This document shows, in pieces, positions 1-64,000 of a DNA stretch of 64,000 nucleotides. The notes below the pieces were generated by a model that worked only from the letters and a program-made list of their open reading frames with translations, made no database searches and was not told the DNA's origin. Source of the stretch: a phage; the sequence record PZ496581.1. One strand, written 5' to 3'. Positions within the stretch are counted from its first letter, which is position 1; every line of letters starts with the position of its first letter. The position numbers were made by a program, and so were the translations under genes.

Positions 1-231
1 CCAGTTACTAATATATCCACGGTCTAATAGATAAATCTTAGTAGGGTCTAAATAATTCAACATCGTTTCGAAACAGCCAACTTCATTTCGAGACTTAACA
101 TCGAAACGTCCATCAACTGTTCGTTTAGGGAAATCAATCTTTACATATCTTTCACTAATTTCCATTATGTCATTAATGAAAGTTGTTTTACCAGCATTAT
201 CCGGGCCATCTACTAAAATAATTTTAGCCAT
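1..231 (-). CDS. P-loop kinase-like protein, N-terminal 77 aa only (gene runs past window start)
   Basis: ATG at 229-231 (minus); translation MAKIILVDGPDNAGKTT has a Walker A motif; start overlaps stop of upstream gene. Confidence 0.55.
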   Translation of the reverse strand, partial: MAKIILVDGPDNAGKTTFINDIMEISERYVKIDFPKRTVDGRFDVKSRNEVGCFETMLNYLDPTKIYLLDRGYISNW

Positions 232-232
232 T

Positions 233-1132
233 TTATTCCTCGATTACGACATCTTCGTATTTAGGTATATTATACGGTGAAGAAATTAAAGCATTAAAGT
301 AGATGAACTCACCAAGACCTGGATGGAATACTTCTTCAGGATTTTCGAAATATTGAATCTTCGGACGTCCTTTAAGAATTTGATAGTACTCAGTTTTAGT
401 TGGTTTAAAAATTCGAATCAACGCTTCTTCAGGATACTTATTTCTGTCGAAGCTATTATTTGGATCGGTTATATAAAGCGGTTGACCTAATTGAATTGCA
501 CATTCAACCACTTGTTCAAAACGATAGCACGGGTCACTAATTCGAAATGGATGAAAAATACCATCTAGATGAATAGGAGCCAAATCACCTACAAGACGCT
601 GCATGATGGAAGGACGTATAACTTTCTGGGTTATGATAATCTTATTACCATCGGCACCAGCGTTAACCAGCACTTCTTTTTGACGTTCATTCAACACAGT
701 AGTTTGAAGTGAACGATTAACCGACAACATATCGGTTTTTAAGAATTCGTCAATATAAAAACGTGGTTTATTAGGGTCTGCAGTGATATTGAAATTGAAT
801 TCCACATCAAAAGCGCCGTCATATCCGGTGATATCTGTGATTAGAAAATCACAATCATAATAAGCAATTAATGAATCAACCACAAATTCATTTTCAGACC
901 AGAAATATTTACGAGTGTTATACGCGTTATCTTTATACCATAATGGAACAAACTTAAATTCTGGAAAAAGACGTTCGCATTCTTTAATATCAGATGCATT
1001 ACGTGGATATGTAATCACATCACCCGGATTAGCACGGTGCAAATGAAGTTGGAAGTTGCCATCCTTAAGGATAGCATACTGTCCAGTTTCATAAGACCGC
1101 ATACTCAAAATAGGTACGCGGAAAATAGCCAT
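233..1132 (-). CDS. hypothetical enzyme, 299 aa; candidate sugar transferase of the modification cassette
   Basis: ORF with ATG at 1132 overlapping stop of the gene 42-like ORF; no motif recognised. Confidence 0.55.
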   Translation of the reverse strand: MAIFRVPILSMRSYETGQYAILKDGNFQLHLHRANPGDVITYPRNASDIKECERLFPEFKFVPLWYKDNAYNTRKYFWSENEFVVDSLIAYYDCDFLITDITGYDGAFDVEFNFNITADPNKPRFYIDEFLKTDMLSVNRSLQTTVLNERQKEVLVNAGADGNKIIITQKVIRPSIMQRLVGDLAPIHLDGIFHPFRISDPCYRFEQVVECAIQLGQPLYITDPNNSFDRNKYPEEALIRIFKPTKTEYYQILKGRPKIQYFENPEEVFHPGLGEFIYFNALISSPYNIPKYEDVVIEE

Positions 1133-1848
1133 TAGTCAAGGAATCCTTTAACATAATCAAAATCACGTTCAAACACATGGGCACTTACCATGGTATGAGT
1201 ATAATCACCAACTTCTACACCACATTCGTTAGCGATATAATGAAGTAATTTTCCTTGGAGATAAAAATCCAACTGCATAACAACAGCACAGTTCTGAGAA
1301 CGCATATGACAGTGGGTATAAAGCTTACCATCACGAATATAATAAGTCACTGAGTCAGTACATGGATATTCAAGCGTTTCGTCTGAATCAAGCAAAGCCT
1401 GATCAGAACTTTCTAGAATTTGGAACACAACTCTTCGAGAGTTAGGCTTCTCTTTAAGTTCTTTTAGAAGAGCTGGTAATTGGGCCGCAATGCGAGGACC
1501 ATAGAAAGTGTTGAAGTTCGCCGGCAAAACATCTGATTTTGGTTTAGAAATAAATTTAGCGACATTAGGATATGCCTTAAACGCTTCTTCTGCGTTGGTA
1601 CCACCAGAAATCATAAACTTCCAGAAGTCTTCGGCATATTCATAAGAGATGCGGTTAATACGTGGGTCGGTCATTTTGAATGATGATGGAGTGTCAACAA
1701 CTACTGTCATAGACCCAATTTCATTACAACGTCCAATACGAGAATCAGTTACGAATTCCGGGTTTTCTAAAATTTCACGATTGACTGCTTTAAATGCGGT
1801 TTGAAAATCTGCGGCTTTGATATATTTCATTGTGTTATGTTTTCCCAT
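1132..1848 (-). CDS. 42: dCMP hydroxymethylase-like (thymidylate synthase fold), 238 aa
   Basis: ATG at 1848 with GAGG SD; PCTDSVTYYIRD...MRSQNCAVV resembles the T4 gp42/TS active-site region (recalled). Confidence 0.75.
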   Translation of the reverse strand: MGKHNTMKYIKAADFQTAFKAVNREILENPEFVTDSRIGRCNEIGSMTVVVDTPSSFKMTDPRINRISYEYAEDFWKFMISGGTNAEEAFKAYPNVAKFISKPKSDVLPANFNTFYGPRIAAQLPALLKELKEKPNSRRVVFQILESSDQALLDSDETLEYPCTDSVTYYIRDGKLYTHCHMRSQNCAVVMQLDFYLQGKLLHYIANECGVEVGDYTHTMVSAHVFERDFDYVKGFLD

Positions 1849-1890
1849 GTTTACCTCAATACAATTTATTATATACTCAATTCGTAAAGC

Positions 1891-2130
1891 TTATTTGAAT
1901 TTCTTGACAATGTTGATATAACGTAAAGCTTCAGCATCGATACTTCCAAGAACACTATGAAGAAATGCATCAGCGTAGTATTCCAATTGAACAGGTTCTT
2001 TAATCACTTTAGCCGCTTTAGTTTCAAACAGGCCCATCAGGGCCTGTTTAAGAATTTGTTCATTAGTGTTCAGTTTCATAGTCAAAATCTCTTCATTAAG
2101 TTGGTGGTTAAAAGTTTTTCTAGAAATCAT
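1891..2130 (-). CDS. hypothetical protein, 79 aa
   Basis: ORF track; start overlaps stop of upstream gene. Confidence 0.45.
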   Translation of the reverse strand: MISRKTFNHQLNEEILTMKLNTNEQILKQALMGLFETKAAKVIKEPVQLEYYADAFLHSVLGSIDAEALRYINIVKKFK

Positions 2131-3287
2131 TCCGGGTACCTCAAAGCGTCATCAGAGTTAGTTATATCAATAATAGATATAGAGTTTTCTGCTAACCCGT
2201 TTTTAGATAATTGACGTTTATAATATCTTTCACAATATGTACACGTCGTCCCGCAGATTTCATTAGCACAATCGAAATCTGGATGTCTGAACCACCTTTT
2301 TTCTAAAAAGCCATCTAACAAAGAGGTTTCAATATTTACTGTATGTGAAAACTCAGTTTCGTTTTCAAGAGTGAAAATAGTCTCTAAAGGCTTCCACAGT
2401 TCTAACAAATTACCTTCAAACTTTTCAGAAGCGTATGCTTCAAGAACTTTCAAAATGTAGTCTGTGCTACCTGTACGTCCTGAAACTTTGAATTGAGTGA
2501 TACCAATATCATTATAAAGTTTCAAATCTTGAGGACGAACAAAACGAGTTCTCAACCAGTTAAATGGGTCTGTATCACGAGCTTTAATACAGTGCTGCAT
2601 AGGATATCCGTTTAAGGATTTAGCATCATCAGCTGTAACATCAGTACTATGGAAAATATAGCAAGAGTCACGATAGCTACAATGTGTTGTATACCCTTTA
2701 CCAGCATTAGAACAGAACTCATTTACAAGAACTTCAAATATTATATTGTTCTTATTGCAAAACTCTGCTGCACGCTTCAGGAAAGAAACTGAACGGTTCT
2801 TATGAATTCCACAGCAGACCTTTTTGATATTATATTGGTCATGCAAGTATTTGATTTGAGTTACAGCATCGACATGTAGAATTGTTGAAACTTCAATCTC
2901 AATGTCTTTATTGACTTCACGAACAATTTCCATAACAACAGGGTTAGCGATAGTAATACGCCATACGCCTATTGACCAAAGATACTGAACATAATCCTGA
3001 ATAGCTTTCTTCTTCCACTCAACTAGTTCTCTTTTTGAACCAGGATTTATCGTGTTGAGTGTATAGTTAAAGCAAATACCTAATTCGTTACAACGTTTAA
3101 CGTAATCTTCTAACATCTTTTTGTCAACGTCAGGAAGCCTAAAATCAGGTCTGGCTGCTACAAAAGCCATTTCTCTTGTAGAGCCGTATACTTCATTTAT
3201 CAAGCTATTAGGATAAGTTTTATTGAGCTCTACGATTTTATCAAGAAGAGCTAAATCAAAATTCGTTCCGATTTTAAAAGTATTCAT
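2127..3287 (-). CDS. Cys-rich enzyme of unknown function, 386 aa (C-terminal CX4CX3CX2C cluster)
   Basis: ATG at 3287; long ORF inside the sugar cassette; metal-binding-like Cys cluster CANEICGTTCTYC. Confidence 0.6.
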   Translation of the reverse strand: MNTFKIGTNFDLALLDKIVELNKTYPNSLINEVYGSTREMAFVAARPDFRLPDVDKKMLEDYVKRCNELGICFNYTLNTINPGSKRELVEWKKKAIQDYVQYLWSIGVWRITIANPVVMEIVREVNKDIEIEVSTILHVDAVTQIKYLHDQYNIKKVCCGIHKNRSVSFLKRAAEFCNKNNIIFEVLVNEFCSNAGKGYTTHCSYRDSCYIFHSTDVTADDAKSLNGYPMQHCIKARDTDPFNWLRTRFVRPQDLKLYNDIGITQFKVSGRTGSTDYILKVLEAYASEKFEGNLLELWKPLETIFTLENETEFSHTVNIETSLLDGFLEKRWFRHPDFDCANEICGTTCTYCERYYKRQLSKNGLAENSISIIDITNSDDALRYPE

Positions 3288-3347
3288 TTTTTTTGCATCT
3301 CGCGTTAATTGATGTGATGGTTTTTTTTGCAGGTCTTACTTAAATTA

Positions 3348-3734
3348 TTATAGATTCGGTTTATATGATTTAAATGTTTCGAATTCGCCTTTATTCATAA
3401 GAGCTTTGAATTCGTCAGGACGCATAGCTTTGTCGTCGATAATCCAATCATATACTGGTTTATGTGTTAGCAAATTATGGTACTTCAAACCAATGTTTTC
3501 CAAGTTCTGAATCAGACTTGGGAGAATGTCAATTGCTATACGACCAGGACCTACTGACTTCATACCACGAGCAGTGTAAAGCGTTATGGTATGCCCTGCA
3601 TCATACAGGGCATTAATGGCAGACACCATTTCGACGTCTGGTTTGAAGTTCACGTAATCACGATTGTTATTCCATTCCGTGATGCAATCATCGACATCAA
3701 AACAAAGATTAAGCATGTTTTCTACACGGTGCAT
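3348..3734 (-). CDS. HAD-superfamily phosphatase, about 128 aa
   Basis: FDVDDC (motif I), TLYTARG (II), HKP (III), WIIDDK (IV); ATG at 3734 overlaps upstream stop (TAATG). Confidence 0.7.
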   Translation of the reverse strand: MHRVENMLNLCFDVDDCITEWNNNRDYVNFKPDVEMVSAINALYDAGHTITLYTARGMKSVGPGRIAIDILPSLIQNLENIGLKYHNLLTHKPVYDWIIDDKAMRPDEFKALMNKGEFETFKSYKPNL

Positions 3735-5419
3735 TAGATTCGTTCCCATTGATGAGTGATATCGCCACCGATTGGACGATAGGAAACACCAGTTTCTTTA
3801 TCAGTTAGTACCCATTTACCAGGATTTTTTGTAATCAGAGTAGCCGTTACAGGTTCTGCTACGTCATAACTAATAGAGCCGTCCTGAAGTACACGGCCCA
3901 TGTTACGTAATTGCTTAGTCAGAAGTTCCATACCTTTATAATATGCGGCTACCGCTTTAAGTGGATTATTCTTGAAATAACCACCTAATGCAATCCAGAT
4001 AATTGCCACTGCCAAATGATGATACTCGTTAAACGAACTCATCTTTCCATATTTGTAAACTAATGGATTGATGTTAATAGTCACATTACAAGTTGTTTCA
4101 TCAATAGTAAACTGTCCCCAGGTCGGATTAGCATTGAATTCATCATAACCTGAAACAGCATAAAGCACTTTAGCTTCATCATACAATTTTGGCCCGTAAA
4201 TCTTGGTTTCGCCAAAATATCCACGAGGGTCGATAAACTTGACTTCGCCGTTATCAGTAATCATAGTATTACTGAAGTTCGGGTCACCATGAATAACAGA
4301 GTACTGTCCCTGAGAACGGTTATGATAACGAATAAGATGTTCTAAAGCTTGTTTCAACATTGGCTTCAGACGTCCAATCTTAGTGTAGTTCACATGTGTG
4401 ATTTTACCAAATGAATCAATCAATGGTTGAATGCTTTCACAACGATCAATAACTTTCGTATAGAATTCTTTAGTGAAATCACGACGAACAGTTTCAGGAC
4501 TTACAAAATAAGTGTCTGTGCTGAATTTCAGTGCATCTAAAATTGCATCAACAATTTGTGGACGAGCAAGACTTGATTTGGATTTAATATATTCAAATGC
4601 TGGCTTACCTTTAATGCGTTCCATTTCAAAGTTATTTTCATTAACAGAAACTAACTGAGGAACTGAATCTGATTTCACTTTAAGATACCACGAAATCTCA
4701 TCTTTCTGAAGAGCTCGTCCCTGTTCGGTTAATGCGAATTTAGTTACAGTTTCTTCACCAATTTCAACTGCATTAAAACTACGATTAAGTTCACGAACTT
4801 CATGAGCTTTTTCAAGTTTAGGCATATCACCTAAATCAATTAGATTCATAAGCTCTGATTTATTGAATGCGCTGGCGTAAAGGAATTCTACGAAATCACG
4901 TCCTTTGCAGTATTCATGAATTTCTTCATCAGTAGAACCCATATAGAATTCCCAGTCTTTGAACTGATAAATTCCTACAACATTACCACCTGTTGAACCT
5001 ACGTTAGTGATATTTTCACCGTCGAAATTATATCGACATTCGTCACCCTTAACATAGATTGCGTTAACATTCCAAGACCATGAACCAAAATCAGGAATAA
5101 TATCACACCAGTTAACAATTACATTATGGCCGTCTAAATCTTTGTGTAATTTAGCAAGAGCATAAGCAGAACCATACGCTTCATCAACTGTACGAATAGT
5201 CACATTGAACCCTTCTTGCTCACAATAAGCTCGAACAGTTTCAGCAAATTTTGAATGAACTACTACAATAATTTCATCTGCGCCAAGGTCAGAATAAATT
5301 GTATACAAATTGCTCAGAATAGTGTCTTGTTTATAATTCACAAGAACTTTTGGAATATGATGCGTTATTGGATACAAACGAGTTGCCAGTCCAGCACCAA
5401 GAATAACAGCTTTTTTCAT
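3734..5419 (-). CDS. bifunctional sugar-1-phosphate nucleotidyltransferase (N-term) / APH-type sugar kinase (C-term), 561 aa
   Basis: N-term ILGAGLATRLYPIT matches the RmlA/GlmU-type GxGTRL motif; C-term IHGDPNFSN...FIDPRG matches the Brenner kinase motif; ATG 5419 with GAGGA SD. Confidence 0.85.
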   Translation of the reverse strand: MKKAVILGAGLATRLYPITHHIPKVLVNYKQDTILSNLYTIYSDLGADEIIVVVHSKFAETVRAYCEQEGFNVTIRTVDEAYGSAYALAKLHKDLDGHNVIVNWCDIIPDFGSWSWNVNAIYVKGDECRYNFDGENITNVGSTGGNVVGIYQFKDWEFYMGSTDEEIHEYCKGRDFVEFLYASAFNKSELMNLIDLGDMPKLEKAHEVRELNRSFNAVEIGEETVTKFALTEQGRALQKDEISWYLKVKSDSVPQLVSVNENNFEMERIKGKPAFEYIKSKSSLARPQIVDAILDALKFSTDTYFVSPETVRRDFTKEFYTKVIDRCESIQPLIDSFGKITHVNYTKIGRLKPMLKQALEHLIRYHNRSQGQYSVIHGDPNFSNTMITDNGEVKFIDPRGYFGETKIYGPKLYDEAKVLYAVSGYDEFNANPTWGQFTIDETTCNVTININPLVYKYGKMSSFNEYHHLAVAIIWIALGGYFKNNPLKAVAAYYKGMELLTKQLRNMGRVLQDGSISYDVAEPVTATLITKNPGKWVLTDKETGVSYRPIGGDITHQWERI

Positions 5420-5460
5420 GTTGAAGTCCTCATTGGTAAGTAGGAGTATTGTACACTATT

Positions 5461-5604
5461 CTAGTTAAAGCATTCATACTTTGCTTGTAGTCCAATCATA
5501 ATCCATCCAATTACAAGTGTTGGAATCATTACCGGAGCCGTTAAGCTCCAGTAGATAGTCATGACAAGCATCAATAGTAAAAGTCCTATTGTTATTGCTT
5601 TCAT
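5461..5604 (-). CDS. small hydrophobic membrane protein, 46 aa (below ORF-track cutoff)
   Basis: Own translation MKAITIGLLLLMLVMTIYWSLTAPVMIPTLVIGWIMIGLQAKYECFN; ATGA overlap with SIS gene stop. Confidence 0.4.
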   Translation of the reverse strand: MKAITIGLLLLMLVMTIYWSLTAPVMIPTLVIGWIMIGLQAKYECFN

Positions 5605-6236
5605 TGTTCGCCTCGTAACATGGCACCTAGTGCACCGCCTGGATGGAACTTAAGGAAATCATTAGAGGTAAATCCACGTTCAGACGAAAGGTTGATAGCA
5701 AACGTATCGATAAGTGCTAACAACAATGTAGTGGACATCGTCGGAGCTAAAGAGTTCTCGTCAACTTCTACCGCGATACCGGTGCAGAACGTATAATCAA
5801 AAAGAGCTTCGTATTCTTGTGGAATGTCAGGGTTACAATGTAACAGAATCTGTTTAACCTGAGGACGAATCATACGAAGATGTTTAGCAACACCTATCAT
5901 TTCTTCAGTCTTACCAGAACGACTGATGTGAACTAATACATCATTAGGTGCAATAAATCCTGCGTCACCATGAGAATAATGCCCGGTGTTCAAATACATG
6001 CTAGGAATACCTAGTGAAGCAAAAGTCTCGGAAGCTTTAGTTGCGATATTAGCATTCTTACCAACACCTGTAATAATTACCCGGCTTTCATAATTACTAA
6101 GTCCAGGGCGTCGAAGAGTTTCTAGAATAGCATTATAACGAGCAGGGTTTTGACTAATTACTTTAGCCATAGTGGCAAGAGATGAAGCTTGTTTTACGAT
6201 TGCGTCAATAGCGATAGTAATAGGAGTAGTTTTCAT
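5601..6236 (-). CDS. SIS-domain sugar-phosphate isomerase (KdsD/GutQ-like arabinose-5-phosphate isomerase candidate), 211 aa
   Basis: ITGVGKNANIATKASETFASLGIPS...HGD...ISRSGKTEE matches the SIS phosphosugar-binding pattern. Confidence 0.8.
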   Translation of the reverse strand: MKTTPITIAIDAIVKQASSLATMAKVISQNPARYNAILETLRRPGLSNYESRVIITGVGKNANIATKASETFASLGIPSMYLNTGHYSHGDAGFIAPNDVLVHISRSGKTEEMIGVAKHLRMIRPQVKQILLHCNPDIPQEYEALFDYTFCTGIAVEVDENSLAPTMSTTLLLALIDTFAINLSSERGFTSNDFLKFHPGGALGAMLRGEQ

Positions 6237-6276
6237 ATTTCTCTCATTTAATTAGTTGGCCGTCCTTGGCATTATA

Positions 6277-8988
6277 TCAAAAATCAAACATATCGAACAG
6301 AGATGCTTTCTTCTCGTAATCGAGTTTAGCTGCTGATGTGAATCCTTCAAGTGGTTTAATAAATGTCTTCTCAAGGAGAACAGTGTAGTCCATCCAATGA
6401 AGTACATCGTCTTTAATTAAATCTGTGATTTCAGTACCAGAAGGCCATGCGATACATTTATCACCGAATGGGTTTCCTTCACGTAAAGGCAGAACATATA
6501 CTTTTTCACCTTCTACAACTTGCGGTGCATCGATATTACCTTTGATAGCCCGGTTATACGTCAGAATTCCACGAATATGGAACGGGCATTTGGGACCAGG
6601 GAATCCACCGACGTCATATTTAGCAATGTTATTCGCAGAAGATACCGACGCGATGCTAATATAATTCAACTGACGGAATTCTTTTTCAAACTCTTTAAAA
6701 TATTCTTGTAATGATTCTTCACCTTCCTGAAGCATACGACGAATACATTCCTTAAGAGCTTTCTGTACTGCTTTAGGAGTCGAAGATTTCTGTGTTTCGA
6801 GACCCATGATTTTAAGCTTAGGTTCAGCGTATCTGGTTCCTTCCATATCCCATACATTCAAGGCATAACGTTTCTTACCTGTCCAAAATCCGCCAATACC
6901 TTTAGAACCAAGCGGAGGCCCAGCGATAGCTTCTCGGTCCATGAACATTAAGTGTTGTTTATTGTTCATGTATTCACACATTTCACGGAAACCTCTATCA
7001 ATAGCTGGTTCCATACGTTCACGTGCAAACTTATCTAAGAAGTCTACCCAATGGTTGGTATCACGGAATTTAGATTCACCAACCTTATCGATAATTTTAT
7101 CGGCAGATACGTAAATAGAGTCTGTATCACCATAAAGAACGAAAGCTTCACCTTCTGTACCACAAACTTCATTCAGATATTCATTAACTTTACGTTCAAT
7201 CCACTGTAAAGCCATTTGTCCGAATGTTGTGATTGCAGTAGCATTACGCAAATCATAATAACGGAACCAAACGTTTCCAAGTGCACCATAAAGTGAGTTG
7301 ATGAGCAATTTACGGTTAATTTGTGCAGTCATACCTGCAACTTCAGTACGTTGAGCTCTAAACAACATTTCATTAAGAGATTTAGCAGACAACTTTTTAA
7401 TCTTTTCTTTAATCTCATCGCTGAAGTCGAAACGATAATCAACATCTAATGGTTCGTCAACAGAAAGATTAGGATTATGCAATGCCTCTTTAATTATTTC
7501 ACCATTACGTTGAGCTGCAAGCATGTAACCTTTATGTTCTTTACGTTGATTAAAGACCTTAGTGATTTCAGTTGGAACTACACCATCACGGTCTTTATAA
7601 TACATCATGCCGTTAGGAGAACAACTGTACACATCTGAAGGACGTTCAGCGATTGCGTTAATATAATCATGCAATGGAGCTACTTTAAACGTTCCTGCTA
7701 TTGTTTCCGGGCTAATATTCACTTGGCGAATAATACTTGGATACAGAGATGTAAGGTCGAAACTCATTACATATTTGTATCGATTTGGAATAGGTTCCTT
7801 AACAAAAGCGCCAGGATAAGGTTGAACCGGGTGAGAACGACCTTGTGGAATCACCTTGTTCTGTTCTTTAAGGCTATTAAAAATAATAGCATCCCATGTT
7901 TTAATTGGGCCAAACACAGATTGAATCTGTATCTTAGCATAATAACCCATGTCCAAACTCAAGTTGATGAACTGACGCTTAGCATCAATTTGCAATACAC
8001 GATACACATCGATAATGTTATAAGAAATATATCGTTGGTGATTGCTTTCACGAAGTTTAGAAATAGGGCCGTCATATTTCAGTTTACCAACGTTCAATTC
8101 AAATTCTGAAATGTAATCCAGAGAATACGATGGTTGATTGGTAAAAGAGAATTTTTTGTAAAGGTCAATGTAATCAAGAACAGAGATACCGAACAATGTA
8201 ATGATTTCACGAGAACCATACATGTTTTCGATAACTTTAACACGAGTTTTACGATGTGGTGATAAACGTTTCGCAGTAGATTCGCCAAAAATATTCTTGA
8301 TTCGGTTATACACATATGGAATATCGAATGACTCAACGTTCCATCCAGTCAAAATGACAGGAGTTTTCTGTTGCCAGAAGTTGAGATATTCCATCAACAA
8401 TTCTTTTTCGTTATCGAACGGTATATAAATGATTTTATCGATAATTTCGGATGGAACTTCATCACCACCTTGTTCTTGAAGCTTAGCCGCAATTTCGATA
8501 GACCATTCTTCTACATTACCATACGGAGAATTCAATAGATCAAATACGTAGAACCTGTCGTCAATTGAGTCATAATGGGTGATAGCATCAATCGGATGTT
8601 TTGCTTGTGATGGCTCAGGGAACCCATCCGGAGATGTTACTTCGATGTCGAAGTTAGCCACACGAATTTTTGTATGGTCGTATTTGATTTCATAGTTATA
8701 AGTGTCAGACAAATACGCCAATTTGAAATCGTCCATACCAAGTGCTTCAAGTCCGATATCTTCCATGCGTTTAATCCATTGGGAGGCATCACGCATATTA
8801 GCGAACAACTTACGAGTACACGGCTTACCGTAGATATCGAAATATTTCGTAGCCTGACTTTCTGGACAATGAGCAAACAGTGATGGTTTATATTCTACTT
8901 CACGAGTACGTTCACGGCCATTAGAATCGATGTAACGTTCAAAAATTGAATCACCAATCTGTTCAACCGTTAAGTAAAATTCTTTCAT
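6277..8988 (-). CDS. 43: DNA polymerase gp43 (family B), 903 aa
   Basis: Near-identity to T4/RB69 gp43 as recalled; exo motifs FDIE, NIIDV; YGDTDS polymerase motif. Confidence 0.97.
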   Translation of the reverse strand: MKEFYLTVEQIGDSIFERYIDSNGRERTREVEYKPSLFAHCPESQATKYFDIYGKPCTRKLFANMRDASQWIKRMEDIGLEALGMDDFKLAYLSDTYNYEIKYDHTKIRVANFDIEVTSPDGFPEPSQAKHPIDAITHYDSIDDRFYVFDLLNSPYGNVEEWSIEIAAKLQEQGGDEVPSEIIDKIIYIPFDNEKELLMEYLNFWQQKTPVILTGWNVESFDIPYVYNRIKNIFGESTAKRLSPHRKTRVKVIENMYGSREIITLFGISVLDYIDLYKKFSFTNQPSYSLDYISEFELNVGKLKYDGPISKLRESNHQRYISYNIIDVYRVLQIDAKRQFINLSLDMGYYAKIQIQSVFGPIKTWDAIIFNSLKEQNKVIPQGRSHPVQPYPGAFVKEPIPNRYKYVMSFDLTSLYPSIIRQVNISPETIAGTFKVAPLHDYINAIAERPSDVYSCSPNGMMYYKDRDGVVPTEITKVFNQRKEHKGYMLAAQRNGEIIKEALHNPNLSVDEPLDVDYRFDFSDEIKEKIKKLSAKSLNEMLFRAQRTEVAGMTAQINRKLLINSLYGALGNVWFRYYDLRNATAITTFGQMALQWIERKVNEYLNEVCGTEGEAFVLYGDTDSIYVSADKIIDKVGESKFRDTNHWVDFLDKFARERMEPAIDRGFREMCEYMNNKQHLMFMDREAIAGPPLGSKGIGGFWTGKKRYALNVWDMEGTRYAEPKLKIMGLETQKSSTPKAVQKALKECIRRMLQEGEESLQEYFKEFEKEFRQLNYISIASVSSANNIAKYDVGGFPGPKCPFHIRGILTYNRAIKGNIDAPQVVEGEKVYVLPLREGNPFGDKCIAWPSGTEITDLIKDDVLHWMDYTVLLEKTFIKPLEGFTSAAKLDYEKKASLFDMFDF

Positions 8989-9016
8989 TTAATTTCCTTT
9001 AGACGAGTTATTGTCT
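8989..9016 (-). promoter_or_regulatory. candidate gene 43 translational operator (hairpin AGAC-8 nt loop-GTCT plus SD AAAGGA)
   Basis: Hairpin and SD directly 5' of gene 43 ATG; T4-family gp43 autoregulates through such an operator. Confidence 0.4.
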
Positions 9017-9035
9017 TTTGTTTGTTGATGAACTT

Positions 9036-9063
9036 ATTATACTCCAAATGGGACCGAAGTCCC
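9036..9063 (-). promoter_or_regulatory. -10 TATAAT plus GGGAC-UUCG-GUCCC hairpin between regA and gene 43
   Basis: Minus-strand TATAAT at 9036-9041; tetraloop hairpin 9050-9063. Confidence 0.4.
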
Positions 9064-9069
9064 ATTGCT

Positions 9070-9438
9070 TTAATTACCAATTGTATATTTTGCTTTCAAA
9101 GTCCAGTCATCTTTCTGTTTAAAAGAGATAACACGGAAGTTATTAGTCAGGCCAAACAGATCTTCACGAGCAGAGTCTTCAATAACAATCAAGCCCCAGT
9201 CTTCAAGCAACTGAGCAATCGAATCACGTCGCTGATAGTCTTCACCATCAATATCAACCTGACGTCCGTCCATACGCAGCATTTCTTTAAAGTGGACGAT
9301 GTAATATTTACCTTGCTTTTGGAGGATATGACAGGACTGATAAAGAACTTTATCCTTGTTATTAGCGATGCCCATACGGGTCAGAGTCTCTTTGACTTTC
9401 AGAAAATCTTCGGGGTTCTTCAATTTAATTTCGATCAT
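9070..9438 (-). CDS. regA: translational repressor RegA, 122 aa
   Basis: MIEIKLKNPEDFLKVKETLTRMGIANNKDKVLYQSCHILQK matches T4 RegA as recalled; start trimmed to MIEI. Confidence 0.9.
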   Translation of the reverse strand: MIEIKLKNPEDFLKVKETLTRMGIANNKDKVLYQSCHILQKQGKYYIVHFKEMLRMDGRQVDIDGEDYQRRDSIAQLLEDWGLIVIEDSAREDLFGLTNNFRVISFKQKDDWTLKAKYTIGN

Positions 9439-9440
9439 TT

Positions 9441-10004
9441 TTACCATTCCAATGCTAATTTTTTAAATTGTTTTTGTTCTTTCACATTTTTTGTAACTTC
9501 TTTGAGAAACTCATCAGTGACCATGGCCTTCAGTTCTTTAAGGACTATTGGCAACTTGTTATTTTTTTCAAGGAGCCGCTTATACTCGGTAGCATCATTC
9601 ATGTTGATTGTGTAATGTTTCATCAACAGTTTGATAACTAGTAACTCTGAAGTGTCTTCGACTAGTTTAGCCCATTTAGAGAATCGTCGGCCACGTGGAA
9701 TTGCCGCCATCATATAGTTGAAGTGCGCTTCATCACTTAATTCAGAACCGACTAAGTTCATCATGTAAACGGCTGGCATACATTCTGGGAACTGGGATAA
9801 TGAGTTCTCAACCATAAATTTTGAGTAGTCGACCTGAGCAATTGACATAGATTTCTTTTCATTAATAGCATTAATGATTTTAAAGAATTCATTCTCAGGT
9901 TTTTCTTTAAACATGTCAGCACATTTTTGAATCGCATCAGCGTCGTTAGACTTCCATGCAATTTGGTGCTCGTTAAGTTGGACGTCATCATCAAATAAGT
10001 TCAT
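9441..10004 (-). CDS. 62: clamp loader small subunit gp62
   Basis: 187 aa; position between regA and 44. Confidence 0.85.
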
Positions 10005-10005
10005 A

Positions 10006-10968
10006 TTATTTCCAAGTCAGTTCGCAGGTCAGTTGAAGAAGCATATACATAACATGTAATTCAATATTACTTGCTAATCCATGAAACTTATTATTTTCGC
10101 CTGCAATTTCATAAAGCGAAATAATACTTTTACCTGGTGCAACTTTGTCATAACACTCAGAAACTAATTTATCGATGAACCATGAATAATCAGCGGCATA
10201 TTTTGGAGCTAACGCACGAAGCTGTTTGATATCTTTATTTTTCATTGCTTCTATGACATCATCTACCGTGCCACGATCATTGGTTACAATCGACAAAATA
10301 CCTGCATCAAGAACACCTTTAGACGAGTACTGGTCTAATTGACCAATTGTACGTCGAAAGTCCGGGAAGTTCTTTTTAACCAGAGCTGCAACAACTTTCA
10401 TATCAGCGATTTCGATATTTTCATTCTTACAGATTTCAACCATACGATGAATCATTTTCTTCATCATTGAGATTTTATCTTCTTCGGTTGGACGTCCGAA
10501 TTCGATAACTCGACAACGACTACGTAATGGTTCAATAATTCCATCGATGTTGTTGGCAGTAATAATAATAGAACAGTTACTAGAGAATTCTTCCATGAAT
10601 GTACGAAGGTGACGTTGTGATTCGGCGAGGCCACTACGGTCAAATTCATCAATAACAATAACTTTAGGTTTGCCTTCCATTGAGACTGAACGAGCGAATG
10701 CAGTTAACGGACCACGCACAAAATCAATCTTACAATCAGAACCGTTGACGAACATCATTTCGGCATTGATATCATTACATAATGCTTTTGCTACGGTTGT
10801 TTTACCTGTACCAGGAGAAGGAGAGTGCAAAATAATATGAGGAAGTTTTCCTTTAGATACTAAAGACTTGAATGTTTCATGGTCATACGCGGGCAGAATA
10901 CATTCGTCAATGGAAGAAGGACGATATTTCTGTTCTAGAATGTGTTCTTTGGAATTGATAGTAATCAT
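10006..10968 (-). CDS. 44: clamp loader large subunit gp44 (AAA+)
   Basis: Walker [11 protein letters not shown]; Walker B VIVIDEFD; 320 aa. Confidence 0.92.
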
Positions 10969-11043
10969 GTAATTTTCCTCATTATCATTAAACTGGAGGA
11001 TTTCTCCTCCATAATCGTATCACAATAAACGTAAAGCTTTGAC

Positions 11044-11730
11044 TTAGAAGTCGTGAGTAGAATCGGCTTCCATCGCAATAACATAACTTACTTGAGAGCT
11101 TTCAAACTTGGCTGCAACTTTATCACCAGCTCCCCACAACATTACTTTATAGTTACCTGGCTGGATTTTCATATTAGCCATATTGATTACGAAGTTAAAG
11201 TTGTTAGAACCATCATAATCGGTAAGAGTTAAAGAATACTTAGGACGAGTTAGTCCAGAATCTTCAACTTTATTATAGCCATTGATAACAATTTTACCAT
11301 CTTTATTTGTAATAGCAATTGTATCAATCTGAAGACCACGTGAAACTCGAAGCAATTGTTGAAGGTCTTCAACTTTAATTTCAGTAATCACAGAAGCCAC
11401 TGGGAATTGAATTGGCTTATTAGGAAAAACAATGGTGCTCTTGTCGGCAGCAGGCCAATAAACTGTGGAACGTGTATCTGCAATTTTAATATTGCCATCA
11501 GTGTGCATTGAAATTTCAGCATCATCAGACACTAGACTCAAAATGCTTAAGAAGCTATTCAAATCATAAAGTGCTACGTCAAAATCAATTTCATCAGAGA
11601 TATTTGCTTCCGCATAAGTGGTGCCATTAACTGCACGAGTCATAATAAATTTACCTTGACTCAGCAGAATGCCAGAGTTAATAGAGGCAAAGTTTTTCAG
11701 AATAGCGATAGTATCTTTAGACAGTTTCAT
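11044..11730 (-). CDS. 45: sliding clamp gp45
   Basis: MKLSKDTIAILKNFASINSGI matches T4 gp45 N-terminus; start trimmed to MKLSKD. Confidence 0.9.
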   Translation of the reverse strand: MKLSKDTIAILKNFASINSGILLSQGKFIMTRAVNGTTYAEANISDEIDFDVALYDLNSFLSILSLVSDDAEISMHTDGNIKIADTRSTVYWPAADKSTIVFPNKPIQFPVASVITEIKVEDLQQLLRVSRGLQIDTIAITNKDGKIVINGYNKVEDSGLTRPKYSLTLTDYDGSNNFNFVINMANMKIQPGNYKVMLWGAGDKVAAKFESSQVSYVIAMEADSTHDF

Positions 11731-11772
11731 TTTATTTCCTTTCAAGACAATTCAAAGTTTATAACAAATTTA

Positions 11773-12189
11773 TTATGCAGCAACCATCTGCTTTTTAATA
11801 GCTTCAGGCAGTGATTCAATATATTCTGGAATTTTAGAAGCAACAATTTCGCCAGCTGCAATTAGTTGTTCGTCGGCATCAACACAGTAGAAATCTTCTA
11901 GACGCTCAGAACCATCTTTATCAAGAACGATTTTTCCGCCGGCTTCAATAGAATCTTTATAGTGCTTACGCATCAGATGAATCCACATATCAGATACATC
12001 GTTATCAATAAAACCATAAATCATAAAACGAGTTTCTTGTGGCAAAGATTGGAGTTTTTTAGCACTTGCGTCATCACAATGCAGGACCCATGCTTTACGA
12101 ACACGATTATGGTTATGTGGGTTAGCGTCAGTACGGATAGAAGTAACTTTCAGATCAGCAGCAGTGAAACCTTTAGCAGTAGTAAACAT
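11773..12189 (-). CDS. rpbA: RNA polymerase binding protein RpbA-like, 138 aa
   Basis: Size and position immediately upstream of gene 45. Confidence 0.6.
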   Translation of the reverse strand: MFTTAKGFTAADLKVTSIRTDANPHNHNRVRKAWVLHCDDASAKKLQSLPQETRFMIYGFIDNDVSDMWIHLMRKHYKDSIEAGGKIVLDKDGSERLEDFYCVDADEQLIAAGEIVASKIPEYIESLPEAIKKQMVAA

Positions 12190-12201
12190 ATTATTTCTCT
12201 C

Positions 12202-12402
12202 TTATTCGTAGAAGTCGGTAACTGTCCATGCAGAATTGCGATTAGACGTTATTTTATTATACTCATCTTTAAAAGCAGATTTGAGCATTTGTTCAGTAAC
12301 AATATGTTCTTCACCTGAAAACGTATTGGTCAAAACATATTTTTTAATTTCAGGGGCAACTAGAAGATGTTGTCCGGTTGAATACTCCATGTTGTTCTCC
12401 AT
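12202..12402 (-). CDS. hypothetical protein, 66 aa
   Basis: ORF track; position of T4 45.2. Confidence 0.45.
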   Translation of the reverse strand: MENNMEYSTGQHLLVAPEIKKYVLTNTFSGEEHIVTEQMLKSAFKDEYNKITSNRNSAWTVTDFYE

Positions 12403-12444
12403 TTAATTTGATGTGGTCATTATAACCACATCGTGTTAAAGCGT

Positions 12445-14133
12445 TTATGAAACAGTCATTACCGTAAATCGTCCAACTTTGCTCATTTGAAGATGTTGTC
12501 CATAACGTTGAGGGTCATGGTCTCGATGAGAGATAATGAACACGTTAGTATTTTGTAAACTTCCAAGAATAGTATCTATAGCCTTAACAGCTTCAGAATC
12601 TACAGCGCCGTCAAAAACCTCATCAAGAATCAACGTGTTGATTTTAACACCAGAGACCTTTTCAGCAATATCTCGCCATGTAAACAACAATGCGATATCG
12701 ATACGCGCTTTTTCGCCTTGACTAAATGAAGCATAACTAAAATCTTCACGGCCACGTGATTTTATAGATTCATTGAATTCTTCGTCAATAGAAAACACGT
12801 AATCAGCTTCCATGATTTTAAGATAATGGTTAATCTGCTTGTTGAACAGAGGCACATATTTTTTAATGATAGCACCTTTAATACCAGAATCTTTTAACAT
12901 ATCTGTGATAATACCACGATGGTATTTTTCAAGAACGATATCTGATTTTGTTTTAATGATTTTATCAAGTTCTTTTTGAAGCAAAGCTATCTCATCGGCA
13001 TGGTCGATAAATTCAGCCGAGGCTTGTTCTATTGCAGCTTTAACTTTCTTAGCTTTATCAATAGTGGCAATCATTGCTTGTTTCTTGGTACGAATATCAG
13101 ATGCAAGGTCCTGTTTAGTCTTAACATTAGCTCTATATTCGTCCACTAGGACACTCAGATTATCTCTGTGACATGTAAGTTGCTCGAATGAGTGATTACA
13201 TTCGTGAAGCTTATCGGTAATCTTAGAGACAATAGGATCACCCTGGTGCAACTGTGATGCACAAGTAGGACATGTACCACCATCATGATACATCTTAATA
13301 ACTTTGTTATATGAGTCAATTTTAGATTTAATCAAGAATGCTTCTTGTCCGATCTTGTTGAACGCCTCAGTAGGGTCTTCGTCAAGAACGATATTAAGTA
13401 GACGCTCGTTAGCTTCTTCAATTTCTGCTTTTAATGAACGAGCTTCTTTGGCTAGGTCGTCATACATATTCTGTAGACGCGCTACATTATCACCAGATAA
13501 TTTCTTTTGACGTTCGATATTCTCGTTATAAATCTTAATTTGTTGGATAACACCATCTTTCTTGGCATCGAGAACTTGTCCCTGGGAATTAAGTTCTCGA
13601 ACTTGAGACTTATTGATTTTATCCATTTCAGCGAGTGTGCCGACTTCTAAAAGGTCTTCGACAAGTTTTCTACGAGCAGGGGTGCTAAGAGCCATGAAAG
13701 GGGTATACCCTGCCGTCCCAAGCACAACGATTTGTTTAAAAGACGCGTATGACATTCCGATGCTACGTTCAAATTCTTCTTGGAAGTCACGACTGCTGGC
13801 AGATTCATCAAGACGAACACCGTCAACGGAGATTTCGAAAATATTGGGCTTTTGGCCACGTCTAATGAAGTATTTTTTATCATCGAATTCCATCCAAAGC
13901 TCAACTAAGAGCTCTTTCTTGTTCGTGCTATTAATGATTTGTCCTTTCTTAACATCACGAAATGGTTTACCGAAAAGTCCGAAAGTAATGGCTTCTAACA
14001 TCGTAGATTTACCACCGCCATTTTTACCAGTGATTAATGTCTTTTGGACTTTATCTAATTGGATATCAATAGGATTCCCACCTACCGACATGATGTTTTG
14101 ATAACGAACACGATTTAATTTAAATGATTTCAT
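12445..14133 (-). CDS. 46: recombination endonuclease subunit gp46 (Rad50/SbcC-like ATPase)
   Basis: Walker A GKNGGGKST; coiled-coil middle; 562 aa. Confidence 0.93.
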   Translation of the reverse strand: MKSFKLNRVRYQNIMSVGGNPIDIQLDKVQKTLITGKNGGGKSTMLEAITFGLFGKPFRDVKKGQIINSTNKKELLVELWMEFDDKKYFIRRGQKPNIFEISVDGVRLDESASSRDFQEEFERSIGMSYASFKQIVVLGTAGYTPFMALSTPARRKLVEDLLEVGTLAEMDKINKSQVRELNSQGQVLDAKKDGVIQQIKIYNENIERQKKLSGDNVARLQNMYDDLAKEARSLKAEIEEANERLLNIVLDEDPTEAFNKIGQEAFLIKSKIDSYNKVIKMYHDGGTCPTCASQLHQGDPIVSKITDKLHECNHSFEQLTCHRDNLSVLVDEYRANVKTKQDLASDIRTKKQAMIATIDKAKKVKAAIEQASAEFIDHADEIALLQKELDKIIKTKSDIVLEKYHRGIITDMLKDSGIKGAIIKKYVPLFNKQINHYLKIMEADYVFSIDEEFNESIKSRGREDFSYASFSQGEKARIDIALLFTWRDIAEKVSGVKINTLILDEVFDGAVDSEAVKAIDTILGSLQNTNVFIISHRDHDPQRYGQHLQMSKVGRFTVMTVS

Positions 14134-14384
14134 ATGTATTCTCTTCGAATGAAGTCCTCTACATATTTTAACATGTCATCTCTATCAGCAAAATATTCAT
14201 CTAGTTCCGCATACATAACAACACCTGGTGCATACTCACAGGTAACATACATTGTTCCAAAGAAACGAGGAGTTGATTCCTCGTAATTCTCAGTCCATTC
14301 AACGATACCAATATAACCGTCACCAATACTAAATTCATGACGATGGATTTCATAATCAGTCTTCGTCATTATACGCATCCTCAA
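14130..14384 (-). CDS. hypothetical protein, 84 aa
   Basis: ORF track; between 46 and 47. Confidence 0.5.
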   Translation of the reverse strand: MRMRIMTKTDYEIHRHEFSIGDGYIGIVEWTENYEESTPRFFGTMYVTCEYAPGVVMYAELDEYFADRDDMLKYVEDFIRREYI

Positions 14385-14613
14385 TACACGCTTCAGCCAT
14401 TTTAAGAATAGAGCCGGGAGTATCGTTGTCCATTATATTAAAGCTAAATTCAATAGCCCAGTCGGTGCAGACATGAACTGCTTTAACTTCATTGCCTTCA
14501 ACGCGTAATGGCTCAATCCAATACTTGATGGTGTTCTCGAATCCATCATCATCTTTAACGTCTATTTCAACTTCAAGCCCGAGCCCAGCATTGTTAAATT
14601 CATCTAAAGTCAT
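14356..14613 (-). CDS. hypothetical protein, 85 aa
   Basis: ORF track; between 46 and 47. Confidence 0.5.
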   Translation of the reverse strand: MTLDEFNNAGLGLEVEIDVKDDDGFENTIKYWIEPLRVEGNEVKAVHVCTDWAIEFSFNIMDNDTPGSILKMAEACIEDAYNDED

Positions 14614-15629
14614 TGTGTTGCCTCAATATAAAGTTCGTTGGAATATTTGACCAGCGCTTCTCTGTCTTCGTCTGAGATATCTGGAATCGCGTCAATATAT
14701 TCTTTAATGATATCTTGAAGTGATTTAATCTCGATTTCCTGGTCATCATCAGATTCAACACTGTTATCAACTTTAGAAACCATACGAAGAGAGTGAACTA
14801 CTTTTTCAAGTTCAGATTCAAACTTAGTCAACTCTGAATCAATTTCTGATACTATAACACGTACGGCTAGATTAGTATAATCAGAATAATTAATTTTGCC
14901 TTTAAACGGATAAGTGATTCGTCGATGCCATGTTGTTTCATTAGGAATAAATTCCATACGTTCAACATCAGTGTCAAATACCCAGAATCCGCGTGGGTCG
15001 TTCTCATCGCCTGCAGTAAGGGTCCATGGTGTCCCAATATATTTGACGTTAGCAGCTTCAGAGATTGTGTGGAAGTGGCCGGACCAGACTTGTTTATAGG
15101 TCTTTAAGAAATCAGGTTCAAGCCCATGAGACTTCATTCCTTTATAGAAATAGAAGCCATTTAATTCCCAGTGACCAACACAATATGCGGCAGAAGAAGT
15201 CTTGATGTGCTCTAAGATTTCACCTGTATTTTCTTCACACATCCATGGAATGATATCAATCAGACATCCGTCAAAATCTACAGTAGTTGGATGTTCGTAA
15301 ATAGTAAAGTTTTCAAATTGAGTTAACAATTCAGAAACAGTGTTAGGTGTTATTGTATTCTTAAACGCCATGTCATGGTTTCCTATCGTGACATGAACGT
15401 GAATGCCTGCTTTAGAAATCATATCAACGATTTCACGATTGAATTCCATTGTACGATGTGTTATTGCTTTACGGACGTCAAACCAATCGCCGTACTGAAT
15501 CCAAGTTTTAATCCCGTGTTTCTTAGAGTATTCAATTGCTTGACGAATACCATCACGTTGAATATCTTGAATCCATGGGTCGTCTTGTTTGACTCCGATA
15601 TGGAAGTCGCCTAAGTGCAAAATTTTCAT
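14610..15629 (-). CDS. 47: recombination endonuclease subunit gp47 (Mre11/SbcD-like)
   Basis: MKILHLGDFHIG phosphoesterase motif I, GNHD motif; 339 aa. Confidence 0.93.
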   Translation of the reverse strand: MKILHLGDFHIGVKQDDPWIQDIQRDGIRQAIEYSKKHGIKTWIQYGDWFDVRKAITHRTMEFNREIVDMISKAGIHVHVTIGNHDMAFKNTITPNTVSELLTQFENFTIYEHPTTVDFDGCLIDIIPWMCEENTGEILEHIKTSSAAYCVGHWELNGFYFYKGMKSHGLEPDFLKTYKQVWSGHFHTISEAANVKYIGTPWTLTAGDENDPRGFWVFDTDVERMEFIPNETTWHRRITYPFKGKINYSDYTNLAVRVIVSEIDSELTKFESELEKVVHSLRMVSKVDNSVESDDDQEIEIKSLQDIIKEYIDAIPDISDEDREALVKYSNELYIEATQ

Positions 15630-15673
15630 ATTATTTCCTCATTAGTTAATTCATTCTATCATCCGTTTATAAA

Positions 15674-15700
15674 GCAAAAAAGGAACTCCGAAGAGTTCCT
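15674..15700 (-). terminator. rho-independent terminator (AGGAACUC-UUCG-GAGUUCCU plus U-tract)
   Basis: Hairpin 15681-15700 followed on minus strand by TTTTTTGC. Confidence 0.6.
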
Positions 15701-15911
15701 ATCCACATAGTACACCGTACAGAGGCTCATTTGAACTTTTAAATCGAATGGGCTTGTACGTAATAGTTCCTTCGGCTTTAGCTTTATCATAAGACTCTTT
15801 AAAACGTCTCATTCTTTCTGCTTTGCCTTTACGGATTTTATCGAAATTTTCAGAAGTCGGGATGTTCGTCATGCATAAGCACCTCTCAGAAAATGCCTAA
15901 ATCAATTTCTC

Positions 15912-16118
15912 TCATCGTTTCCACCATTTCTTAACTTGAAATGAATCGACCCACACGAGTTGTTTTGGGTCTGCCTTTACAATAGGCGGACAAATTTCTG
16001 TAATAGAACCGTCGTGATATTCCTTTTCAGAAATTTTAACACAAAGAGGACCTCCCAATTTAAGGGTGAACCCTGCGTTCAGCTTCAGACGTTTAAACTT
16101 TGTTTGAACTAGCGCCAT
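15912..16118 (-). CDS. hypothetical protein
   Basis: ORF track, start trimmed to ATG 16118. Confidence 0.4.
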   Translation of the reverse strand: MALVQTKFKRLKLNAGFTLKLGGPLCVKISEKEYHDGSITEICPPIVKADPKQLVWVDSFQVKKWWKR

Positions 16119-16416
16119 TAATGATGTCCTCAATAGCCTGACGAGTAGTAACCCACTGGATTTTAATTAACTTGTCATTATATGGTTGTCGTAGAATATC
16201 CCGAGATTTCTTAATAGCATATTCGTAAGCTTCGAAGTTGTTTTGAATTGCTGCTTCTTGAGCATGAGCATAAAGACGGTTTAGTTCAAAACGATTCTTT
16301 TTAAGAATCTTTTCGGATTTTTTACGTGCTTCAGCTTCATTTTTCTTTTGGATTTCTTGTAGCATTTTAGCTACTGCATCTTCTGCTTCTTTATTTTCAA
16401 TAATCTCGGTAGTCAT
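16093..16416 (-). CDS. hypothetical protein, 107 aa
   Basis: ORF track. Confidence 0.5.
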   Translation of the reverse strand: MTTEIIENKEAEDAVAKMLQEIQKKNEAEARKKSEKILKKNRFELNRLYAHAQEAAIQNNFEAYEYAIKKSRDILRQPYNDKLIKIQWVTTRQAIEDIINGASSNKV

Positions 16417-16417
16417 A

Positions 16418-16633
16418 TTATCTCATTAAATTAAAATAAAAACGTCCATCCTCTTCAATACAGAACTCGTACTCAACCGGAGTCCCATTTATCGAAAATG
16501 ACACGTCATGTGGGTTCAAAGGGTCGATGTCAAAATTAATTTTAAATTCTCGACCCAACAGTTTTACCAAATAAGGGATTGCTTCGTCAAAAGGTTCTTC
16601 TAAGTAGTTAGAGATGTCAATTGTCATCCTCAT
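16418..16633 (-). CDS. hypothetical protein
   Basis: ORF track, start trimmed to avoid overlap with gene 55. Confidence 0.45.
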
Positions 16634-17192
16634 ATAAAAAATCCAAACTAGGCGAATCGCTAACAACTTCCTTCTTTTCAGCCCCAGGAGCTTTATAAGC
16701 GGATTCTTCATAATGCGTCATTTTATCGTAGATGTCTTGAATAAACGTTTCATCTACCAACGCTACCATATCATCGTCATGACTGTCGTAGACATTATGA
16801 ACGAAGTAACTATATTTCTTTGCAACTTCCTTACGTTCTTTTTTGATACGTTGGACAAAAGCATTAAAACAAGCTCGAGTTATGTATGCATGTGGGTTAT
16901 TGTACTTAGTTTCGTCGAAATTATGAAGTCCCTTAATAGAGGCTTCAATCCCATCTGCAATCATCTCCTGTTTCCAAGACTGGGTATATCCTGAAAAGTT
17001 GAAACGTTTGGACAGGCCTTCGGCGATAAGCATAATTGCTAAACCGATGGTATCATTCTGACGAATAATTTTGTTTGGGTCTTTATTATTTAAGAGCTCC
17101 TTTTTCCACTCGATTATAGCGGCGAGAAGCTCTTTATTATTCACATAGTTATTTTTAGGTTTTTGTTCAGTCATAAGTACCTCTTGGCTCAA
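16617..17192 (-). CDS. 55: late-transcription sigma factor gp55
   Basis: [20 protein letters not shown]...[23 protein letters not shown] matches T4 gp55 as recalled. Confidence 0.93.
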
Positions 17193-17246
17193 TTCATAGG
17201 TCTATTATATCATAATATTTAGAGACCTATCTTAAAGCACGAGATA

Positions 17247-17516
17247 CTATCGGAGCAAACAATAAGCCTGAAACACTTTTTCCATTAAACGTTTGAACTC
17301 ATGGATATCGATATAAAGCTCAGTAAGACCGGCATTATAAAGAAAATCTAAAAAGTTCTCATGTGTTTCGTTATAGTCGCCTTCGTTTAATTGAGATACA
17401 TGAGTTTCCCAAAAACCAACACCTTTAACGAATGGAAAATACGTGACTTTCATGTATTCGTCAACATAAAATTCGCCCAGCTTTTCTTCAGTTATACTGA
17501 TTCGAGTTAATTTCAT
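17247..17516 (-). CDS. hypothetical protein, 89 aa
   Basis: ORF track. Confidence 0.5.
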   Translation of the reverse strand: MKLTRISITEEKLGEFYVDEYMKVTYFPFVKGVGFWETHVSQLNEGDYNETHENFLDFLYNAGLTELYIDIHEFKRLMEKVFQAYCLLR

Positions 17517-17740
17517 TCTAGTTCCTTTGCTGCTTCAAGAGCAGCATCCAGCGAATCAAATTGGTCAACGAAATCAATATTCAACGCATCGTCAACCGTA
17601 GCATATAACCACCATTGTTTGAATTCGTATTCTAGAATAAATCCAGGACCTTCAATCTGAGGAAGACCTAGACTATTTGTACCAACTTCGTAACCAGCTA
17701 GACGCAGGTCATTAATCAAAGTTTCTGTTAATACGCTCAT
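17513..17740 (-). CDS. hypothetical protein, 75 aa
   Basis: ORF track. Confidence 0.5.
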   Translation of the reverse strand: MSVLTETLINDLRLAGYEVGTNSLGLPQIEGPGFILEYEFKQWWLYATVDDALNIDFVDQFDSLDAALEAAKELE

Positions 17741-18117
17741 TTTACCGCCTTAACAATTTTCAGGTCAACGAATTTTTTCTTACGTTGATTTTTCATACGA
17801 CGGATAGTCTTTTCAGAGATTTCATGTTTCTGATAAGCTTTAGATTCAACACCAAATGCAGCAACGTCAAATTCAGAAAGAATATATTGTACTAGAATTT
17901 CACGAATAGAATTACGTCCAATTTTCTGGTCGTGTTTTTGCATGATTTCATAAAGACGGAATTCCCACGCGTCAAGAACTTGAGGAGTAACAATATTGCC
18001 GGATTCCAGAAGAGCAACAACTTTATCGAAAGCGAAAGAATTAACTACGTTTTTGATTTTAGTAGACATATTATTTTCCTCGGTTATTTTATTATCCAAC
18101 GAGAGAATTATACTCAT
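17737..18117 (-). CDS. hypothetical protein, 126 aa
   Basis: ORF track. Confidence 0.5.
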   Translation of the reverse strand: MSIILSLDNKITEENNMSTKIKNVVNSFAFDKVVALLESGNIVTPQVLDAWEFRLYEIMQKHDQKIGRNSIREILVQYILSEFDVAAFGVESKAYQKHEISEKTIRRMKNQRKKKFVDLKIVKAVK

Positions 18118-18135
18118 CTCTCAAGAGTTTGTATA

Positions 18136-18375
18136 CTATTTTTTAAGCATGAAAAGTAAGTAATTTGTATCACGTGGAGTAATATCAACACCCATATCAA
18201 AGATGCCTTTATAGATTGGGTATTTGTTTTCGGTTGTATCGAAGCTGAAACTATTTCCATCACAACTAACAGTAATAGCATCTGTTAAAATGTCATACTC
18301 AATCCTAACAATTGAATCCCCAATTTTAACGTCGAGGTGTTTTTTGAATTTGATAAAATCTAATTCTTGGGCCAC
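18136..18375 (-). CDS. hypothetical protein, 79 aa
   Basis: ORF track. Confidence 0.5.
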   Translation of the reverse strand: MAQELDFIKFKKHLDVKIGDSIVRIEYDILTDAITVSCDGNSFSFDTTENKYPIYKGIFDMGVDITPRDTNYLLFMLKK

Positions 18376-18438
18376 GATATTTTCCTCATTTTAAGACGAT
18401 AGGAAGATAATAACATGTCTTCCTATCGTTGTACATTA

Positions 18439-18639
18439 TTAACCGAACTTTTTAGCGCCTTTCCAGCCTTCGTACATAACTGCACAAGTCAGTAGTACAG
18501 CGTGCTGGCATTCTTTGTATTTGTAAATCCAGAACCAGCGTAAGAAGTCTTCGTCCTCAACACCGTTGAGTTTCATGTTGGCGAAGAATTCAGCTCGTTC
18601 TTCGCGAAGTTTTTGAGATAACATAGATTCAGGATTCAT
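18439..18639 (-). CDS. hypothetical protein, 66 aa
   Basis: ORF track. Confidence 0.45.
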   Translation of the reverse strand: MNPESMLSQKLREERAEFFANMKLNGVEDEDFLRWFWIYKYKECQHAVLLTCAVMYEGWKGAKKFG

Positions 18640-18770
18640 TTTATATTCCAGACCCCATTTTCATCGATGAACTTAATCCAGTCATTTACAGACCATTTAG
18701 TTGTATCACCCTTTGGATTAACATTTAAAGTATATAATCCCTGCTTAAAAAGCATTCGTTTGATATTCAT
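18636..18770 (-). CDS. hypothetical small protein, 44 aa
   Basis: Trimmed to ATG 18770 with GAGG SD. Confidence 0.35.
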   Translation of the reverse strand: MNIKRMLFKQGLYTLNVNPKGDTTKWSVNDWIKFIDENGVWNIK

Positions 18771-18777
18771 AATTTCC

Positions 18778-19071
18778 TCAACTGTAACGATAACATTCGT
18801 TAGCTTTACGTTTGGCTTCAGTATGAGAAGTATTATAATCATAATCTTCTTTACTGTAAACATCTTTTTTCAACTTACGAACTTCTTTGCGGAGTTGTCG
18901 ATTCATTTCATTCTTGACTTCAGAATCAACGCCTTTCATACGTTTCCATTTATCTGAGCGGAAAATGTTTTCAACCATGTCTTTGTGGCTAACACCGTCA
19001 GGAGCTTTACGTTTACCAAAATAGTCATAATCGCGAACTTTCAAATCTTTACGACGATACGTTTTACCCAT
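18778..19071 (-). CDS. hypothetical basic protein, 97 aa
   Basis: Trimmed to ATG 19071 with GAGG SD. Confidence 0.45.
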   Translation of the reverse strand: MGKTYRRKDLKVRDYDYFGKRKAPDGVSHKDMVENIFRSDKWKRMKGVDSEVKNEMNRQLRKEVRKLKKDVYSKEDYDYNTSHTEAKRKANECYRYS

Positions 19072-19122
19072 AAGTACCTCAGAGGTTGATTGATACAACG
19101 CGTTTGATAAAATTCACTTCAC

Positions 19123-19329
19123 TTACTGAAAGGTCTCTTTAAGACCGATTGATTCTAAACGCTGAATAAAAGTCAACATTGGGATATAGTCCCAATGTGT
19201 TTTAGACGTTTGATAAGTACGGACGCCATTAGCAATTTCAACGTTCAAATCGGAAATGGTAATGAATATCGGACGTTCGTTATTTACATTAAGAGATAGA
19301 ACAACTTTCTTCGAATTCAGACTAATCAT
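19123..19329 (-). CDS. hypothetical protein
   Basis: Trimmed to ATG 19329 with GAGGA SD. Confidence 0.4.
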   Translation of the reverse strand: MISLNSKKVVLSLNVNNERPIFITISDLNVEIANGVRTYQTSKTHWDYIPMLTFIQRLESIGLKETFQ

Positions 19330-19494
19330 TTTATTTTCCTCTATAGTAGATGGTTTAATCTTAACACGTCTATTGAGGATGTAAACTGTTTTATGAAAAT
19401 ATTTTCGATTTGAGAGGGGCACAAGGAGATAGTGAAGTGAAGATTCCAATGGATTATATTAGAAATGGGATAAAGAAGACCAGGCGGCACCTGG

Positions 19495-19803
19495 TCAATC
19501 TTCTATGATATCAGAGTCATATCCTAATGAAATCAAGGACTTTTTAAACTCTGCAATATTCTTTTGTTTCTTATCATTTAAAAATATGACAGGATAACGA
19601 ATATTAAGTGAAGTGAATCCTGCACGTTTAGCAAGAGATACGATTAAAGGACGGTCATATTCAATCTTACCATTATTAGTGAGGACTTTATAAAATGTAT
19701 AAGGAGCATTGAGCTCCTTTAAAAGTTTTGTAACAGTATAACATCCTGGACAACGTCCTACTTCTTCAGGGATGCCATAAATTTCAATCTTGTTGTGTTC
19801 CAC
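19495..19803 (-). CDS. nrdH: glutaredoxin/NrdH-like redoxin (CPGC motif), 102 aa
   Basis: CxxC motif RCPGCYT near N-terminus; position upstream of nrdG; apparent GTG start. Confidence 0.55.
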   Translation of the reverse strand: MEHNKIEIYGIPEEVGRCPGCYTVTKLLKELNAPYTFYKVLTNNGKIEYDRPLIVSLAKRAGFTSLNIRYPVIFLNDKKQKNIAEFKKSLISLGYDSDIIED

Positions 19804-20127
19804 AATTATTCCTTGCCAAGAACAGAATTCAGTTTATTAGTAATTTTGTCCAAACGTTCATTGAATTCGCTGGAGGATAAACCCTTTTCCGGAGAAATTA
19901 AACTAATCACGAAAAATACAACAGTAAAAGGAATAAGAAAATAGCTCCAACTGCCATAAACAAAAAGAATGTTACAGTTGTAAGAAAATCAGCTAAACCT
20001 TTACGAAATTTATACATATTTACCCTTAATTAACTAAGCATTGATAAGCACTAAACTATATTGGGAATAAAATTCTGGACCAAAATGAAAAATCATATCA
20101 TTTATAGTATCCATAATATAATTCAAT

Positions 20128-20598
20128 TTAATCATGTTTCCACACCCCATCGGTATTTGTCCAAAGTCGCTGATTATCTGATCCTCGCCACAGCTTTTTA
20201 GTCGGAAGATTTTTCTCATACTTCCCATCAATAATAACATCAACATATTTAAGCATTTCTAGCTGTTTAATATCTTCAAACTTATATCCTGTCCACAACC
20301 AAATGCTTTTATTTGGATAAAGATTTTTTACTGTTTGAGCAATGCAATGAATAACATCTCGATTATCAGGATAGAGAGGGTCACCTCCGGTTATAGTCAA
20401 TCCTTCTATATAATCATTATTCAAACATTCAATTAATTGTTCTAGTGTCTCTCCGGTGAATGGAATACCATTTCTAGCATTCCATGTTGATTTATTATAA
20501 CACCCTTCGCATTTATGCAAACAACCTGTAACGAAAAGAACGACCCTGCAACCAGGGCCATTCACAAAATCGCAAGGATAAAATCTATCATAATTCAT
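20128..20598 (-). CDS. nrdG: anaerobic ribonucleotide reductase activating protein NrdG (radical SAM)
   Basis: Cys cluster CRVVLFVTGCLHKCEGC; 156 aa; directly downstream of nrdD. Confidence 0.88.
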   Translation of the reverse strand: MNYDRFYPCDFVNGPGCRVVLFVTGCLHKCEGCYNKSTWNARNGIPFTGETLEQLIECLNNDYIEGLTITGGDPLYPDNRDVIHCIAQTVKNLYPNKSIWLWTGYKFEDIKQLEMLKYVDVIIDGKYEKNLPTKKLWRGSDNQRLWTNTDGVWKHD

Positions 20599-22412
20599 TG
20601 GTGTTTAACCCTATGCATGATTTCTTTATTTTTACCGAGATTAAATCCGCGTTCGTTAGGATTTCCCAAATAACCGCATGTTCTTCTTATGGTGTTCATC
20701 TTTTTAGGATCAGTTTCTCCACAAACTGAACAAACAAATCCGTTTTCAGTAGGAGTCATTTCATGGGTACTTCCGCATGTAAAACATTTATCTACTGGCA
20801 TATTAACACCAAAATAATCTAAATGTTGTGCAGCATAATCCCATACGGCCTCAAGACCTTTTAAGTTATTTTTCATATCAGGAAGTTCAACATAAGAAAT
20901 GTGACCACCTGTCGCAATGAAATGATATGGCGCTTCATGAGAAATCTTTTCAAACGGAGTAATATTTTCTTCTACTGAAACATGGAAACTATTAGTGTAC
21001 CAGCCTTTATCAGTGACATCCTTTACACTTCCATATTTTTCTGTATCAAGTTTACAGAAGCGATAACAAAGGTTTTCAGCAGGAGTAGAATACAAACTAA
21101 AAGCAAACCCAGTTCTTTCAGTCCACTGTTTAAGATGAGCATTCATTTTAGTTAAAATTTCTTGCCCAATATCACGACCGACAAGAATATTCAATTCGTG
21201 AATACCAATGTATCCTAGGGACACTGAACTTCTACCGTTTTTAAATAACTCAATTATATCGTCATCAGGTTTAAGACGAACCCCGAATGCACCTTCTTGG
21301 TAAAGAATAGGAGCAACAGTCGCTTTAACTCCTTTTAAGGAACTAATTCTACACATCAAAGCTTCAAAACATAAATCCATTCGTTCATTGAATAATTCAA
21401 CAAATTTCTGTTCGTTAAATTGCGTTCCAATATAAGAATCTAACGCGATGCGAGGAAGATTCAATGTTACAACACCAAGATTATTGCGACCATCAAGAAT
21501 TTCATTACCGGTTGAATCTTTCCATACACTCAAGAAACTACGGCAACCCATTGGAGAAACAGGAACTGAAGAACCGGTAATAGCTTTATTATTCTTAACC
21601 GAAATAATGTCAGGATACATTCTTTTGCTTGCACATTCTAACGCAAGTTGTTTAATATCATAGTTTGGATCATCTTTATAAAGATTAACACCTTCTTCAA
21701 CAAACATAACAAGCTTAGGGAAAATAGGAGTTATCCCATCACGACCAAGACCTTTAATACGATTTTTCAGAATTGCTTTCTGAATCATTCGTTCAGTCCA
21801 GTCAGTTCCCGTACCAAATGTAATTGTTACAAAAGGAGTTTGTCCGTTTGAACTAAAGAGAGTATTTACTTCATACTCATAAGCTTGAAATGCGTCATAG
21901 ACATCTTTTTCTGTTTTGGATTGAGCATAATTCAACGCATCAGCGATTTGCCATTTTTCTGCATCCTCAATATGTTTTGCATAGGTGCGTTTAACATAAG
22001 GAGAAAGTACTTTATCTACATTCGCAAATGTAGTTCCGCCATACTGGTGTGAAGCAACCTGTGCGGTAATTTGTGCCATAATTGCAGTAGCAACGCCAAT
22101 TGATTTAGGAGTTTCAATCTGTGCATTACCTAGCTTAAATCCATTCTCAAGCATCCCCTTTAAATCGACTAAACAGCAATTGGTAAACGGAAGAGCAGGA
22201 GAATAATCAATATCATGCATGTGAATGATTCCGCTTTCATGCGCATTCATAATAAAAGACGGGACCATATTTTTGGCAATGTGCTTAGACACAATACCAG
22301 CCATAAGGTCCCGTTGAGTTGGAAAAACACGAGAATCTTTATTAGCATTCTCGTTCAAAAGATCTTTATTAGTTTTATAAATTAATCCTTCAATTTCTTT
22401 TTCAATTTTCAT
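20595..22412 (-). CDS. nrdD: anaerobic ribonucleoside-triphosphate reductase NrdD
   Basis: 605 aa; C-terminal glycyl-radical motif RTCGYLG and Zn-ribbon CFTCGS...CSVCG; ORF is continuous (no intron). Confidence 0.95.
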   Translation of the reverse strand: MKIEKEIEGLIYKTNKDLLNENANKDSRVFPTQRDLMAGIVSKHIAKNMVPSFIMNAHESGIIHMHDIDYSPALPFTNCCLVDLKGMLENGFKLGNAQIETPKSIGVATAIMAQITAQVASHQYGGTTFANVDKVLSPYVKRTYAKHIEDAEKWQIADALNYAQSKTEKDVYDAFQAYEYEVNTLFSSNGQTPFVTITFGTGTDWTERMIQKAILKNRIKGLGRDGITPIFPKLVMFVEEGVNLYKDDPNYDIKQLALECASKRMYPDIISVKNNKAITGSSVPVSPMGCRSFLSVWKDSTGNEILDGRNNLGVVTLNLPRIALDSYIGTQFNEQKFVELFNERMDLCFEALMCRISSLKGVKATVAPILYQEGAFGVRLKPDDDIIELFKNGRSSVSLGYIGIHELNILVGRDIGQEILTKMNAHLKQWTERTGFAFSLYSTPAENLCYRFCKLDTEKYGSVKDVTDKGWYTNSFHVSVEENITPFEKISHEAPYHFIATGGHISYVELPDMKNNLKGLEAVWDYAAQHLDYFGVNMPVDKCFTCGSTHEMTPTENGFVCSVCGETDPKKMNTIRRTCGYLGNPNERGFNLGKNKEIMHRVKHQ

Positions 22413-22882
22413 TTTAAACTCTTTCTAAGTTGCTTCTTAAATGAAGCTATTAACTGTGTTTTGGTGTCAGATTCATTATATTCAAATCCTCTTTGAAGCA
22501 TCTCAGCCATCATTTCCTCTTTACCTAGTCTTGAGAACTCTTTAGTTTTGTCTGGAACAAAATTAGGATGGATATTATTATCAGAATAATCTTGTTTCAA
22601 ATAAGCAAGAAGAGCTTCAAGCCATTCGAGGTAGTCGACATCACGTCCTTTAAGACCGGAACGGTTGAACTTATGCTTCATTTGACCTTCTGCTGCGTTG
22701 CACAGATTACAGAGTAATCCACGAACTCTACCGGCTTTTGGCCCGTTTAATTCGTGGTCGTGGTCAAGATGGTTACCTTGAACATCAGGGTCTAATTCAC
22801 GGTGGCAAATAGGACACTTACCGTTCTGTGCATCATAAAATTTTTGTTTTTCTTCTTTATATTTTGCGCCTGATAATAACAT
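22409..22882 (-). CDS. 49: endonuclease VII (Holliday junction resolvase) gp49
   Basis: 157 aa; CPICHRELDP...HLDHDHEL...LLCNLCN matches T4 EndoVII motifs as recalled. Confidence 0.88.
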   Translation of the reverse strand: MLLSGAKYKEEKQKFYDAQNGKCPICHRELDPDVQGNHLDHDHELNGPKAGRVRGLLCNLCNAAEGQMKHKFNRSGLKGRDVDYLEWLEALLAYLKQDYSDNNIHPNFVPDKTKEFSRLGKEEMMAEMLQRGFEYNESDTKTQLIASFKKQLRKSLK

Positions 22883-22917
22883 GATAAACCCTTACCTTAA
22901 ATAGATAAGGGTATTTA

Positions 22918-23343
22918 TTAACTTAAACGTCTTTCTAAATATTCAATGTATTCTGCGGCTGCTTGCATCAGGTTACCTTCATAGCCGTCGTTATTTTCTT
23001 GTCCGGCTAATTTAGCTAATGCATAAGAAATTCGTTCACCTTCGAATTCACCAAGTTTACTACCTAGCACATCCGCAATATCAGCCGAATCAATTTCTTC
23101 GAGTTCATCTATTGAATGTGATTCCCAGAAGCACCAAAGAGAAGTATCACGGTCATAGATGCAAAGTTTCTCACCTGTGTTCAACATCACTTCGATAATG
23201 CCATGGTCGCCATAACCATCTTCGGTCGTAGTACCAATTACCTTGATGATCGTATCTTTCTTTAATTCAGGAAACTTGACTTGTAGTTCTTCATCTTCTT
23301 TAACAATCTTGAACCACTTACCACGTGTGTCAGAAATATTCAT
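22918..23343 (-). CDS. hypothetical acidic protein, 141 aa
   Basis: ORF track. Confidence 0.5.
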   Translation of the reverse strand: MNISDTRGKWFKIVKEDEELQVKFPELKKDTIIKVIGTTTEDGYGDHGIIEVMLNTGEKLCIYDRDTSLWCFWESHSIDELEEIDSADIADVLGSKLGEFEGERISYALAKLAGQENNDGYEGNLMQAAAEYIEYLERRLS

Positions 23344-23344
23344 A

Positions 23345-23542
23345 TCAATATCCTCTATAAAAGTTGCGATGCGTGCGTTTCGCTTTGCGAAGCTGACGTT
23401 TAGTTGGTCGAACCGTAAATGGTCGTCCGGAGAAAAAATTTGGTTCAGTTTTAATCAACACATACCAATCGTGTTCGCCACTTTTTAATAAACGGTATAA
23501 CAATTTAACTTGCATAATAATCTCTTCCCATTTCCAAATCAA
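23345..23542 (-). CDS. hypothetical protein, 65 aa
   Basis: ORF track. Confidence 0.4.
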   Translation of the reverse strand: MIWKWEEIIMQVKLLYRLLKSGEHDWYVLIKTEPNFFSGRPFTVRPTKRQLRKAKRTHRNFYRGY

Positions 23543-23643
23543 TCATATCGTTTACTGTAGGTTCATCATAACACGTTTCTTCGTCGTTGTAAACTGTTTC
23601 GACGTCTGGCTCGACAGTTTCCCATCGAGCCGAATACCATGGT

Positions 23644-23853
23644 TTAACCCCGGAGTTTATTGAGCTCTTCATAATCAATCCAGGATTCTAGTCCGGACGG
23701 CAAAGCTGATTCAATTTCCCAAAGAAGCTCTTCAATTTTCTGAAGACGATCTAATTCTTCAACAGGAATAGTAACCATTGATGGAGCTCTTGCTGCACTA
23801 ATATCGTAAATCATATTTACCCCAGTTTGACCATGCAATCGCCATATTTCCAT
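23644..23853 (-). CDS. hypothetical protein, 69 aa
   Basis: ORF track. Confidence 0.45.
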   Translation of the reverse strand: MEIWRLHGQTGVNMIYDISAARAPSMVTIPVEELDRLQKIEELLWEIESALPSGLESWIDYEELNKLRG

Positions 23854-24032
23854 TTAGAAATAGACTTTTCGCCATTAGAATAATAAACTTCGAGTTTAGC
23901 ACGATTATTTTTAATTTGAATAACCTTGGCTGTCATCAAAGTTCCATACCCATAGTAAACTGCAACTTCATCACCTACATATACCGCGTTTCCACGGTAG
24001 TCATGGATATAATCAGTTCCTTCAAGCATCAT
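23817..24032 (-). CDS. hypothetical protein, 71 aa
   Basis: ORF track. Confidence 0.45.
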   Translation of the reverse strand: MMLEGTDYIHDYRGNAVYVGDEVAVYYGYGTLMTAKVIQIKNNRAKLEVYYSNGEKSISKWKYGDCMVKLG

Positions 24033-24292
24033 TTAAAATATTCTCGCAGTTGATCAAATCCACCAATGTGACTTCCGTCAGGAGCAAACACTTGAGGCAT
24101 AGTCAATCCGACTTGTGATTCACGTCCAAGCTTAACCAGAAGCTCAGCAATTTTCTCATCATCAAAAACACCTTTTTCTGGCATAACATTAATGAATTCG
24201 AATGGCTGTTTCTTAACAGTCAGCAATCGTTTCGCGTTATCACAGAAAACGCAACGGTGAATAGTAGAGTCATACCCGTACACTTTAAACAT
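24029..24292 (-). CDS. nrdC: thioredoxin/glutaredoxin NrdC, 87 aa
   Basis: MFKVYGYDSTIHRCVFCDNAKRLL matches T4 NrdC as recalled; start trimmed to MFKV. Confidence 0.85.
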   Translation of the reverse strand: MFKVYGYDSTIHRCVFCDNAKRLLTVKKQPFEFINVMPEKGVFDDEKIAELLVKLGRESQVGLTMPQVFAPDGSHIGGFDQLREYFK

Positions 24293-24698
24293 TATTTTTC
24301 CTTTCATCGATTAAATATGCAACACCAAATACAATACATGTAATAAAACCTGTGATACAGATAGAAACCAACAACACTGTACCAAAGAACCAAATCAGGT
24401 TATCTTTAGTAGTTTGTTTGATATCCATCTCACGAATTTCTATAGCTATCGTATCACCTTTATTCAGAAGCGTATAAAACGACGGTGATACACGCCTGTC
24501 AAAAACTCGTCCTTGCTCATCTTTATAGACTGCAATAAATTCTAATTTAGAATATTTTCCTGTAGATTGACCTGAAATTAATTCCACTACCTCCACAGGA
24601 ATTACTTTAGTTTCCATGTAAGTATTCTGGCTGTTCCAAATGAATGGAATGATGGCAAAAACTAAAGCTGCAATAAAACAACGAAGGCTATATCTCAT
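24285..24698 (-). CDS. membrane protein, 137 aa
   Basis: Hydrophobic N- and C-terminal segments. Confidence 0.5.
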   Translation of the reverse strand: MRYSLRCFIAALVFAIIPFIWNSQNTYMETKVIPVEVVELISGQSTGKYSKLEFIAVYKDEQGRVFDRRVSPSFYTLLNKGDTIAIEIREMDIKQTTKDNLIWFFGTVLLVSICITGFITCIVFGVAYLIDERKNNV

Positions 24699-25003
24699 TA
24701 TAATGTTCTCTCAAATTTGTGGAAGCATTTACGGCATTTCAATTTCAAGTTATCAGTGGTCCAGTTAACCAGTTGGACTTGGATAGTTCCACATTCTGGG
24801 CATGGATGTTTTGCTGCCGATTTGGCAGCATTTTCACGTCGTTCAACCATTTTCATTATTTCGTTCCATGCTGGAGGAACGAACTCTTCTTCACTATGAA
24901 TTTTATCTCGCTGAACAAATTCAATCTTTGAACTATCATCAATAAACTTAACTAAGCCATGATTAGTGTTCATATCAATATCCTCTAAAAGACGTAGTTT
25001 CAT
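24698..25003 (-). CDS. zinc-ribbon protein, 101 aa
   Basis: CPECG...CRKC pair of CxxC motifs. Confidence 0.5.
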   Translation of the reverse strand: MKLRLLEDIDMNTNHGLVKFIDDSSKIEFVQRDKIHSEEEFVPPAWNEIMKMVERRENAAKSAAKHPCPECGTIQVQLVNWTTDNLKLKCRKCFHKFERTL

Positions 25004-25953
25004 TATAAAACCTCAATGGCATTTCGTAAACCATCCGCTTTTGCATTAAGAGCTTTTAATGATTTAGTTTGTTCTGCAATCTGGGCTTCGACTTCTTTCA
25101 GACGAGATTTGAGATATTCGCGTTCTTCTCTTAAGTTATCAACTTTTTCTACTTTAGGTTCTTTAATAGGCTTAGGTTTATACGTATTAGGGTTCTTCAG
25201 CTTAATTTGAATACGAGAACTGAATAACATTGAACCGTTATCTTCGGTTTCACTATGCATTTCTACCACGTCCATGATTCTTAACATCATGCGAAGTTTA
25301 TAAGACAGCGAACGAATGGTTTTATTGTGCTTCTTAATTTCTTCAGCTTTCATGGTGCCGAGATTACGTGAGTAGTAATAAGGAACCTGAATATCAATTG
25401 ATAATGATGCGGTACCATTACCAGTTGGTTTGAATACTGCAGTAACCCAATCTTTAACATGAACTTTATTTGTACGATCATCGCCACCTGTGAATAATTT
25501 ACAAGAATGTTTAAAAAGCATATTCACTTGGTTATTGAATTCACAAGCAAATTTATCAGCAAATTTAGTTTCAGGAATGGTAGTTAACCAATCAGCCAAA
25601 TGAGTCTTTTTAACATCATTAACAATAGTGAATTCAACCAAATCGGTTTTAGATGTCACAGATTTAATAAAGCTCGGCTTCATAAAGTTTTTAATGTTAT
25701 CGCGAGCTACAGTAGAAGATAATAAACGAGAACGTTTGAACCATTGAAGCAACGTCCCTAACGAATGAGAATACGCATTTTGAGTATCTTTACAGATATG
25801 ATTTTCTTGGCCTATGTATGTACCAAAATCGCGAAGAATACCACTTACTACATCTCGGTGTGGAACATCAAATCCTAATGAACCAGAAGCACGTTGGGCA
25901 TGAACGTTAGCGATAAGACCTGCAAAGTATTCAATGTAATGTGAACGTGTCAT
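25003..25953 (-). CDS. hypothetical protein with C-terminal coiled coil, 316 aa
   Basis: ORF track; early promoter module immediately upstream. Confidence 0.6.
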   Translation of the reverse strand: MTRSHYIEYFAGLIANVHAQRASGSLGFDVPHRDVVSGILRDFGTYIGQENHICKDTQNAYSHSLGTLLQWFKRSRLLSSTVARDNIKNFMKPSFIKSVTSKTDLVEFTIVNDVKKTHLADWLTTIPETKFADKFACEFNNQVNMLFKHSCKLFTGGDDRTNKVHVKDWVTAVFKPTGNGTASLSIDIQVPYYYSRNLGTMKAEEIKKHNKTIRSLSYKLRMMLRIMDVVEMHSETEDNGSMLFSSRIQIKLKNPNTYKPKPIKEPKVEKVDNLREEREYLKSRLKEVEAQIAEQTKSLKALNAKADGLRNAIEVL

Positions 25954-25982
25954 AATATTTTCCTCTCGTTAAGATAAATTCA

Positions 25983-26011
25983 TTATACTCCAACCATCCT
26001 TGGTTGTAAAC
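25983..26011 (-). promoter_or_regulatory. early-type promoter (-35 GTTTAC, -10 TATAAT)
   Basis: Minus strand reads GTTTACaaccaaggatggttggagTATAAT. Confidence 0.55.
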
Positions 26012-26015
26012 TATT

Positions 26016-26975
26016 TTATGATTTTAATGCATTCATTGCGTTAAAAAGTTTAGAATACTGCAACTGGAGATTCGTTACAACACTTTGAGCATCACGAAGC
26101 TTAGCTTGTGCTTTGTCAAGTTCAACGGATAGTTGGTCTACAGTGGCCTTGATTTGATTGTAATGGTAATCTTCGGCCGGAAGAAGGTCATTAGAAACAT
26201 TTAGTTTTACTGCAGACAGTTTGCACACATTTGGCAAACCTTTAAACATTGATTTACCCGAAGTAGAATATGCACCTAGAACTTCAGCATTGCCAGTTGG
26301 GGTTGCAGTAATTGACGCTTCGAACGTTGCATTTTCCTTTTTAAGATTTTGATAGTATTCAGAGTCTTTGTGCCACCATGACGCAGGAACCTTTTTACCA
26401 ATAGATACACGAGCCTGGATAGCGATATGGCCCTTATTCTTGATAGGGTCGATAATATTAAGCTCACGAGAATAAATTGCTTTAATCTGGTGGATATTAT
26501 CACCTAAAACTTCCAACGCTTGGTGGAATACACGAGCAACGTTATCATTCTTAGGTTTATACGTAAGAGTGAACTCGTTCTCACTGATAACCATGATTTC
26601 CAACTTATCGTAAGTATATTTCAAATGTTTCATGTTAATTGCTTGAGGACGAATACGAGAAGCAATGGCCATCAGATTGTTAAGGTTATTCCGGAACTGC
26701 TTAGCGAAATATTGTCCTTCACCGCCAATACAAAAATTACGAAGTTTCTGTTTGGCTAATAAACGGCTGAACTCACCATTTTTAATGAACTCTTTAACGG
26801 GTGTGTTAGTAACGCATTCAAATTGAGTAAACTTACGAGAATTAATCCCATAATATGAACAGATTTCCTCAATCTCTTCAGGAGTCTTTACAGGCATACG
26901 GATAGGATTAGGACCTGGGGTATATGCGTTCGAGGTAAATTCTTTGATAAGTTCTCTACGTGTAATAGAAGCCAT
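26016..26975 (-). CDS. hypothetical protein with C-terminal coiled coil, 319 aa
   Basis: ORF track; near-identical promoter module upstream. Confidence 0.6.
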   Translation of the reverse strand: MASITRRELIKEFTSNAYTPGPNPIRMPVKTPEEIEEICSYYGINSRKFTQFECVTNTPVKEFIKNGEFSRLLAKQKLRNFCIGGEGQYFAKQFRNNLNNLMAIASRIRPQAINMKHLKYTYDKLEIMVISENEFTLTYKPKNDNVARVFHQALEVLGDNIHQIKAIYSRELNIIDPIKNKGHIAIQARVSIGKKVPASWWHKDSEYYQNLKKENATFEASITATPTGNAEVLGAYSTSGKSMFKGLPNVCKLSAVKLNVSNDLLPAEDYHYNQIKATVDQLSVELDKAQAKLRDAQSVVTNLQLQYSKLFNAMNALKS

Positions 26976-27002
26976 TTTGTGTTCCTCATGTTGAAAAATT
27001 TA

Positions 27003-27031
27003 TTATACTCCAACCATCCTTGGTTGTACAT
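27003..27031 (-). promoter_or_regulatory. early-type promoter, duplicate of the 25983 module
   Basis: Minus strand reads GTACAaccaaggatggttggagTATAAT; spacer identical to copy at 25983-26011. Confidence 0.5.
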
Positions 27032-27101
27032 CATTCCTTAAGAAGTTTTACTACTTGAATAAGATTAGCTCGTTCTGTTTTATTTTTACCATTTAAGCCT
27101 G

Positions 27102-27395
27102 CTAATCGTGAGATTTCATCGTCAGAACGTTAAGTTTATTCAGCGCGCTGAAGATTCCATCAGCCATTGATTTTCCATAACCTTTACACGCTTTAATAAG
27201 TGCTCGCGGCAGATTAGTATAGATTTCAGACGGCATATGAAAATCAAATTTACTAGTCAGTAATTGATGAACTTGGATAGCAATTTGCTCATAATTAAGT
27301 GCTCTGCGATCGTTATGGTCTTTAAACCACACTTTAATCTGTGAAGCACATAAACCGTTAATTTCATGTTTTACCGCATCAGATGTAATGCTCAT
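27102..27395 (-). CDS. hypothetical protein, 97 aa
   Basis: ORF track. Confidence 0.5.
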   Translation of the reverse strand: MSITSDAVKHEINGLCASQIKVWFKDHNDRRALNYEQIAIQVHQLLTSKFDFHMPSEIYTNLPRALIKACKGYGKSMADGIFSALNKLNVLTMKSHD

Positions 27396-27457
27396 AACTA
27401 TTTCCTCAGATTGAATTGGAACTCAAAACCATTATAACCCGTCCTTGGGTAAAGCGT

Positions 27458-27985
27458 TTATGCGTGAACCGTCTTTAAACGTTCTTCAAATTTCCGAAGA
27501 GTACTAATACGTTCTGCTTTCTGTTTTGTATAGTTTGCAATACGTTCTGAAGTGAGAGCGTATCGTTCGTTTACTGTTTCTTTCATGAAGTCAGGGATTT
27601 CACGAGAAGCTTTAATTTCATCAAACTTATCGAGTACTGCCTGGTCTTCAGCAATTAAATTTTCGTACATCTCGATATCTTTCTTGATGAAGTCGATATC
27701 TTCCTGGGTTACTTTGGATAAACGAGATGCTTTATCCTTTTTGTACTGCTCGTTAGTTTCACGAGACCAGAATAATGTACGTTTTTTGTTAGTGTTTTTG
27801 TAGACTTCCACAATTCCAACTGAATCGATGATAACAATCCAATTCCAGCGAGATTTGAAAATCTGACCTCCGTCCACGATAATCTCATTACCATAAGCAA
27901 TGTCATTAAAGAACTTACTTTGTGCTTCAGATTTAAATTTACCGTCGTTATAATTTACCAGGTTGAAAATATCTTTAGCGTTCAT
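27458..27985 (-). CDS. hypothetical protein, 175 aa
   Basis: ORF track. Confidence 0.55.
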   Translation of the reverse strand: MNAKDIFNLVNYNDGKFKSEAQSKFFNDIAYGNEIIVDGGQIFKSRWNWIVIIDSVGIVEVYKNTNKKRTLFWSRETNEQYKKDKASRLSKVTQEDIDFIKKDIEMYENLIAEDQAVLDKFDEIKASREIPDFMKETVNERYALTSERIANYTKQKAERISTLRKFEERLKTVHA

Positions 27986-28011
27986 GTTTTACCTCCAGTA
28001 GTTGATAGGTC

Positions 28012-28040
28012 TATAATAACATAACCATAGACCTTGTAAA
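28012..28040 (-). promoter_or_regulatory. early-type promoter with inverted repeat flanking the -10
   Basis: Minus strand GTTTACaaggtctatggttaTGTTATTATagacct. Confidence 0.5.
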
Positions 28041-28043
28041 CAG

Positions 28044-28331
28044 CTAAAAGAAACTTTTTTCGGTATTTTTTCCACTGAACCAAACAGACTTCGGTATTTT
28101 CTGTAATTTTTCAGATTTAAGTTTCTCTTCCTTCTCTTTCTTATATACATCCTTGTCGTACTGGAGCATCTCTATGGCATTCTTTTGCAAACGATCTAAG
28201 GTAATTAAGGCTTTAGTTTTTCCTTTCAAGGAAGAGTCCTGGCGAACCTCCTCGCTATATTGCATTGTAGAACTAACCATACGATGAGCATAGAGTTCGA
28301 CTGCGGCTTTAATTTTTTGCATAAAATCCAT
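28044..28331 (-). CDS. hypothetical protein, 95 aa
   Basis: ORF track. Confidence 0.45.
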   Translation of the reverse strand: MDFMQKIKAAVELYAHRMVSSTMQYSEEVRQDSSLKGKTKALITLDRLQKNAIEMLQYDKDVYKKEKEEKLKSEKLQKIPKSVWFSGKNTEKSFF

Positions 28332-28469
28332 AACATATCCTCTTTGATTTGTACATCATTATTTTTAAATATTTCTATGCCCTCAGTAGGTTCCTGGTGT
28401 CCTTCTTTGAGGTAAGCCATATGATTATTCATCTTTATAGCTTTTGTTACCTCAGAACTTCCTATAAGC

Positions 28470-29471
28470 TTATTTCAGTAAAGTTACTTCAGAGATTTCC
28501 TCCCAACCATCTTTATCAGTTGAAATAAAATCTGCTACATAAAGAGCCGTACGTAATGATACATTGCGAAGACGAGATACGTTAGCCTTCATCCAGGACA
28601 ATGCTTTATACGTTTCTGCATCCGTCAGACCACGTTTCTGCATCATGTCAGTAGATAATATTACATCTTCAACTCGAACCATAATCTCTTCATTAGAGTG
28701 TACTCCAAGGTCGAGATACACTGAACGAGATACTAAAGCTTGAAGGTGTGGAGCAAGTTTCGAACCCCGTTCTAACTCTTTATCGATATCAACGTTTGTA
28801 ATGAAAACGATAGTACCTTCAAACACAAATTCTTTATCAATACCCTTATCATCGAGATAAGATGACGCAGTGCTCCAACAAACTTTGCGTTTATCTCCGG
28901 TATCTAATGCTGCTTTAAGAAGGTTCAAGATATCCATATCCGAGAATACGTCAACGTCATCGATTAAGAGAACGCTGTCTGCATCACGGTTGAGCCAAAG
29001 TTGTTCGTAAAGGCCAATACCAGAGATTTTACCATTAATGCTTTTGTATTTGATGAAACCATTATCATTAGCATTATTAAGTGCTTTATCCAGAGAATAC
29101 GTCTTACCAATACCAGCTGCACCTGAAATAATGAGTGAACGAATTTTGCCATCGATAATGCCATTCGTCATCATGTTCATTACTTTAAAGCGTTTGTTGA
29201 TACGAGTTTTCATATCTTCAGTGCTTTCAACAACTGCAACTGGTGATGTCTCAACTCCTTCCATTACGATGTCTGATTTGAAGACCCATACTCCACGTTC
29301 AGAACCATCAATCATAACGAAAATTTTACCATCACCTAAGTGGGAACATTCAGGATTAAGCTTTGCTGGGAACCAGGTCTTTGTGGCAACATAAGAACCA
29401 GAGATTTCGTTATTACGATAGATACCTTTTTTGATTTGAACGTTGAACATTTTATTCTCCAATTTACTCAT
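28470..29471 (-). CDS. P-loop AAA-type ATPase, 333 aa
   Basis: Walker A GAAGIGKT; Walker B LLIDDVD. Confidence 0.7.
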   Translation of the reverse strand: MSKLENKMFNVQIKKGIYRNNEISGSYVATKTWFPAKLNPECSHLGDGKIFVMIDGSERGVWVFKSDIVMEGVETSPVAVVESTEDMKTRINKRFKVMNMMTNGIIDGKIRSLIISGAAGIGKTYSLDKALNNANDNGFIKYKSINGKISGIGLYEQLWLNRDADSVLLIDDVDVFSDMDILNLLKAALDTGDKRKVCWSTASSYLDDKGIDKEFVFEGTIVFITNVDIDKELERGSKLAPHLQALVSRSVYLDLGVHSNEEIMVRVEDVILSTDMMQKRGLTDAETYKALSWMKANVSRLRNVSLRTALYVADFISTDKDGWEEISEVTLLK

Positions 29472-29487
29472 TTCGTTTCGATAGGTC

Positions 29488-29516
29488 TATAATAACATAT
29501 CCTAAAAGCATGTACA
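29488..29516 (-). promoter_or_regulatory. early-type promoter
   Basis: Minus strand TGTACA...TGTTATTAT about 20 nt upstream of the ATPase ATG. Confidence 0.45.
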
Positions 29517-29547
29517 CTACTTTTTAAAAATATTTTAACCCCCTAAA

Positions 29548-29564
29548 GGGACCCGAAGGTCCCC
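29548..29564 (-). terminator. GGGACC-UUCG-GGUCCC hairpin (terminator-like)
   Basis: Stable tetraloop hairpin downstream of ORF 29625..29834. Confidence 0.4.
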
Positions 29565-29624
29565 ACATTTACTTATCGCACTTAGCAACATAATTAGGCA
29601 TATCACAGAATACAGAGCGAGTAA

Positions 29625-29834
29625 CTACTCGGCCCTTTGACCATGCTTCAGTTGCTTGTCCGGCCGTGCTATTAATATAGCTTGATTTAAGTTCTCAATA
29701 CCCTGAGAATGTGATGCATTTACCGAACCATTGGAAGGCCCAGAAGACTGGTTACCACCAGCTCCTGCACCTGTGGTAGCACCAACAGAGAATGCCATCA
29801 TTACTGCGAATAAACCAATTACTAATTTTTTCAT
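29625..29834 (-). CDS. small secreted/lipoprotein-like protein, 69 aa
   Basis: N-terminal signal-peptide-like MKKLVIGLFAVMMAFSVGA then Gly/Ser/Asn-rich tail. Confidence 0.45.
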   Translation of the reverse strand: MKKLVIGLFAVMMAFSVGATTGAGAGGNQSSGPSNGSVNASHSQGIENLNQAILIARPDKQLKHGQRAE

Positions 29835-29865
29835 ATTTACCTCAAGTTAAGGGTTATTTATCTAT

Positions 29866-30852
29866 TTATTTATAGTAAGAATTATGATTTTCGAGATAGA
29901 CTTGCTCAAGGAAATCATCCCAGAAACTCATATCTACTTTTTGTTGCATACCGTTCTTAGCGGCTTGTTCTGACGCATGTTCAACTTGGTCAACGATATC
30001 TTCTAGGAATTCTTGTACAGTTTTAAACGTATGTTTACCAAGCTTAACATCGAGAATAAATGGAGCATCCTGAAGTGGGTAAACCAGGTCGCCGGTTTTG
30101 TAAATTTCCAATAATTGAAGTCCACCACGACATGCATGACTCAATGCTTTCCAGTCAATACCTTCGTTGGCTTCCGCCTTACGAGCACGTTCACCGTAGT
30201 TCTCTTCCAGTTTAACCAGGATGGCATTGAACTCTTTATTGGTTAACGTATCTTGGAATTTACGATCTAACAGATTATAGAATGTTTGCTTACCTGTTTT
30301 CTCGTTTTCGGTTTCAACCCACGAAGCAAATTCACCTACAGGCAGAACATTCTTCATATGTGATAAACGAATTACTGCACCGTTATCAAAGTATTGTCCC
30401 CATTCATTAGAACGTTTAAGGGCTTGACGAAGAACAGCCAGTCGAGAACCCTTGACGCCGTATTTAGAAGCTTGCTTACGGACATACCCTAAATAAGATT
30501 TCATGTTAGTGGTATAGAAACGAGACCTGTTATCTTGAATATACTTCCATACATCAGGCAAATCAGATTTAACTACTAGACTTTGTGGAGTGTGAAGCAT
30601 ATCTAATGCGACGGTTTCACCATCCGCGGCTAGTTTAAAGAAATATTTGAGACTATACAACTCATGGTCCACGTCGTCTTTTGTGTTCTTAGAAGATGTG
30701 TTATTCGTGTTCTTGCTCATGTGTTCTTTAACGTTACCGGTCAAGATATCACGAGCATGAGGGACATAAATTTCTTTAAAATCGACGTCAGATTCAGGAG
30801 TAGACGTTCCATAAAGGTGGCTACCAAAGTAAGCCTTAACAATAGTTTTCAT
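29866..30852 (-). CDS. Pol-beta-superfamily nucleotidyltransferase, 328 aa, unknown substrate
   Basis: GSHLYGTSTPESDVD (GS...DxD) with a third acidic residue in ALDMLH; C-terminal helical region. Confidence 0.65.
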   Translation of the reverse strand: MKTIVKAYFGSHLYGTSTPESDVDFKEIYVPHARDILTGNVKEHMSKNTNNTSSKNTKDDVDHELYSLKYFFKLAADGETVALDMLHTPQSLVVKSDLPDVWKYIQDNRSRFYTTNMKSYLGYVRKQASKYGVKGSRLAVLRQALKRSNEWGQYFDNGAVIRLSHMKNVLPVGEFASWVETENEKTGKQTFYNLLDRKFQDTLTNKEFNAILVKLEENYGERARKAEANEGIDWKALSHACRGGLQLLEIYKTGDLVYPLQDAPFILDVKLGKHTFKTVQEFLEDIVDQVEHASEQAAKNGMQQKVDMSFWDDFLEQVYLENHNSYYK

Positions 30853-31618
30853 TATTCACTTTCCTTTCATAATCTTCAATGAACTGTAATATTAAGCGTT
30901 GGTAATTTGATTTAGGATAACCCATTTTACTAATATGGGTTCCGAAAGCCCCACGCTTAGGTCGATTCAATTTAATCCAAAGTTCGTAAAGCATATCATA
31001 ATCTTCCCAGTGTTTACCAGTTCGTTGTCTAGCTTTAGACGCTTCAGACTGTCTCTTTTTAGTTTCTGGATTATCTAGGGCCTTTTTAACAGCTCTTGAA
31101 TGCCGTTCTTTAACATCATCTCTCTTAAAGGCCTCTTTGATAGCAGTAGATATTTTTGCTTTAACTTCAGGTCTATTCTGTGCCTCTATTTGAGAATCTG
31201 ACATTTTAGCCTTTATCTCAGGGAGGCTCATGGTCGCTGAACGCTTATCACGATATTCTTGTGATTCCCATATATCTTTCATTCTATTAGAGTGAATTTC
31301 TGAAAACTTTTCCCTTACGTCTTTATAGCCTCTTGAGGTTAATTTAAGATTTCGTCCTAAAGCATCTTCGCCTAAATTATAGAACGCCCAGTAAGCGTAA
31401 ATCAATCCGTCGGAGTTTGGGTGAATTTTTGATAATAACCAATGAGCGATAAAATGTTCCCTGGCAGTCAATAAAACTTTATTACTCGGGTCATCACTCC
31501 CTCCAATACATGAAGGGATTATGTGATGGGATTCAGTATAATAATTCAACTCAGACTTATCACTGCCTCTAAGTTTTCCTCGTTGAATTATTGCATCATA
31601 ACATTTGATATAATTCAT
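30836..31618 (-). CDS. HNH homing endonuclease (MobD-like) with NUMOD-type repeats, 260 aa
   Basis: ESHHIIPSCIGGSDDPSNKVLLTAREHFIAHW HNH motif; repeated basic helix motifs in C-terminal half. Confidence 0.75.
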   Translation of the reverse strand: MNYIKCYDAIIQRGKLRGSDKSELNYYTESHHIIPSCIGGSDDPSNKVLLTAREHFIAHWLLSKIHPNSDGLIYAYWAFYNLGEDALGRNLKLTSRGYKDVREKFSEIHSNRMKDIWESQEYRDKRSATMSLPEIKAKMSDSQIEAQNRPEVKAKISTAIKEAFKRDDVKERHSRAVKKALDNPETKKRQSEASKARQRTGKHWEDYDMLYELWIKLNRPKRGAFGTHISKMGYPKSNYQRLILQFIEDYERKVNNENYC

Positions 31619-32091
31619 TTGCCTGACTTGTATTCAAGAGTAGGACACACTTTAGCTTTACGAGCTTTTAAAAATTCAACGATAATCGATTTCTTGGGTT
31701 GAATAGGCGCAAGTCCATTTTTAATTCGTTCTTGGTTTTGTGCAATGAGCTCAATTTCTTTATAATATTTTCTGTCGTTATATTTGTCTAACAACCAAGA
31801 CGGACCAATTACCAACCCGGTAGCAATAAAAGCCATGACTGCTACAATTAAAATGCCTACACCAATTGAGGCTGGAACTAATGTCCATAGACTGCTAAAA
31901 ACAAAGAATTTAGTTAAAATTTCCTGGCCAATGATTGTGACTGCTGCTAAAATCGCAAATCCAATAATTGAAGCAGCCAATACCGGGATTAGCGTTTTCC
32001 AAAAATAAGCACACAACGTTTTCGGACGATTCCATGTACTATTAAACGCGGCATAAATTTTAAAGTGCCAAGAGTTTTCATTGATAATCAT
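31615..32091 (-). CDS. membrane protein, 158 aa
   Basis: Several hydrophobic helices. Confidence 0.5.
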   Translation of the reverse strand: MIINENSWHFKIYAAFNSTWNRPKTLCAYFWKTLIPVLAASIIGFAILAAVTIIGQEILTKFFVFSSLWTLVPASIGVGILIVAVMAFIATGLVIGPSWLLDKYNDRKYYKEIELIAQNQERIKNGLAPIQPKKSIIVEFLKARKAKVCPTLEYKSGK

Positions 32092-32100
32092 AATAATTCC

Positions 32101-32631
32101 TTATTTCAAAGTTGGGATAATAGAATCGAGATAAGCTTTAAGAGCAACTGCCTCATCTTTGTCTAATGTAATGATATGTTGACGAAGGTCATCAATTTGG
32201 CGAATAACTACGACATCACCATCTTCATAAGAAGGATTAACGCCTAGGACTGTTGTATAGTCAGGGCGGTCCTGATTTGTAATAAAAGCATTACGGCATT
32301 TAGCCCATTGAAGTTTGGCCTTTTTGGCTGTTTCAGATTCCATTAATTCTTTCACCTTAGTGACGAATGTTTTCCAATTATTAATAGAAAAACATTCGTC
32401 TTCAGTTTCGATATTGGCCGCGTTGTAAAGACCAGGATAAAAACGAACTTGGAGGTCTTCACCAATGTTAATTACCTCTCGACGACGTCCAGACGGATTG
32501 AGTTTCAAAATCTTGTCCAGTTCCATAGGAAGAATAGCAGCATCATCTTCTTGTGTCAGAACATACACATAACCACGTTTTTCGATACATAAATCACCGA
32601 ACAACTCGGTTGTTTCAATTACAGTTTTCAT
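32101..32631 (-). CDS. hypothetical protein, about 176 aa
   Basis: Trimmed to ATG 32631. Confidence 0.5.
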   Translation of the reverse strand: MKTVIETTELFGDLCIEKRGYVYVLTQEDDAAILPMELDKILKLNPSGRRREVINIGEDLQVRFYPGLYNAANIETEDECFSINNWKTFVTKVKELMESETAKKAKLQWAKCRNAFITNQDRPDYTTVLGVNPSYEDGDVVVIRQIDDLRQHIITLDKDEAVALKAYLDSIIPTLK

Positions 32632-32632
32632 A

Positions 32633-32812
32633 TTATTCACCAATTAAAGTTTCAACAAAATTCACCAAAGCATTCTGGCAAGCGTCAACCTGATTTTCAT
32701 AAAAATCTCCGTTATCATTTACCGCATGATAAGCTACATCATTCAAATCTGAATCAGCTTCACGTAAGTCACGGATAAGGTCCATCAATTTATTAGCTTG
32801 TTCACGGGTCAT
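32633..32812 (-). CDS. small hypothetical protein, about 59 aa (below ORF-track cutoff)
   Basis: Own translation MTREQANKLMDLIRDLREADSDLN...; stop overlaps next start (TAAtATG). Confidence 0.35.
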   Translation of the reverse strand: MTREQANKLMDLIRDLREADSDLNDVAYHAVNDNGDFYENQVDACQNALVNFVETLIGE

Positions 32813-32947
32813 TTTACCATACTCGTTTCAATAAGATTCACTATGCCGTTTACCATGTTATAAGTAAACATCGGATAATTGTATTGTACTACAACATAAG
32901 CGATAAGCAAAAGTTTCATTTTGTTCTCCGTTTGTTTTGATAGGACT

Positions 32948-32977
32948 ACTATAACATAGTCCTACCAAGATGTAAAC
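32948..32977 (-). promoter_or_regulatory. early-type promoter with TAGGACTA/TAGTCCTA inverted repeat around the -10
   Basis: Minus strand GTTTACatcttggtaggactaTGTTATAGTagtccta. Confidence 0.5.
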
Positions 32978-33210
32978 TACCGATTGTGTTTTAAATGTTG
33001 ATAAAGTTCTTCAACTTGTTTAGGGTCCAAAACAATTAAGTCATTTTCTTGACGAAGATAAATCCATCCCTTATCCCCAGGGCCATTTTTACAAAACATC
33101 ACCACCATATCATCATCTTCAGCGCTTTCAGGTAAAAGTTCAAGTACACCGTCTTCAGATTTTCCAGTATAATCGTAAAGCATAATATCCTCACATAATC
33201 TCGTTAACAT
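32977..33210 (-). CDS. hypothetical protein, 77 aa
   Basis: ORF track. Confidence 0.45.
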   Translation of the reverse strand: MLTRLCEDIMLYDYTGKSEDGVLELLPESAEDDDMVVMFCKNGPGDKGWIYLRQENDLIVLDPKQVEELYQHLKHNR

Positions 33211-33369
33211 ACATTTGCAATTCGGTGTGGGCTTCGGCCATCTTTTTCATAGCTCTGTTAATGTCGATGTCTCCATCTTCGCAACCATGAGCATTTTCCC
33301 AATCAGATACCGCATTAGCGTACTCTTCAATCAAAAACATTAACTTAGAAATTTTTTCTTTACGTGACA
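33191..33369 (-). CDS. hypothetical protein, about 59 aa
   Basis: Trimmed to ATG 33369 downstream of promoter. Confidence 0.4.
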
Positions 33370-33396
33370 TAACGTTCTCCTCTAGTAAGTAAGGAC

Positions 33397-33426
33397 TACT
33401 ATAACACAACCTGAGGAGAAGTAAAC
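33397..33426 (-). promoter_or_regulatory. early-type promoter; spacer TTCTCCTC complementary to downstream SD GAGGAGAA
   Basis: Minus strand GTTTACttctcctcaggttgTGTTATAGT. Confidence 0.5.
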
Positions 33427-33435
33427 TGATAGATG

Positions 33436-33464
33436 CCAAAAAGCCCCAACCTTTCGGAAGGGGC
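33436..33464 (-). terminator. rho-independent terminator (GCCCC...GGGGC plus U-tract)
   Basis: 29-nt sequence identical to 43941-43969. Confidence 0.65.
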
Positions 33465-33471
33465 TAGTAAA

Positions 33472-33774
33472 TTAGATAGATGTAGGCTCTAATTTTATTT
33501 TCATGAACTCGGCAAATTGTCTGGCAGTTTTTATGCCTTGTTCATGACATTCAAATGCATCATCACAGGGGCTATTTTTGTAATGCTTTGCCATATACTT
33601 ATAGAATTTTTCAGAATTCTCGACATTTTGAATTTCAAACAAAGTATATACGTTTTTAATCCCTGATTCCATAAAGTTACCAAAATATGGGTCGATATAT
33701 GCAGTACCAACGATAGGAGTTGTTGCTGCAAAAAACCCCAGCATCGCCATGACAGCTATCGCTCTTAAGGACAT
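33472..33774 (-). CDS. small exported protein, 100 aa
   Basis: Signal-peptide-like N-terminus [23 protein letters not shown]. Confidence 0.5.
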
Positions 33775-33998
33775 ATAGGCCTCCTGTTAATTTTGGCCAG
33801 TATTATTTTTCGCCTTTGGACGGCCTTAACATCTGCGAGGTATTTTTCCAGCTTGCGCTTGCGTGTATAATCAGCTTTAGAACCAGTTTGACGGATATCC
33901 TCGTTTAAATGAGAAATAGAATGTCCTAATTCTCTTCGGATTTCATCCAATTGGGTTACAGTAAGATTACGAAGTTGTCTTTCGTTTAATTGCTGCAT
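33765..33998 (-). CDS. hypothetical protein, 77 aa
   Basis: ORF track. Confidence 0.45.
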
Positions 33999-34025
33999 AT
34001 ATACCTCTTGGTTAGATATTAGTAT

Positions 34026-34607
34026 TTATAACAACCCTGTCAAATCGTTCCAATGCTTCCGGCATAATGACACATATCTATCGGTATCACCAATTTCAAT
34101 TTGACTGCCATCTGTAATTGGAAGTCCGTCTTCCGTGACTCTAGCTACCATTGTGGCCTTTTTACCACAATGACAGACACCTTTAAGTTCAACAAGCTTA
34201 TCGGCAATAGCCATTAATGCTTGAGAACCTTCAAATAGATTACCTTTAAAATCTGTTCGTAGTCCATATGCCATTACCGGCACATTGTATACGTCAACAA
34301 TACGACTAAGTTGATACACCTTTTCAGTAGTTAAGAACTGAGCTTCGTCAACAAATACACAGTGAATATCCTTTTGTGCTGCAGCCCATTTATAGAATTC
34401 AAAGATATCCATGTCTTTTGTAATTATATTGGCATCCTGACGAATACCAATACGAGAGACTATTTCACCTTTTGAATCGCGAGTATCAATAGCCGGTTTA
34501 AGAACTAATACACCCATGCCACGTTCTTTATAGTTATGTGCGGCAGTAAGTAATGAAGCAGACTTACCAGCGTTAATAGCGGCATAGGTAAAAATTAAAC
34601 TAGCCAT
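34026..34607 (-). CDS. tk: thymidine kinase, 193 aa
   Basis: P-loop AINAGKS, VDEAQF, C-terminal Zn motif CHCG...CRKH. Confidence 0.92.
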   Translation of the reverse strand: MASLIFTYAAINAGKSASLLTAAHNYKERGMGVLVLKPAIDTRDSKGEIVSRIGIRQDANIITKDMDIFEFYKWAAAQKDIHCVFVDEAQFLTTEKVYQLSRIVDVYNVPVMAYGLRTDFKGNLFEGSQALMAIADKLVELKGVCHCGKKATMVARVTEDGLPITDGSQIEIGDTDRYVSLCRKHWNDLTGLL

Positions 34608-34616
34608 AAGAGTCCC

Positions 34617-34799
34617 TTATAGTGAATTCACGTAGTCAATGAGTTCTTGTTCTTTCCTGTCAAATGATTCCAACAATGCTTGATATCCTTCGTCCGTCAA
34701 AGGAGCATATTCATCATACGCATTGGTGGCTGCTTGCTCATCCAATAGGTCATGGATAAGTTCGAACAGTTTAGTTTTCTCTTCTTTAGTCAATTTCAT
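34617..34799 (-). CDS. hypothetical protein, 60 aa
   Basis: ORF track. Confidence 0.4.
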   Translation of the reverse strand: MKLTKEEKTKLFELIHDLLDEQAATNAYDEYAPLTDEGYQALLESFDRKEQELIDYVNSL

Positions 34800-35023
34800 T
34801 TAGGTTCACCTTCTTTAACGAAATCTGGGTAAGGGTAAAATCCTGAGTAAAACCCTTCACCTTTATGATTGCTACAACCTTTGTTCGAACAGTAACACCA
34901 ATAATCAAAATCACAAGCCATTTCGTCATTGCATAAAGCAAAAACTACAGGCCATTCGCATTTTTCGCATTTAGCACCTGTAAGAATTTTTGTTTGACTC
35001 ATAGCCATGTCACCTTTAAGCAA
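34796..35023 (-). CDS. Cys-rich small protein, 75 aa
   Basis: ORF track. Confidence 0.45.
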   Translation of the reverse strand: MLKGDMAMSQTKILTGAKCEKCEWPVVFALCNDEMACDFDYWCYCSNKGCSNHKGEGFYSGFYPYPDFVKEGEPK

Positions 35024-35226
35024 TATTCTTCTACATGTTGTTTACGGCCTTTCTTATCAATAAAGGTATATTCAACGAATGTTCCGATGTAGTCTTTATC
35101 TACATCATGTGGACTATTAATTGGACATTTGGTACGACAAATGCGTTCCCATTGACGAATAATTACTGCCTTATTCTTTGGGTCATATGGATGTGGATAA
35201 TGTATATTCATAATAACGGTTCCCAA
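34999..35226 (-). CDS. hypothetical protein, 75 aa
   Basis: ORF track. Confidence 0.45.
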   Translation of the reverse strand: MGTVIMNIHYPHPYDPKNKAVIIRQWERICRTKCPINSPHDVDKDYIGTFVEYTFIDKKGRKQHVEEYCLKVTWL

Positions 35227-35705
35227 TCAACAATCACAATTTCTAGTTTAGTGGAATACGTATCTAAAATCTCTTCGATGACATCCCAGTTTCCACCACC
35301 AATACCTGCACCAATTCTTGGCATATAAATTACAGGCTTTGTTATCTTATTCTTTCCGAATTCATTTAATTCTATTATACAATTCATTAAAGCAGAGTAC
35401 TCAAAATTAGGTCCAGGCTCAAACTGTGTATAAAGATTAAAGCAATAAGCTTTATGGGTCTTAAAATATTTTTCATAAACCGAATAAGTCCCGAGTTTAG
35501 ACTCGTCTCCGAATTCTGTTTGAAGTTTATCGGCTTCCAGAATTTTTGGATAAGCCTTTGCTAATTGTCCTGCCACACCAGCGCCCATTGTATGAAAACA
35601 ATTACATCCATGAGCAATATTATTACCTTTAGAAAACAGGGCGACAATATCGCCCTTGATATAGTTTTTAATCACTTGCTGCAAGTCCTCTAGTATAAGA
35701 GTCAA
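35208..35705 (-). CDS. macro-domain protein (ADP-ribose binding/hydrolase candidate), 165 aa
   Basis: AHGCNCFHTMGAGVAGQ and PRIGAGIGGGNW resemble the two macro-domain glycine-rich loops. Confidence 0.6.
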   Translation of the reverse strand: MTLILEDLQQVIKNYIKGDIVALFSKGNNIAHGCNCFHTMGAGVAGQLAKAYPKILEADKLQTEFGDESKLGTYSVYEKYFKTHKAYCFNLYTQFEPGPNFEYSALMNCIIELNEFGKNKITKPVIYMPRIGAGIGGGNWDVIEEILDTYSTKLEIVIVDWEPLL

Positions 35706-36015
35706 CTAGACGGTCCACCATAGAATTGCATGCTGCCTTATCTTTAGGTTCCGCCACCGAGCATTCTAATATTTGCCATTTTTTATAGTATCTTTTAATT
35801 AAGGTAGACGCCTTGAACCTACTAGACGCCCCATCTTTTTCTCCGTCTTTATACGCATATAACAATTTTTGTGAAAAATCTACTTTACACTCTTGACTTT
35901 TACCACAGTAATCAGACGCCGTTCTGTTTGTATACTCCGTTACATCAGTATATGTAGTATTAGCAAGAGCGTTAAATGAAACCAAGCCAACTATTAAAGC
36001 CAACATTTTGGTCAT
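35668..36015 (-). CDS. exported Cys-containing protein, 115 aa
   Basis: Signal-peptide-like MTKMLALIVGLVSFNALA; 4 Cys in mature part. Confidence 0.5.
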   Translation of the reverse strand: MTKMLALIVGLVSFNALANTTYTDVTEYTNRTASDYCGKSQECKVDFSQKLLYAYKDGEKDGASSRFKASTLIKRYYKKWQILECSVAEPKDKAACNSMVDRLVDSYTRGLAASD

Positions 36016-36554
36016 TCTTTTATTTCCAGTAGTTTATTTGATTTAAGGTAATTAGCCTTTTCTAGGACTTCAGAAGCATATTTACTTCCAGCACTTGTCT
36101 TCCATCCCGCATTATATGAGGATATAGCTTTTCTTATATCCCCATTATGTATATTTAACCAATAAGAAAATTCGATATAAGCCCATCTGGCTGAATTAGA
36201 CCGCTTAGATAGCATTTTCTTAATTTGGGCATCAGTCATATTATAACCAAGCTGGTTAATTCTTGCCCTCATTGTTGGTAGATAGTTTTGGAACATTCCA
36301 TACGCATGGTGACCTTTCTTATCTTTAAGATTAATACCGGCAGATGATTCTTGCCATAGTATTGCGGCCATTATGTATCCAAGTCCTTTCTTATGCATAT
36401 TTTCATGCGTTTTAAATTTTCCGTCCTTAGAAAACTGTTCCCCAAACTGATAAGCATAATTCAAGTTATCGAGTTGGACATTACTAAAAGTATGCTCGGA
36501 GCTATGTGCTGATAATGAAAGAGCAAATAGACCAGCGAGTAGTGCTTTTCTCAT
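36012..36554 (-). CDS. periplasmic lytic-transglycosylase-like (SLT-domain) protein, 180 aa
   Basis: Signal peptide MRKALLAGLFALSLSAHS; WQESS and YGMFQ motifs. Confidence 0.55.
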   Translation of the reverse strand: MRKALLAGLFALSLSAHSSEHTFSNVQLDNLNYAYQFGEQFSKDGKFKTHENMHKKGLGYIMAAILWQESSAGINLKDKKGHHAYGMFQNYLPTMRARINQLGYNMTDAQIKKMLSKRSNSARWAYIEFSYWLNIHNGDIRKAISSYNAGWKTSAGSKYASEVLEKANYLKSNKLLEIKE

Positions 36555-36562
36555 GTTTACCT

Positions 36563-37021
36563 CTAGATTTTAATCACTGCTTTAGAAGCTTTTCCCGGTA
36601 GTCGTTTACTGTTAATAATAGCCATTCTACATTGAAGAGTCTTCATTTTGAATGCCGGATTTTCGCGACAAACTGTAAGTCCTAACCAAAGATTTCCATC
36701 AGTTATTTCTAAACGGCCTGGGCGATATTCGACACCTTCGACAAAATCTTCATCAACATCTGGACGTGCCGGCATTGATAAAAATTCTGCAACTTCTTTA
36801 ACATGATTTTTTACTTTACGAAATAATTCAAAAACGTAATTCTCATCTATTTCTCTCTGGATGGCACGATCTAAGAGATGTTGAGAATACTTGATATGAA
36901 AGCCTGGTAGTCCAAGAGACTTTGCAGCATCTTTTATACTGGCATTTATTTTGCGGAACTCCGTTTCAAAGATTCGACGGAGTTTATTACGGCGGATAAA
37001 AACGTCTGAATTGATAGTCAT
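36563..37021 (-). CDS. regB: endoribonuclease RegB
   Basis: MTINSDVFIRRNKLRR...YSQHLLDRAIQREIDE...GRLEITDGNLWLG matches T4 RegB as recalled. Confidence 0.9.
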   Translation of the reverse strand: MTINSDVFIRRNKLRRIFETEFRKINASIKDAAKSLGLPGFHIKYSQHLLDRAIQREIDENYVFELFRKVKNHVKEVAEFLSMPARPDVDEDFVEGVEYRPGRLEITDGNLWLGLTVCRENPAFKMKTLQCRMAIINSKRLPGKASKAVIKI

Positions 37022-37049
37022 TTTGATTTCTCCTCTAGTTGACAGATCT

Positions 37050-37078
37050 ATAGTAACACAACTAGAGGAGAAGTAAAC
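37050..37078 (-). promoter_or_regulatory. early-type promoter of regB; spacer is a 14-nt inverted repeat of the regB RBS region
   Basis: Minus strand GTTTACttctcctctagttgTGTTACTATagatctgtcaactagaggagaaatcaaaATG. Confidence 0.55.
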
Positions 37079-37297
37079 TACTTTATTGATAAAATGGAGT
37101 TAAAGCCCAAGATTCTTTAGATACCATATTGGCGAAATGCCTCATCTCTTCGATTTGGCGACGACGCTGGTCAGCATAGTCTTCTTCGCCTTCTTCCTTA
37201 CAATCTTAAAGGTCTTCTTCAAGATACTTTAAGTATTCACTACAAATTTTGTTGACCTTTTCTTGGAAGTCCAATAACCCAGTAATAGTAGAAGCCA

Positions 37298-37543
37298 TTA
37301 GTATTTTTCCTCAGGCTGAAATACTGCGCGGCAAGCCCACATACTAGCTTCCTTTAGACGCTCTTTAGCACAGTTAAGTTGGGACAAAGCCGTCAGAGCT
37401 TCAGGAGTATTTGCTGATAATGCTTCTTCTGCCAGGGCGTCCAGAATAAGTCCTAAACGAACTTCAGCATCTTTGATAGCATTCACTTTGCCGATTTTGT
37501 CATCGGTGTGTGGTTTGTAACCTTTAATATCTTCAATCGACAT
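37298..37543 (-). CDS. hypothetical protein, about 81 aa
   Basis: Trimmed to internal Met MSIEDIKG. Confidence 0.4.
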   Translation of the reverse strand: MSIEDIKGYKPHTDDKIGKVNAIKDAEVRLGLILDALAEEALSANTPEALTALSQLNCAKERLKEASMWACRAVFQPEEKY

Positions 37544-37757
37544 AAGGAATTTCCTCATCGGTGGCAAGGTCATATTCGACCAATTGGATAGGCTCATTAA
37601 TACCATATCCACGTACAGTGATATCAGTTGTCGGATAGTTTCCAGTAATATCACCCATTCTAAATGATTCAATGAATGATTGCTCGCCTGAGCAACTAAA
37701 CCAGGCGGCAAAACATTTTAAAACATCTTCAGACCCTTCTATAATCAATTTAGCCAT
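37533..37757 (-). CDS. hypothetical protein, 74 aa
   Basis: ATG at 37757. Confidence 0.45.
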   Translation of the reverse strand: MAKLIIEGSEDVLKCFAAWFSCSGEQSFIESFRMGDITGNYPTTDITVRGYGINEPIQLVEYDLATDEEIPYVD

Positions 37758-38120
37758 TATAGACTCTCAGTAAAGGTACGAGCGATAACGTCGCGCTGCT
37801 GTTCTGGAGTCAGAGAGTTAAAGCGAACTGCATAACCGGATACACGGATGGTCAGCTGCGGATATTTTTCCGGATGCTTAACTGCATCTTCCAGAGTTTC
37901 GCGACGCAGAACGTTAACGTTCAGGTGTTGACCACCTTCAATTTTAACTTTAGGTTGATGTTCAATTTCAATTTCACGGGCATGCAAACCGTAGAAAATT
38001 TCCGGGTCTACAATAGCGTCCTTCTTTAAAAGTCTTAGAGACAATAATCCGGGCTTGAGTACCGTCTTCAAAATAAATAGTGCCTTTATGTGCACCTTCA
38101 AGAATTTGATATGCTTTCAT
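37757..38120 (-). CDS. GrcA/YfiD-like autonomous glycyl-radical cofactor, interrupted by an apparent +1 frameshift near 38020
   Basis: ATG 38120 with GAGG SD opens a 42-codon frame; GrcA-like C-terminus ([14 protein letters not shown]...[12 protein letters not shown]) continues in the +1 frame. Confidence 0.55.
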
Positions 38121-38126
38121 ATAACC

Positions 38127-38408
38127 TCAATTAGAAAATAAATTTATCCAAGATTTTTCTTTAATCAAAAATGGGTCGGAATTAAACGCCATTAAACTTT
38201 GAGTGATTAATCCCTTAAATGGCCCATCAATAAATTCCATTTTGAAATGCGGAATACTAGTCATCAACCGTGCATTAGGAGCAGTACAAAGAACCTGCTG
38301 CCCTGCGAACGGGCCTTTAGTCAAACGGTATCGTTTAGGTTTAAAATGGTAAATCTCGTAATTTTCTACAAGGGCCCTTTTATTGCATACTGGGCTGTTA
38401 TAACACAA
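38127..38408 (-). CDS. hypothetical protein, 93 aa (TTG start in ORF track)
   Basis: ORF track. Confidence 0.4.
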   Translation of the reverse strand: MCYNSPVCNKRALVENYEIYHFKPKRYRLTKGPFAGQQVLCTAPNARLMTSIPHFKMEFIDGPFKGLITQSLMAFNSDPFLIKEKSWINLFSN

Positions 38409-38433
38409 TATTCAAAAACTTCAATAGTGGTCA

Positions 38434-38973
38434 TCATTGCATTCCAATCACAAAAAATTGAGGACGAGCATTACCACCGATGCAATATTTGCTTTTGCAG
38501 CAGTGCTGTAATGTTTTAATGTGGACATTGTAAATCTTATCCATATCAGGAGCTTTAATAGGCTCGTCAATTATATACAGAATACGAGAAAGCGTTAATC
38601 CACGGAATTTAGAACCTTCATTGCCAATAAAACTACGAACAGAATCAGTAAATAAACGGAATCGAATATCATCGCTAGAATAACGAGAAAATTCTTTTTC
38701 AATGTTGCCAGCAGAAATTTTAGCATAAGCTGAAGTATTAGAAAGAACAATAACTGTTCCGCCATCATACAGCCAATTAGCAGCAAAGTTAGTCACAGCA
38801 ATTGATTTACCTGATTGTCGGCCACCGTCTAAACGAAGTGTACAGTACTGCTTGAGTACGTCTTCAAATGGTGGGACATAACCGTTCTTACAAATTTCTT
38901 CTACTCTAGCATCAGAATGGTGTGTAAAAGCATTCATCAGGGATAGATAAGGACCAGTTAAAAATGTTCTCAT
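38434..38973 (-). CDS. P-loop-like protein, 179 aa
   Basis: GGRQSGKS Walker-A-like motif. Confidence 0.5.
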   Translation of the reverse strand: MRTFLTGPYLSLMNAFTHHSDARVEEICKNGYVPPFEDVLKQYCTLRLDGGRQSGKSIAVTNFAANWLYDGGTVIVLSNTSAYAKISAGNIEKEFSRYSSDDIRFRLFTDSVRSFIGNEGSKFRGLTLSRILYIIDEPIKAPDMDKIYNVHIKTLQHCCKSKYCIGGNARPQFFVIGMQ

Positions 38974-39145
38974 TTAGTTTCTCTTTTAGGTTGGGCCATT
39001 CCGTGGCACATGTTAGGTCCTTCGACTCGCTATGTAAACCCATTACCGCATTGCGCTCGACCTTATTACAGGTTGGAAAAGGTACATCACTCAGAGGACT
39101 CGACGTTCATAAGGAGAGGTTGCGTTTCCCTTTATTAGGCAAGAA

Positions 39146-39475
39146 TTATACTCTAGGCTTTTGAGCTTGTTTGGTATTGGATTCCCATGCGGCTTTGGTA
39201 ATTTTGTTAGCGGCATAACCAAAGGCATTAGATAGAACACCTTTAGAGTTGAATACATCCAATCCAATAAGTACACCGGCTGTGTTAAATTTAGGAGCAA
39301 AGTACGCATTAGTTTTAGAAAGAGCTTTTTTCAATTCAGGGTCTTGAACCAAGCCATCAAAAACGCCTTTACTATTTACTTTATATGTTACTTTGGGATT
39401 TTTACCTTCTTCGATAGCAGCTTTCTGTTCCGCAGATAATGTAACTTCAGTGATAAACTCCTGATATGTTTTCAA
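39146..39475 (-). CDS. internal-protein-like (capsid targeting sequence MKTYQEFITE), 109 aa
   Basis: N-terminal CTS-like decapeptide ending in Glu; apparent TTG start. Confidence 0.55.
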   Translation of the reverse strand: MKTYQEFITEVTLSAEQKAAIEEGKNPKVTYKVNSKGVFDGLVQDPELKKALSKTNAYFAPKFNTAGVLIGLDVFNSKGVLSNAFGYAANKITKAAWESNTKQAQKPRV

Positions 39476-39500
39476 TTTGTTCCTATTGTTTTAATTTATG

Positions 39501-39815
39501 TTATTCTTTAGGGAAGTTTTTAGAGTATGCATCATAAAGTTTATTACCAATACGACGGAAGACTTTAGCTGCAAAACGGTTTTCAGGGTTTTTAATCATG
39601 ATTTGCATCATGTAAGTTCCTGCATCCGAAAGAGCTTCTTCATAATACCCATTAATTTCTTTAAGAGTCCTACGTTTACCACCAGGACCATCAACAGTAA
39701 TTTTCCATTTACCTGTAGAAGTGCGGCTCGGTGGCTCAACTTGTTCAATCCAAATATAACCACCTTCAACGCGTTGGTTGGCGGATTCTGCAATAAATTC
39801 TTTATACGTTTTCAT
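39501..39815 (-). CDS. internal-protein-like (CTS MKTYKEFIAE), 104 aa
   Basis: ATG start; CTS-like N-terminus. Confidence 0.6.
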   Translation of the reverse strand: MKTYKEFIAESANQRVEGGYIWIEQVEPPSRTSTGKWKITVDGPGGKRRTLKEINGYYEEALSDAGTYMMQIMIKNPENRFAAKVFRRIGNKLYDAYSKNFPKE

Positions 39816-39878
39816 TTTTGTTTCCTTGTTTGTTTTGATAGAGTAATTATACCATATTAATACTTAAGCGTAAACCGT

Positions 39879-40139
39879 TTAAGCTTTACCGCCAGAAATA
39901 ATTCCGAAGTTGTTAAAATCATATCCAATATCGTCAACATCTACTTTAGGACTTGCTACAACATAAGCAATTTCACTACGTTTTGCATAGGTGTTGATTT
40001 CTTTACCATTGCCACCTAAGAAAGAATACCCATTACGTTTTAATGAGCCAAAGTCTTCCGCATCACCAATGAAAGCTTTAACTTTAAATTTAGGGTCTTT
40101 GGTATCTGCTTCAACGATAAATTCTTGATACATTTTCAT
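39879..40139 (-). CDS. internal-protein-like (CTS MKMYQEFIVE), 86 aa
   Basis: ATG start; CTS-like N-terminus. Confidence 0.6.
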   Translation of the reverse strand: MKMYQEFIVEADTKDPKFKVKAFIGDAEDFGSLKRNGYSFLGGNGKEINTYAKRSEIAYVVASPKVDVDDIGYDFNNFGIISGGKA

Positions 40140-40145
40140 TTTTCC

Positions 40146-40559
40146 TTAGTAAATTGATTTACCATAGTATTTGTACCAAGTCGGACGTTGAGCAATTTTT
40201 TCATCTAAGCGTGCTTGACTTATCGCAATGGACGCTTCGGGCGGGACATAATTATTACGAAATTCGGCAGGGATGTCGGAAATATCCTGGACTGTCGTGT
40301 CCTTGATTTTGAAACCACGTTTCAAACATTCAGCGATTAGCTCGATTTGACGTAAACGTAAAAATTCGAGTTTGTCGTAAAAGAATGTTACGTGACCTGT
40401 GCCTAAGATAAATGTTGGAGAGATTTTAAAATCCTTTACACGTTTACCGTTTTGAACATGTTTACGGACTGCACCAAATACGCGTGGTAATTCACGATAC
40501 TCAGCCATAAGATGTTGGTCGGTCAGTTCAGAAACAAGTGTTAAATTGATACGGGTCAT
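40146..40559 (-). CDS. denV: endonuclease V (pyrimidine-dimer DNA glycosylase) DenV
   Basis: [12 protein letters not shown]...[16 protein letters not shown] matches T4 DenV as recalled; start trimmed to MTRINL. Confidence 0.9.
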
Positions 40560-40582
40560 AATTTCCTCCAAGTAGTTGATGA

Positions 40583-40616
40583 ATGTATAGTATCAAAGTC
40601 CTTGGAGGAAGTAAAC
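40583..40616 (-). promoter_or_regulatory. early-type promoter of denV; spacer TTCCTCCAAG is the inverse complement of the RBS region CTTGGAGGAA
   Basis: Minus strand GTTTACttcctccaaggactttgatacTATACATtcatcaactacttggaggaaattATG. Confidence 0.55.
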
Positions 40617-40617
40617 A

Positions 40618-40899
40618 CTATTTTTCTGAAGCGCCTGAAATATATTTTTCAAGACGTTGTTTCATCAGCGAGCCGTTCTTAGCGATTTCTTCCGGTTTAT
40701 CGCACATACGTAACAAGGCTTCAAGCTTAGCGATATCGCTGGTACGTTCAAATTTGCGAGTATCTATCTTACTAGCAAGTTCAGAAATACGTGCTAGTAG
40801 ACTTTCGGCTTCAACCAAAGCTGCACCTAGCTTAGTTGCAAATGTGTCAGTAGCTTCGTTAAGAATAGATTCTGATAAAAATTCACTATATGTTTTCAT
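40618..40899 (-). CDS. internal-protein-like ([13 protein letters not shown]), about 94 aa
   Basis: Start trimmed to MKTYSEF. Confidence 0.55.
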
Positions 40900-41384
40900 A
40901 TATACGCTTTCCAAGTTCCTGTTTTAAATGTTGAGATTACGCGTTTCGCGCGATTAGGTGTCTGACGATACCATTTAGATTGGGCTAGATTTACTGCCGC
41001 TTCATCCCAACGTTTCTGTTGAAGCATACGAAGAGAATTAGTAAAACCAGCGACGCCTGCTACACCCATTTGGAAGACCATATTGACCAATGCACATCGA
41101 CGAACCGCATCTAAAGAATCATATACCGGTTTAAGTTTAGCATTACCCAAGATTCCGCGAACGGCTTTATCGACGTCTTCATTAAATAGCTTTTCAGCCT
41201 CATCAAGGGTAATTGTACCGTTGCATTTACGTCCGATCATTCTGTCAAGTTCAGCTTTAGCTACGGCTAAAGACGGGTTCTTTGTTACTAAATGGCCTAT
41301 GCCAATCGTCCAAAAGCCTTCAGTGTCTTTGTATAAAGTCAGTCTAAGACCTTCGTCATTACGAAGCATTTCAAATATATTCAT
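40896..41384 (-). CDS. e: lysozyme e (endolysin), 162 aa
   Basis: [15 protein letters not shown]...TIGIGHL matches T4 lysozyme as recalled; start trimmed to MNIFEML. Confidence 0.93.
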
Positions 41385-41412
41385 AATACCTCCCACGTTT
41401 ATAGGAGGTATT
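41385..41412 (-). promoter_or_regulatory. RBS-sequestering inverted repeat upstream of lysozyme e (AUACCUCC...GGAGGUAU)
   Basis: 8-bp inverted repeat with the SD in the 3' arm, directly 5' of the ATG. Confidence 0.5.
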
Positions 41413-41418
41413 TATTAC

Positions 41419-41877
41419 TTATAGGAGGGTAGTGAGCACCTTATATAATGATTTGCCCATTACATATTCCCATTGAGAAGGTTTAATTAAAGCGAATGCA
41501 TCAAATTCAGGAATCTGTCGTCCGTCTGGGAATGTATGATAGGAATTACAAACACTGTTTCTGAATTGCTCGTGCTCTACAGGGATGGTATATAGGAACA
41601 GATGAATATTCTTATTGTCTGAGTAATGATGTTCACCTAGGTCTTTCAGGAAGGCAGGGTCATATTGTGTAAACCCAGTTTCTTCTTCGCATTCACGAAT
41701 AGCGGCTTCAATAGGAGATTCACCCGGCTCGACACGTCCTTTAGGAATATCCCACCGATGAGCTAAAGAACCTTTAGGACGAGAACCAGTTACACGCCCC
41801 ATGAATAATTCTTTATCTTCGGTAAGGAAAATAATACCGGCTGATAGTTCTTTCACTTTATTTTTCTTACTCATCAT
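41419..41877 (-). CDS. nudE: Nudix hydrolase NudE
   Basis: Nudix box GRVEPGESPIEAAIRECEEETG. Confidence 0.85.
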   Translation of the reverse strand: MMSKKNKVKELSAGIIFLTEDKELFMGRVTGSRPKGSLAHRWDIPKGRVEPGESPIEAAIRECEEETGFTQYDPAFLKDLGEHHYSDNKNIHLFLYTIPVEHEQFRNSVCNSYHTFPDGRQIPEFDAFALIKPSQWEYVMGKSLYKVLTTLL

Positions 41878-42118
41878 CTCGGTCCCATGATTTGGCCATT
41901 AATTCGGACATAAATTCTTCAATGCGCGTTTCTTTAGATGGACTTTCACTATTAGAGACCGCAAGTTTGTAATCTGCAATAGGACAGAACATATCAAGGT
42001 CCATATTAAGGTCGTCTTTGATTTTTTCTTCTGACACATCTTTATCGTATGTGTACAGATAACTATCACATGATTCTGATTTAATGTAAATTGCTATACT
42101 CATCTCAAATTCCTGCAT
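41867..42118 (-). CDS. hypothetical protein, 83 aa
   Basis: ORF track. Confidence 0.45.
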   Translation of the reverse strand: MQEFEMSIAIYIKSESCDSYLYTYDKDVSEEKIKDDLNMDLDMFCPIADYKLAVSNSESPSKETRIEEFMSELMAKSWDRDDE

Positions 42119-42591
42119 TCGGTAATAAAACGTTCAACTTCATTATTCTTGGCTTTTATCTTGTCTTTATGTTCTTGTAAACTACTTTTAATAAGATTAA
42201 TAATGATGGCGACAGTGCCGCCGCCAATGATGCCACCAATAATACTTACGATAGTAGATGCTAATAAGATAGCAATAATATCAACAAAACCGAAAGAACT
42301 CACCTTAGTACTAAAAAACCATACCGATGGTACAAATATAATCCATCCTGCTATCCATTGGCACTTATTGAAAAACTTTTCAAGATCAGCTTGAGTTGTT
42401 CGTATTACTTCATCGATAGGTTGATAACCGTTAATGTATCTGTTCACGATAATACCTGCTGGCTGGTCGATTTTAAATTCTTGGCAAATACGTTTAACTA
42501 AGTAGGATGGACATCCTGTCCAATCTACTGAATAGTATGAAATACCTTTATTGCCGTCGTCTATATTAGACCAATATGTTTTGTTAATCAT
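42100..42591 (-). CDS. membrane protein, 163 aa
   Basis: Hydrophobic segments, Gly-rich helix IIGGIIGGG. Confidence 0.5.
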   Translation of the reverse strand: MINKTYWSNIDDGNKGISYYSVDWTGCPSYLVKRICQEFKIDQPAGIIVNRYINGYQPIDEVIRTTQADLEKFFNKCQWIAGWIIFVPSVWFFSTKVSSFGFVDIIAILLASTIVSIIGGIIGGGTVAIIINLIKSSLQEHKDKIKAKNNEVERFITECRNLR

Positions 42592-43160
42592 TACCAGCCT
42601 TCCATAGGGAATTCCAGATAAACTTGAGCGTTGACACGAATTTCATTGGTAATCTTTTTAACTCGGTCTGTATTACGAGATACACGTCCGAACCAACGCC
42701 ATCCATTACTAATTGCACGAGAACCAGTGTGCCATGTTTGCCAATCAAACTGAAGAAGAGTACGGTCCGGAGCTTCCCATTTCTCTAGTTCACCTTTTTC
42801 AATTTTTTCGAGGACTTCTTTGTGCCACTGACGATAGATAAGTTCGCCATCAGAAGTTTTAACATCTACAACCCAATCGCCATCTTTCTCTTCAACCTGT
42901 GGTTTATCCCAAGAAATACTAATATATGATTCACTGTCAATAGAAGTCGCCGGGTTTTTCTTTACTGTAAGACCTTCACTTTCCAGCCATTCAATAGTAT
43001 TTGCGCATAACTCAGAAGAACACCTCATCGGAAACCGGCAAGATTTTTCACCTTTAGCTGCGGTGTTATACATCTTTTCTAAAATACGCTTTTGCACGTT
43101 TTTAAAAATAGTTTCAGCCGATTCTTCAGATTTTTTATTCAGTTCAGTATAAAGACTCAT
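42591..43160 (-). CDS. hypothetical protein, 189 aa
   Basis: ATG with AGAGGAAAA SD; early promoter at about 43185-43217 upstream. Confidence 0.55.
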   Translation of the reverse strand: MSLYTELNKKSEESAETIFKNVQKRILEKMYNTAAKGEKSCRFPMRCSSELCANTIEWLESEGLTVKKNPATSIDSESYISISWDKPQVEEKDGDWVVDVKTSDGELIYRQWHKEVLEKIEKGELEKWEAPDRTLLQFDWQTWHTGSRAISNGWRWFGRVSRNTDRVKKITNEIRVNAQVYLEFPMEGW

Positions 43161-43184
43161 AACATTTTCCTCTGTAGTTGATAA

Positions 43185-43217
43185 GTCTATAGTATCACAT
43201 CTAGGGAAGAAGTAAAC
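43185..43217 (-). promoter_or_regulatory. early-type promoter
   Basis: Minus strand GTTTACttcttccctagatgtgatacTATAGAC. Confidence 0.5.
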
Positions 43218-43269
43218 AACTTTTTTAGTAAGTTATAGACCCCCTAATGGGGACCGAAGTCCCCATTCT

Positions 43270-43896
43270 TTACTTACGAGTTTTTGCATACTGAGCAGCG
43301 TCAGCAGCCAAACGACCTGCTTGTCGAAGTTTTTCTTTAATCTCATCATGAAGTGGTTGAGTATACTTCAAACCTTCGATAGTCAAATAAAGACGATAAA
43401 GGTCTGGGGTATCAAGGTTGTTGATATGTTGGCCATTACGAAGAATATTGAATTCACGAACGAGTGAAGATGTATCAGATTCAATATCACGAACAAGCGA
43501 AGATAGTTGTTTATATTTTTTTTCCAGGCTAGAAGTATCAAACTTAAGAGCAGGAGCTTTAGGAGTTGCTTTTACTTCCGGCTTAGGCTCAGGTTTTGCT
43601 ATTGCTTTAGGGGACGCAGGTTTAGGAATGGTAGGAGCAGGTTTTACTTTAGGCGAACCCGATTTAGCAGAAACACCACCACTAACAATATCTTTGAATG
43701 CTTTAGAAGCTCTGTAATATTCTTTTTGGCTGGAAGTGTCGATACCGTACATGGCTTGAACGTTTTTGAAAAACTCTGTACTAGTTTTTGTACCAGAAAT
43801 AGCATCGTAAGCAGCTTGCCATTTCTCTTTTGTCATACGTACACCGGCTTCGGTGATTACTTCCGTTTCGGCTAAAAATTCATTAAAAGTATACAT
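43270..43896 (-). CDS. internal-protein-like (CTS-like MYTFNEFLAE), 208 aa, Pro/Lys/Ala-rich middle
   Basis: ATG start; CTS-like N-terminus; late promoter TATAAATA upstream. Confidence 0.55.
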   Translation of the reverse strand: MYTFNEFLAETEVITEAGVRMTKEKWQAAYDAISGTKTSTEFFKNVQAMYGIDTSSQKEYYRASKAFKDIVSGGVSAKSGSPKVKPAPTIPKPASPKAIAKPEPKPEVKATPKAPALKFDTSSLEKKYKQLSSLVRDIESDTSSLVREFNILRNGQHINNLDTPDLYRLYLTIEGLKYTQPLHDEIKEKLRQAGRLAADAAQYAKTRK

Positions 43897-43931
43897 TGAT
43901 GGTCCTTAGAAAGTAGGTTTATTGTTTACTA

Positions 43932-43939
43932 TATTTATA
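43932..43939 (-). promoter_or_regulatory. late promoter TATAAATA
   Basis: Minus-strand TATAAATA about 35 nt upstream of the 43896 ATG. Confidence 0.55.
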
Positions 43940-43940
43940 C

Positions 43941-43969
43941 AAAAAAGCCCCAACCTTTCGGAAGGGGCT
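43941..43969 (-). terminator. rho-independent terminator, second copy of the 33436-33464 element
   Basis: GCCCC...GGGGC hairpin plus U-tract; ends the tRNA/small-RNA transcript. Confidence 0.65.
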
Positions 43970-44011
43970 ATATACCTTGTCGGGTTCCCACCTGCTAAGG
44001 CAAGTGTTTGT

Positions 44012-44103
44012 ACGAAACGCCGGGATTCGAACCCGGTTATTAAGCAGTTGACGCTACTCAATATTTTTAAAAGGCCATATCTCGACCATATCCGAACGTT
44101 CCG
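44012..44103 (-). ncRNA. tRNA-like small RNA (canonical T-arm, paired acceptor ends; no clean cloverleaf)
   Basis: Minus strand has CCGGG-TTCGAAT-CCCGG and complementary 7-nt ends CGGAACG/CGTTTCG; about 92 nt. Confidence 0.3.
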
Positions 44104-44635
44104 TCAAAAACGCTACTCGGCTTACGGCAAAGATATTTCCTCGAATCGATAATTCTGTGCGCCGTTTCTGCTGTGATGTAAGGGGATATTAACGAATCAT
44201 AAAGATTTATTAAGACCAGTCCTTACTCAGGGAACATCAGTCCGACGACTTGCCGGTAGCGACCCGGCTTCTTATTTTGGCATATCATCAATTTGCTCTC
44301 GACGCCGACGCCATAGATTAATCGCTTCATAAACACATTCAGCATTTGGTATATGACGACAATAGTATAGTGATTCGCGTTTCTGGAACCGATGTTGTAA
44401 TGGAATTTCGTTTAAAAGGTCTTTACGGTCAAAGTATTCAAAACTAGTTAACCCTGAACGGTTTTTAAGAAACTTCCAATGTCCGAATTCATTTTGAAAA
44501 TAGACATAATCAGCATGCTGATACAGCGAATTAATTAACCTATCGGAAATAACTGTTTCACGTTCGTTAAAATAAAACGTTAAGTCATGAACTACCAGAT
44601 AAATATTGCCCTTTCATATTTTCCTCACTTGAAGT

Positions 44636-44711
44636 TGGTGCCTCTAGAAAGATTTGAACTCTCACCATTAACCTTAGAATGATTATATGCTATCCATTAC
44701 ACTATAGAGGC
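44636..44711 (-). tRNA. tRNA-Arg (anticodon TCT)
   Basis: Hand-folded cloverleaf: acceptor GCCTCTA/TAGAGGC, anticodon loop ATTCTAA, T-loop TTCAAAT, encoded CCA; 76 nt. Confidence 0.8.
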
Positions 44712-45362
44712 AATTAAATTATTTACAATATCTTCTTTATAAACTTCAGCATAATGAAGTTCATATATTTCCCATCCTAATGATTTTATAATATCATGGC
44801 GTTCTTTATAATAAGGGGCCAAAATCTTTTTCTTAGGATTGGAGTAATGTTGATTTCCATTAACTTCAATAATAATCTTTTTATCTATTAAAGCGATATC
44901 CGTGCAATACGCTCGGTTTTTAACCGGTTGGTATTCTTCAATAAATGAAATTCCGTTTTCTATTAATTTAGATTTCAAAAATTCACAAGGCACAGATTTA
45001 AATTTTGTATTTTTCTTCCAAGGATGTTTATCGGGGTTTTCATTCAACCATTTTTTCCGAGCATTAGATATTTTTATTCTAGATTCCTCAGAGTGTTCTC
45101 TACCTAATGAAGCGGCTGACAATTTTTGTCTAGTCTCTTCCGAAATTACTACAGGAACACCAGTCTTTTTAGATACAACATACTGGTTTAAATTACCTGA
45201 AGCTATACGTGCTTTATTCATTGCTGCAATGGCTGATTTAGAACTTTCTTTATACAATTCCAATTTAGGGTTGGATTTACACCATCTAGTGTGGTTAGCC
45301 ATCCATCCTTTAGGTTTATTAGAAATATCAAATTCCATATTACAATGTTTACAAATGCTCAT
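44697..45362 (-). CDS. freestanding endonuclease-like protein (N-terminal Zn finger, NUMOD-like repeats, C-terminal DUF559/Vsr-like nuclease motif), about 221 aa
   Basis: CKHC...HTRWC; IALIDKKIIIEVNGNQHY motif; lies inside the tRNA cluster; stop overlaps tRNA-Arg 3' end. Confidence 0.55.
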   Translation of the reverse strand: MSICKHCNMEFDISNKPKGWMANHTRWCKSNPKLELYKESSKSAIAAMNKARIASGNLNQYVVSKKTGVPVVISEETRQKLSAASLGREHSEESRIKISNARKKWLNENPDKHPWKKNTKFKSVPCEFLKSKLIENGISFIEEYQPVKNRAYCTDIALIDKKIIIEVNGNQHYSNPKKKILAPYYKERHDIIKSLGWEIYELHYAEVYKEDIVNNLIASIV

Positions 45363-45372
45363 TACCAATTAT

Positions 45373-45390
45373 CTCCTATAAATATAGGAG
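45373..45390 (-). promoter_or_regulatory. perfect 8-bp palindrome CTCCTATA-aa-TATAGGAG over the endonuclease RBS
   Basis: Hairpin would sequester the AGGAG SD of the 45362 ATG. Confidence 0.45.
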
Positions 45391-45435
45391 TATTTATTAT
45401 TTGGATAGAGCACTTAATTTACTTCGTTTAAATTA

Positions 45436-45507
45436 CTGGCGCACTTGGACTCGAACCAAGATAAAGGAGTTAACAGCTCCCCGTAATAACCTTTATACGA
45501 TGCACCA
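45436..45507 (-). tRNA. tRNA-Asn (anticodon GTT), no encoded CCA
   Basis: Hand-folded: acceptor TGGTGCA/TGCGCCA, anticodon loop CTGTTAA, T-arm CTTGG-TTCGAGT-CCAAG; 72 nt. Confidence 0.6.
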
Positions 45508-45513
45508 TTTGTT

Positions 45514-45588
45514 TGGTGACCCTGGCTGGTTTCGATCCAGCTACCTATCAGTTATGAGCTGACAGCTCTCCCATTGAGCTACAGGGCC
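45514..45588 (-). tRNA. tRNA with CAT anticodon (elongator Met or Ile2), encoded CCA
   Basis: Hand-folded: acceptor GGCCCTG/CAGGGTC, D-arm GCTC-AATGGGA-GAGC, anticodon loop CTCATAA; 75 nt. Confidence 0.8.
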
Positions 45589-45667
45589 TAAATAACTTTC
45601 TATTATGAAAGGCACTTTAGAGCACCTTTGGTAATAGAGGGTACGAATTAATAATAACACATAATTC

Positions 45668-46183
45668 TTAAAGCAAATCAATCATTTTAACAGTTGGCAA
45701 AACGATTTCTTCTTCAATATAAGCAAATTCAACACATTCAACTACACGCAAGAAATCATAATCATAATATTCAGAAGCATGGCCAAGAATATCAATGAGA
45801 CCTTCTGATACCAAATATCCATTCTCACGGAACAGGTCGAATACACGCGATTCGTCTTCTTCAGATTTATTACCAAGGTCGACTTCAATATCAAAGACCT
45901 TTTTAATGAATTCTGGATAAAGCTGGTCTGAGAACAGTCCTTCAACCAAGTATTCATAGATTAAAAGCGAGCAATCACTGAATGGTGTATTACCACAGTA
46001 ACGTTCAGCTTTAGTGCTAGAATGACGACTCTTAAATTTCTTCAAGAGATATTTAAACTGTTGGAGCTCATGCTCTTCCACACCAAATAATGTTTTGGTT
46101 TTATAGTTGTCGCCGTCATTTTCCGAAGTAGTGACATCAATTACGTAACCCTTAGGAATTGTACTGCCTAAACAAATATTCAT
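45668..46183 (-). CDS. hypothetical protein, 171 aa
   Basis: ORF track. Confidence 0.55.
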   Translation of the reverse strand: MNICLGSTIPKGYVIDVTTSENDGDNYKTKTLFGVEEHELQQFKYLLKKFKSRHSSTKAERYCGNTPFSDCSLLIYEYLVEGLFSDQLYPEFIKKVFDIEVDLGNKSEEDESRVFDLFRENGYLVSEGLIDILGHASEYYDYDFLRVVECVEFAYIEEEIVLPTVKMIDLL

Positions 46184-46187
46184 TTAC

Positions 46188-46478
46188 TCACCGTACCATA
46201 TTAATGTAATTATATTCAATGCAACGTAATTTCAAAGGATTCTTGAAAATATCATATTCAAGAGGGCCTTTTTCTGTTTCAATAAAGAAATCAAAGTTAA
46301 CTGTGTTAAATTTATCATCTTCACAGAGTAATTTAACCTGTGAAGATGAACGGTCGATATAAACCTTTTCAACCTCAAAGTTAGTCAGAATACCGTAGTC
46401 ATCGACTAGTGCTTTAGCTGCACGTTGATCGCTTTCATATCCATTCTCAATGGACGATACTTTAGCATAAAGAATCAT
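46188..46478 (-). CDS. hypothetical protein, 96 aa
   Basis: ORF track. Confidence 0.5.
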   Translation of the reverse strand: MILYAKVSSIENGYESDQRAAKALVDDYGILTNFEVEKVYIDRSSSQVKLLCEDDKFNTVNFDFFIETEKGPLEYDIFKNPLKLRCIEYNYINMVR

Positions 46479-46855
46479 GAATGTTCCACCATTTCAAAGG
46501 TATGAGCATCAACAATATGATACCAGTCAAAATTTTCTTCTGCGTTTTTATAAATTTCGCGAAGAGCCTCAACAGTTTTTCCTGTAGCAACAAGGTCGTC
46601 AATACCACCAAGAGGATAACAGTCATAACCAGCAAACAGAAGGAAATTAATAGTTTCTGTAGGTTCTGGATGCAGAACACCGTTATCGTCTACCACTTCA
46701 AAGAAAGTGTAAGAAGGAGTACAAGTTTTAATCCAAGCCCATGCTTGAGCTGCTGAATCAAATGGTCTGCGTATCAAACGACAATCAGGGTCTTTAGAAG
46801 GATTTGCTTCAAAATCCGCATATACGTGATATTTCATTTTACTCACCTTTTGCAA
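46475..46855 (-). CDS. hypothetical protein, 126 aa
   Basis: ORF track. Confidence 0.5.
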   Translation of the reverse strand: MQKVSKMKYHVYADFEANPSKDPDCRLIRRPFDSAAQAWAWIKTCTPSYTFFEVVDDNGVLHPEPTETINFLLFAGYDCYPLGGIDDLVATGKTVEALREIYKNAEENFDWYHIVDAHTFEMVEHS

Positions 46856-47045
46856 TTTTATCCATAACGATAGCGATTAAGCCGATTAGAAATGCTACTA
46901 CCAATGAGATAGAGTTTTCAGTTGTTGTCAGTAGTCCACAAATGAATCCTACAAACATCGAAAAACTAAAAGCCATTGAAGCAATTACTACAGCAACATT
47001 ACGAATCAGTTCAGCGCGTTTCATTTTATTTCTCCATTTACTCAT
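46839..47045 (-). CDS. small membrane protein
   Basis: Hydrophobic core; true start may be ATG 47024. Confidence 0.45.
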   Translation of the reverse strand: MSKWRNKMKRAELIRNVAVVIASMAFSFSMFVGFICGLLTTTENSISLVVAFLIGLIAIVMDKIAKGE

Positions 47046-47059
47046 TTGTTTTGATAGGA

Positions 47060-47091
47060 CTACTATAACATAGTCCTATCAGCATGTAAAC
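47060..47091 (-). promoter_or_regulatory. early-type promoter with GATAGGACTA/TAGTCCTATC inverted repeat around the -10
   Basis: Minus strand GTTTACatgctgataggactaTGTTATAGTagtcctatc. Confidence 0.5.
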
Positions 47092-47094
47092 TAC

Positions 47095-47382
47095 TTACAG
47101 AAGAGTTTTTGCAATAATTTTAAGCTGAGCTACAGAAATATGCTTAGCTTTAAACAGTGCAGTCTCTTCAGCCGGAGAGATAACAATAGTAGCGCCATCT
47201 TTCTTGGCAGACCATCCATCCCCTAAGTAAACAGTACCTTTTACTTCTTCGCCGTCAACCAGACTAATCATTGGTTTACCCTCACGTCCTTTATTTGCTT
47301 TAATAACTTCGGAAGTAAGGGTTGCTTCGGTCAGAGTAGAAACGTTAGCAACAGGTGATATAAATTCTTGATAGGTTTTCAT
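47095..47382 (-). CDS. internal protein I-like (CTS MKTYQEFISP), 95 aa
   Basis: ATG start; CTS-like N-terminus; T4 ipI position next to 57B. Confidence 0.6.
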   Translation of the reverse strand: MKTYQEFISPVANVSTLTEATLTSEVIKANKGREGKPMISLVDGEEVKGTVYLGDGWSAKKDGATIVISPAEETALFKAKHISVAQLKIIAKTLL

Positions 47383-47416
47383 TTTATTTCCTTGAGGTTG
47401 TTTATTTGATAGGATG

Positions 47417-47446
47417 ATAGTAACACACCATCATCCTTATGTAAAC
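47417..47446 (-). promoter_or_regulatory. early-type promoter with AGGATGAT/ATCATCCT inverted repeat
   Basis: Minus strand GTTTACataaggatgatggtgTGTTACTATcatcct. Confidence 0.5.
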
Positions 47447-47459
47447 TGGTTTGTGAAAA

Positions 47460-48145
<686 letters not shown>

Positions 48146-48149
48146 TTTA

Positions 48150-48884
48150 TTACCTTAAGATTGTTTCAATTTTAGAATAAAGCTCTTCTAAAGAGCCGTC
48201 GTTTGTAATAACTAAATCGCCTTCTTCAATAGGCAACCCAGCTTCTGTAATATGTTTATCAGTGGATTCCGTACCAGAGCGAACCACATGAATAACTGTA
48301 GCACCCATCGCTCTAGCGGTTTCCATTTCATGGACTTGGCGTGTATCGGTTACAACATAGTAATCGAAATCACTTCCAATATAATCCATATAATTTAATG
48401 CAAAAAGTTTAACCCAATACATACGGTCAAATAAATTAACGACAACATCCGTACCGAGGGCTTGCATAAGACGGCGGATTGACCATGTGTCGTTGATATT
48501 ATTTATAGCTTCACGCAGGGCTTCATACGGTTTAATATCTAGATATGAATACCCACCTTCTAATGATGATAATACTTTAACATTATTAATTGGTAAATAT
48601 TGACTTTGTAAATAAATTAGCGCTTCTTCCATTAATTCAATAACATCCAACTTATTGATATTTAATGGTGTTTCACGGTCGTATCCAACACCTTCAAAGT
48701 ATTCATATTTCAACTCTGTGAATACATCAGGATCTTCAGCATGTTTACGACCCCAGGCTATTGCTAGAGCGTCTTTAATCGGATATGCCAATTGGTATTT
48801 TACGGATTTAAAGTTTGAATTGATGTAATCAGCAGTAGTGTCTTTACCACTACGTTTGATGCCACTTAAAAAGATTAGCTCCAT
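48150..48884 (-). CDS. 1: deoxynucleoside monophosphate kinase gp1
   Basis: MELIFLSGIKRSGKDTTAD...MQALGTD...VIHVVR matches T4 gp1 as recalled. Confidence 0.92.
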   Translation of the reverse strand: MELIFLSGIKRSGKDTTADYINSNFKSVKYQLAYPIKDALAIAWGRKHAEDPDVFTELKYEYFEGVGYDRETPLNINKLDVIELMEEALIYLQSQYLPINNVKVLSSLEGGYSYLDIKPYEALREAINNINDTWSIRRLMQALGTDVVVNLFDRMYWVKLFALNYMDYIGSDFDYYVVTDTRQVHEMETARAMGATVIHVVRSGTESTDKHITEAGLPIEEGDLVITNDGSLEELYSKIETILR

Positions 48885-48937
48885 AGGTTTTCCTCATATA
48901 ATTTATGAGTGATTATAACATACGGAGCTAGAAGCGA

Positions 48938-49522
48938 TTAACGCAAGGAAGGGTGTCTAGAAATGGATTTAGATTCGACCGCTTGACGCGGTTGTTGAGA
49001 TACAATGACTTCACCATCCTTTTCTATCGTCATATACGCATAGTGAATAGTTGCTACGCACGTAACGGCAGGGTCAGAATCTTCAGTGTAACTAAATTCA
49101 ATTTCGCTCAGATCGGAAATCCATGGTTTATAGAAATTTGCCGTCAAAACTACTTCAGTCTTATTGTTGTTTAAAATGTGCAAAGTAACAAACTCAGGAC
49201 CATCGGAGTGGGCCGTATTATGTCCGGTTATATAGTTATTAGTGCTGAGCATCCATTTATACATGTTCATCCAGGACGTCATGTCTTCATCAACTATAAA
49301 TCGTACAACAAAAGGGTCATATTCAAATGTGGTGCCTGCACGCATTGCACGTCCTAACCCCATTGTGCCTGTCACAGTTTCAACAACAGGAATTCTCACA
49401 CCTGGCAATGGAGCCGTTTGGGCATTGAGCACAAAACCTGAAGTTCGTGTACTATCCGGGATATCCACAACAAAGTTTGTTATATTTGTTTGGTTAAAAA
49501 TCTGTCTCGTTGGACGAGTCAT
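48938..49522 (-). CDS. 3: tail completion / sheath stabiliser gp3
   Basis: Position between genes 1 and 2; start trimmed to ATG 49522 with GAGG SD. Confidence 0.7.
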   Translation of the reverse strand: MTRPTRQIFNQTNITNFVVDIPDSTRTSGFVLNAQTAPLPGVRIPVVETVTGTMGLGRAMRAGTTFEYDPFVVRFIVDEDMTSWMNMYKWMLSTNNYITGHNTAHSDGPEFVTLHILNNNKTEVVLTANFYKPWISDLSEIEFSYTEDSDPAVTCVATIHYAYMTIEKDGEVIVSQQPRQAVESKSISRHPSLR

Positions 49523-49624
49523 AAGCACCTCAAAAACGCTTTAATAAAAATGCAGTATAATGGTTTTAGGTCTCTTCCATTAATCTGGTTCAACAGAATA
49601 TCAGAAGAACGGAAGAGAATAGAA

Positions 49625-50446
49625 TTAAGATTTCCAAACAGTATTCGCAGAGAAACGTTTTCCTTTTGACATAAACTGCTGAGTAGGTAACATGATTATG
49701 TTAGCCCAGTCTTTAGGAGCTATTTCTGTTATTGTTCCTCTAATGTGGCCTGGCAGGTATGCTTTAATCATTTTGTCCGCACCTTGAAATCCTTTCACCT
49801 TGCTCCAGTCTATCTTCAACTTTGTGTTATTAGTAATAGTAGTTGTGCTAGCATATTGCTTCAGCAATTCTTCAAGAAACTGTTGACGTGCTTTAGGTGG
49901 GATATAGTGCAAGTTTAACCCGTACATCAAATTATGTTTACCTAATCCTAAATAAATAATCAAAGGATATCGGTCCCAATACGGCAGAGTATCTTTATGT
50001 TTAGCATCATACACGTAAGTATAAATTTTGCCTGGCGTAGGCTTGACTACTTTATGACCTTTTACACTTTTCTTAATTGTTTCAACAAACCACTTAGATG
50101 ATTTGTTGTTTACTGCTGCGCCTTCATTTCTAATCTTTTCTCGTATTGAACTGCGAAACGAGTTTATCATCAGAAGTTGACGTTCTTGCTTATTGAGTTT
50201 ATTTTTAGGTTTAGATTCAAGCATTTCAATTTTCTGTGCAGTCTTAATAGATGATGCATATCTAGACATTGCAGATGTAAACGACGAGTATTTTATTCCT
50301 TTTGATTCTGCAAATGCTTTTGCAGTGATTCCTTTCTCTTTAGCTTTCTTGTATTCTAATCCTATCTCAATCCATTTTCTTTCATTCATAGACTGAGCAA
50401 TCTTAGGGGCTTGTACGCCTTCAGATATAATTTGGAATATGCTCAT
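49625..50446 (-). CDS. 2: DNA end protector gp2
   Basis: 273 aa basic protein; position between 3 and 4. Confidence 0.8.
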
Positions 50447-50448
50447 AA

Positions 50449-50898
50449 TTACCCCTTGTATCCGAGTTTTCTAAGACCATCTTCGGTTAGAACTCGAAAT
50501 TTTATATTTCTCTTTTCAGCAACAGCTGAGGCAGCTTTCCATTTGTCACAGTTCACAGACCACGTGTAGATTTCATTCATATAACGTTTCTTAGCCGCAG
50601 TTGTAAGATTCACCGGTTTAATAGGTGGCTGAGTTTCTTTTTTTGGTTTTATTTCTACAAAGAACTCTTGACCTGATGCATCTTTCATCCATATGTCCAT
50701 ATAGTATCGACGTTTCTTACCTTCAGCATTACAAAAATATGGAATTACTGCCGTTTCACTACCCCATGCAATAATTTCTGGATTTTTATCCAACCATTCG
50801 AAAAAGAATTTTTCCCAGTTTGAACGATACGTTATTTTGGTATGGTCTCCACGGTATTTTTTTAAATTTTTTGGGACCCATTTACCAGAGTAGGCCAT
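50449..50898 (-). CDS. 4: head completion protein gp4, 150 aa
   Basis: Start trimmed to [14 protein letters not shown]; size matches T4 gp4. Confidence 0.8.
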
Positions 50899-50909
50899 GT
50901 TGTCCTCCT

Positions 50910-50932
50910 TATAAATAGTATTATTATTTATA
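50910..50932. promoter_or_regulatory. divergent late promoters (plus TATAAATA 50910-50917 for gene 53; minus TATAAATA 50925-50932 for gene 4)
   Basis: Two TATAAATA elements back to back in the 61-bp gap between divergent late genes. Confidence 0.65.
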
Positions 50933-50959
50933 CCAATTTCATATTGGAAGGAGACTATC

Positions 50960-51535
50960 TTGTTATTTACATTCTTCGACCCGATAGGATATAGTGCTAA
51001 AACAGTTAATAAGAACGCACCTACTATTCCTATGACGGACATATTTCGTAATTATAAAGAGTACTTTAAGCGTGTGGCTGCCAATTATAGATTACGTTCT
51101 TATTACATTAAAGGCTCTCCACGTCCTGAAGAACTAGCAAACATAATTTATGGCAACCCTCAATTATACTGGGTCCTTTTGATGTGTAATGACAACTATG
51201 ATCCGTATTATGGTTGGATTACATCTCAGGAAGCAGCGTATCAAGCTTCTATTCAGAAATATGCAAATGCCGGCGGAGACCAAATTCTTTATCATATTAA
51301 CGAGAACCGTGAGAAATTTTACAATTTGGTTTCATATCCAGACGAGCCTTTAGTGTGGTACGATAAAGGTGATGAAGCTCGTAAGTATCCACAATATAAA
51401 GGACCTTTAGCTGCAGTAGATACTTATGAAGCGGCAGTATTAGATAATGAAAAACTTCGTAAAATAAAAATTGTTGCAAAAGAAGATATAAACTCGTTTA
51501 TTACTGATTTGATTCGTGAGATGGAGATTGCATAA
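50960..51535 (+). CDS. 53: baseplate wedge protein gp53
   Basis: MLFTFFDPIGYSAKTVNKNAPTIP as recalled for T4 gp53; apparent TTG start with GGAG SD. Confidence 0.85.
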   Translation: MLFTFFDPIGYSAKTVNKNAPTIPMTDIFRNYKEYFKRVAANYRLRSYYIKGSPRPEELANIIYGNPQLYWVLLMCNDNYDPYYGWITSQEAAYQASIQKYANAGGDQILYHINENREKFYNLVSYPDEPLVWYDKGDEARKYPQYKGPLAAVDTYEAAVLDNEKLRKIKIVAKEDINSFITDLIREMEIA

Positions 51536-53268
51536 TGGAAATGATTAGCAGTAGCCTTAATTGGTTCGTGGGTGTTGTCGAGGACAGAATGGACCCATTA
51601 AAACAAGGGCGAGTTCGAGTTCGAGTCGTTGGTCTTCATCCAGCGCAGAGAGCACAAGGTGACGTACAAGGTATTCCTACAGAAAAACTTCCATGGATGA
51701 CTGTTATTCAACCTATTACGTCTGCATCAATGTCAGGTATTGGCGGTTCTGTTACAGGTCCTGTTGAAGGAACTCGAGTATATGGTCATTTCTTAGACAA
51801 ATGGAAAACAAACGGGATTGTACTTGGTACATACGGCGGAATAGTACGTGAAAAGCCTAATAGACTTGAAGGTTTTTCAGACCCGACAGGCCAGTATCCG
51901 CGACGTTTAGGTAATGATACGAACGTATTAAACCAAGGTGGTGAAGCTGGTTATTATTCGAACTCTAACGTAATTCAAGATAACAACTTGGATTATGGTA
52001 TAAACCCAGATGATACAGATTTAGCAAATATTCCAGAAGATGATGACCCTAATTTTACAATAACAGAAATGTTACGTCGTGACGAAGGTCTTCGTGATAA
52101 AGTGTATTGGGACCATCTCGGATATCCTACAGTAGGTATTGGACACCTTATCGTAATGGAAAAAACCCGAGATATGTCTCGAATTAATAAATTGTTATCT
52201 GATCAAGTAGGGCGTGAAGTAACAGGAAATCCGGGAACTATTACATTAGAAGAAGCAACAGCGTTATTTGAGAAGGACCTTGCTAAGATGCAGAAAGACA
52301 TTCGTTCTAATTCTAAAGTAGGTCCTGTTTATGCTAAAATGAACAGGTCTCGCCAAATGGCATTAGAAAACATGTGCTTCCAGATGGGCGTTGGCGGTGT
52401 AGCAAAATTCAATACTATGCTTAAAGCAATGGCCGAAGGTGATTGGAAAACTGCATACAAATCTGGGCGCGATTCATTATGGTTTCAACAGACTAAAGGA
52501 CGCGCTTCACGTGTAACAACAATTATTTTAACCGGTAACATGGAATCATATGGTGTTCCTGTTAAAACACCACCTTCACCAGGAGTTGGTGCTGATTTAG
52601 TTACTAGAAATACCGATCCAGAAGACCCAGCTGGTCCTCCTGTTCCATTAGATTCACGCATCCTTTTTAAAGAACCAGAATCAAGTTATCGTGGTGAGTA
52701 CCCATATGTTCATGCTATGGAAACAGAAAGTGGACATATCCAAGAATTTGACGATACTCCAGGTAATGAACGTTATCGCTTAGTTCATCCAACAGGGTCA
52801 TATGAGGAAGTTTCTCCGTCTGGGCGTCGTACTCGTAAAACTGTAGAAGACCTTTTTGACATCACTAATGGTGATGGGAACTTCTTGATTTCTGGCGATA
52901 AACTTGTTAACGTTGGTGCTAATGAAATATATTATAACATGGCAGACCGCCTCCATCAAATAGACGGCAATGACACAATCTTTATTCGTGGTAACCAATC
53001 TAAAACTGTTGAAGGCGATGGAACTCTATACGTTAAGGGTAATATCAAAATAGTTGTTGACGGAAATGCAGATATTCTTGTTAAAGGTGATGCCAAAACT
53101 CAGGTCGAAGGGAATCATGATTACACCGTCAACGGAAACGTTAAATGGACTGTTAATGGTAATGTTGATATGACTGTTGCCGGTGATTGGGCAGAAACAA
53201 TGTCTACAATGAGCTCAGTAGCTTCAGGACAATACACCGTTGACGGATCTCGTATTGATATTGGGTAA
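51535..53268 (+). CDS. 5: baseplate hub + tail lysozyme gp5
   Basis: 577 aa; lysozyme domain ITEMLRRDEGLRDKVYWDHLGYPTVGIGHL; C-terminal VxGxxxx beta-helix repeats. Confidence 0.93.
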   Translation: MEMISSSLNWFVGVVEDRMDPLKQGRVRVRVVGLHPAQRAQGDVQGIPTEKLPWMTVIQPITSASMSGIGGSVTGPVEGTRVYGHFLDKWKTNGIVLGTYGGIVREKPNRLEGFSDPTGQYPRRLGNDTNVLNQGGEAGYYSNSNVIQDNNLDYGINPDDTDLANIPEDDDPNFTITEMLRRDEGLRDKVYWDHLGYPTVGIGHLIVMEKTRDMSRINKLLSDQVGREVTGNPGTITLEEATALFEKDLAKMQKDIRSNSKVGPVYAKMNRSRQMALENMCFQMGVGGVAKFNTMLKAMAEGDWKTAYKSGRDSLWFQQTKGRASRVTTIILTGNMESYGVPVKTPPSPGVGADLVTRNTDPEDPAGPPVPLDSRILFKEPESSYRGEYPYVHAMETESGHIQEFDDTPGNERYRLVHPTGSYEEVSPSGRRTRKTVEDLFDITNGDGNFLISGDKLVNVGANEIYYNMADRLHQIDGNDTIFIRGNQSKTVEGDGTLYVKGNIKIVVDGNADILVKGDAKTQVEGNHDYTVNGNVKWTVNGNVDMTVAGDWAETMSTMSSVASGQYTVDGSRIDIG

Positions 53269-53272
53269 TATA

Positions 53273-53788
53273 ATGGCACAAATACTTCCTTTAAATACCG
53301 ACTTAGGAGAAGACATGGAAGGGGCGTCTATTGACGTCCTTTTTACTCCACAGTTAGAAACAACCGAAACTTTAGTGTCAATAAATATAACAGATTATGA
53401 ACCGACACAAGGCATTACGGTAGATGGTAATCGTTTATATGGAACATATGAAAGTGTGTTTAGCTTTTCTTCGGACGCATTGAAATACCGATTAAATGAT
53501 GATTTTGAAACCGCATCTTCATGGGATGATTTACCAAAAGATGAGTCCACACAGTTATATTTGTGGAGAGCTCCTCAGAATCTTCGTAAAGTGTTTAGTT
53601 ATACGGTTGAAATGATTTATAACTACCAAGAAGAAAGTTCATCAGGCGGTTCTAGAAGTGACTCTGGTACAGAACCTCCACCGGCTCCAGTACAAAAAAC
53701 TCTTACTAAGGTTTATACAAAAACTATAGTAGGAAATTGGAGCAAATGGGCTCATCAATTACGAAACTATGTTTATGTGAGGCCGTGA
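53273..53788 (+). CDS. gp5.1-like protein
   Basis: ATG 53273 right after gp5 stop. Confidence 0.6.
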
Positions 53789-53790
53789 AA

Positions 53791-54084
53791 ATGTCTGGCT
53801 TAAGTTACGACAAGTGCGTTACAACAGGTCATGAAGCATGGCCTCCTACTGTAATAAATGCTTCCCAATCTAAAGTGTTCACTGGCGGTATTCCTGTTCT
53901 TGTGGCGGGAGACCAAATAACACCTCATACAGAAATTAAAAAACCATACGAGACTCATGGAGGTGTTACTGAACCTCGTACATCTAAAGTATACGTCACC
54001 GGTAAAAAGGCCGTTCAAATGGCTGACCCAATTTCATGCGGGGATACTGTTTCTCAGGCCTCGTCAAAAGTCTTTATAAAATAG
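53791..54084 (+). CDS. 5.4: gp5.4 PAAR-like spike tip protein, 97 aa
   Basis: Start trimmed to MSGLSYDKC; size matches T4 gp5.4. Confidence 0.7.
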
Positions 54085-54092
54085 GAATTAAA

Positions 54093-56066
54093 ATGGCAAA
54101 CACTCCTGTAAATTATCAATTAACCCGAACAGCGAATGCTATTCCCGAGATTTTTATCGGGGGCACATTTGCCGAAATCAAACAAAACATTATCGAATGG
54201 CTCAATGGACAGAATGAATTTCTTGATTATGATTTTGAAGGTTCACGCTTAAACGTATTATGCGACCTTTTAGCATATAACACTCTTTACATCCAACAGT
54301 TTAGTAATAGCGCTGTGTATGAAAGTTTTATGCGTACTGCAAACTTGCGTAGTTCTGTTGTACAAGCGGCTCAAGATAACGGATATCTGCCTTCATCTAA
54401 ATCAGCAGCACAAACAGAAATTATGCTCACATGTACGGATGCATTAAATAGAAACTATATCACCATTCCACGTGGCACTCGTTTCTTAGCATACGCTAAA
54501 GATACTTCTGTTAACCCGTATAACTTTGTTTCTACTGAAGATGTCATTGTAGTTAAAGACAAAAATAACCAATATTTTCCACGTCTTCGATTAGCTCAAG
54601 GACGTATTGTTCGCACTGAATTAACATTTGATAAATTAAAACCTATCATTATTCGTGATAAGAATATTGACCGTAATTTGGTTAAGTTGTATGTTGACGG
54701 AGCAGAATGGATTAACTGGACTCGTAAGTCGATGGTTCACGCTGGTTCTACGTCAACAATCTATTATATGCGTGAAACAGTTGACGGGAACACCGAATTT
54801 TATTTTGGTGAAGGCGAAATCTCTATTAACACGTCAGAAGGTGCGTTAACGTCTAACTATATTGGTGGCCTTAAACCTGTTCAGGGTTCTAAAATCGTAA
54901 TTGAGTATATTTCTACTAATGGCGCAGATGCTAACGGTGCTGTAGGATTTTCTTATGCTGATACATTAGCTAATATCACTGTAATCGGTATTAACGAGAA
55001 CCCTAGCAATAACCCAGACTTTGTTGGGGCCGATGGTGGTGGTGACCCTGAAGATATTGAACGTATCCGCGAATTAGGCACAATTAAACGCGAAACTCAA
55101 CAACGTTGTGTAACCGCTTCCGACTATGACACATTCGTCTCTGAGCGGTTTGGTTCTATTATTCAAGCGGTTCAAACATTCACAGATTCATCTAAACCAG
55201 GGTACGCATATATTGCTGCTAAGCCTAAATCTGGATTGTATTTGACTTCTGTTCAACGTGATGATATCAAAAACTATTTGAATGATTATAACTTAGGGAC
55301 TATTACACCTGTTGTTATTTCACCTGATTATTTGTTTATCAAAATGAATATCAAAGTTACGTACGCGTTGAATAAACTCCAAGAATCAGAACAATATCTT
55401 GAAGGGCAAATTATTAATAAAATTGACCGATATTATATTGAAGATGTAGAAATTTTTAACTCATCGTTTGCAAAATCTAAAATGCTAACTTATGTCGATG
55501 ATGCAGATATTTCTATTATTGGTTCTTCAGCTACTATTCAAATGGTTCGCGAAGTACAAAACTTCTATAAAACGCCTGAGGCCGGTATTAAATACAATAA
55601 TCAGATTAAAGATAGATCGTTGGAATCTAATATATTCTCGTTTGATTCGCACAGACCTAATCCAGAAAATGCAAACGAAACTATTAAATATGGTGTTCGC
55701 ATAGTATCTTCTGACCGTAATGACCGTGGCATAGGTCAAGTTATTATTGGTCCATTTGCCGACGGCGATGTTGTTGAAAACGAAAATATACAACCTTATA
55801 CAGGTAATGATTTTAATAAACTTACTGTTACTGACGGACGAAACAAATACTATTCAATTGGTGAAGTGAATTATCCTGCCGATTCGATTTATTGGAACAT
55901 TGCTAAAATTGACCTCACTTCAGACCGTTTTGAAGTTCAAACAATTGAACTTTATTCCGACCCTGCAGATGATATTATTTTTACAAAGGATGGTTCTTTA
56001 ATCGTATTCGAAAACGACTTACGTCCTCAGTACTTAACTATAGATTTGGAGCCTATTTCACAATGA
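54093..56066 (+). CDS. 6: baseplate wedge protein gp6
   Basis: Start trimmed to ATG 54093 (MANTPVNYQL) with AGGAA SD; about 657 aa. Confidence 0.9.
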   Translation: MANTPVNYQLTRTANAIPEIFIGGTFAEIKQNIIEWLNGQNEFLDYDFEGSRLNVLCDLLAYNTLYIQQFSNSAVYESFMRTANLRSSVVQAAQDNGYLPSSKSAAQTEIMLTCTDALNRNYITIPRGTRFLAYAKDTSVNPYNFVSTEDVIVVKDKNNQYFPRLRLAQGRIVRTELTFDKLKPIIIRDKNIDRNLVKLYVDGAEWINWTRKSMVHAGSTSTIYYMRETVDGNTEFYFGEGEISINTSEGALTSNYIGGLKPVQGSKIVIEYISTNGADANGAVGFSYADTLANITVIGINENPSNNPDFVGADGGGDPEDIERIRELGTIKRETQQRCVTASDYDTFVSERFGSIIQAVQTFTDSSKPGYAYIAAKPKSGLYLTSVQRDDIKNYLNDYNLGTITPVVISPDYLFIKMNIKVTYALNKLQESEQYLEGQIINKIDRYYIEDVEIFNSSFAKSKMLTYVDDADISIIGSSATIQMVREVQNFYKTPEAGIKYNNQIKDRSLESNIFSFDSHRPNPENANETIKYGVRIVSSDRNDRGIGQVIIGPFADGDVVENENIQPYTGNDFNKLTVTDGRNKYYSIGEVNYPADSIYWNIAKIDLTSDRFEVQTIELYSDPADDIIFTKDGSLIVFENDLRPQYLTIDLEPISQ

Positions 56067-59000
56067 CAGTAAAAGCGCCAGCAGTCACAAGTCTCAGAAT
56101 ATCCAAGTTGTCCGCTAACCAAGTTCAAATACGCTGGGATGACGTTGGTGCTAATTTCTACTATTTTGTAGAAATCGCTGAGACTAAAACGGCAGACGGG
56201 GGAATAATTCCCCCTGCCAGCTACAGATGGATAAATTTAGGATATACTCCTAATAGCAACTGGTTCGAAAGTAGCTTAGACCCATTAACTTCTTATATTA
56301 TTCGTGTATCAACTGCCGCCGAAGGCTTCGAGAGATCTGATTGGGTATATACCGAAATATTTGAATCATTTCAGACTAACGCGTATACATTTCAACATAT
56401 GATTGAAATGCAATTGGCTAACACTTTTATTAGAGAAAAATTTACAAATAACAACATGGCTTATGTCGATTTTAATAACGACACTATAATGGCAGCTCTA
56501 ATGAATGAATCGTTCCAATTTAGCCCTGCTTATGCAGATATTTCATCTATTAAAAATTTCATTATTGGCGAAAATGAGTATCATGAAATTCAAGGTTCGA
56601 TTCAACAGGTGTGTCATGATATAAACCGTGTTTATTTGATGGAATCCGAAGGAATTCTTTATTTGTTTGAACGGTATCAGCCTGTGGTTAAAGTCTCTAA
56701 TGATAAGGGACAAACCTGGAAATTGGTTAAATTGTTTAATGACCGTGTAGGGTACCCTGTATCAAGAACAGTGTATTACCAGTCAGATTACACCACGTAT
56801 GTTCTTGGGTATGATAAATTATTTTACGGCCGTAAATCAACTGACGTTCGTTGGTCTGCTGATGATGTGAGATTTAGTTCTCAAGATATAACATTTGCTA
56901 AAGTTGGTGACCAGTTAAATTTAGGATTTGATGTAGAAATATTTGGTAACTATGCATCATTACCTGCTAACGTATCACGTATTGCAGAAGCTATCGTTTG
57001 CAATGACGATTATGTATACGTTGCTGCTCGAGATAAAGTTCGTTTTATTAAAACTAGTAATGCCCCTATTGATTCAGACCCGTTATCTCCGACATATTCC
57101 GAACGTTTGTTTGAACAAGAAACATTTAACATCACAGGTAACCCTAAGGCAGTTTGCTATAAAATGGATTCTGTCGGTGGTAAAATATTTGCACTGATTA
57201 TCGGTGAAGTTGTTAATCTTAATGACGACCCGAGGACCACTCCTATTGTTGATTCTGCTGATAAGGGTGTTTACGTTCTAGACCATGATGCTGGCACATT
57301 TAAACGTGTGTTTGGTAATACTGAAGAACGCCGTCGTATTGAACCTGGGTACACCAGTATGTCTACTGATGGTGTTGAGTTATCTATTTCATCCAGTAAT
57401 TTTAAATTTTTAGAATCGGATATTGTTGATGACCCAAAAACACAAATCAAGTACGGTTTAATCGGTGCTGTTAAATATGAGTATCCTCGCGAATGGTTGG
57501 CTGATAAACATTATCATATGATGGCATTTATTTCAACTGAAGACTCTCAATGGGAATCGTTCACTCCTCAACCGATGGAATACTATGCCGAGCCATTCTT
57601 TAGTTATTCTAGAAAGTCTGGTACCCGATGTTGGATTAATAACTCAGACAAGGCCGTTGTAATTTATTCTGATTTACTTTACACTAAGGTTATTGAGAAT
57701 CATCCACTTAGTTCTTCAAACCGTGAAGTTCATGAATATTGGAAGGATGGTGACTGTACAATAGTGATGCCTAACGTAGATTTCACCGGATTTAAAAAAT
57801 ATGCATCCGGCATGATTTTCTATAAATCATCGGGTGAGATTATTTCTTATTATGATTTTAGTTATCGTGTTAGAGATAATGTTTCTATAATTTGGAAGCC
57901 TACTAATATATTCTTAACAGCATCGTTACAAAACCAAGAAAAAGATACCACATGGACTCCTGTAGAAGAGAACGGTATTGCAGACCCAGATTTACGACCA
58001 TTGCTCACTACAATGATGCCAGAGTCTTATCTTTTAGACAATACAAACTTCGAAGCATTCTGCGAGGCTTATATTCAGTATCTTTCTGACGGTTATGGGA
58101 CTCATTATAACAACCTTTTAAATCTTATTAAAAATCAATATCCGCGCGAAGAACATGCGTGGGAATACTTATGGTCTGAGATTTATAAACGAAACATTTA
58201 CTTAAACGCCGAAAAACGCGATTTAGTGTCTCGTTTCTTTGAATCAAGAAGTTATGACTTCTATTCAACTAAAGGAACTGAAGCATCATATAAATTCTTG
58301 TTTAAAGTGCTCTATAACGAAGATGTTGAAATTGAAATTGAATCTAGTTCCGGGACCGAATATGATATCATCATTGAATCTGATTCGTTGACAGAAGATT
58401 TGGTCGGACAAACCATATACACTGCTACAGGACGTTGTAATGTGACGTATATCGAGAGAAGTTACTCTAAAGGTAAATTACAATGGACTGTAACAATTCA
58501 CAACCTCTTAGGACGTTTAATCCAAGGACAGGAAGTTAAAGCTGAAAGACTCCCTGGTTTTGAAGGTGAAATTGTTCGTGGTATTAAAGGTAAAGAGCTT
58601 TCTCAGAACAACATCGATTACATAAATCGTGGTAGAGCATACTACGTAATGAAGATTAAATCTAAACTTCCATCATCTCGTTGGAAATCAGACGTATTAC
58701 GTTTTGTTCATCCGGTTGGATTTGGATTTATCGCAATTACCCTTCTCACAATGTTTATTAACACCGGATTAACACTTAAACATGTTGAAACCATTATTAA
58801 TAAATACAAAAACTATAAGTGGGATTCTGGATTACCGACTAAATATGCAGACCGAGTGGCTAAATTAGACCCACAAGGAAATGTTGAGTTTAACCCTATT
58901 ACAGGTGAAGCGATATATGAAATAGGCCCTATGGCTGGACAAGATTATCCATTGCCTGAAGATTATAACGCTGAAAACAATAACTCCATATTTCAAGGTC

Positions 59001-59158
59001 AACTTCCATCGGAACGACGTAAACTGATGAGCCCATTATTTGATGCGTCCGGAACAACATTCTCTAGATTTAGAGATTTGGTTGAACAACGGTTAATCGA
59101 TAATGTAGGAAATCCAAGAGACCCCGTGAATCCACCACAGGTTAAATTAGATGAATGA
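56063..59158 (+). CDS. 7: baseplate wedge protein gp7
   Basis: 1031 aa; ATGA overlap with gp6 stop. Confidence 0.9.
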   Translation: MTVKAPAVTSLRISKLSANQVQIRWDDVGANFYYFVEIAETKTADGGIIPPASYRWINLGYTPNSNWFESSLDPLTSYIIRVSTAAEGFERSDWVYTEIFESFQTNAYTFQHMIEMQLANTFIREKFTNNNMAYVDFNNDTIMAALMNESFQFSPAYADISSIKNFIIGENEYHEIQGSIQQVCHDINRVYLMESEGILYLFERYQPVVKVSNDKGQTWKLVKLFNDRVGYPVSRTVYYQSDYTTYVLGYDKLFYGRKSTDVRWSADDVRFSSQDITFAKVGDQLNLGFDVEIFGNYASLPANVSRIAEAIVCNDDYVYVAARDKVRFIKTSNAPIDSDPLSPTYSERLFEQETFNITGNPKAVCYKMDSVGGKIFALIIGEVVNLNDDPRTTPIVDSADKGVYVLDHDAGTFKRVFGNTEERRRIEPGYTSMSTDGVELSISSSNFKFLESDIVDDPKTQIKYGLIGAVKYEYPREWLADKHYHMMAFISTEDSQWESFTPQPMEYYAEPFFSYSRKSGTRCWINNSDKAVVIYSDLLYTKVIENHPLSSSNREVHEYWKDGDCTIVMPNVDFTGFKKYASGMIFYKSSGEIISYYDFSYRVRDNVSIIWKPTNIFLTASLQNQEKDTTWTPVEENGIADPDLRPLLTTMMPESYLLDNTNFEAFCEAYIQYLSDGYGTHYNNLLNLIKNQYPREEHAWEYLWSEIYKRNIYLNAEKRDLVSRFFESRSYDFYSTKGTEASYKFLFKVLYNEDVEIEIESSSGTEYDIIIESDSLTEDLVGQTIYTATGRCNVTYIERSYSKGKLQWTVTIHNLLGRLIQGQEVKAERLPGFEGEIVRGIKGKELSQNNIDYINRGRAYYVMKIKSKLPSSRWKSDVLRFVHPVGFGFIAITLLTMFINTGLTLKHVETIINKYKNYKWDSGLPTKYADRVAKLDPQGNVEFNPITGEAIYEIGPMAGQDYPLPEDYNAENNNSIFQGQLPSERRKLMSPLFDASGTTFSRFRDLVEQRLIDNVGNPRDPVNPPQVKLDE

Positions 59159-60155
59159 TTCAAGTGTTATCTATCGTGCAATAGTTACATCAAAATTTAG
59201 AACAGAGAAAATGCTGAATTTTTACAATTCAGTTGGGGATGGAGACGATAAGAACTCCATTTATATTACATTTGGGCGTTCAGAGCCTTGGGCGTCAAAT
59301 GAAAATGAGGTGGGCTTCGCCCCACCTTATCCTACAGATTCTGTTCTTGGTGTTACTGATATGTGGACCCATATGATGGGCACCGTTAAAGTTTTACCTT
59401 CAATGTTAGATTCTGTTATTCCTAGACGTGATTGGGGAGATGTGCGATATCCAGACCCTTACACGTTTAGAATTAACGATATAGTCGCATGTAATACTGC
59501 TCCGTACAACGCGACAGAAGTTGGAGCCGGTTGGTTAATTTACCGTTGTTTAGATGTCCCTGACGTAGGGCTCTGTTCAATAGAATCTTTAGATAATAAA
59601 GATGAATGTCTTAAATTAGGTGGTAAATGGACTCCGTCTGTTCGTTCTATGTCTCCTCCTGAAGGCAGAGGCGATGCTAATGGGGTTATCGAAACCGGTG
59701 ATGGATATATTTGGGAATATCTTTATGAGATTCCTGCCGATGTGTCAATTAACCGTTGCACTAATGAATATCTTGTAGTTCCATGGCCGGAAGAAATTAA
59801 AGAAGACCCCACCCGTTGGGGATATGAAAATAACTTAACTTGGCAACAAGATGACTACGGCTTGATTTACCGTGTTAAAGCCAATACGATGCGGTTTAAA
59901 GCATATTTTGATTCTGTTTATTTCCCTGAGGCAGCTTTGCCTGGTAACAAGGGTTTTAGACAGATATCAATTATCGCAAACCCGTTAGAAGCTAAGAAAA
60001 ATCCAAATGACCCTAATGTTAAAGCAGAAAAGGATTATTACGACCCTAGAGACCTGCAGCGTCATTCTGGTGAAATGATTTATATGGAAAACCGACCACC
60101 TGTTATTATGGCAATGGACCAAACAGAAGAAATTAACATTTTGTTTATGTTTTAA
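59151..60155 (+). CDS. 8: baseplate wedge protein gp8
   Basis: 334 aa, matches T4 gp8 length and position. Confidence 0.9.
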   Translation: MNDSSVIYRAIVTSKFRTEKMLNFYNSVGDGDDKNSIYITFGRSEPWASNENEVGFAPPYPTDSVLGVTDMWTHMMGTVKVLPSMLDSVIPRRDWGDVRYPDPYTFRINDIVACNTAPYNATEVGAGWLIYRCLDVPDVGLCSIESLDNKDECLKLGGKWTPSVRSMSPPEGRGDANGVIETGDGYIWEYLYEIPADVSINRCTNEYLVVPWPEEIKEDPTRWGYENNLTWQQDDYGLIYRVKANTMRFKAYFDSVYFPEAALPGNKGFRQISIIANPLEAKKNPNDPNVKAEKDYYDPRDLQRHSGEMIYMENRPPVIMAMDQTEEINILFMF

Positions 60156-60158
60156 TTA

Positions 60159-60182
60159 GGGAGCCTTCGGGCTCCCATTTTT
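60159..60182 (+). terminator. rho-independent terminator after gene 8 (GGGAGCC-UUCG-GGCUCCC plus AUUUUUG)
   Basis: Hairpin with U-tract directly after gp8 stop. Confidence 0.7.
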
Positions 60183-60187
60183 GTATC

Positions 60188-60195
60188 TATAAATA
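60188..60195 (+). promoter_or_regulatory. late promoter TATAAATA for gene 9
   Basis: TATAAATA 33 nt upstream of gp9 ATG. Confidence 0.65.
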
Positions 60196-60227
60196 GAATA
60201 TAATATCGGACAACAAAAGGCAGAATT

Positions 60228-61100
60228 ATGGCATTTTTTAAGCAAACTCCTAAACAATTAATCGATACCGGCGAAATTGGTAATGCCTCAACAGGTGATA
60301 TCTTATTCGACGGTGGTAATAAAATAAATGACGATATCAACGCTATTTACAATGCATTTGGCGATCAACGTAAAATGGCCGTAGCAGATGGAACCGGACC
60401 TACAGGTCAAACTATTCATGCCACAGGTTATTATCAAAAAGGAAAGGCGGTCGATTATCAAACTCCTATTAAACCAGGCACTATGCATGATATTGATGCT
60501 TCTGATGGCGGTGTGATTGTTATTATTGACCGTCCTGAATTAGGTGACTCTGTAGAATTCATAAACTCTAATGGGTCTATTTCTGTTAACAATCCTTTAA
60601 GTATCCAACTAACCGATGGTTCAATTAAAGGTGTTCTTAATAATCTTGTTATTTCCATCCCTTATACCCATGTTGTTCTTCGTTGTGTTGAACTTAATGG
60701 GACAACTTCAGTATGGAATTATTCTACTGATAGCATGTTTGGGCAGAAAGAATCTCCTGTCGATGGTACTTGGAGTCTTACAGGAAACACAGTTTCTATT
60801 CCTCTGTTTTATCGCACAGATTATAACACGGCTAAATTGCTTGTTACATGCCAATCCGCTGACGGTAGAAAAATAAAAACATGCGAAATAAATATTCTAA
60901 TAGATACAATTAACTCAGAAGTTCTTTCTACCGAATTTGCAGTAATGCGAGTTGGTAATGTAGATGAAACCGACGAGATTGCTAATATTAGCTTTAGTAT
61001 TATTAACAACTTTGCTACTATGACGATTACATCCGATATTATTGGATTACGTTCAGCAGTTAAAATTATCTCAACTCAGAAAATTGGGGTCGCTCAATAA
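60228..61100 (+). CDS. 9: baseplate wedge / long-tail-fiber socket protein gp9
   Basis: 290 aa; position and size. Confidence 0.88.
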   Translation: MAFFKQTPKQLIDTGEIGNASTGDILFDGGNKINDDINAIYNAFGDQRKMAVADGTGPTGQTIHATGYYQKGKAVDYQTPIKPGTMHDIDASDGGVIVIIDRPELGDSVEFINSNGSISVNNPLSIQLTDGSIKGVLNNLVISIPYTHVVLRCVELNGTTSVWNYSTDSMFGQKESPVDGTWSLTGNTVSIPLFYRTDYNTAKLLVTCQSADGRKIKTCEINILIDTINSEVLSTEFAVMRVGNVDETDEIANISFSIINNFATMTITSDIIGLRSAVKIISTQKIGVAQ

Positions 61101-62905
61101 TGAAACAAAATATTAAAATTGGTAACGTCGTTGATGACGGACAAGGCGATTACCTTCGTCGAGGTGGTGAAAAAATAAATGAGAACTTTGACGAAATCTA
61201 TTATGAATTAGGTGATGGTGAAGTTCCTTATGCCGCTGGCGCATGGAAGACTTATGATGCGGCTGATGGTCTTAATCTTAAGGCTGCTTGGGGTAAATCT
61301 TATGCAATTAATACTACTTCTGGGCGAGTTTCGGTAAATCTTCCTAAAGGGACAATTGCAGACTATAATAAAGTTATTCGTGCTCGTGACGTATTTGCAA
61401 CTTGGAACATTAACCCTGTTACTTTAATTCCGGCAAACGGAGACACGATTAAAGGTTCTTCATCTCCGGTAGAAATTAACGTTCAGTTCTCTGATTTAGA
61501 ATTAGTTTATTGTGCTCCTGGACGTTGGGAATACATCAAGAACAAACAAATTGACAAAATAGTTAGCTCTGACATTAGTAATGTTGCTCGTAGAGAATAT
61601 CTGGTTGAAACCCAAGGTCAGACTGATTTCATGGATGTTTTTAACGGGACCTCTTATAACGTTAACAACATTCGCGTAAAACATCGTGGCAACGAATTGT
61701 ATTATGGTGATGTATTCAGTGATAATAGTGATTTTGGTTCTCCAGGCGCTAATCCTGGTGAACTGGTTGCACTTGATGGATTTAATATTAGATTACGCCA
61801 ACCATGTAATGTTGGAGACACTGTACAAATTGAGACATTCTTAGATGGTGTTTCTCAGTGGCGTAGTTCATATACTCGTCGCCAAGTTCGCATTTTAGAT
61901 AGTAAATTGACTGCTAAAAAGTCTATTGACGGAAGTATTTACGTCACTGATTTGAGTACATTCAGGTCTATTCCATTTACAGCATTTGGTATTAATCCTA
62001 CGGAACCACCTAACCCGAATTCTTTAGAAGTTCGCTTCAATGGTATTCTCCAAGAATTAGCTGGTACTGTTGGAACTCCTATTTTCCGTTGTGAAGGCGT
62101 GGATGCTGATTCTGAAGAGTCATGCGCTAATCTCGGTGGGACATGGACTCAATCGTATACAGATTACGCGATTGAATATACTGATAATATCCCTAGCGCA
62201 ATTCTGTTTGACCGTCAATTTGAAGACCAAGACATTATTACCATCACATGGTTTAATAACGATTTAGGAACTCTTCTTGAAATGGAAGAAATCCTTGATG
62301 TCGCTGACGAGAAATATGTTTCTCAAGGGTCTAACATTGAAATTACTGGTGACGTTGCATTAACCGATTTCGATAAAATTGGATGGCCTAATGTAGAACC
62401 TGTTCCTAAGTATGAACGTGAATTCTCGACTATCTCAGCAATATTTGATACAATTTATCCTGTCGGGACTATTTACGAAAATGCGGTTAACCCTAATAAT
62501 CCGGCCACTTATTTAGGTTTTGGTTCGTGGAAAATTTGGGGACAAGGCAAAGTATTAGCAGGTTGGAATGACGACGCGTCGGATCCTAATTTTGCATTAA
62601 ATAATAATGACCTTGACGTCAATGGTAACCCTACTCATACCGCAGGTGGTACCGTTGGTGTAACAACCATCACATTAGAAAATGCTGATTTACCAGCTAC
62701 ACAAACCGATGAAAAGATTCTTATTTCTGATGATAATGGTACAGTAATTATAGGCGGTTGCCAATATGACCCGGATGCAGAAGGTCCTATTTACACTAAA
62801 TATCGTGAAGACCATGCAAAGACTAATGGATCTCATGTTCCAGCGCGTTCTATAACTAATATTCAGCCATCTATAACTGTATACCGTTGGGTAAGGATTG
62901 CATAA
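61100..62905 (+). CDS. 10: baseplate wedge protein gp10
   Basis: 601 aa; TAATG overlap with gp9. Confidence 0.9.
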
Positions 62906-63564
62906 TGACTGTACTTAATACAAAGGCGGGAGTTATTTCCCGTCATGCTGATTTTTTGAATTACAGAAAAAATCCAGCTCAAATTGATGTTTTAAACAAC
63001 CAAGCTGTAGGTTCCGTGACTATTTCTCAGTTAGCTCGCGGTTTTTATGATGCTAACGTAGAATCTGCAATAAATGATGTCCATAATATGGCACGAGCTG
63101 ATATTGGTACTGTTGTCACAAACACTTCAGGCGTATCGCCTGAAGGTACAGCACAAGTTGATTATTGGACTTTTTCTGGTGATGTTCTCGACGATACTTT
63201 GGCCCCTGGAACGCCAGTCGTTATTAACGTATTTGGACTTGCTGTTAAAGCAACAATTGGTATGACTGATAACGAATTAACTGCGCAAGTTCGTATAGCT
63301 TTACAAGAAGCCATTGCTAATCAAATCGCTATTTCTTCTTATAAAGACCATCCGTCTGAAGGTAATAAACTTCAGGTGACATATTTAGATAACCAACGTC
63401 ATGTGTTGCCAACATATGCTTCGTTTGGTGTAACAATTTCGCAAGAAATTTTGTCTGAAGCAAAATCCGGATACGGAACATGGAATTTATTGGGTGCCCA
63501 AACGGTTACTCTTGATAACCATAGTACTCCTACCGTTTTCTACCACTTTGTGAGAGCCTCATGA
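62905..63564 (+). CDS. 11: baseplate wedge / short-tail-fiber attachment protein gp11
   Basis: Start trimmed to [13 protein letters not shown]; about 219 aa. Confidence 0.88.
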
Positions 63565-64000
63565 GTAATAACAATACATACCAACACGTTTCAAACGAAT
63601 CCATTTACGTTGAATTCGACCCTACGGGGTCGAATTTTCCAGACACGGTCACTAATGTCCAAGCCGCATTAGCTGCTATTTCTCCTTCAGGTGTTAATGG
63701 TGTACCGGAAGCAACAACTACTACACCTGGAATTATTCAAATAGCTACTCCACAGGAAGTTATTGATGGATTAGATAATAGTAAAGCTGTTACTCCGGCA
63801 ACACTGAATGCTCGTCTACAATATCCTAATGCAACCGAAACTCAATATGGCTTAACTCGTTATGCTACTGAAGCCGAAGCAGTAACCGGAGTAATTGACG
63901 ATGCATCAATTACTCCGCTTAAATTGAATCAAAAAATAGACAATGTATTTCAGACAAAAGTGTCAACAGAAGCAACAAATGGTGTAATTAAAATTTCAAC
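63561..64000 (+). CDS. 12: short tail fiber gp12, N-terminal part (runs past window end)
   Basis: ATG 63561 overlapping gp11 stop; [27 protein letters not shown] as recalled for T4 gp12. Confidence 0.85.

Follow-up and report, generated by a model that had tools for sequence, protein, structure and literature searches.

The probable arabinosyl-5-hydroxycytosine DNA modification cluster of an RB69-like phage and its U32-family gene, which looks like an oxygen-independent back-up hydroxylase

Gene content and relatives of the cluster

We analyzed a 64,000-nt stretch of phage DNA (PZ496581.1), referred to here as the window. Its first 6236 positions hold nine ORFs, all on the minus strand and placed as the first-pass annotation had claimed, in the slot between uvsX and gene 43 where T4 carries beta-gt/42. 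These genes, and two others of the window, are as follows.

231–1, minus strand: thymidylate-kinase-like P-loop nucleotide kinase, RB69 gp45 homolog (N-terminal 77 codons, cut by the window start)
233–1132, minus strand: candidate DNA arabinosyltransferase 1, 299 aa, RB69 gp46:47 homolog (GT-B fold)
1132–1848, minus strand: predicted 5-hydroxy-dCMP synthase, thymidylate synthase (TS) homolog, 238 aa, RB69 gp48 homolog (Pfam, PDB identity)
1891–2130, minus strand: 79-aa protein, phrog_8601 (ORF and homologs)
2127–3287, minus strand: U32-family Cys-rich protein, 386 aa, RB69 gp50 homolog (Pfam Peptidase_U32)
3348–3749, minus strand: HAD-type sugar phosphatase, 133 aa, RB69 gp51/HY126 AfhF homolog (NCBIfam TIGR01689)
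3734–5419, minus strand: nucleotidyltransferase/kinase fusion, 561 aa, RB69 gp52:53/HY126 AfhE homolog (Pfam)
5461–5604, minus strand: hydrophobic (membrane) peptide, 47 aa, phrog_3610 (ORF and homologs)
5601–6236, minus strand: SIS-domain isomerase, 211 aa, RB69 gp55 homolog (Pfam SIS)
6277–8988: gene 43, RB69-type DNA polymerase, beside the SIS gene
48153–48884, minus strand: dNMP kinase, T4 gp1/RB69 gp159 homolog (tblastn, Pfam DNMK)

The nine genes had been described as tightly coupled, with overlapping stop and start codons. Packing is indeed tight, but only four of the eight junctions overlap (by 4, 16 or 1, 4 and 1 nt; an alternative start at 3734 would make the HAD protein 128 aa); one has a 1-nt gap and three have gaps of 41–60 nt. 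The membrane peptide, given earlier as 46 aa, is 47 aa long. Every one of the nine ORFs has homologs in many phages, and pairwise dN/dS against RB69, Bas46 and phiE142 is 0–0.13 (0.25–0.29 for the 79-aa ORF). On both counts, these are true genes rather than chance ORFs.

The source phage is an RB69-like Mosigvirus. Across 6300 nt, Shigella phage JK42 is 99.0% identical, and the cluster region matches 153 phage records at 95–99% nucleotide identity. Bas46, whose record is annotated for UDP-arabinose biosynthesis, is 98.2% identical to the cluster. RB69 genes 45–56 show 97.3% nucleotide identity to the region, with positions 1–6236 corresponding to genes 45–55. The RB69/HY126 Afh arabinofuranosyl-hydroxycytosine pathway is reportedly treated by He et al. 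(Nat Chem Biol 2026) and Mahler et al. (Cell Host Microbe 2025). Genes, gene order and uvsX–43 position are the same in the window as in the RB69 45–55/HY126 'Afh' pathway (Lee et al. NAR 2026, PMC13326640). The sole difference from the RB69 system concerns two genes, each a single intact ORF here but divided in the RB69 reference (46/47 and 52/53): p046 and p047 match adjoining parts of the 299-aa gene, and p052 and p053 adjoining parts of the 561-aa fusion. The cluster is both annotated and published, so the system is already known and no new discovery.

The modified base

The TS homolog matches Pfam Thymidylat_synt (E=2e-15). It is identical at 233 of 238 residues (98%) to the HY126 structures PDB 9IQC and 9IR2 (9IQC, E=8e-161; 9IQU is a further entry for this solved HY126 enzyme) and 99.2% identical to RB69 gp48. 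All signature residues are there (C146, L143E, N177D and D169N, ThyA numbering). RB69 gp48 makes 5-hydroxy-dCMP from O2 and flavin, as demonstrated by activity, 18O2 labelling and bound FMN (PMC13326640). Given its 98–99% identity to enzymes for which this reaction is demonstrated, the TS homolog is predicted to be a flavin- and O2-dependent 5-hydroxy-dCMP synthase, hydroxylating dCMP at C5.

The first-pass annotation had called this protein dCMP-hydroxymethylase-like and had taken hmC to be the modified base. A T4-type dCMP hydroxymethylase would then make hmC DNA, with arabinose added on the hydroxymethyl group (ara-hmC). Arabosyl-hmC was reported in RB69 by Thomas et al. 2018 (PMC6024577), dCMP hydroxymethylase is the label in many GenBank records, and the TS homolog and T4 gp42, both of the thymidylate synthase superfamily, share N177D and an acidic residue 143. 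Yet the two proteins are only 25% identical, and at the diagnostic ThyA position 169 the TS homolog has Asn whereas gp42 retains Asp. Work of 2025–2026 describes mono- and di-arabosyl 5-hydroxycytosine in RB69-type DNA (PMC13326640, PMC13390438), with arabinose ether-linked directly at the C5-OH, by NMR and MS (PMC13326640). PMC13390438 explicitly declares the assignment of 2018 wrong, and ara-hmC is thereby refuted already for RB69. Bas46 is reported to carry 5-arabinosyl-arabinosyl-hydroxy-cytosine. These data make ara-hmC highly improbable in the window phage and point to 5-hydroxycytosine as the base.

The broader claim of a DNA hypermodification cassette is borne out by the arabinose in virion DNA of near-identical phages. 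Also upheld is the proposal that it genetically underlies arabinose modification in RB69; the cassette occupies the T4 beta-gt/42 slot. We conclude that positions 1–6236 of this RB69-like Mosigvirus are very probably its gene cluster for DNA hypermodification with arabinosyl-5-hydroxycytosine (ara-5hoC). None of our results speaks against this reading, for which the enzyme assays come from RB69, HY126 and DLP3 proteins.

Phosphorylation of 5-hydroxy-dCMP to 5-hydroxy-dCDP would fall to the gp1-type dNMP kinase, a pathway member located 42 kb outside the interval 1–6236 (62% identical to T4 gp1 by tblastn, E=1e-94; Pfam DNMK, E=1e-96); activity on 5hodCMP is demonstrated for RB69 gp159 (PMC13326640). 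Through NDP kinase of the host and the phage polymerase gp43, 5-hydroxy-dC would then enter DNA instead of dC. The gene for the dCTPase gp56 lies beyond the window. A second kinase gene, of the RB69 gp45 type entered as 'nucleotide kinase' in PMC13326640 Table 1, is cut by the window start; its visible N-terminus is MAKIILVDGPDNAGKTT, with the Walker A motif GPDNAGKT. The full-length Bas46 ortholog is annotated as a putative thymidylate kinase and matches phrog_761 (thymidylate kinase, E=3e-45).

The T4 hmC set comprises the gp42 dCMP hydroxymethylase, alpha- and beta-glucosyltransferases, the gp1 kinase and the gp56 dCTPase. As in the window, a TS-fold enzyme acts on dCMP, gp1 phosphorylates the product, the polymerase incorporates it, glycosyltransferases decorate it, and beta-gt and 42 lie between uvsX and 43. 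However, T4 uses folate one-carbon transfer, whereas the window type would use flavin and O2 to set a hydroxyl directly on C5, and T4 draws on host UDP-glucose, whereas arabinofuranose here would come from a phage-made UDP-sugar. The T4 transferases are unrelated in sequence to that of the window. Neither the alpha- nor the beta-glucosyltransferase of T4 is encoded in the 64-kb window (tblastn, best E=0.53 and 1.9), in agreement with the first-pass annotation.

The sugar branch

Profile matches back the domain calls made earlier (SIS, nucleotidyltransferase/kinase, HAD and TS-like). The SIS protein matches Pfam SIS (E=8e-10), PDB 3ETN (E=1e-24), 2XHZ KdsD (E=2e-18) and 5UQI, and the NCBIfam models KpsF/GutQ (E=9e-32) and KdsD (E=4e-30), both under their full-length cut-offs. 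It consists of a single SIS domain without the CBS pair. By homology, it is a predicted arabinose-5-phosphate isomerase, converting ribulose-5-P to arabinose-5-P. The 561-aa fusion matches Pfam NTP_transferase at residues 3–99 (E=8e-10), and its C-terminus has weak kinase-family matches (residues 308–409) and an HGDPNFSN loop; its Klebsiella ortholog gives an APH family match above cut-off. The HAD protein, 98% identical to RB69 p051, carries a DVDD motif and matches the capsule biosynthesis phosphatase model TIGR01689 of NCBIfam (E=2e-13, under its cut-off).

PMC13326640 summarises the HY126 work as follows: the AfhE kinase domain converts arabinose-5-P to the 1,5-bisphosphate, the HAD phosphatase AfhF takes off the 5-phosphate, and the product of the AfhE nucleotidyltransferase domain is UDP-arabinofuranose. 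Where that paper summarises the pathway, UDP-arabinose synthesis is credited to AfhE and AfhF alone. These steps can be carried over via ∼98–99% identity to RB69, which PMC13326640 treats as equivalent to HY126. The C-terminal kinase of the fusion would phosphorylate arabinose-5-P at C1 to give arabinofuranose-1,5-bisphosphate, the HAD phosphatase would convert this to arabinofuranose-1-phosphate, and the N-terminal nucleotidyltransferase would produce UDP-arabinofuranose. The route drawn earlier is retained from ribulose-5-P through arabinose-5-P to NDP-sugar, but its free sugar gives way to arabinose-1,5-bisphosphate in the summary of PMC13326640. The related claim, that the phage has its own activated-sugar supply, stands for nucleotide-activated arabinose. 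The 47-aa hydrophobic peptide (phrog_3610, E=7e-27) has homologs between the isomerase and nucleotidyltransferase/kinase genes in most Straboviridae clusters, and its LC53 ortholog has annotated transmembrane segments.

Some of these matches would also suit a host-takeover pathway for capsule, LPS or KDO precursors, with no DNA modification. Arabinose-5-P is a KDO precursor, the isomerase is KdsD/GutQ-like, the phosphatase matches a family of capsule-biosynthesis phosphatases, and two cluster genes are classed as auxiliary metabolic genes in PHROG. Yet the sugar genes are interleaved with a nucleotide hydroxylase in the beta-gt/42 slot, arabinose is present in virion DNA of near-identical phages, and such a pathway is contradicted by the DNA chemistry published for RB69, Bas46 and phage NP, which leaves it a negligible chance.

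A candidate arabinosyltransferase

The 299-aa protein, previously listed as an unknown enzyme, has no Pfam, NCBIfam or PDB sequence match. Its AF2 model (pLDDT 95), however, finds GT-B glycosyltransferases as best Foldseek matches (MshA 3C4Q, TMq 0.60–0.63; 6KIH; and the HY126 GT, 9IR0). Fold and context suggest that it is a candidate GT-B arabinosyltransferase, the missing transferase of the cassette, which may add the first arabinose to 5hoC in DNA. The same transferase assignment is given for RB69 gp46:47 in PMC13326640 Table 1; where that paper marks transferase activity as confirmed, it does so just for some DLP3 transferases. Addition of the second arabinose would fall to another transferase, an RB69 gp3-type protein encoded beyond the window.

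Acinetobacter phage DLP3 and Lazarusvirus share with the window, in the same order, the isomerase, nucleotidyltransferase/kinase, phosphatase, TS-type hydroxylase, 299-aa-type transferase and thymidylate-kinase-like genes. They differ in having two additional transferases adjacent and in being without U32, chorismate mutase and the 79-aa gene. DLP3 has tri-arabinosyl-5hoC DNA (PMC13326640). Thus arabinosylation has no need of U32: DLP3-type Acinetobacter phages do without it, and UDP-arabinose is credited to AfhE and AfhF alone.

The U32-family protein

The 386-aa protein matches Pfam Peptidase_U32 (E=7e-11; score 42 bits, cut-off 22.4 bits). It has ten invariant cysteines, and dN/dS of its gene is 0–0.08 (against RB69, Bas46 and phiE142). 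Its AF2 model (pLDDT 92) is a TIM barrel, with the U32 protein 5D88 as top PDB match. The U32 members RlhA, TrhP and UbiU/V are prephenate-dependent, O2-independent hydroxylases (PMC5727448, PMC6747719, PMC10990095). RlhA is the 23S rRNA 5-hydroxycytidine synthase (PMC5727448), TrhP acts on tRNA (5-hydroxyuridine), and UbiU/UbiV serve anaerobic ubiquinone.

With these proteins, phage U32 shares the Pfam domain and the fold. Its CX5-6C pair corresponds to C169/C176 of RlhA and of UbiU, and it has a C-terminal Cys cluster, as does RlhA; in alignment, all four Cys on which RlhA depends are matched by invariant residues of the phage protein (C203, C209, C345 and C349), softly so in the C-terminal cluster, where the alignment crosses a long gap. 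The phage protein lacks the canonical third and fourth Fe–S cysteines of the U32 motif (CX6CX15CX3/4C), and its alignment to UbiU covers only two of the four ligand positions there. It is very remote in sequence from the four E. coli paralogs, with ≤15 bits in HMMER, and 81% probability in hhalign for RlhA only.

We propose an anaerobic route to 5-hydroxycytosine, in which the U32 protein may act as a pyrimidine C5 hydroxylase that depends on prephenate and not on O2. This second hydroxylase would take its oxygen from prephenate and employ Fe–S clusters, like RlhA, TrhP and UbiU/V, and would yield the same 5-hydroxypyrimidine during host growth without oxygen. The C5-hydroxylated pyrimidine expected as its product matches the content of the phage DNA, although the putative substrate, a deoxynucleotide or DNA, is unlike the RNA or quinone of the known members. 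O2-using and O2-independent enzymes serve one step in NrdAB/NrdDG, UbiIHF/UbiUV and TrhO/TrhP, and the TS homolog and U32 may be paired alike. Also encoded in the window is NrdG, the activase of anaerobic ribonucleotide reductase; for another step of nucleotide metabolism, the phage therefore already has an anaerobic counterpart. The gene annotated 'peptidase' looks like an unrecognised oxygen-independent back-up hydroxylase.

In related phages, U32 is genetically linked to prephenate supply. A Pfam-significant chorismate mutase adjoins it in 17 of 19 distinct Straboviridae clusters examined, and in Shewanella phage Thanatos-2 the U32–mutase pair is relocated together, apart from the TS homolog. 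We also compared 33 loci from uncultured phages, with U32 45–55% identical to the window protein. The U32 neighbour is chorismate mutase, DAHP synthase or their fusion in 12 of these, and 23 have a homolog of the 299-aa transferase. A TS-family gene lies within the 10 kb scanned in one locus only, with an ordinary ThyA signature, and a TS-type hydroxylase could be farther off. No chorismate mutase was found in the window. Because the mutase of most other genera is missing here, U32 of this phage would draw on host prephenate.

The U32 gene occurs in 222 phage records, the hosts being facultative anaerobes among the organism names listed, and the TS homolog in 346, including 57 phages of Acinetobacter, a strict aerobe. 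U32 was not found in those 57, an aerobe/anaerobe contrast underlain by very few independent lineages, and Acinetobacter phage Apostate has no gene in the U32/mutase slot. Dhakavirus-type E. coli phages are also without U32, despite their facultative-anaerobe host.

PMC13326640 Table 1 and the Bas46 annotation use the label 'sugar or heterocycle reductase', which would put U32 in the sugar branch, as that or another UDP-arabinose enzyme, with no part in hydroxylation. This would fit the place of the gene between the phosphatase and the base-modifying genes, its frequent company with isomerase and nucleotidyltransferase/kinase in uncultured phages, and the modelled TIM barrel, a common fold of sugar enzymes. 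We consider it unlikely. Acinetobacter phages have polyarabinosyl-5hoC with the same sugar genes and without U32, in line with the credit given to AfhE and AfhF in PMC13326640. Moreover, no reductase cofactor motif was found in the U32 protein, known U32 members are hydroxylation factors, and pentose activation would give no reason for the linkage to chorismate mutase and DAHP synthase.

The position in the cluster might instead be incidental, with U32 an RlhA/TrhP-like hydroxylase of rRNA or tRNA from host or phage, or a true peptidase. The characterised pyrimidine-hydroxylating U32 proteins work on RNA (PMC5727448, PMC10990095), T4-like phages carry tRNAs and remodel translation, and both PHROG and GenBank name the gene peptidase. 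But DUF3656, the domain that marks RlhA, is absent from the phage protein by Pfam. In very divergent phages, U32 is translationally coupled to DNA glycosyltransferase homologs and lies among genes for dCMP deaminase, dUTPase/DCD, a thymidylate-kinase-like protein, UDG and DNA polymerase. Furthermore, U32 occurs only in phages that have, or plausibly need, 5-hydroxypyrimidine. An incidental position is thus quite unlikely, and the pyrimidine C5 hydroxylase remains our preferred reading.

The 79-aa protein

The 79-aa gene overlaps the U32 stop codon by 4 nt. Searches of Pfam and NCBIfam with its product gave no match, and PHROG labels phrog_8601 as of unknown function. The gene holds the slot taken by chorismate mutase in most related genera; assignment of the protein as a chorismate mutase was rejected (0.2% probability in hhalign against the phage chorismate mutase profile). 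Homologs are mostly from Mosigvirus and often truncated, and in Yersinia TG1, PM2 and others they stand side by side with chorismate mutase.

Organization and relatives of the cluster

The window opens with nine co-directional minus-strand ORFs, which fill its first 6.2 kb and lie directly downstream of the gene for an RB69-type DNA polymerase, as the first-pass annotation had reported. The genes discussed here, together with a kinase gene of the same pathway located elsewhere, are as follows.

Genes of the modification cluster and associated genes
233..1132, minus strand: 299-aa protein, transferase candidate
1132..1848, minus strand: 238-aa thymidylate synthase (TS) homolog
1891..2130, minus strand: 79-aa ORF
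2127..3287, minus strand: 386-aa Cys-rich U32 protein, homolog of RB69 gp50
3348..3749, minus strand: 133-aa HAD phosphatase-like protein
3734..5419, minus strand: 561-aa nucleotidyltransferase/kinase fusion
5461..5604, minus strand: 47-aa membrane peptide
5601..6236, minus strand: 211-aa SIS isomerase
6277..8988: RB69-type DNA polymerase gene
48153..48884: gp1-type dNMP kinase of the pathway

The genes had been described as tightly coupled through overlapping stop and start codons. Such overlaps exist at four junctions; a 1-nt gap is found at one other, and gaps of 41–60 nt at three. Pairwise dN/dS values of 0–0.13 indicate purifying selection on all nine ORFs, with the 79-aa ORF evolving faster than its neighbors (0.25–0.29). 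The cluster region shares 99.0% identity with Shigella phage JK42 and 95–99% with ∼150 further Mosigvirus records. Positions 24365–31997 of RB69 align with the window over 7.6 kb at 97.3% identity, and hence the window ORFs correspond to RB69 genes 45 to 55. The RB69 reference splits two of these genes (ORF046/047 and ORF052/053), where the window has single intact ORFs (233..1132 and 3734..5419). In each of the two blastn alignments to RB69 there is a single 1-nt gap, as would be expected of frameshift errors in that reference; both splits have already been viewed as sequencing errors (PMC13326640).

The gene set for arabinosyl-5-hydroxycytosine (ara-5hoC) known from Straboviridae (RB69 gp45–55 type) is contiguous here: isomerase, fusion enzyme, HAD phosphatase, TS-type hydroxylase, GT-B transferase and thymidylate-kinase-like gene. 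It sits between gene 43 and uvsX, the latter lying just past the window start as judged from phage Bas46. In the T4 system, this same slot is filled by beta-gt and gene 42. Neither a second arabinosyltransferase (RB69 gp3 type) nor the dCTPase gp56 is encoded in the 64-kb window. In RB69 these genes map to 2.5–3.6 kb and 15.5–16.0 kb, upstream of the window's start, so their absence reflects placement of the window rather than genome content. A scan of positions 1..9200 for sigma-70 promoters and terminators gave the same counts as shuffled sequence and was therefore uninformative.

Modified base and TS-type hydroxylase

The 238-aa protein has a TS fold and domain (Pfam PF00303, E=2e-15, 56.9 bits against a cut-off of 24.3), and its PDB matches are TS and MilA. 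Where E. coli ThyA has Asp169, this protein has Asn (RSQN, versus RSCD in ThyA and RSND in T4 gp42), and D169N has been put forward as diagnostic of 5-hydroxy-dCMP synthases (PMC13326640). The catalytic Cys146 is kept, position L143 carries an acidic residue (EYPC: E143, C146), and the dCMP-specifying N177D is present (QLD, with D at 177). The protein is identical to PDB 9IQC/9IR2 at 233/238 residues and 99.2% identical to RB69 gp48. Its identity to T4 gp42, which retains Asp169, is 25% (E=1e-10). Judged from these residues and identities, it fits the 5-hydroxy-dCMP synthase class, which includes RB69 gp48, DLP3 gp80 and the HY126 enzyme. We rejected a T4-type dCMP hydroxymethylase on the low identity to gp42 and the Asn in place of Asp169; the label 'dCMP-hydroxymethylase-like', used in the first-pass annotation, is thus a misnomer for a protein that carries D169N and is 98% identical to 9IQC.

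The chemistry of this class is published. RB69 gp48 binds flavin and turns dCMP into 5-hydroxy-dCMP, with the oxygen coming from O2 as determined by 18O2 labelling, and the product is phosphorylated by the gp1-type kinase RB69 gp159 (PMC13326640). Flavin binding and O2-dependent formation of 5-hydroxy-dCMP have been demonstrated in the literature on both RB69 gp48 and HY126 (PMC13326640). In RB69 and the Acinetobacter phage DLP3, every cytosine is replaced by mono- or poly-arabinosylated 5-hydroxycytosine (Lee et al. NAR 2026, PMC13326640), with the sugar ether-linked straight to C5 (PMC13326640). Another 2026 paper calls the 2018 assignment of arabinosyl-hydroxymethylcytosine erroneous (PMC13390438). 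Phage Bas46 (98.2% identity to the window region) has been reported with 5-arabinose-arabinose-hydroxy-cytosine, and ara-5hoC in virion DNA has been demonstrated for RB69, Bas46 and phage NP.

An arabinosylated-hydroxymethylcytosine system had been proposed for this cluster. The type of system was correctly recognized, while the base chemistry, the enzyme name and the order of steps were not: in near-identical phages, the published base is 5-hydroxycytosine with a C5 ether link. The cluster as flagged is already known, and has been published with the corrected chemistry.

Sugar synthesis and transfer

The 211-aa protein is, by sequence, of the KdsD/GutQ arabinose-5-phosphate isomerase type. 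It consists of a SIS domain of the KpsF/GutQ kind (TIGR00393, E=9e-32; KdsD, E=4e-30; PDB 2XHZ, E=2e-18). The C-terminal CBS pair was not found, the match covering profile positions 47–202 of 328, and the score of 105 bits falls below the 505-bit equivalog cut-off. It is thus a stand-alone SIS form, like PDB 3ETN and 5UQI. The 561-aa protein combines an N-terminal sugar-1-phosphate nucleotidyltransferase domain with a C-terminal kinase-like domain containing an HGDxxxxN loop, and one of its orthologs matches the APH family above cut-off. The 133-aa protein matches the HAD capsule phosphatase family.

The order of these steps follows from phage HY126, as summarized in PMC13326640. There, the fusion enzyme AfhE phosphorylates arabinose-5-phosphate to the 1,5-bisphosphate, the HAD enzyme AfhF then takes off the 5-phosphate, and UDP-arabinofuranose is formed last, by the nucleotidyltransferase domain. 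Because this route runs via the 1,5-bisphosphate, it has no free-sugar intermediate, and the sequence suggested earlier (arabinose-5-phosphate to free sugar to sugar-1-phosphate) has the order wrong. The reported lack of T4-type glucosyltransferases was borne out: tblastn over all 64 kb found no homolog of a-gt or b-gt (best E=0.53 and 1.9).

For the 299-aa protein, neither sequence-family searches nor a PDB sequence search gave a match. Its AF2 model (pLDDT 95) has two Rossmann-like domains in a GT-B fold, with MshA (3C4Q) as best match. Foldseek returned 3C4Q, 7QSG, 6KIH and 9IR0 with probability 1.00 and TMq of 0.53–0.63; the title of entry 9IR0 is 'phage HY126 glycosyltransferase with UDP'. 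UDP-GlcNAc 2-epimerases share the GT-B fold and score similarly against the model. From fold and gene context, we infer that the 299-aa protein transfers sugar to 5-hydroxycytosine in DNA.

A U32-family protein within the cluster

The 386-aa protein contains a Peptidase_U32 domain (PF01136, 42.2 bits versus a 22.4-bit cut-off), and the gene is under strong purifying selection (dN/dS 0–0.08). RB69 gp50, its homolog, is a U32 protein, of the family of RlhA, TrhP and UbiU/UbiV. PMC13326640 labels gp50 just 'sugar or heterocycle reductase' without discussing it, and cites the RlhA and tRNA hydroxylation pathways as using no homolog of the TS-type enzyme. Formation of 5-hydroxycytidine 2501 of 23S rRNA requires RlhA, Fe-S biogenesis and prephenate (chorismate mutase activity), and cysteines C169, C176, C580 and C611 of RlhA are essential (PMC5727448). 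UbiU/V are 4Fe-4S proteins of an O2-independent ubiquinone pathway (PMC6747719). The oxygen donor for the UbiU/V pathway is prephenate, and the same has been proposed for all U32 hydroxylations (PMC10990095).

Comparison with these proteins places the phage protein within the family at a distance. A PDB sequence search gave no match; the AF2 model (pLDDT 92) has as its closest PDB fold 5D88, the sole solved U32 protein (TM 0.72 on target). C203 and C209 share alignment columns with C169/C176 of both UbiU and RlhA, spaced as CX5C, not CX6C. The third and fourth cysteines of the canonical CX6CX15CX3/4C motif are absent, the phage subfamily being deleted at those columns. C203, C209, C345, C349 and C352 are invariant among 56/56 homologs, and the further invariant cysteines C158, C177, C192 and C233 might replace the missing pair. 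MAFFT puts C345, C349 and C352 on RlhA C580, C611 and C614, across long gaps, and both proteins end this segment with CxxCE. Pfam gave PF01136 only; DUF3656, a marker of the RlhA subfamily, was not found, which places the protein outside the RlhA subfamily proper. Among the E. coli U32 paralogs, hhalign favors RlhA (81% versus 6–10%) whereas HMMER favors TrhP (14.7 versus 9.0 bits). All of these matches are remote, and the two methods disagree on the nearest paralog. Taken together, the predicted fold and the cysteines are no more than suggestive of a U32 hydroxylase.

Distribution of the U32 gene in phages

By tblastn, U32 homologs occur in 222 phage records and the TS-type hydroxylase in 346, 57 of which are Acinetobacter phages. 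The organisms listed for U32 are Escherichia, Klebsiella, Shigella, Serratia, Proteus, Yersinia, Enterobacter, Providencia, Edwardsiella, Pectobacterium and Shewanella. The slot for U32 and chorismate mutase is empty in Acinetobacter phage Apostate, whose phosphatase and hydroxylase genes are direct neighbors. Acinetobacter phages of this U32-less type still produce polyarabinosyl-5-hydroxycytosine (PMC13326640), which means that U32 is dispensable for sugar synthesis and transfer. Dhakavirus-type E. coli phages likewise lack U32, making it an accessory module.

The window also encodes NrdG, the activase of anaerobic ribonucleotide reductase (20131..20598, minus strand; 79% identity to T4). 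This shows that the phage is equipped for anaerobic hosts; using an anaerobic enzyme for a step of nucleotide metabolism is thus already its habit.

Chorismate mutase and DAHP synthase genes beside U32

We examined cultured relatives from six genera: Serratia LC53, Enterobacter Entb_45, Klebsiella CP-p-KP-21072, Proteus phiP4-3, Yersinia TG1 and Shewanella Thanatos-2. In all six, a small gene adjoining or near U32 encodes a type II chorismate mutase (Pfam 33–45 bits, cut-off 27). The phage mutase profile matches the solved chorismate mutase 1YBZ (E=1.5e-16), and the Arg/Arg/Lys/Glu/Ser/Gln active-site set is kept. The Thanatos-2 cluster is rearranged, with the U32–mutase pair relocated together, apart from the TS homolog. 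Counted from IMG/VR loci, 17/19 distinct U32-bearing Straboviridae clusters have the mutase; the two without it are Mosigvirus, to which the window belongs, and a Marfavirus-like genome.

In the window, the mutase position is taken by the 79-aa ORF, by sequence an unrelated small protein. It has no match in Pfam up to E=10 or in NCBIfam up to E=1, and we rejected a diverged AroQ/CM_2 chorismate mutase at an hhalign probability of 0.2%. Homologs of the ORF coexist with a separate mutase in other genera, between U32 and the hydroxylase gene (Yersinia TG1, Pectobacterium PM2); many database entries for it are shortened to ∼50 aa. A tblastn search with phage chorismate mutases found nothing in the window cluster. 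Elsewhere, the LC53 mutase matched 35239..35406 (E=0.004), antisense to a macro-domain gene, which we take as chance. With the mutase absent from the window, this phage would rely on host PheA/TyrA.

Searching IMG/VR by pattern, together with several look-ups in metagenomes, yielded 33 uncultured loci, many on contigs of 120–470 kb, with U32 proteins 45–55% identical to that of the window. Chorismate mutase, DAHP synthase or a fusion of the two lies beside U32 in 12 of the 33. A homolog of the 299-aa transferase is present in 23/33, frequently translationally coupled to U32. Many loci add homologs of the isomerase and nucleotidyltransferase/kinase, TET-associated-type glycosyltransferases, dCMP deaminase, dUTPase/DCD or UDG. 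Only one (L035) has a TS-family gene within 10 kb of U32; we rejected its product as a hydroxylase because it has an ordinary ThyA signature (D169, N177, L143). In Straboviridae clusters, the TS-type hydroxylase is always within about 2 kb of U32.

Uncultured phage loci with selected gene arrangements around U32
DAHP synthase, or DAHP synthase fused to a C-terminal chorismate mutase, directly beside U32:
L058:11079-12197
L046:7302-8357
L045:8411-9433
L033:9384-10130
L015:8145-8891
Homolog of the 299-aa transferase, then U32, then a TET-associated-type or GT47-like glycosyltransferase:
L018:6028-9000
L041:9010-11979
L036:8982-12160

Loci of the DAHP synthase type carry shikimate-pathway entry and exit enzymes as phage genes. 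The three loci of the second arrangement have no TS-type hydroxylase within 10 kb, and their gene content makes them candidates for new glycosylated 5-hydroxypyrimidine DNA. L018 additionally carries dUTPase/DCD and UDP-galactopyranose mutase.

Two other arrangements were seen. On contigs of up to 466 kb with a PolIII-alpha-type polymerase (L003:1-9086 and L016:1-8826), dCMP deaminase is followed by U32, with UDG and thymidylate-kinase-like genes nearby. This context is a hint that U32 could act on a uracil nucleotide at these loci, and not on a cytosine one. L004:8001-15428 (also L005) has two U32 paralogs on a contig that is probably clostridial, with dockerin-bearing neighbors. It also encodes a radical SAM/SPASM protein, a 5'(3')-deoxyribonucleotidase, a deoxynucleoside kinase, an NMN transporter and a nucleoside 2-deoxyribosyltransferase, and might represent an island for deoxynucleoside modification, of cellular or prophage origin.

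A putative O2-independent route to the modified base

In the simplest reading, U32 would provide a second route to the 5-hydroxypyrimidine formed by the flavin enzyme, one that needs prephenate but no O2; we put the chances of this putative role near the midpoint. RB69-like phages would then possess two non-homologous hydroxylases for a single modified base: in aerobic hosts a flavin/O2 enzyme would serve, in anaerobic hosts an Fe-S enzyme of the U32 family. Many relatives would supply the oxygen donor by adding their own chorismate mutase or DAHP synthase–chorismate mutase fusion. For a large uncultured group that includes jumbo phages, no hydroxylase other than U32 would feed DNA glycosylation. 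The substrate of the phage U32 enzyme might be dCMP, another nucleotide or DNA.

More broadly, the protein is putatively the founding member of a group of phage O2-independent, prephenate-dependent hydroxylases that make 5-hydroxypyrimidine deoxynucleotides or hydroxylate DNA. We consider this assignment evenly balanced, because the cysteine evidence is partial, the contrast between aerobic and anaerobic hosts spans few independent lineages, and the TS search in uncultured contigs spanned 10 kb only. Searches pairing U32 and phage with chorismate mutase, RlhA or hydroxycytosine found no such proposal in the accessible literature, and the link may already have been noted elsewhere.

Parts of the story have been told already: the ara-5hoC cluster explains the resistance of RB69-type phages to most restriction enzymes and some CRISPR systems, and phage hypermodification can start at 5-hydroxycytosine instead of hydroxymethylcytosine. 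New value lies instead in the unassigned U32 gene and in its putative connection to prephenate supply, through which an anaerobic hydroxylation route becomes directly testable. An anaerobic hydroxylase would explain full cytosine replacement in phages of gut bacteria without O2 for the flavin enzyme, and would give the U32 family its first deoxynucleotide or DNA substrate. It would also give a small system amenable to genetics (phage, anaerobic host, pheA tyrA mutants) in which prephenate-dependent hydroxylation could be demonstrated directly, a long-sought goal. Finally, a large set of uncultured phages would be flagged as likely carriers of glycosylated 5-hydroxypyrimidines.

Other features of the window

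Motifs resembling T4 middle promoters are found on the minus strand at ∼5474 and ∼295, each consisting of a MotA box (AATGCTTTA) and, 12 nt further on, TACAAT or TATAAT. One precedes the nucleotidyltransferase/kinase gene, and the other, upstream of the kinase-like gene, falls within the transferase gene at its 3' end. MotA-box matches number four in 6.4 kb, versus ∼0.45 expected from base composition by our own estimate.

Internal protein IPI* of T4 blocks GmrSD, an enzyme that attacks glucosyl-hydroxymethylcytosine DNA. A homolog of internal protein I (47098..47382, minus strand; 87% identity) is present in the window, although this phage is without glucosyl-hydroxymethylcytosine. A 165-aa macro-domain protein (35208..35705, minus strand; Pfam Macro, 28 bits, cut-off 22) could, by its domain, be a counter-defence enzyme that removes ADP-ribose.

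Follow-up and report, generated by a model that had tools for sequence, protein, structure and literature searches.

A seven-gene cassette in an RB69-like Mosigvirus appears to direct the synthesis of arabinosyl-5-hydroxycytosine DNA, and two of its genes probably encode the transferase for this base and a second hydroxylase. We put the probability of this combined reading at roughly 60%. The candidate hydroxylase, a 386-aa protein of the peptidase U32 family, is best read from sequence and gene context as an O2-independent, prephenate-dependent cytosine C5-hydroxylase. We consider the chances about even for a broader proposal, in which this protein is the founding member of a largely viral group of single-chain U32 Fe-S enzymes that use prephenate to hydroxylate C5 of cytosine on a DNA precursor. 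Such enzymes would serve as a backup to the O2/flavin-dependent synthase in enteric T4-like phages, and as the sole hydroxylase for the same glycosyltransferase (GT) family in many large phages, probably those of anaerobes.

Modified base and cassette genes

The cassette lies within the 64,000-nt stretch of phage DNA that was analyzed (record PZ496581.1; here termed the window). The window phage matches Shigella phage JK42 at 99% identity, and JK45 is a second near-identical genome. Both open reading frames singled out by the first-pass annotation are real, and are located on the minus strand at 233..1132 (299 aa) and 2127..3287 (386 aa). All seven cassette genes occupy the same strand; where neighbors overlap they share 1, 4 or 16 nt, and elsewhere 40-181 nt separate them. 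This spacing is consistent with co-transcription, as had been supposed, although a promoter and terminator scan of the cassette gave no more candidate sites than expected from shuffled sequences.

Mosigvirus DNA contains 5-ara-dC, which is arabinosyl-5-hydroxycytosine without a methylene bridge (PMC13326640, PMC13390438). The hydroxyl is predicted to be supplied by a 238-aa thymidylate synthase (TS) homologue (1132..1848, minus strand; Pfam Thymidylat_synt, 56.9 bits), the counterpart of RB69 gp48 and a putative flavin- and O2-dependent 5-hydroxy-dCMP synthase. Synthases of 5hodCMP are recognized by D169N with N177D and L143E, together with the catalytic C146 (PMC13326640). The 238-aa protein bears this signature (E143/C146/N169/D177 in E. 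coli ThyA numbering), which is present in 73 of the 74 TS-like ORFs adjacent to a GT gene. The gene had initially been taken for gene 42, a dCMP hydroxymethylase that would provide an hmC acceptor, but its signature is that of a hydroxylase and not of a hydroxymethylase. RB69 gp48 yields 5hodCMP with a flavin cofactor and incorporates 18O from O2, and gp48 plus a kinase alone suffice for 5hodC formation in E. coli (PMC13326640). The RB69 kinase gp159 phosphorylates 5hodCMP (PMC13326640), and its homologue in the window is a dNMP kinase gene at 48153..48884 (minus strand; 98% identity by tblastn).

UDP-arabinofuranose (UDP-Araf) is made by a SIS isomerase, a kinase/uridylyltransferase and a HAD phosphatase via Ru5P -> A5P -> Ara-1,5-P2 -> Ara-1-P -> UDP-Araf, a route that is complete without a redox step or a U32 protein (PMC13326640). 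Candidates for these enzymes are encoded on the minus strand of the cassette. A 211-aa SIS-domain D-arabinose-5-phosphate isomerase (5601..6236; Pfam SIS, 39 bits) is homologous to RB69 gp55. The 561-aa bifunctional sugar kinase/NDP-sugar pyrophosphorylase (3734..5419), a homologue of RB69 gp52:53 and HY126 AfhE, has an N-terminal Pfam NTP_transferase match and weak kinase-fold matches. The 133-aa HAD-type phosphatase (3348..3749), homologous to RB69 gp51 and HY126 AfhF, is assigned the conversion of Araf-1,5-P2 to Araf-1-P (role from PMC13326640), and its gene is syntenic across all T4-like clusters examined. Between the isomerase and 561-aa genes lies a small ORF for a hydrophobic 47-aa product (5461..5604, minus strand), for which JK45 annotates a matching 144-nt CDS. 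The GenBank labels "peptidase," "GlmU," "phosphoheptose isomerase" and "dCMP hydroxymethylase" on cassette genes are misleading.

The 299-aa glycosyltransferase

Fold-level comparison reveals two Rossmann-like α/β domains with GT-B topology in the 299-aa protein. Sequence searches of Pfam, NCBIfam and the PDB returned zero matches, and its relationship to GTs is visible only at the fold level. The EX7E motif, a hallmark of retaining GT4 enzymes, was considered and rejected. E267-x7-E275 is present, but position 267 is K or T in most family members, and the only conserved residues in this region are E/D263, H270 and E275. Mosigvirus copies of the protein are 98-100% identical. The gene is directly downstream of the TS homologue with a 1-nt overlap, and the same TS-to-GT adjacency was observed in 52 contigs.

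Lee et al. (2026, PMC13326640) proposed that the homologous RB69 gp46:47 is the arabinosyltransferase that acts first on the DNA of 5hoC phages. Accordingly, we infer that the 299-aa protein is a candidate 5hoC arabinosyltransferase, an assignment that is already published and hence not novel. The protein shows no substantive difference from RB69 gp46:47, DLP3 gp79 or Thanatos TH1_063. A sequencing error splits gp46:47 in the RB69 reference record, whereas the window gene is intact. With UDP-Araf as donor, the enzyme would attach the first arabinose to the cytosine 5-OH. Counting against this, in vitro first-step arabinosylation failed for the DLP3 homologue, and single DLP3 GTs were inactive on 5hoC DNA (Lee et al., PMC13326640). 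The next sugar would be added by a second GT of 366 aa (RB69 gp3, PDB 9iqz). This gene was sought in the window and not found; in JK45 it resides ~20 kb outside the window. As the proposed second arabinosyltransferase, its product does not displace the 299-aa protein from its role.

No sequence similarity exists between the 299-aa protein and the α- and β-glucosyltransferases of T4. The T4 enzymes transfer glucose from UDP-glucose to the hydroxymethyl group of hmC, whereas here the predicted donor is UDP-arabinofuranose and the predicted acceptor is the ring 5-OH itself.

The 386-aa U32-family protein

Contrary to the initial remark that neither protein has a nameable motif, the 386-aa protein (a homologue of RB69 gp50) does have one. 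Residues 94-286 match Pfam Peptidase_U32 (PF01136) at 42.2 bits (cutoff 22.4), and fold comparison indicates a TIM barrel as in Mk0906 (PDB 5d88), although PDB sequence searches were without a match here as well. Mk0906, the only solved U32 structure, has 247 aa, is 11-14% identical to the phage protein, and lacks a counterpart of the C-terminal ~140 residues, in which the CX4CX3CX2C cluster of the phage protein lies. The phage protein belongs to a separate, largely viral U32 clade. It is orthologous to no characterized U32 hydroxylase: its identity to each of the four E. coli U32 paralogues is 17-18%, and it scores 18.5 bits against the NCBIfam UbiU model (cutoff 440). Both values count against the hydroxylase reading.

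Ten of the 13 Cys residues are conserved without exception in 37 homologues, the most distant of which is 46% identical. Four of these (Cys340/345/349/352; codons at 2232..2270, minus strand) form a CX4CX3CX2C cluster that had been described as ending the protein, but is followed by 34 further residues. Its invariance in these homologues argues that the pattern is not due to chance. A metal site, as guessed earlier, is plausible, given that U32 family members bind 4Fe-4S clusters (PMC6747719). The other invariant residues are C158, C177, C192, C203, C209 and C233.

E185, C192 and C209 align with E161/C169/C176 of RlhA and E162/C170/C177 of TrhP, and the two Cys also with C169/C176 of UbiU. In these paralogues, the aligned residues are experimentally essential or serve as Fe-S ligands (PMC6599085, PMC5727448, PMC6747719). 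Within the clade, C192 and C209 are invariant, and E185 is retained in seven of eight members, with D in one. The candidate motif (codons at 2589..2735, minus strand) has the spacing CX10CX5CX23C, compared with CX6CX15CX3/4C or the UbiU variant CX6CX16CX38C. The first two motif Cys align, but the third and fourth ligand positions do not align with those of UbiU and TrhP, which also counts against the hydroxylase reading; C203 and C233 are clade-specific. The segment GYPMQHC233 resembles GYPTLC232 of UbiU, yet the two are not aligned by MAFFT. In a loose alignment, MAFFT placed RlhA C580/C611/C614 opposite C340/C349/C352, and the C-terminal Cys cluster of RlhA is essential (PMC5727448).

RlhA (YdcP), which 5-hydroxylates C2501 of E. 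coli 23S rRNA, shares with the phage protein the U32 E/C/C motif and an extra C-terminal Cys cluster (PMC5727448), and its chemistry is the cytosine 5-hydroxylation that we propose for the phage enzyme. RlhA depends on prephenate and on Fe-S biogenesis. However, it is a 653-aa protein with a DUF3656 domain that acts on an rRNA precursor, whereas the 386-aa phage protein is 18% identical, has other Cys spacing, presumably acts on a deoxynucleotide or DNA, and is not an ortholog.

In the proposed mechanism, Cys192/203/209/233 would ligate the canonical U32 4Fe-4S cluster, and Cys340/345/349/352 may hold a second cluster for electron transfer. A single chain with up to two clusters would then do the job of the UbiU-UbiV heterodimer. 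The enzyme would install the same C5 hydroxyl as the TS homologue without O2, probably on dCMP and possibly on cytosine in DNA, by using prephenate as the oxygen source, as has been proposed for RlhA (ho5C in rRNA), TrhP (ho5U in tRNA) and UbiU/UbiV.

Gene linkage, distribution and alternative functions

Chorismate mutase (CM) produces prephenate, the oxygen donor of U32 hydroxylases. In 51 related phage records, a gene for a true CM lies between the U32 and TS genes and shows translational coupling to U32. In Entb_45, for example, a bona fide AroQ CM overlaps the U32 stop codon (CM_2, 40.9 bits; PDB 1ybz, 3.5e-8). Four viral contigs that are not related to these phages have a DAHP-synthase-CM fusion directly upstream of U32 and likewise coupled to it, and a DAHP-synthase-family gene adjoins U32 in L017. 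This linkage suggests prephenate chemistry for the U32 protein. Related phages could supply prephenate with their own CM, and the Mosigvirus might draw on host PheA/TyrA; a CM gene was looked for in the window and is absent, which counts against the hydroxylase reading.

A 79-aa ORF of the RB69 ORF049c family (phrog_8601; 1891..2130, minus strand), which overlaps the U32 stop codon by 4 nt, resembles the Entb_45 CM in size and position. It was rejected as a diverged CM: BLASTP against that protein gave an E value of 6.9, Pfam and NCBIfam gave no match even at E 10, hhalign against a phage CM profile gave a probability of 0.5%, and the ORF is found together with the CM in Yersinia phiR1-RT and Serratia 92A1. 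Shortened variants of this ORF are common in Mosigviruses.

The GT family is always found beside a TS-type hydroxylase gene, a U32 gene or both. In a census that covered ±10 kb plus a motif-based scan of whole contigs, which a divergent TS could escape, the neighbor was TS-type only in 36 contigs, U32 only in 26-27, and both in 15-16. These complementary classes suggest that U32 and the TS-type hydroxylase are functionally equivalent. The whole-contig motif scan detected no TS-type gene on the 23 U32-only IMG/VR contigs, of which 13 have a length of 100 kb or more. In nine U32-only contigs, the GT and U32 genes overlap stop to start.

Among phage records, U32 is present in 0 of 57 from Acinetobacter and in 222 of 286 others, and in these 222 it sits inside the DNA-modification cassette. 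A strict rule that phages of facultative anaerobes carry U32 is broken by E. coli Dhakaviruses such as VR5, and only the one-sided statement holds, that U32 never occurs in Acinetobacter phage records. The Dhakaviruses count against the hydroxylase reading, in that U32 is evidently dispensable in some enteric hosts. The absence of U32 from phages of Acinetobacter, which are strict aerobes, argues for an oxygen-related role, as do the genes for the anaerobic ribonucleotide reductase in the window (NrdG, 156 aa, and NrdD, 605 aa; 20128..22412, minus strand; 98-100% identity to JK45 proteins by tblastn), which provide the phage with a means of making DNA precursors anaerobically.

Precedents for paired O2/flavin and U32/prephenate routes support the same logic, namely UbiI/H/F with UbiU-UbiV for ubiquinone and TrhO with TrhP for tRNA ho5U34 (PMC10990095, PMC6599085, PMC6747719). 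Depending on the oxygen regime, organisms possess one or both enzymes of these systems, and the TS-only, U32-only and dual classes of phages mirror this arrangement. In contrast to the Trh and Ubi systems, the O2-dependent partner in phages is a TS-fold flavoenzyme, and the substrate is a viral DNA precursor. In the absence of O2, the U32 protein would stand in for the O2-dependent synthase encoded two genes downstream, and a gut phage with both NrdDG and U32 could fully modify its DNA over the whole oxygen range.

Other functions of the U32 protein were weighed against this proposal. PMC13326640 (Table 1) and the BASEL phage record MZ501056 assign it to the sugar branch, as a "sugar or heterocycle reductase" or a UDP-arabinose biosynthesis enzyme, and its gene does lie between the sugar-activation and base-modification genes. 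This role is unlikely, because sugar genes occur without U32 and U32 occurs without arabinose genes. VR5 and the Acinetobacter phages combine TS and GT with the sugar genes, and DLP3, other Acinetobacter phages and Dhakaviruses arabinosylate DNA or carry the full sugar set, all without U32. Conversely, U32 accompanies a TAGT glycosyltransferase and UDP-Galp mutase in L018, and dCMP deaminase or thymidylate kinase in L003 and L006, where sugar genes are absent. (The 300-aa neighbor of U32 in L018 was considered as a member of the same GT family, but is the TAGT.) The distribution of U32 is thus independent of sugar type. Moreover, the UDP-Araf route needs no redox enzyme, reductase activity is known for no U32 member (PMC10990095), and the CM linkage would be left unaccounted for.

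It is also improbable that the protein is a prephenate-dependent hydroxylase of some other target (RNA of the host or phage, uracil nucleotides or a quinone) unrelated to DNA modification. The characterized U32 hydroxylases of nucleic acids all have RNA substrates (PMC5727448, PMC6599085), and some relatives adjoin dCMP deaminase or dUTPase genes, which may point to a uracil substrate. However, the repeated tight coupling to a DNA GT family, the distribution complementary to that of 5hodCMP synthase and the placement in DNA-modification cassettes all argue otherwise, and E. coli already has RlhA, TrhP and UbiUV.

Still less probable is an accessory role in which the protein assists the TS-type flavoenzyme as a redox partner, such as by delivering electrons for flavin reduction. 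Flavin hydroxylases require a reductant, Fe-S proteins commonly shuttle electrons, and in all T4-like clusters that have U32, this gene and TS are two positions apart. Nevertheless, ~27 contigs combine U32 and GT with no TS-type gene nearby, RB69 gp48 does not need U32 to yield 5hodC in E. coli, the substrate-side residues of the hydroxylase paralogues (E185/C192/C209) are kept, and the CM linkage indicates prephenate chemistry.

In the first-pass annotation, the two proteins were seen as candidates for a new hmC sugar transferase and for an enzyme that tailors the sugar. The GT-B fold of the 299-aa protein and the position of both genes beside sugar-activation genes agree with the first half in part, but the base is 5hoC and the transferase assignment is already published. 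The 386-aa protein has a U32 TIM barrel rather than a transferase fold and occurs regardless of sugar type, and the scheme as a whole is very unlikely. Of the two findings named beforehand as refuting it, clear homology to a non-transferase family holds for the 386-aa protein, whereas the GT encoded elsewhere leaves the role of the 299-aa protein intact. A genuine collagenase-type peptidase, the annotation in many GenBank records and an activity reported for two U32 proteins (cited in PMC5727448), is hardly credible for a protein whose family has no known catalytic mechanism for proteolysis, whose gene context is made up exclusively of nucleotide and DNA-modification genes, and whose invariant Fe-S-type Cys suit a redox enzyme.

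The preferred reading, an O2-independent hydroxylase, bears on how these phages protect their genomes. Full-text searches of the accessible literature found no link of U32, CM or prephenate to these phages, and the CM/U32 hydroxylase reading seems not to have been put forward there. The only known route to 5-hydroxycytosine in DNA requires O2, although these phages inhabit the gut and encode an anaerobic ribonucleotide reductase. If the reading is correct, the enzyme would account for full modification, and hence for protection from restriction and CRISPR, without air, which is relevant to phage therapy at anoxic sites. It would be the first viral U32 hydroxylase and the first with DNA building blocks as substrates, and would extend the use of prephenate as an oxygen donor from RNA and quinones to DNA precursors. 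In vitro reconstitution has been achieved for no U32 enzyme of any kind (PMC10990095), and a small enzyme with a soluble nucleotide substrate could make it feasible. Finally, many uncultured large phages are predicted from their U32-only clusters to have glycosylated hydroxypyrimidine DNA. Glycosylated 5-hydroxypyrimidine DNA, made by a previously undescribed route, would then be widespread in anoxic habitats.

Cassette layout and the modified base

The first 6.3 kb of the window and the DNA polymerase gene at 6277-8988 match Mosigvirus (RB69-like) T-even phages. Shigella phage JK42/JK45 is 99.0% identical across the full query, of which at least 80% is covered in 153 records. The cassette is on the minus strand, and the polymerase gene is followed, in the direction of transcription, by genes for an SIS isomerase (5601-6236), a 47-aa hydrophobic ORF (5461-5604), a 561-aa nucleotidyltransferase/kinase (3734-5419), a 133-aa HAD phosphatase (3348-3749), a 386-aa protein (2127-3287), a 79-aa ORF (1891-2130), a 238-aa thymidylate synthase (TS) homologue (1132-1848), a 299-aa protein (233-1132), and a thymidylate-kinase-like protein whose gene extends past the window edge. 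The 299-aa and 386-aa ORFs are both present as the first-pass annotation described them. Overlaps of 1, 4, and 16 nt and gaps of 40-181 nt fit a single transcription unit; a scan of the cassette for consensus promoters and terminators gave results no better than those for shuffled sequence.

The 47-aa ORF, whose JK45 counterpart is annotated as a hypothetical protein, is strongly hydrophobic, lies between the isomerase and 561-aa genes, and overlaps the 3' end of the former by 4 nt. GenBank labels on this cassette are systematically misleading (comparison loci L001, L002, and L008): the HAD phosphatase appears as "phosphoheptose isomerase," the kinase/uridylyltransferase as "bifunctional protein GlmU," the 5-hydroxy-dCMP synthase as "dCMP hydroxymethylase" or "thymidylate synthase," and the 386-aa protein as "peptidase."

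The TS homologue had been read as gene 42 and the modified base as hydroxymethylcytosine, a premise that does not hold. RB69 DNA contains mono- and di-arabinosyl-5-hydroxycytosine (Lee et al. 2026, PMC13326640), and the Durham Collection paper on Mosigvirus NP agrees on the modified base. [quoted passage not shown] An Asp169-to-Asn change (E. coli ThyA numbering) is diagnostic of such TS homologues (PMC13326640), and the window protein carries the full signature, E143/C146/N169/D177. A pathway demonstrated by others leads from ribulose-5-phosphate to UDP-arabinofuranose through the isomerase, the 561-aa enzyme (AfhE), and the phosphatase (AfhF) (He et al. 2026, as described in PMC13326640).

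The glycosyltransferase and the U32-family protein

The 299-aa protein has no sequence match in Pfam, NCBIfam, or PDB. Its AlphaFold2 model (pLDDT 93.8, from a 38-sequence alignment) places it among GT-B glycosyltransferases, by predicted fold only because the EX7E motif of GT4 is not conserved across the family. This result agrees with that published for RB69 gp46:47, the proposed "arabinosyltransferase 1" of Lee et al. (PMC13326640); the RB69 gene is split through sequencing error, whereas that in the window is intact. Thus, an earlier guess that one of the two unassigned ORFs encodes the sugar transferase was right as to kind for this one, but the assignment is not new. The protein presumably attaches the first arabinose, as already proposed in print, a step not yet reconstituted (PMC13326640). 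A second glycosyltransferase of 366 aa, corresponding to RB69 gp3 and essentially identical to PDB 9iqz, is encoded in JK45 ~20 kb past the position matching the left end of the window, and has no counterpart inside the window.

The 386-aa protein, homologous to RB69 gp50, scores 42.2 bits against Pfam Peptidase_U32 (cutoff 22.4) and is therefore a U32-family member and a predicted Fe-S protein. The CX4CX3CX2C cluster noticed in the first-pass annotation corresponds to Cys340/345/349/352 and, together with six further cysteines, is invariant among 37 homologues with identities down to 46%. The K-12 genome supplied the E. coli UbiU, UbiV, RlhA, and TrhP sequences for an alignment with the 386-aa protein. 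Window residues E185/C192/C209 align with RlhA E161/C169/C176 and TrhP E162/C170/C177, which are essential for formation of ho5C2501 and ho5U34 (PMC5727448, PMC6599085). The same window residues coincide with the UbiU 4Fe-4S ligands C169/C176 (PMC6747719). Other Fe-S ligand positions differ from those of the E. coli paralogues, in that the phage clade has a CX10CX5CX23C arrangement with its own invariant C203 and C233. The Cys340/345/349/352 group is an extra C-terminal four-cysteine cluster, a feature also present in RlhA. With 17-18% identity to the E. coli paralogues and scores below every NCBIfam cutoff, the protein represents, as judged by sequence, a separate clade that is not orthologous to any characterized enzyme.

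Formation of 5-hydroxycytidine in rRNA requires RlhA, that of 5-hydroxyuridine in tRNA requires TrhP (PMC5727448, PMC6599085), and the three ring hydroxylations in anaerobic ubiquinone synthesis require UbiU/UbiV (PMC10990095). All of these enzymes depend on prephenate and Fe-S clusters and act without O2 (PMC10990095, PMC6599085, PMC5727448), and 18O labelling identified prephenate as the oxygen donor in ubiquinone hydroxylation (PMC10990095). No U32 member has been reconstituted in vitro (PMC10990095). Two of these reactions are also served in the cell by O2-dependent enzymes, namely TrhO and the flavoenzymes UbiI/H/F (PMC10990095, PMC6599085).

Gene associations and distribution of phage U32 genes

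In Enterobacter phage Entb_45, a true AroQ chorismate mutase (CM), the enzyme that makes prephenate, is the product of a 79-aa gene that overlaps the stop codon of U32 (Pfam CM_2, 40.9 bits, cutoff 27; PDB 1ybz at 3.5e-8). A tblastn search located this CM in 51 phage records, positioned each time between U32 and the TS homologue. These phages infect Klebsiella, Serratia, Yersinia, Enterobacter, Edwardsiella, Erwinia, Pectobacterium, Providencia, Morganella, Kosakonia, Shewanella, and E. coli (phage EcS1). A DAHP synthase-CM fusion lies directly upstream of U32 in four unrelated viral contigs, with both domains far above cutoffs, and in a fifth contig (L017) a DAHP-synthase-family gene follows U32. 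Therefore, two unrelated phage lineages couple this U32 clade to prephenate supply, with two different CM architectures. The window contains no CM, and Mosigviruses would draw prephenate from host PheA/TyrA.

The 79-aa ORF of the window is not a CM: hhalign against the phage CM profile gives it a probability of 0.5%. It falls in another small family, members of which occur alongside CM in Yersinia and Serratia phages. This family is coupled to U32 and has the conserved core YY-DAF-HS..G...E..RHIN. Among Mosigviruses, it evolves faster than U32 (89-99% versus 99-100% identity) and is often shortened to 47-58 aa.

U32 homologues of 46-58% identity are abundant in metagenomes, and where context is visible they always lie in phage-like replication and nucleotide modules, with PolIII-alpha, UDG, dCMP deaminase, thymidylate kinase, or deoxynucleoside kinase. 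In several such contigs, the gene just upstream of U32 (~330 aa) encodes a distant relative of the 299-aa glycosyltransferase (24-27% identity over ~300 residues) that retains all core invariant residues.

We fetched 105 viral loci by using U32 and glycosyltransferase alignments and searched the ORFs in them with HMMs for the individual cassette components. With 7 earlier metagenomic loci added, the set comprises 92 distinct contigs, and the glycosyltransferase family is present in 80 of these. The hydroxylase candidate nearby is of the TS type only in 36 contigs, U32 only in 26, both in 16, and neither in 2, both fragments of <4.5 kb. Because one contig with both encodes a canonical thymidylate synthase (LCDN signature), the split becomes 27 with U32 only and 15 with both. 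The ECND hydroxylase signature is present in 73 of 74 glycosyltransferase-adjacent TS-type ORFs, and ECSD in the other. A scan of the whole collection found this TS type in 75 contigs, under the limit of 80 loci; the 23 U32-only IMG/VR contigs, including 13 of 100 kb or more, are not among them. The glycosyltransferase stop codon overlaps the U32 start in nine U32-only contigs, mirroring the TS-to-glycosyltransferase overlap elsewhere.

Arabinose-activation genes occur in some U32-only clusters (L017 and others), whereas contig L018 carries a TAGT glycosyltransferase and UDP-galactopyranose mutase in their place; U32 thus tracks base-side chemistry and not any particular sugar. The L018 cluster (6495-14179) also encodes a P-loop kinase, a relative of the 299-aa glycosyltransferase, U32, and a dUTPase/dCTP deaminase, but lacks a TS homologue. 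The cluster resembles a U32-based version of the hexosyl-5-hydroxycytosine pathway of Rhizobium phage RL38JI.

Other arrangements were also observed. A radical-SAM/SPASM gene, whose product may be a maturase or a partner, immediately precedes the glycosyltransferase-U32 pair in several non-T4 phage contigs (L019 5972-9101; L020 5980-9086). In L004 (11160-13360), such a gene lies before a second U32 paralogue that is very divergent (21-25% identity). In phage-like contigs of 466 kb and 60 kb (L003 6447-8086; L006 6504-8083), U32 directly follows dCMP deaminase, near thymidylate kinase, UDG, and PolIII-alpha and with no glycosyltransferase in view; these may specify a hydroxylated uracil or cytosine without a sugar. 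Some 128-191 kb phage contigs encode a member of the 299-aa glycosyltransferase family that is ~560-606 aa, about double the normal size; it includes an additional unannotated region and has no Pfam match (L053/L065 5237-7057; L044 2591-4408; L059 5318-7003).

In the annotated phage collection, 343 records contain the glycosyltransferase and 222 contain U32. The hosts of the phages with U32 are Enterobacterales or Shewanella; the gene is in none of 57 Acinetobacter phage records (Fisher's test p = 3e-31, uncorrected for phylogeny) or in Pseudomonas phage PspYZU05. The host association holds in one direction only: E. coli Dhakaviruses, VR5 among them, do without U32 as well.

Proposed role of U32 and oxygen

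Family membership, conserved catalytic residues, linkage to CM and to the glycosyltransferase, complementary distribution, and host range suggest, with a probability of roughly 0.6, that the 386-aa protein is a C5 hydroxylase acting on the base that the TS homologue also hydroxylates, depending on prephenate but not on O2. We infer this function by comparison throughout; whether the substrate is dCMP or DNA, what the second cysteine cluster does, and which electron acceptor is used are matters for guesses.

Lee et al. list gp50 just as "sugar or heterocycle reductase" (Table 1, PMC13326640), and such a reductase is one alternative. U32 might also be a redox helper of the flavoenzyme, a hydroxylase with some other target, or a true peptidase. 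None of the four accounts for the CM linkage together with the glycosyltransferase clusters in which U32 is the only hydroxylase candidate. Lee et al. refer to the RNA hydroxylation papers with the statement that those pathways have no homologue of the 5-hydroxy-dCMP synthase, and do not mention U32, chorismate, or prephenate (PMC13326640). Among the accessible full texts, none ties a U32 or CM gene of a phage to DNA modification, although an earlier mention may exist elsewhere.

The proposed O2-independent hydroxylase is encoded by a phage that also carries the anaerobic ribonucleotide reductase NrdD/NrdG. In the window, NrdD (20595-22412, minus strand) is one intact 605-aa ORF, whereas in JK45 (99% identical) it is in two CDS split by an I-TevII-like homing endonuclease gene. 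A gene for a GrcA-like autonomous glycyl radical cofactor (~37760-38120, minus strand) shows two overlapping matches to the JK45 protein, each in a different frame, and just a 48-aa ORF is left; a frameshift, pseudogene formation, or sequencing error may account for this. NrdD/NrdG therefore allows the phage to make dNTPs in the absence of oxygen, whereas oxygen is essential to the TS-type enzyme, the one hydroxylase of the phage that has been characterized.

Follow-up and report, generated by a model that had tools for sequence, protein, structure and literature searches.

Arabinosyl-5hoC is present in RB69 DNA (PMC13326640), and LC–MS detected 5-ara-dC and 5-ara-ara-dC in the DNA of NicPhage (PMC13390438). 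The sugar on RB69, DLP3 and NicPhage DNA is a 132-Da pentose, assigned by NMR as D-Araf (PMC13326640, PMC13390438). RB69 ORF053c/052c was recognised in 2018 as one fused gene of 561 aa and 63.9 kDa, tied to UDP-arabinose (PMC6024577). Its product, gp52:53, is equated with AfhE of phage HY126 in PMC13326640. Citing He et al. [quoted passage not shown] The isomerase of the pathway is reported to be structurally closest to KdsD-type isomerases (PMC13326640). The route as given there is de novo and has four steps, of which the fused enzyme carries out the second and the fourth, with a separate HAD phosphatase acting between them.

The window analysed here, a 64,000-nucleotide stretch of phage DNA (PZ496581.1), is a Mosigvirus (RB69-like) genome, with DNA identity of 97.9–99.3% to the records listed. 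A 561-aa ORF and its TAA stop form a complete gene at 3734..5419 on the minus strand, a strand assignment absent from the original prediction; the plus-strand reading of this interval was rejected, as it contains many stop codons. After removal of the known extra C of the RB69 record, the protein is identical to RB69 ORF53_52c (gp52:53) at 558/561 residues, and the three substitutions (H92Y, A182G and Q233H) spare the conserved catalytic positions. At the DNA level the gene is 97.7% identical to that of RB69, with a single indel that corresponds to the known RB69 sequencing error. The proteins of phages moha and F27 are 100% identical to the 561-aa protein, and the NicPhage homologue is 99.3% identical.

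The RB69 identity and the match to phrog_4098 over residues 1–561 (E 3e-295) mark 3734..5419 as the orthologue of RB69 ORF53_52c/gp52:53 and AfhE, and full-length homology, two-domain layout and gene cluster all place the protein in that family. RB69 gp52:53, HY126 AfhE and DLP3 gp82 share with it the family, the domains, the neighbouring genes and the inferred product, UDP-D-arabinofuranose. The E. coli-phage homologues fall into two groups, at ~99% and ~42% identity to the 561-aa protein, so that the identity of HY126 AfhE would be either ~99% or ~42%; HY126 has an entry in the NCBI taxonomy, and the 60 best-matching phage records do not include its genome. The gene is present in 342–374 phage records (342 with a strong full-length match), and the family comprises at least 482 matching protein clusters (50% identity). 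With the RB69 fusion in print since 2018 (PMC6024577), the fusion and its phage context are not unusual, contrary to the original prediction.

Taken together, the gene very probably encodes a bifunctional enzyme of the UDP-D-arabinofuranose pathway, the orthologue of RB69 gp52:53 and AfhE, serving the arabinosylation of 5-hydroxycytosine in the phage DNA. The story has been published (2018, 2025 and 2026), and the gene therefore brings no new biology.

Two-domain architecture of the 561-aa protein

AlphaFold modelling of the full-length protein gave two domains (pLDDT 94.5, pTM 0.91), which bears out the proposal that one polypeptide joins a nucleotidyltransferase N-terminus to a C-terminus of APH/choline-kinase fold, as do the motifs, the Pfam match and the structure matches. 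The N-terminal domain (~aa 1–205, 4805..5419, minus strand) is a sugar-1-phosphate nucleotidyltransferase of GT-A/Rossmann-like fold and RmlA/MurU/HddC/LicC type. It passes the Pfam NTP_transferase profile PF00483 (39.1 bits, cutoff 21.2), and its nearest solved relatives are HddC (5xhw, E 6e-12) and LicC (1jyk) by profile search against the PDB, and RmlA (6b5e) and MurU (4y7u) by Foldseek (E ~3e-8). The domain has the G-x-G-x-R signature, a catalytic Lys and the Asp residues that bind Mg: within the nucleotide-binding signature ILGAGLATRLYPIT (aa 6–19, 5363..5404, minus strand), G10 and R14 do not vary across 64 homologues, and the other invariant residues of the domain are P23-K24, D106, D195-x-G197-D198 and K201. 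These solved relatives use GTP, CTP, dTTP or UTP, and the choice of UTP is not legible from the sequence.

In public records the gene is mostly labelled 'hypothetical protein' or 'GlmU'. The GlmU label was rejected: the NCBIfam glmU profile scores 22.1 bits against a cutoff of 366.85 and matches only the N-terminal ~100 aa, and the C-terminal half adopts a kinase fold, as opposed to the left-handed beta-helix acetyltransferase domain of GlmU.

Full-length Foldseek returned only N-terminal-domain matches among its top 50, and the C-terminal domain was therefore modelled on its own. This domain (~aa 210–510, 3890..4792, minus strand) has the features of an APH/choline-kinase (protein-kinase-like) fold: it is bilobal, with a beta3 Lys, an alphaC Glu, an HxDxxxxN loop and a DxG-type Mg site. 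Its invariant residues are K227, E241, H377-G-D379, N384 and D397-P-R-G400. In the catalytic loop (Brenner motif) HGDPNFSN (aa 377–384, 4268..4291, minus strand), the H, G, D and N are invariant, giant-virus fusions included, and D-P-R-G is invariant in the Mg-binding motif IDPRG (aa 396–400, 4220..4234, minus strand), the counterpart of the kinase DFG motif. The Pfam APH profile PF01636 scores 14.4 bits on the 561-aa protein, below its cutoff of 23.2, and the kinase half reaches no Pfam kinase-family cutoff. Homologue P0167 passes the APH profile at 47.9 bits, as do ~10 others by precomputed Pfam assignments. Profile searches of the kinase half against the PDB gave marginal matches only, to spectinomycin phosphotransferase (E 0.017) and RIO2 (E 0.026). 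Across 64–70 homologues, with identity as low as 30%, the catalytic residues of both halves are invariant. The C-terminal tail (aa 511–561, 3737..3889, minus strand) consists of short beta strands (pLDDT 83–90); it is retained in homologues from T4-like phages and missing in the giant-virus, cyanophage and Vibrio-phage forms.

The same pair of folds occurs in other pathways. AmgK and MurU act in MurNAc/GlcNAc recycling in Pseudomonas, and NahK, MtnK and maltokinase are further anomeric sugar kinases of APH fold; structures from this group were matched in the structural searches, MurU being one of the best for the N-terminal domain. AmgK and MurU share both folds and both chemistries with the 561-aa protein, namely phosphorylation of an anomeric OH followed by conversion of the sugar-1-phosphate to a nucleotide sugar, but they are separate proteins that act consecutively on a free sugar, with identities to the 561-aa protein of 8–17%. 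LicC and LicA belong to the CDP-choline pathway and are fused as LicCA in Treponema; their substrate is an amino alcohol, their genomic context differs, and the 561-aa protein lacks the choline-kinase motif.

A role like that of LicC/LicA (choline to CDP-choline) or AmgK/MurU (MurNAc or GlcNAc to a UDP-sugar), in envelope decoration or recycling, is given almost no weight. For choline, no Pfam Choline_kinase match appears even at E<=1, and the Mg-binding Asp is followed by DPRGYFG in place of the choline-kinase D-x-E-Y. For MurU, the NCBIfam profile gives 24.8, far short of its cutoff of 250. Identities to the LicC/LicA and AmgK/MurU structures are 9–21%, and a SIS isomerase, a HAD phosphatase, DNA-modification genes or glycan genes invariably accompany the gene. 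Arabinose, moreover, is what near-identical phages carry on their DNA (PMC13326640, PMC13390438).

Kinase and pyrophosphorylase are also joined in one polypeptide, as in the 561-aa protein, in Fkp and enzymes like it, which fit the salvage logic of the original prediction; these carry a GHMP-family kinase and act on free sugars in consecutive steps, and the 561-aa protein has no GHMP match in Pfam. Fkp of Bacteroides is an L-fucokinase/GDP-fucose pyrophosphorylase, and the Leishmania and plant enzymes are arabino/fucokinase-pyrophosphorylases.

Gene cluster and proposed pathway

The gene lies in a conserved cluster ordered SIS isomerase, small ORF, 561-aa gene, HAD phosphatase, U32 protein, ThyA-like 5-hydroxy-dCMP synthase and glycosyltransferase, all on the minus strand. 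Each gene has its RB69 counterpart in the corresponding place, from gp46:47 to gp55 and gp43, and the same cluster occurs in Acinetobacter phage DLP3 (57% identity) and Klebsiella phage kv_tblp5. The SIS-domain sugar-phosphate isomerase (5601..6236), orthologous to RB69 gp55, matches Pfam SIS and phrog_5670 'arabinose 5-phosphate isomerase' (E 2e-116) and is syntenic in RB69 and DLP3; it is predicted to convert ribulose-5-P to D-arabinose-5-P and so to supply the kinase substrate. The small hydrophobic ORF of 47 aa (5461..5604), the RB69 gp54 counterpart, matches phrog_3610 over its full length (E 7e-27), and its start codon and the SIS stop codon overlap in the tetranucleotide ATGA. Downstream of the 561-aa gene, the small HAD phosphatase of 128 aa (3348..3734) is the orthologue of RB69 gp51 and AfhF by phrog_1238, the RB69 annotation and the motifs FDVDDCIT, TAR and K..IIDDK, and its start codon shares the sequence TAATG with the stop codon of the 561-aa gene. 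It is predicted to be an Ara-1,5-P2 5-phosphatase, following the role given in PMC13326640. Such overlapping start and stop codons (TAATG, ATGA) point to coupled translation involving the phosphatase and the small ORF.

Next in the cluster are a Peptidase_U32-family protein orthologous to RB69 gp50 (2127..3287; Pfam PF01136, phrog_5757) and a conserved 79-aa ORF orthologous to RB69 gp49 (1891..2130; phrog_8601). A thymidylate-synthase homologue (1132..1848; Pfam Thymidylat_synt) is the orthologue of RB69 gp48, for which 5-hydroxy-dCMP synthase activity has been demonstrated (PMC13326640), and is predicted to make the acceptor base. Finally, a 299-aa protein (233..1132), orthologous to RB69 gp46:47, is a putative first DNA arabinosyltransferase consuming UDP-arabinose, based on synteny, phrog_3891 and the assignment in PMC13326640; it has no Pfam match. 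A scan of 1..9200 yielded 31 promoter-like sites, versus 33 expected, and 5 terminator-like sites, versus 4.6 expected.

Four-step logic of this kind is shared with the ADP-/GDP-heptose pathway, which runs through a SIS isomerase, an anomeric kinase giving a bisphosphate, a HAD phosphatase and a nucleotidyltransferase. The enzymes there are the SIS isomerase GmhA, the kinase/adenylyltransferase HldE or HddA plus HddC, and the HAD phosphatase GmhB. HldE, like the 561-aa protein, fuses kinase and nucleotidyltransferase (steps 2 and 4) and leaves the phosphatase apart. HldE, however, pairs a PfkB ribokinase-like kinase with a cytidylyltransferase-like domain in the reversed order, whereas the 561-aa protein pairs APH-like and RmlA-like domains and has no PfkB or CTP_transf_like match in Pfam or NCBIfam; the substrate is a heptose in one case and a pentose in the other. 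The resemblance to the HldE pathway is a convergence of logic, not family membership.

The cluster would fit an NDP-heptose pathway, with a GmhA-like sedoheptulose-7-P isomerase and a heptose-7-P kinase/heptose-1-P nucleotidyltransferase, in that its logic is identical to that of GmhA-HldE-GmhB, the best solved N-terminal relative by profile is the heptose-1-P guanylyltransferase HddC, and many records carry heptose annotations on the neighbouring genes, with public labels such as 'phosphoheptose isomerase' and 'capsule biosynthesis protein'. The first of these labels, however, is widespread on the HAD phosphatase and is a mis-annotation, because that protein carries DxD/T/K/DD motifs and lacks a SIS domain. 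The SIS protein itself falls in the arabinose 5-phosphate isomerase family phrog_5670, with KdsD-type enzymes reported as nearest structurally (PMC13326640), the 561-aa protein scores 22 with the NCBIfam HddC profile, whose cutoff is 300, and the DNA sugar of RB69, DLP3 and NicPhage is a pentose, D-Araf. A heptose product is thus considered exceedingly improbable.

Within the arabinose pathway, the order of steps bears on the original prediction, which envisaged salvage-type activation of a free sugar in two steps by one enzyme. In such a route, the HAD phosphatase would release D-arabinose from A5P before phosphorylation at C1 and conversion to UDP-arabinose, so that the fused steps would be consecutive. 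Table 1 of PMC13326640 gives this free-arabinose order for RB69 and DLP3, but its text reports that AfhE makes the 1,5-bisphosphate from Araf5P and that AfhF acts on that bisphosphate. The phosphatase is a capless small HAD, annotated as T4 Pnkp-3'-phosphatase-like and reported as GmhB-like, the class that handles a bisphosphate in the heptose pathway. The invariant basic residues of the kinase half (R213, K322, R326, R399, K417 and K488) may hint faintly at an anionic substrate. We consider the free-sugar order unlikely, and salvage-type activation is probably not what the enzyme performs. The anomeric (C1) kinase assignment agrees with the activity reported for AfhE in PMC13326640, which is on D-arabinofuranose 5-phosphate and has a phosphatase step intervening before UDP-Araf is made.

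From sequence, we infer for the 561-aa protein the same activities as AfhE, together with individual residue roles. In the preferred bisphosphate pathway, the adjacent SIS isomerase would convert host ribulose-5-P to D-arabinose-5-P, with host KdsD/GutQ as a possible extra source. With ATP, the C-terminal APH-fold kinase would then phosphorylate arabinofuranose-5-P at its anomeric C1-OH to form arabinofuranose-1,5-bisphosphate, with predicted roles for K227 and E241 (ATP), D379 (base) and N384 and D397 (Mg). The downstream HAD phosphatase, which is probably translationally coupled, would strip the 5-phosphate, followed by reaction of Ara-1-P with UTP in the N-terminal RmlA/MurU-type domain, via G10, R14, K24, D106 and D195, to yield UDP-Araf and PPi. 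Finally, phage glycosyltransferases would transfer arabinose to 5-hydroxycytosine in the DNA, blocking restriction enzymes.

The gene would thereby supply activated arabinose for 5-hydroxycytosine in RB69-like, Acinetobacter, Serratia, Klebsiella and other T4-like phages, where arabinosylation shields the phage DNA from restriction enzymes and alters sensitivity to defence systems. The practical value lies in annotation, as the 'GlmU'/hypothetical and 'phosphoheptose isomerase' labels can be corrected.

Fusions of the core in other viruses

The kinase/nucleotidyltransferase core is also fused to SIS, HAD or both, in four arrangements, one of them being SIS plus core (P0115). These fusions lend independent Rosetta-stone support to the pathway assignment. 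In the four-domain fusion all four catalytic centres are conserved, and its SIS domain shares 34% identity with the product of the SIS gene at 5601..6236. BLAST of the HAD phosphatase (3348..3734) against the HAD domain of this fusion revealed no significant similarity; the two phosphatase modules belong to different HAD subfamilies and are not orthologues.

The core may not be specific to DNA hypermodification. Giant viruses may make an NDP-arabinofuranose-type sugar from ribulose-5-P, or a related ketose phosphate, in one polypeptide for virion glycans, a proposal that we put forward tentatively, at somewhat less than even likelihood. The giant-virus fusions adjoin genes for NDP-sugar dehydrogenase, epimerase, methyltransferase and glycosyltransferase. 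We found no description of a four-domain fusion in a glycan cluster in the available literature, with He et al. 2026 outside that search. The fusion is the lone lead that may exceed the literature; it gives a hint that eukaryotic viruses may use arabinofuranose-type nucleotide sugars for their glycans.

An alignment-based scan of viral contigs yielded matches, and P0085, a four-domain protein, gave none as the sole query. In contigs of giant viruses (Nucleocytoviricota GVMAG), the core is fused behind HAD and SIS in one protein of ~900–1000 aa. In cyanophage S-SRM01, a SIS-core-HAD triad lies within a large cluster of glycosyltransferase genes, and the 13.5 kb examined there contain no ThyA homologue. 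A HAD-SIS-nucleotidyltransferase-kinase fusion was likewise present in the transcriptome of the slime mould Ceratiomyxa.

The two-domain protein and its identity

The minus-strand ORF at 3734..5419 (ATG at 5419, TAA at 3734-3736) comprises 561 codons, with a GAGGA Shine-Dalgarno sequence 7 nt ahead of its start; the plus-strand frame of this interval contains many stops. All three motifs quoted in the original prediction of a fused sugar-1-phosphate nucleotidyltransferase and anomeric sugar kinase were located in the minus-strand translation: ILGAGLATRLYPIT at aa 6-19, HGDPNFSN at aa 377-384 and IDPRG at aa 396-400. Pfam NTP_transferase matched the N-terminal ~100 residues with 39.1 bits against a cutoff of 21.2, and many NCBIfam sugar-1-phosphate nucleotidyltransferase models matched the N-terminus, each far under its equivalog cutoff. 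In the kinase half no Pfam family rose above threshold, the weak matches (APH, 14.4 versus 23.2; Fructosamin_kin, EcKL, RIO1) being restricted to the region around the catalytic loop, and this half was therefore examined by structure.

AlphaFold, supplied with an alignment of 64 sequences, predicted the full-length structure with very high confidence (pLDDT 94.5, pTM 0.91): an N-terminal alpha/beta domain (~aa 1-205) is followed by a bilobal one (~aa 210-510), and the chain ends in a short, beta-rich tail. Among homologues down to ~30% identity, the invariant columns are G10, R14, P23-K24, D106 and D195-x-G-D198 in the transferase, and K227, E241, H377-G-D379, N384 and D397-P-R-G400 in the kinase. 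Since these are the columns expected of two active enzymes, the domain call is correct, and neither half has the look of a degenerate domain. LicC/LicA-like, MurU/AmgK-like, GlmU and heptose enzymes were considered as alternative identities; none of them passes its membership tests with Pfam and NCBIfam, and none suits the gene context.

At the DNA level the region shares 97.9-99.3% identity with the Mosigvirus (RB69-like, Straboviridae) genomes listed. The protein is encoded without any difference (100% identity) by phages moha and vB_Eco_F27, and in 142 records its identity is 99% or more. The sole indel relative to RB69 is an extra C in the RB69 record, which splits the gene into ORF052c and ORF053c; with this C removed, 558 of the 561 residues are identical. 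Re-sequencing of the RB69 region by Thomas et al. 2018 yielded one 561-residue, 63.9-kDa protein, ORF53_52c; the authors noted its NTP-transferase-like matches and proposed that it acts with the SIS protein ORF055c to make UDP-arabinose (PMC6024577). Lee et al. [quoted passage not shown] The DNA of RB69 and DLP3 carries mono-, di- or tri-arabinofuranosylated 5-hydroxycytosine, not 5-hydroxymethylcytosine (PMC13326640). In NicPhage, whose protein is 99.3% identical, 5-ara-dC and 5-ara-ara-dC were detected by LC-MS (PMC13390438). The finding is already known, and its remaining value lies in annotation: most records label the protein 'hypothetical' or 'GlmU', and its phosphatase partner is called 'phosphoheptose isomerase' in PHROGs (phrog_1238) and many GenBank records, despite its HAD motifs and the lack of a SIS domain.

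Gene neighbourhood and a proposed route to UDP-arabinose

The neighbouring genes all share the minus strand and correspond one for one to those of RB69. Upstream are DNA polymerase gp43 (6277..8988) and a SIS isomerase (5601..6236; phrog 'arabinose 5-phosphate isomerase'). Downstream, a 128-aa HAD phosphatase (3348..3734) with DxD, T, K and DD motifs begins at an ATG that overlaps the stop of the 561-aa gene as TAATG. This ATG at 3734 is the RB69-annotated start; an alternative at 3749 would give 133 aa (MGTNLMH..., 3348..3749) and a 16-nt overlap with the upstream gene. Further on are a Peptidase_U32 protein (2127..3287), a 79-aa ORF (1891..2130), a ThyA homologue (1132..1848) and a putative first arabinosyltransferase (233..1132). 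Promoter and terminator scans gave counts at chance level.

In the best-supported order, the SIS isomerase would convert ribulose-5-P to D-arabinose-5-P, and the C-terminal kinase domain would use ATP to phosphorylate the anomeric OH, forming Araf-1,5-bisphosphate. The HAD enzyme would then remove the 5-phosphate to give Araf-1-P, and the N-terminal domain would combine this with UTP to form UDP-Araf, from which glycosyltransferases would move arabinose onto 5-hydroxycytosine in DNA. The fused enzyme would thus perform the second and fourth steps, with a separate enzyme acting between them. The same logic operates in the GmhA - HldE - GmhB pathway to ADP-heptose, in which kinase and nucleotidyltransferase are also fused; the folds differ, however, and the 561-aa protein works like HldE without belonging to its family. 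The 'salvage' order of the original prediction, with the phosphatase acting first and the kinase on free arabinose, is compatible with the gene content and is still given in Table 1 of PMC13326640, but it is contradicted by the enzymology reported in the text of that article, in which AfhF (RB69 gp51) is described as a Mg-dependent phosphatase converting Ara-1,5-P2 to Ara-1-P. We regard free-sugar salvage as improbable, and probably wrong as originally proposed, and retain the bisphosphate route. The acceptor precursor, 5-hydroxy-dCMP, is made by the ThyA homologue RB69 gp48 (Lee et al. 2026, PMC13326640).

The U32 gene, orthologous to RB69 gp50, separates the arabinose genes from the gene for the 5-hydroxy-dCMP synthase; it is missing from DLP3 and retained in Klebsiella phage kv_tblp5. 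Because C5-hydroxylation of cytidine in rRNA and of uridine in tRNA depends on the U32 proteins RlhA and TrhP, this protein might help to make 5-hydroxycytosine or to raise its level. The protein is given only as a 'sugar or heterocycle reductase' in PMC13326640.

A probable small membrane peptide is also encoded within this soluble sugar-nucleotide operon, by an ORF that follows the SIS gene and precedes the 561-aa gene. This conserved, strongly hydrophobic 47-aa ORF (5461..5604, minus strand; MKAITIGLLLLMLVMTIYWSLTAPVMIPTLVIGWIMIGLQAKYECFN) matches phrog_3610 over its full length, with its ATG and the SIS stop overlapping as ATGA; its RB69 counterpart is annotated as shorter, at 36 aa.

Related clusters in other phages

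The SIS - core - HAD arrangement, the core being the nucleotidyltransferase-kinase pair, also occurs in DLP3, on T4-like contigs in IMG/VR and on a 277-kb jumbo-phage-like contig, where it adjoins a T4-type glucosyltransferase. Cyanophage S-SRM01 carries a contiguous triad (L004, 5411-7823) with a T4 Pnkp-like HAD, surrounded by at least six glycosyltransferases, two nucleotide-sugar epimerases and one methyltransferase. No ThyA homologue was found within the 13.5-kb stretch examined, which suggests that in cyanophages the product of the module goes elsewhere than into cytosine arabinosylation. In kv_tblp5 (L006, 6001-11665), core, HAD, TMK-like kinase, U32, ThyA homologue and putative glycosyltransferase genes adjoin the DNA polymerase gene, with no SIS isomerase annotated in this stretch, consistent with reliance on host isomerases such as KdsD/GutQ, which could supply arabinose-5-P. 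Of the phage homologues, that of Vibrio phage D482 (L005, 5998-7305) diverges most, with 28% identity and a length of 435 aa. It lies among NAD-salvage (nicotinamide phosphoribosyltransferase), radical-SAM and QueC-like genes, and the annotation shows no SIS, HAD or glycosyltransferase partner nearby; its substrate may therefore differ.

The C-terminal ~50-residue beta-rich tail (aa 511-561; 3737..3889, minus strand) is kept in T4-like phage homologues with the consensus TKxPxKWxLxDxETGxxYxP. It is absent from S-SRM01 (508 aa), D482 and giant-virus fusions, where the alignment stops near aa 497, and could serve phages specifically for interaction or oligomerisation.

Family size and larger fusions

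An exhaustive profile search retrieved 482 clusters (50% identity) with E <= 1e-30. The 150 best matches were all family members, most spanning both domains and ~10 being shorter fragments. The fusion is thus a sizeable family and no phage curiosity; together with its recognition in RB69 in 2018 (PMC6024577), this overturns the view of it as unusual. Homologues of ~890-1010 aa carry HAD_2 and SIS domains ahead of the core, and SIS+core, HAD+core and core+HAD arrangements also occur. Compared with the SIS protein of the window, the fused SIS domain shows 34% identity (E 4e-27), and the fused core shows 33% identity to the 561-aa protein over 505 residues (E 3e-79); the HAD module belongs to a subfamily other than that of gp51. 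Across 18 aligned four-domain proteins, none of the four modules varies in its catalytic motifs. Such repeated fusion in differing orders is classical Rosetta-stone evidence for a single pathway made up of the four activities.

The four-domain form (proteins P0085-P0120, P0142-P0177) occurs on contigs named GVMAG (giant-virus MAGs), at 10001-12829 in L002, 10001-12730 in L003, 5998-8787 in L009 and 5983-8667 in L024, and would place the whole four-step pathway in one chain; no description of this form was found in the searchable literature. The isoforms P0093 and P0121-P0124, which make up one cluster, derive from a transcriptome of the slime mould Ceratiomyxa fruticulosa. The two contigs profiled have a GC content of 21-26%. 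Contigs with the gene also encode Bcl-2, Copine/RING, Arf/Ras, collagen, UFD1, DHFR-TS and an RNA-polymerase Rpb3/11 subunit. On the GVMAG contigs its surroundings are of NDP-sugar/glycosyltransferase rather than DNA-modification type, the neighbours of the four-domain gene including UDP-glucose dehydrogenase, FkbM methyltransferase, NDP-sugar epimerase/dehydratase, GT2, GT17 and GT25.
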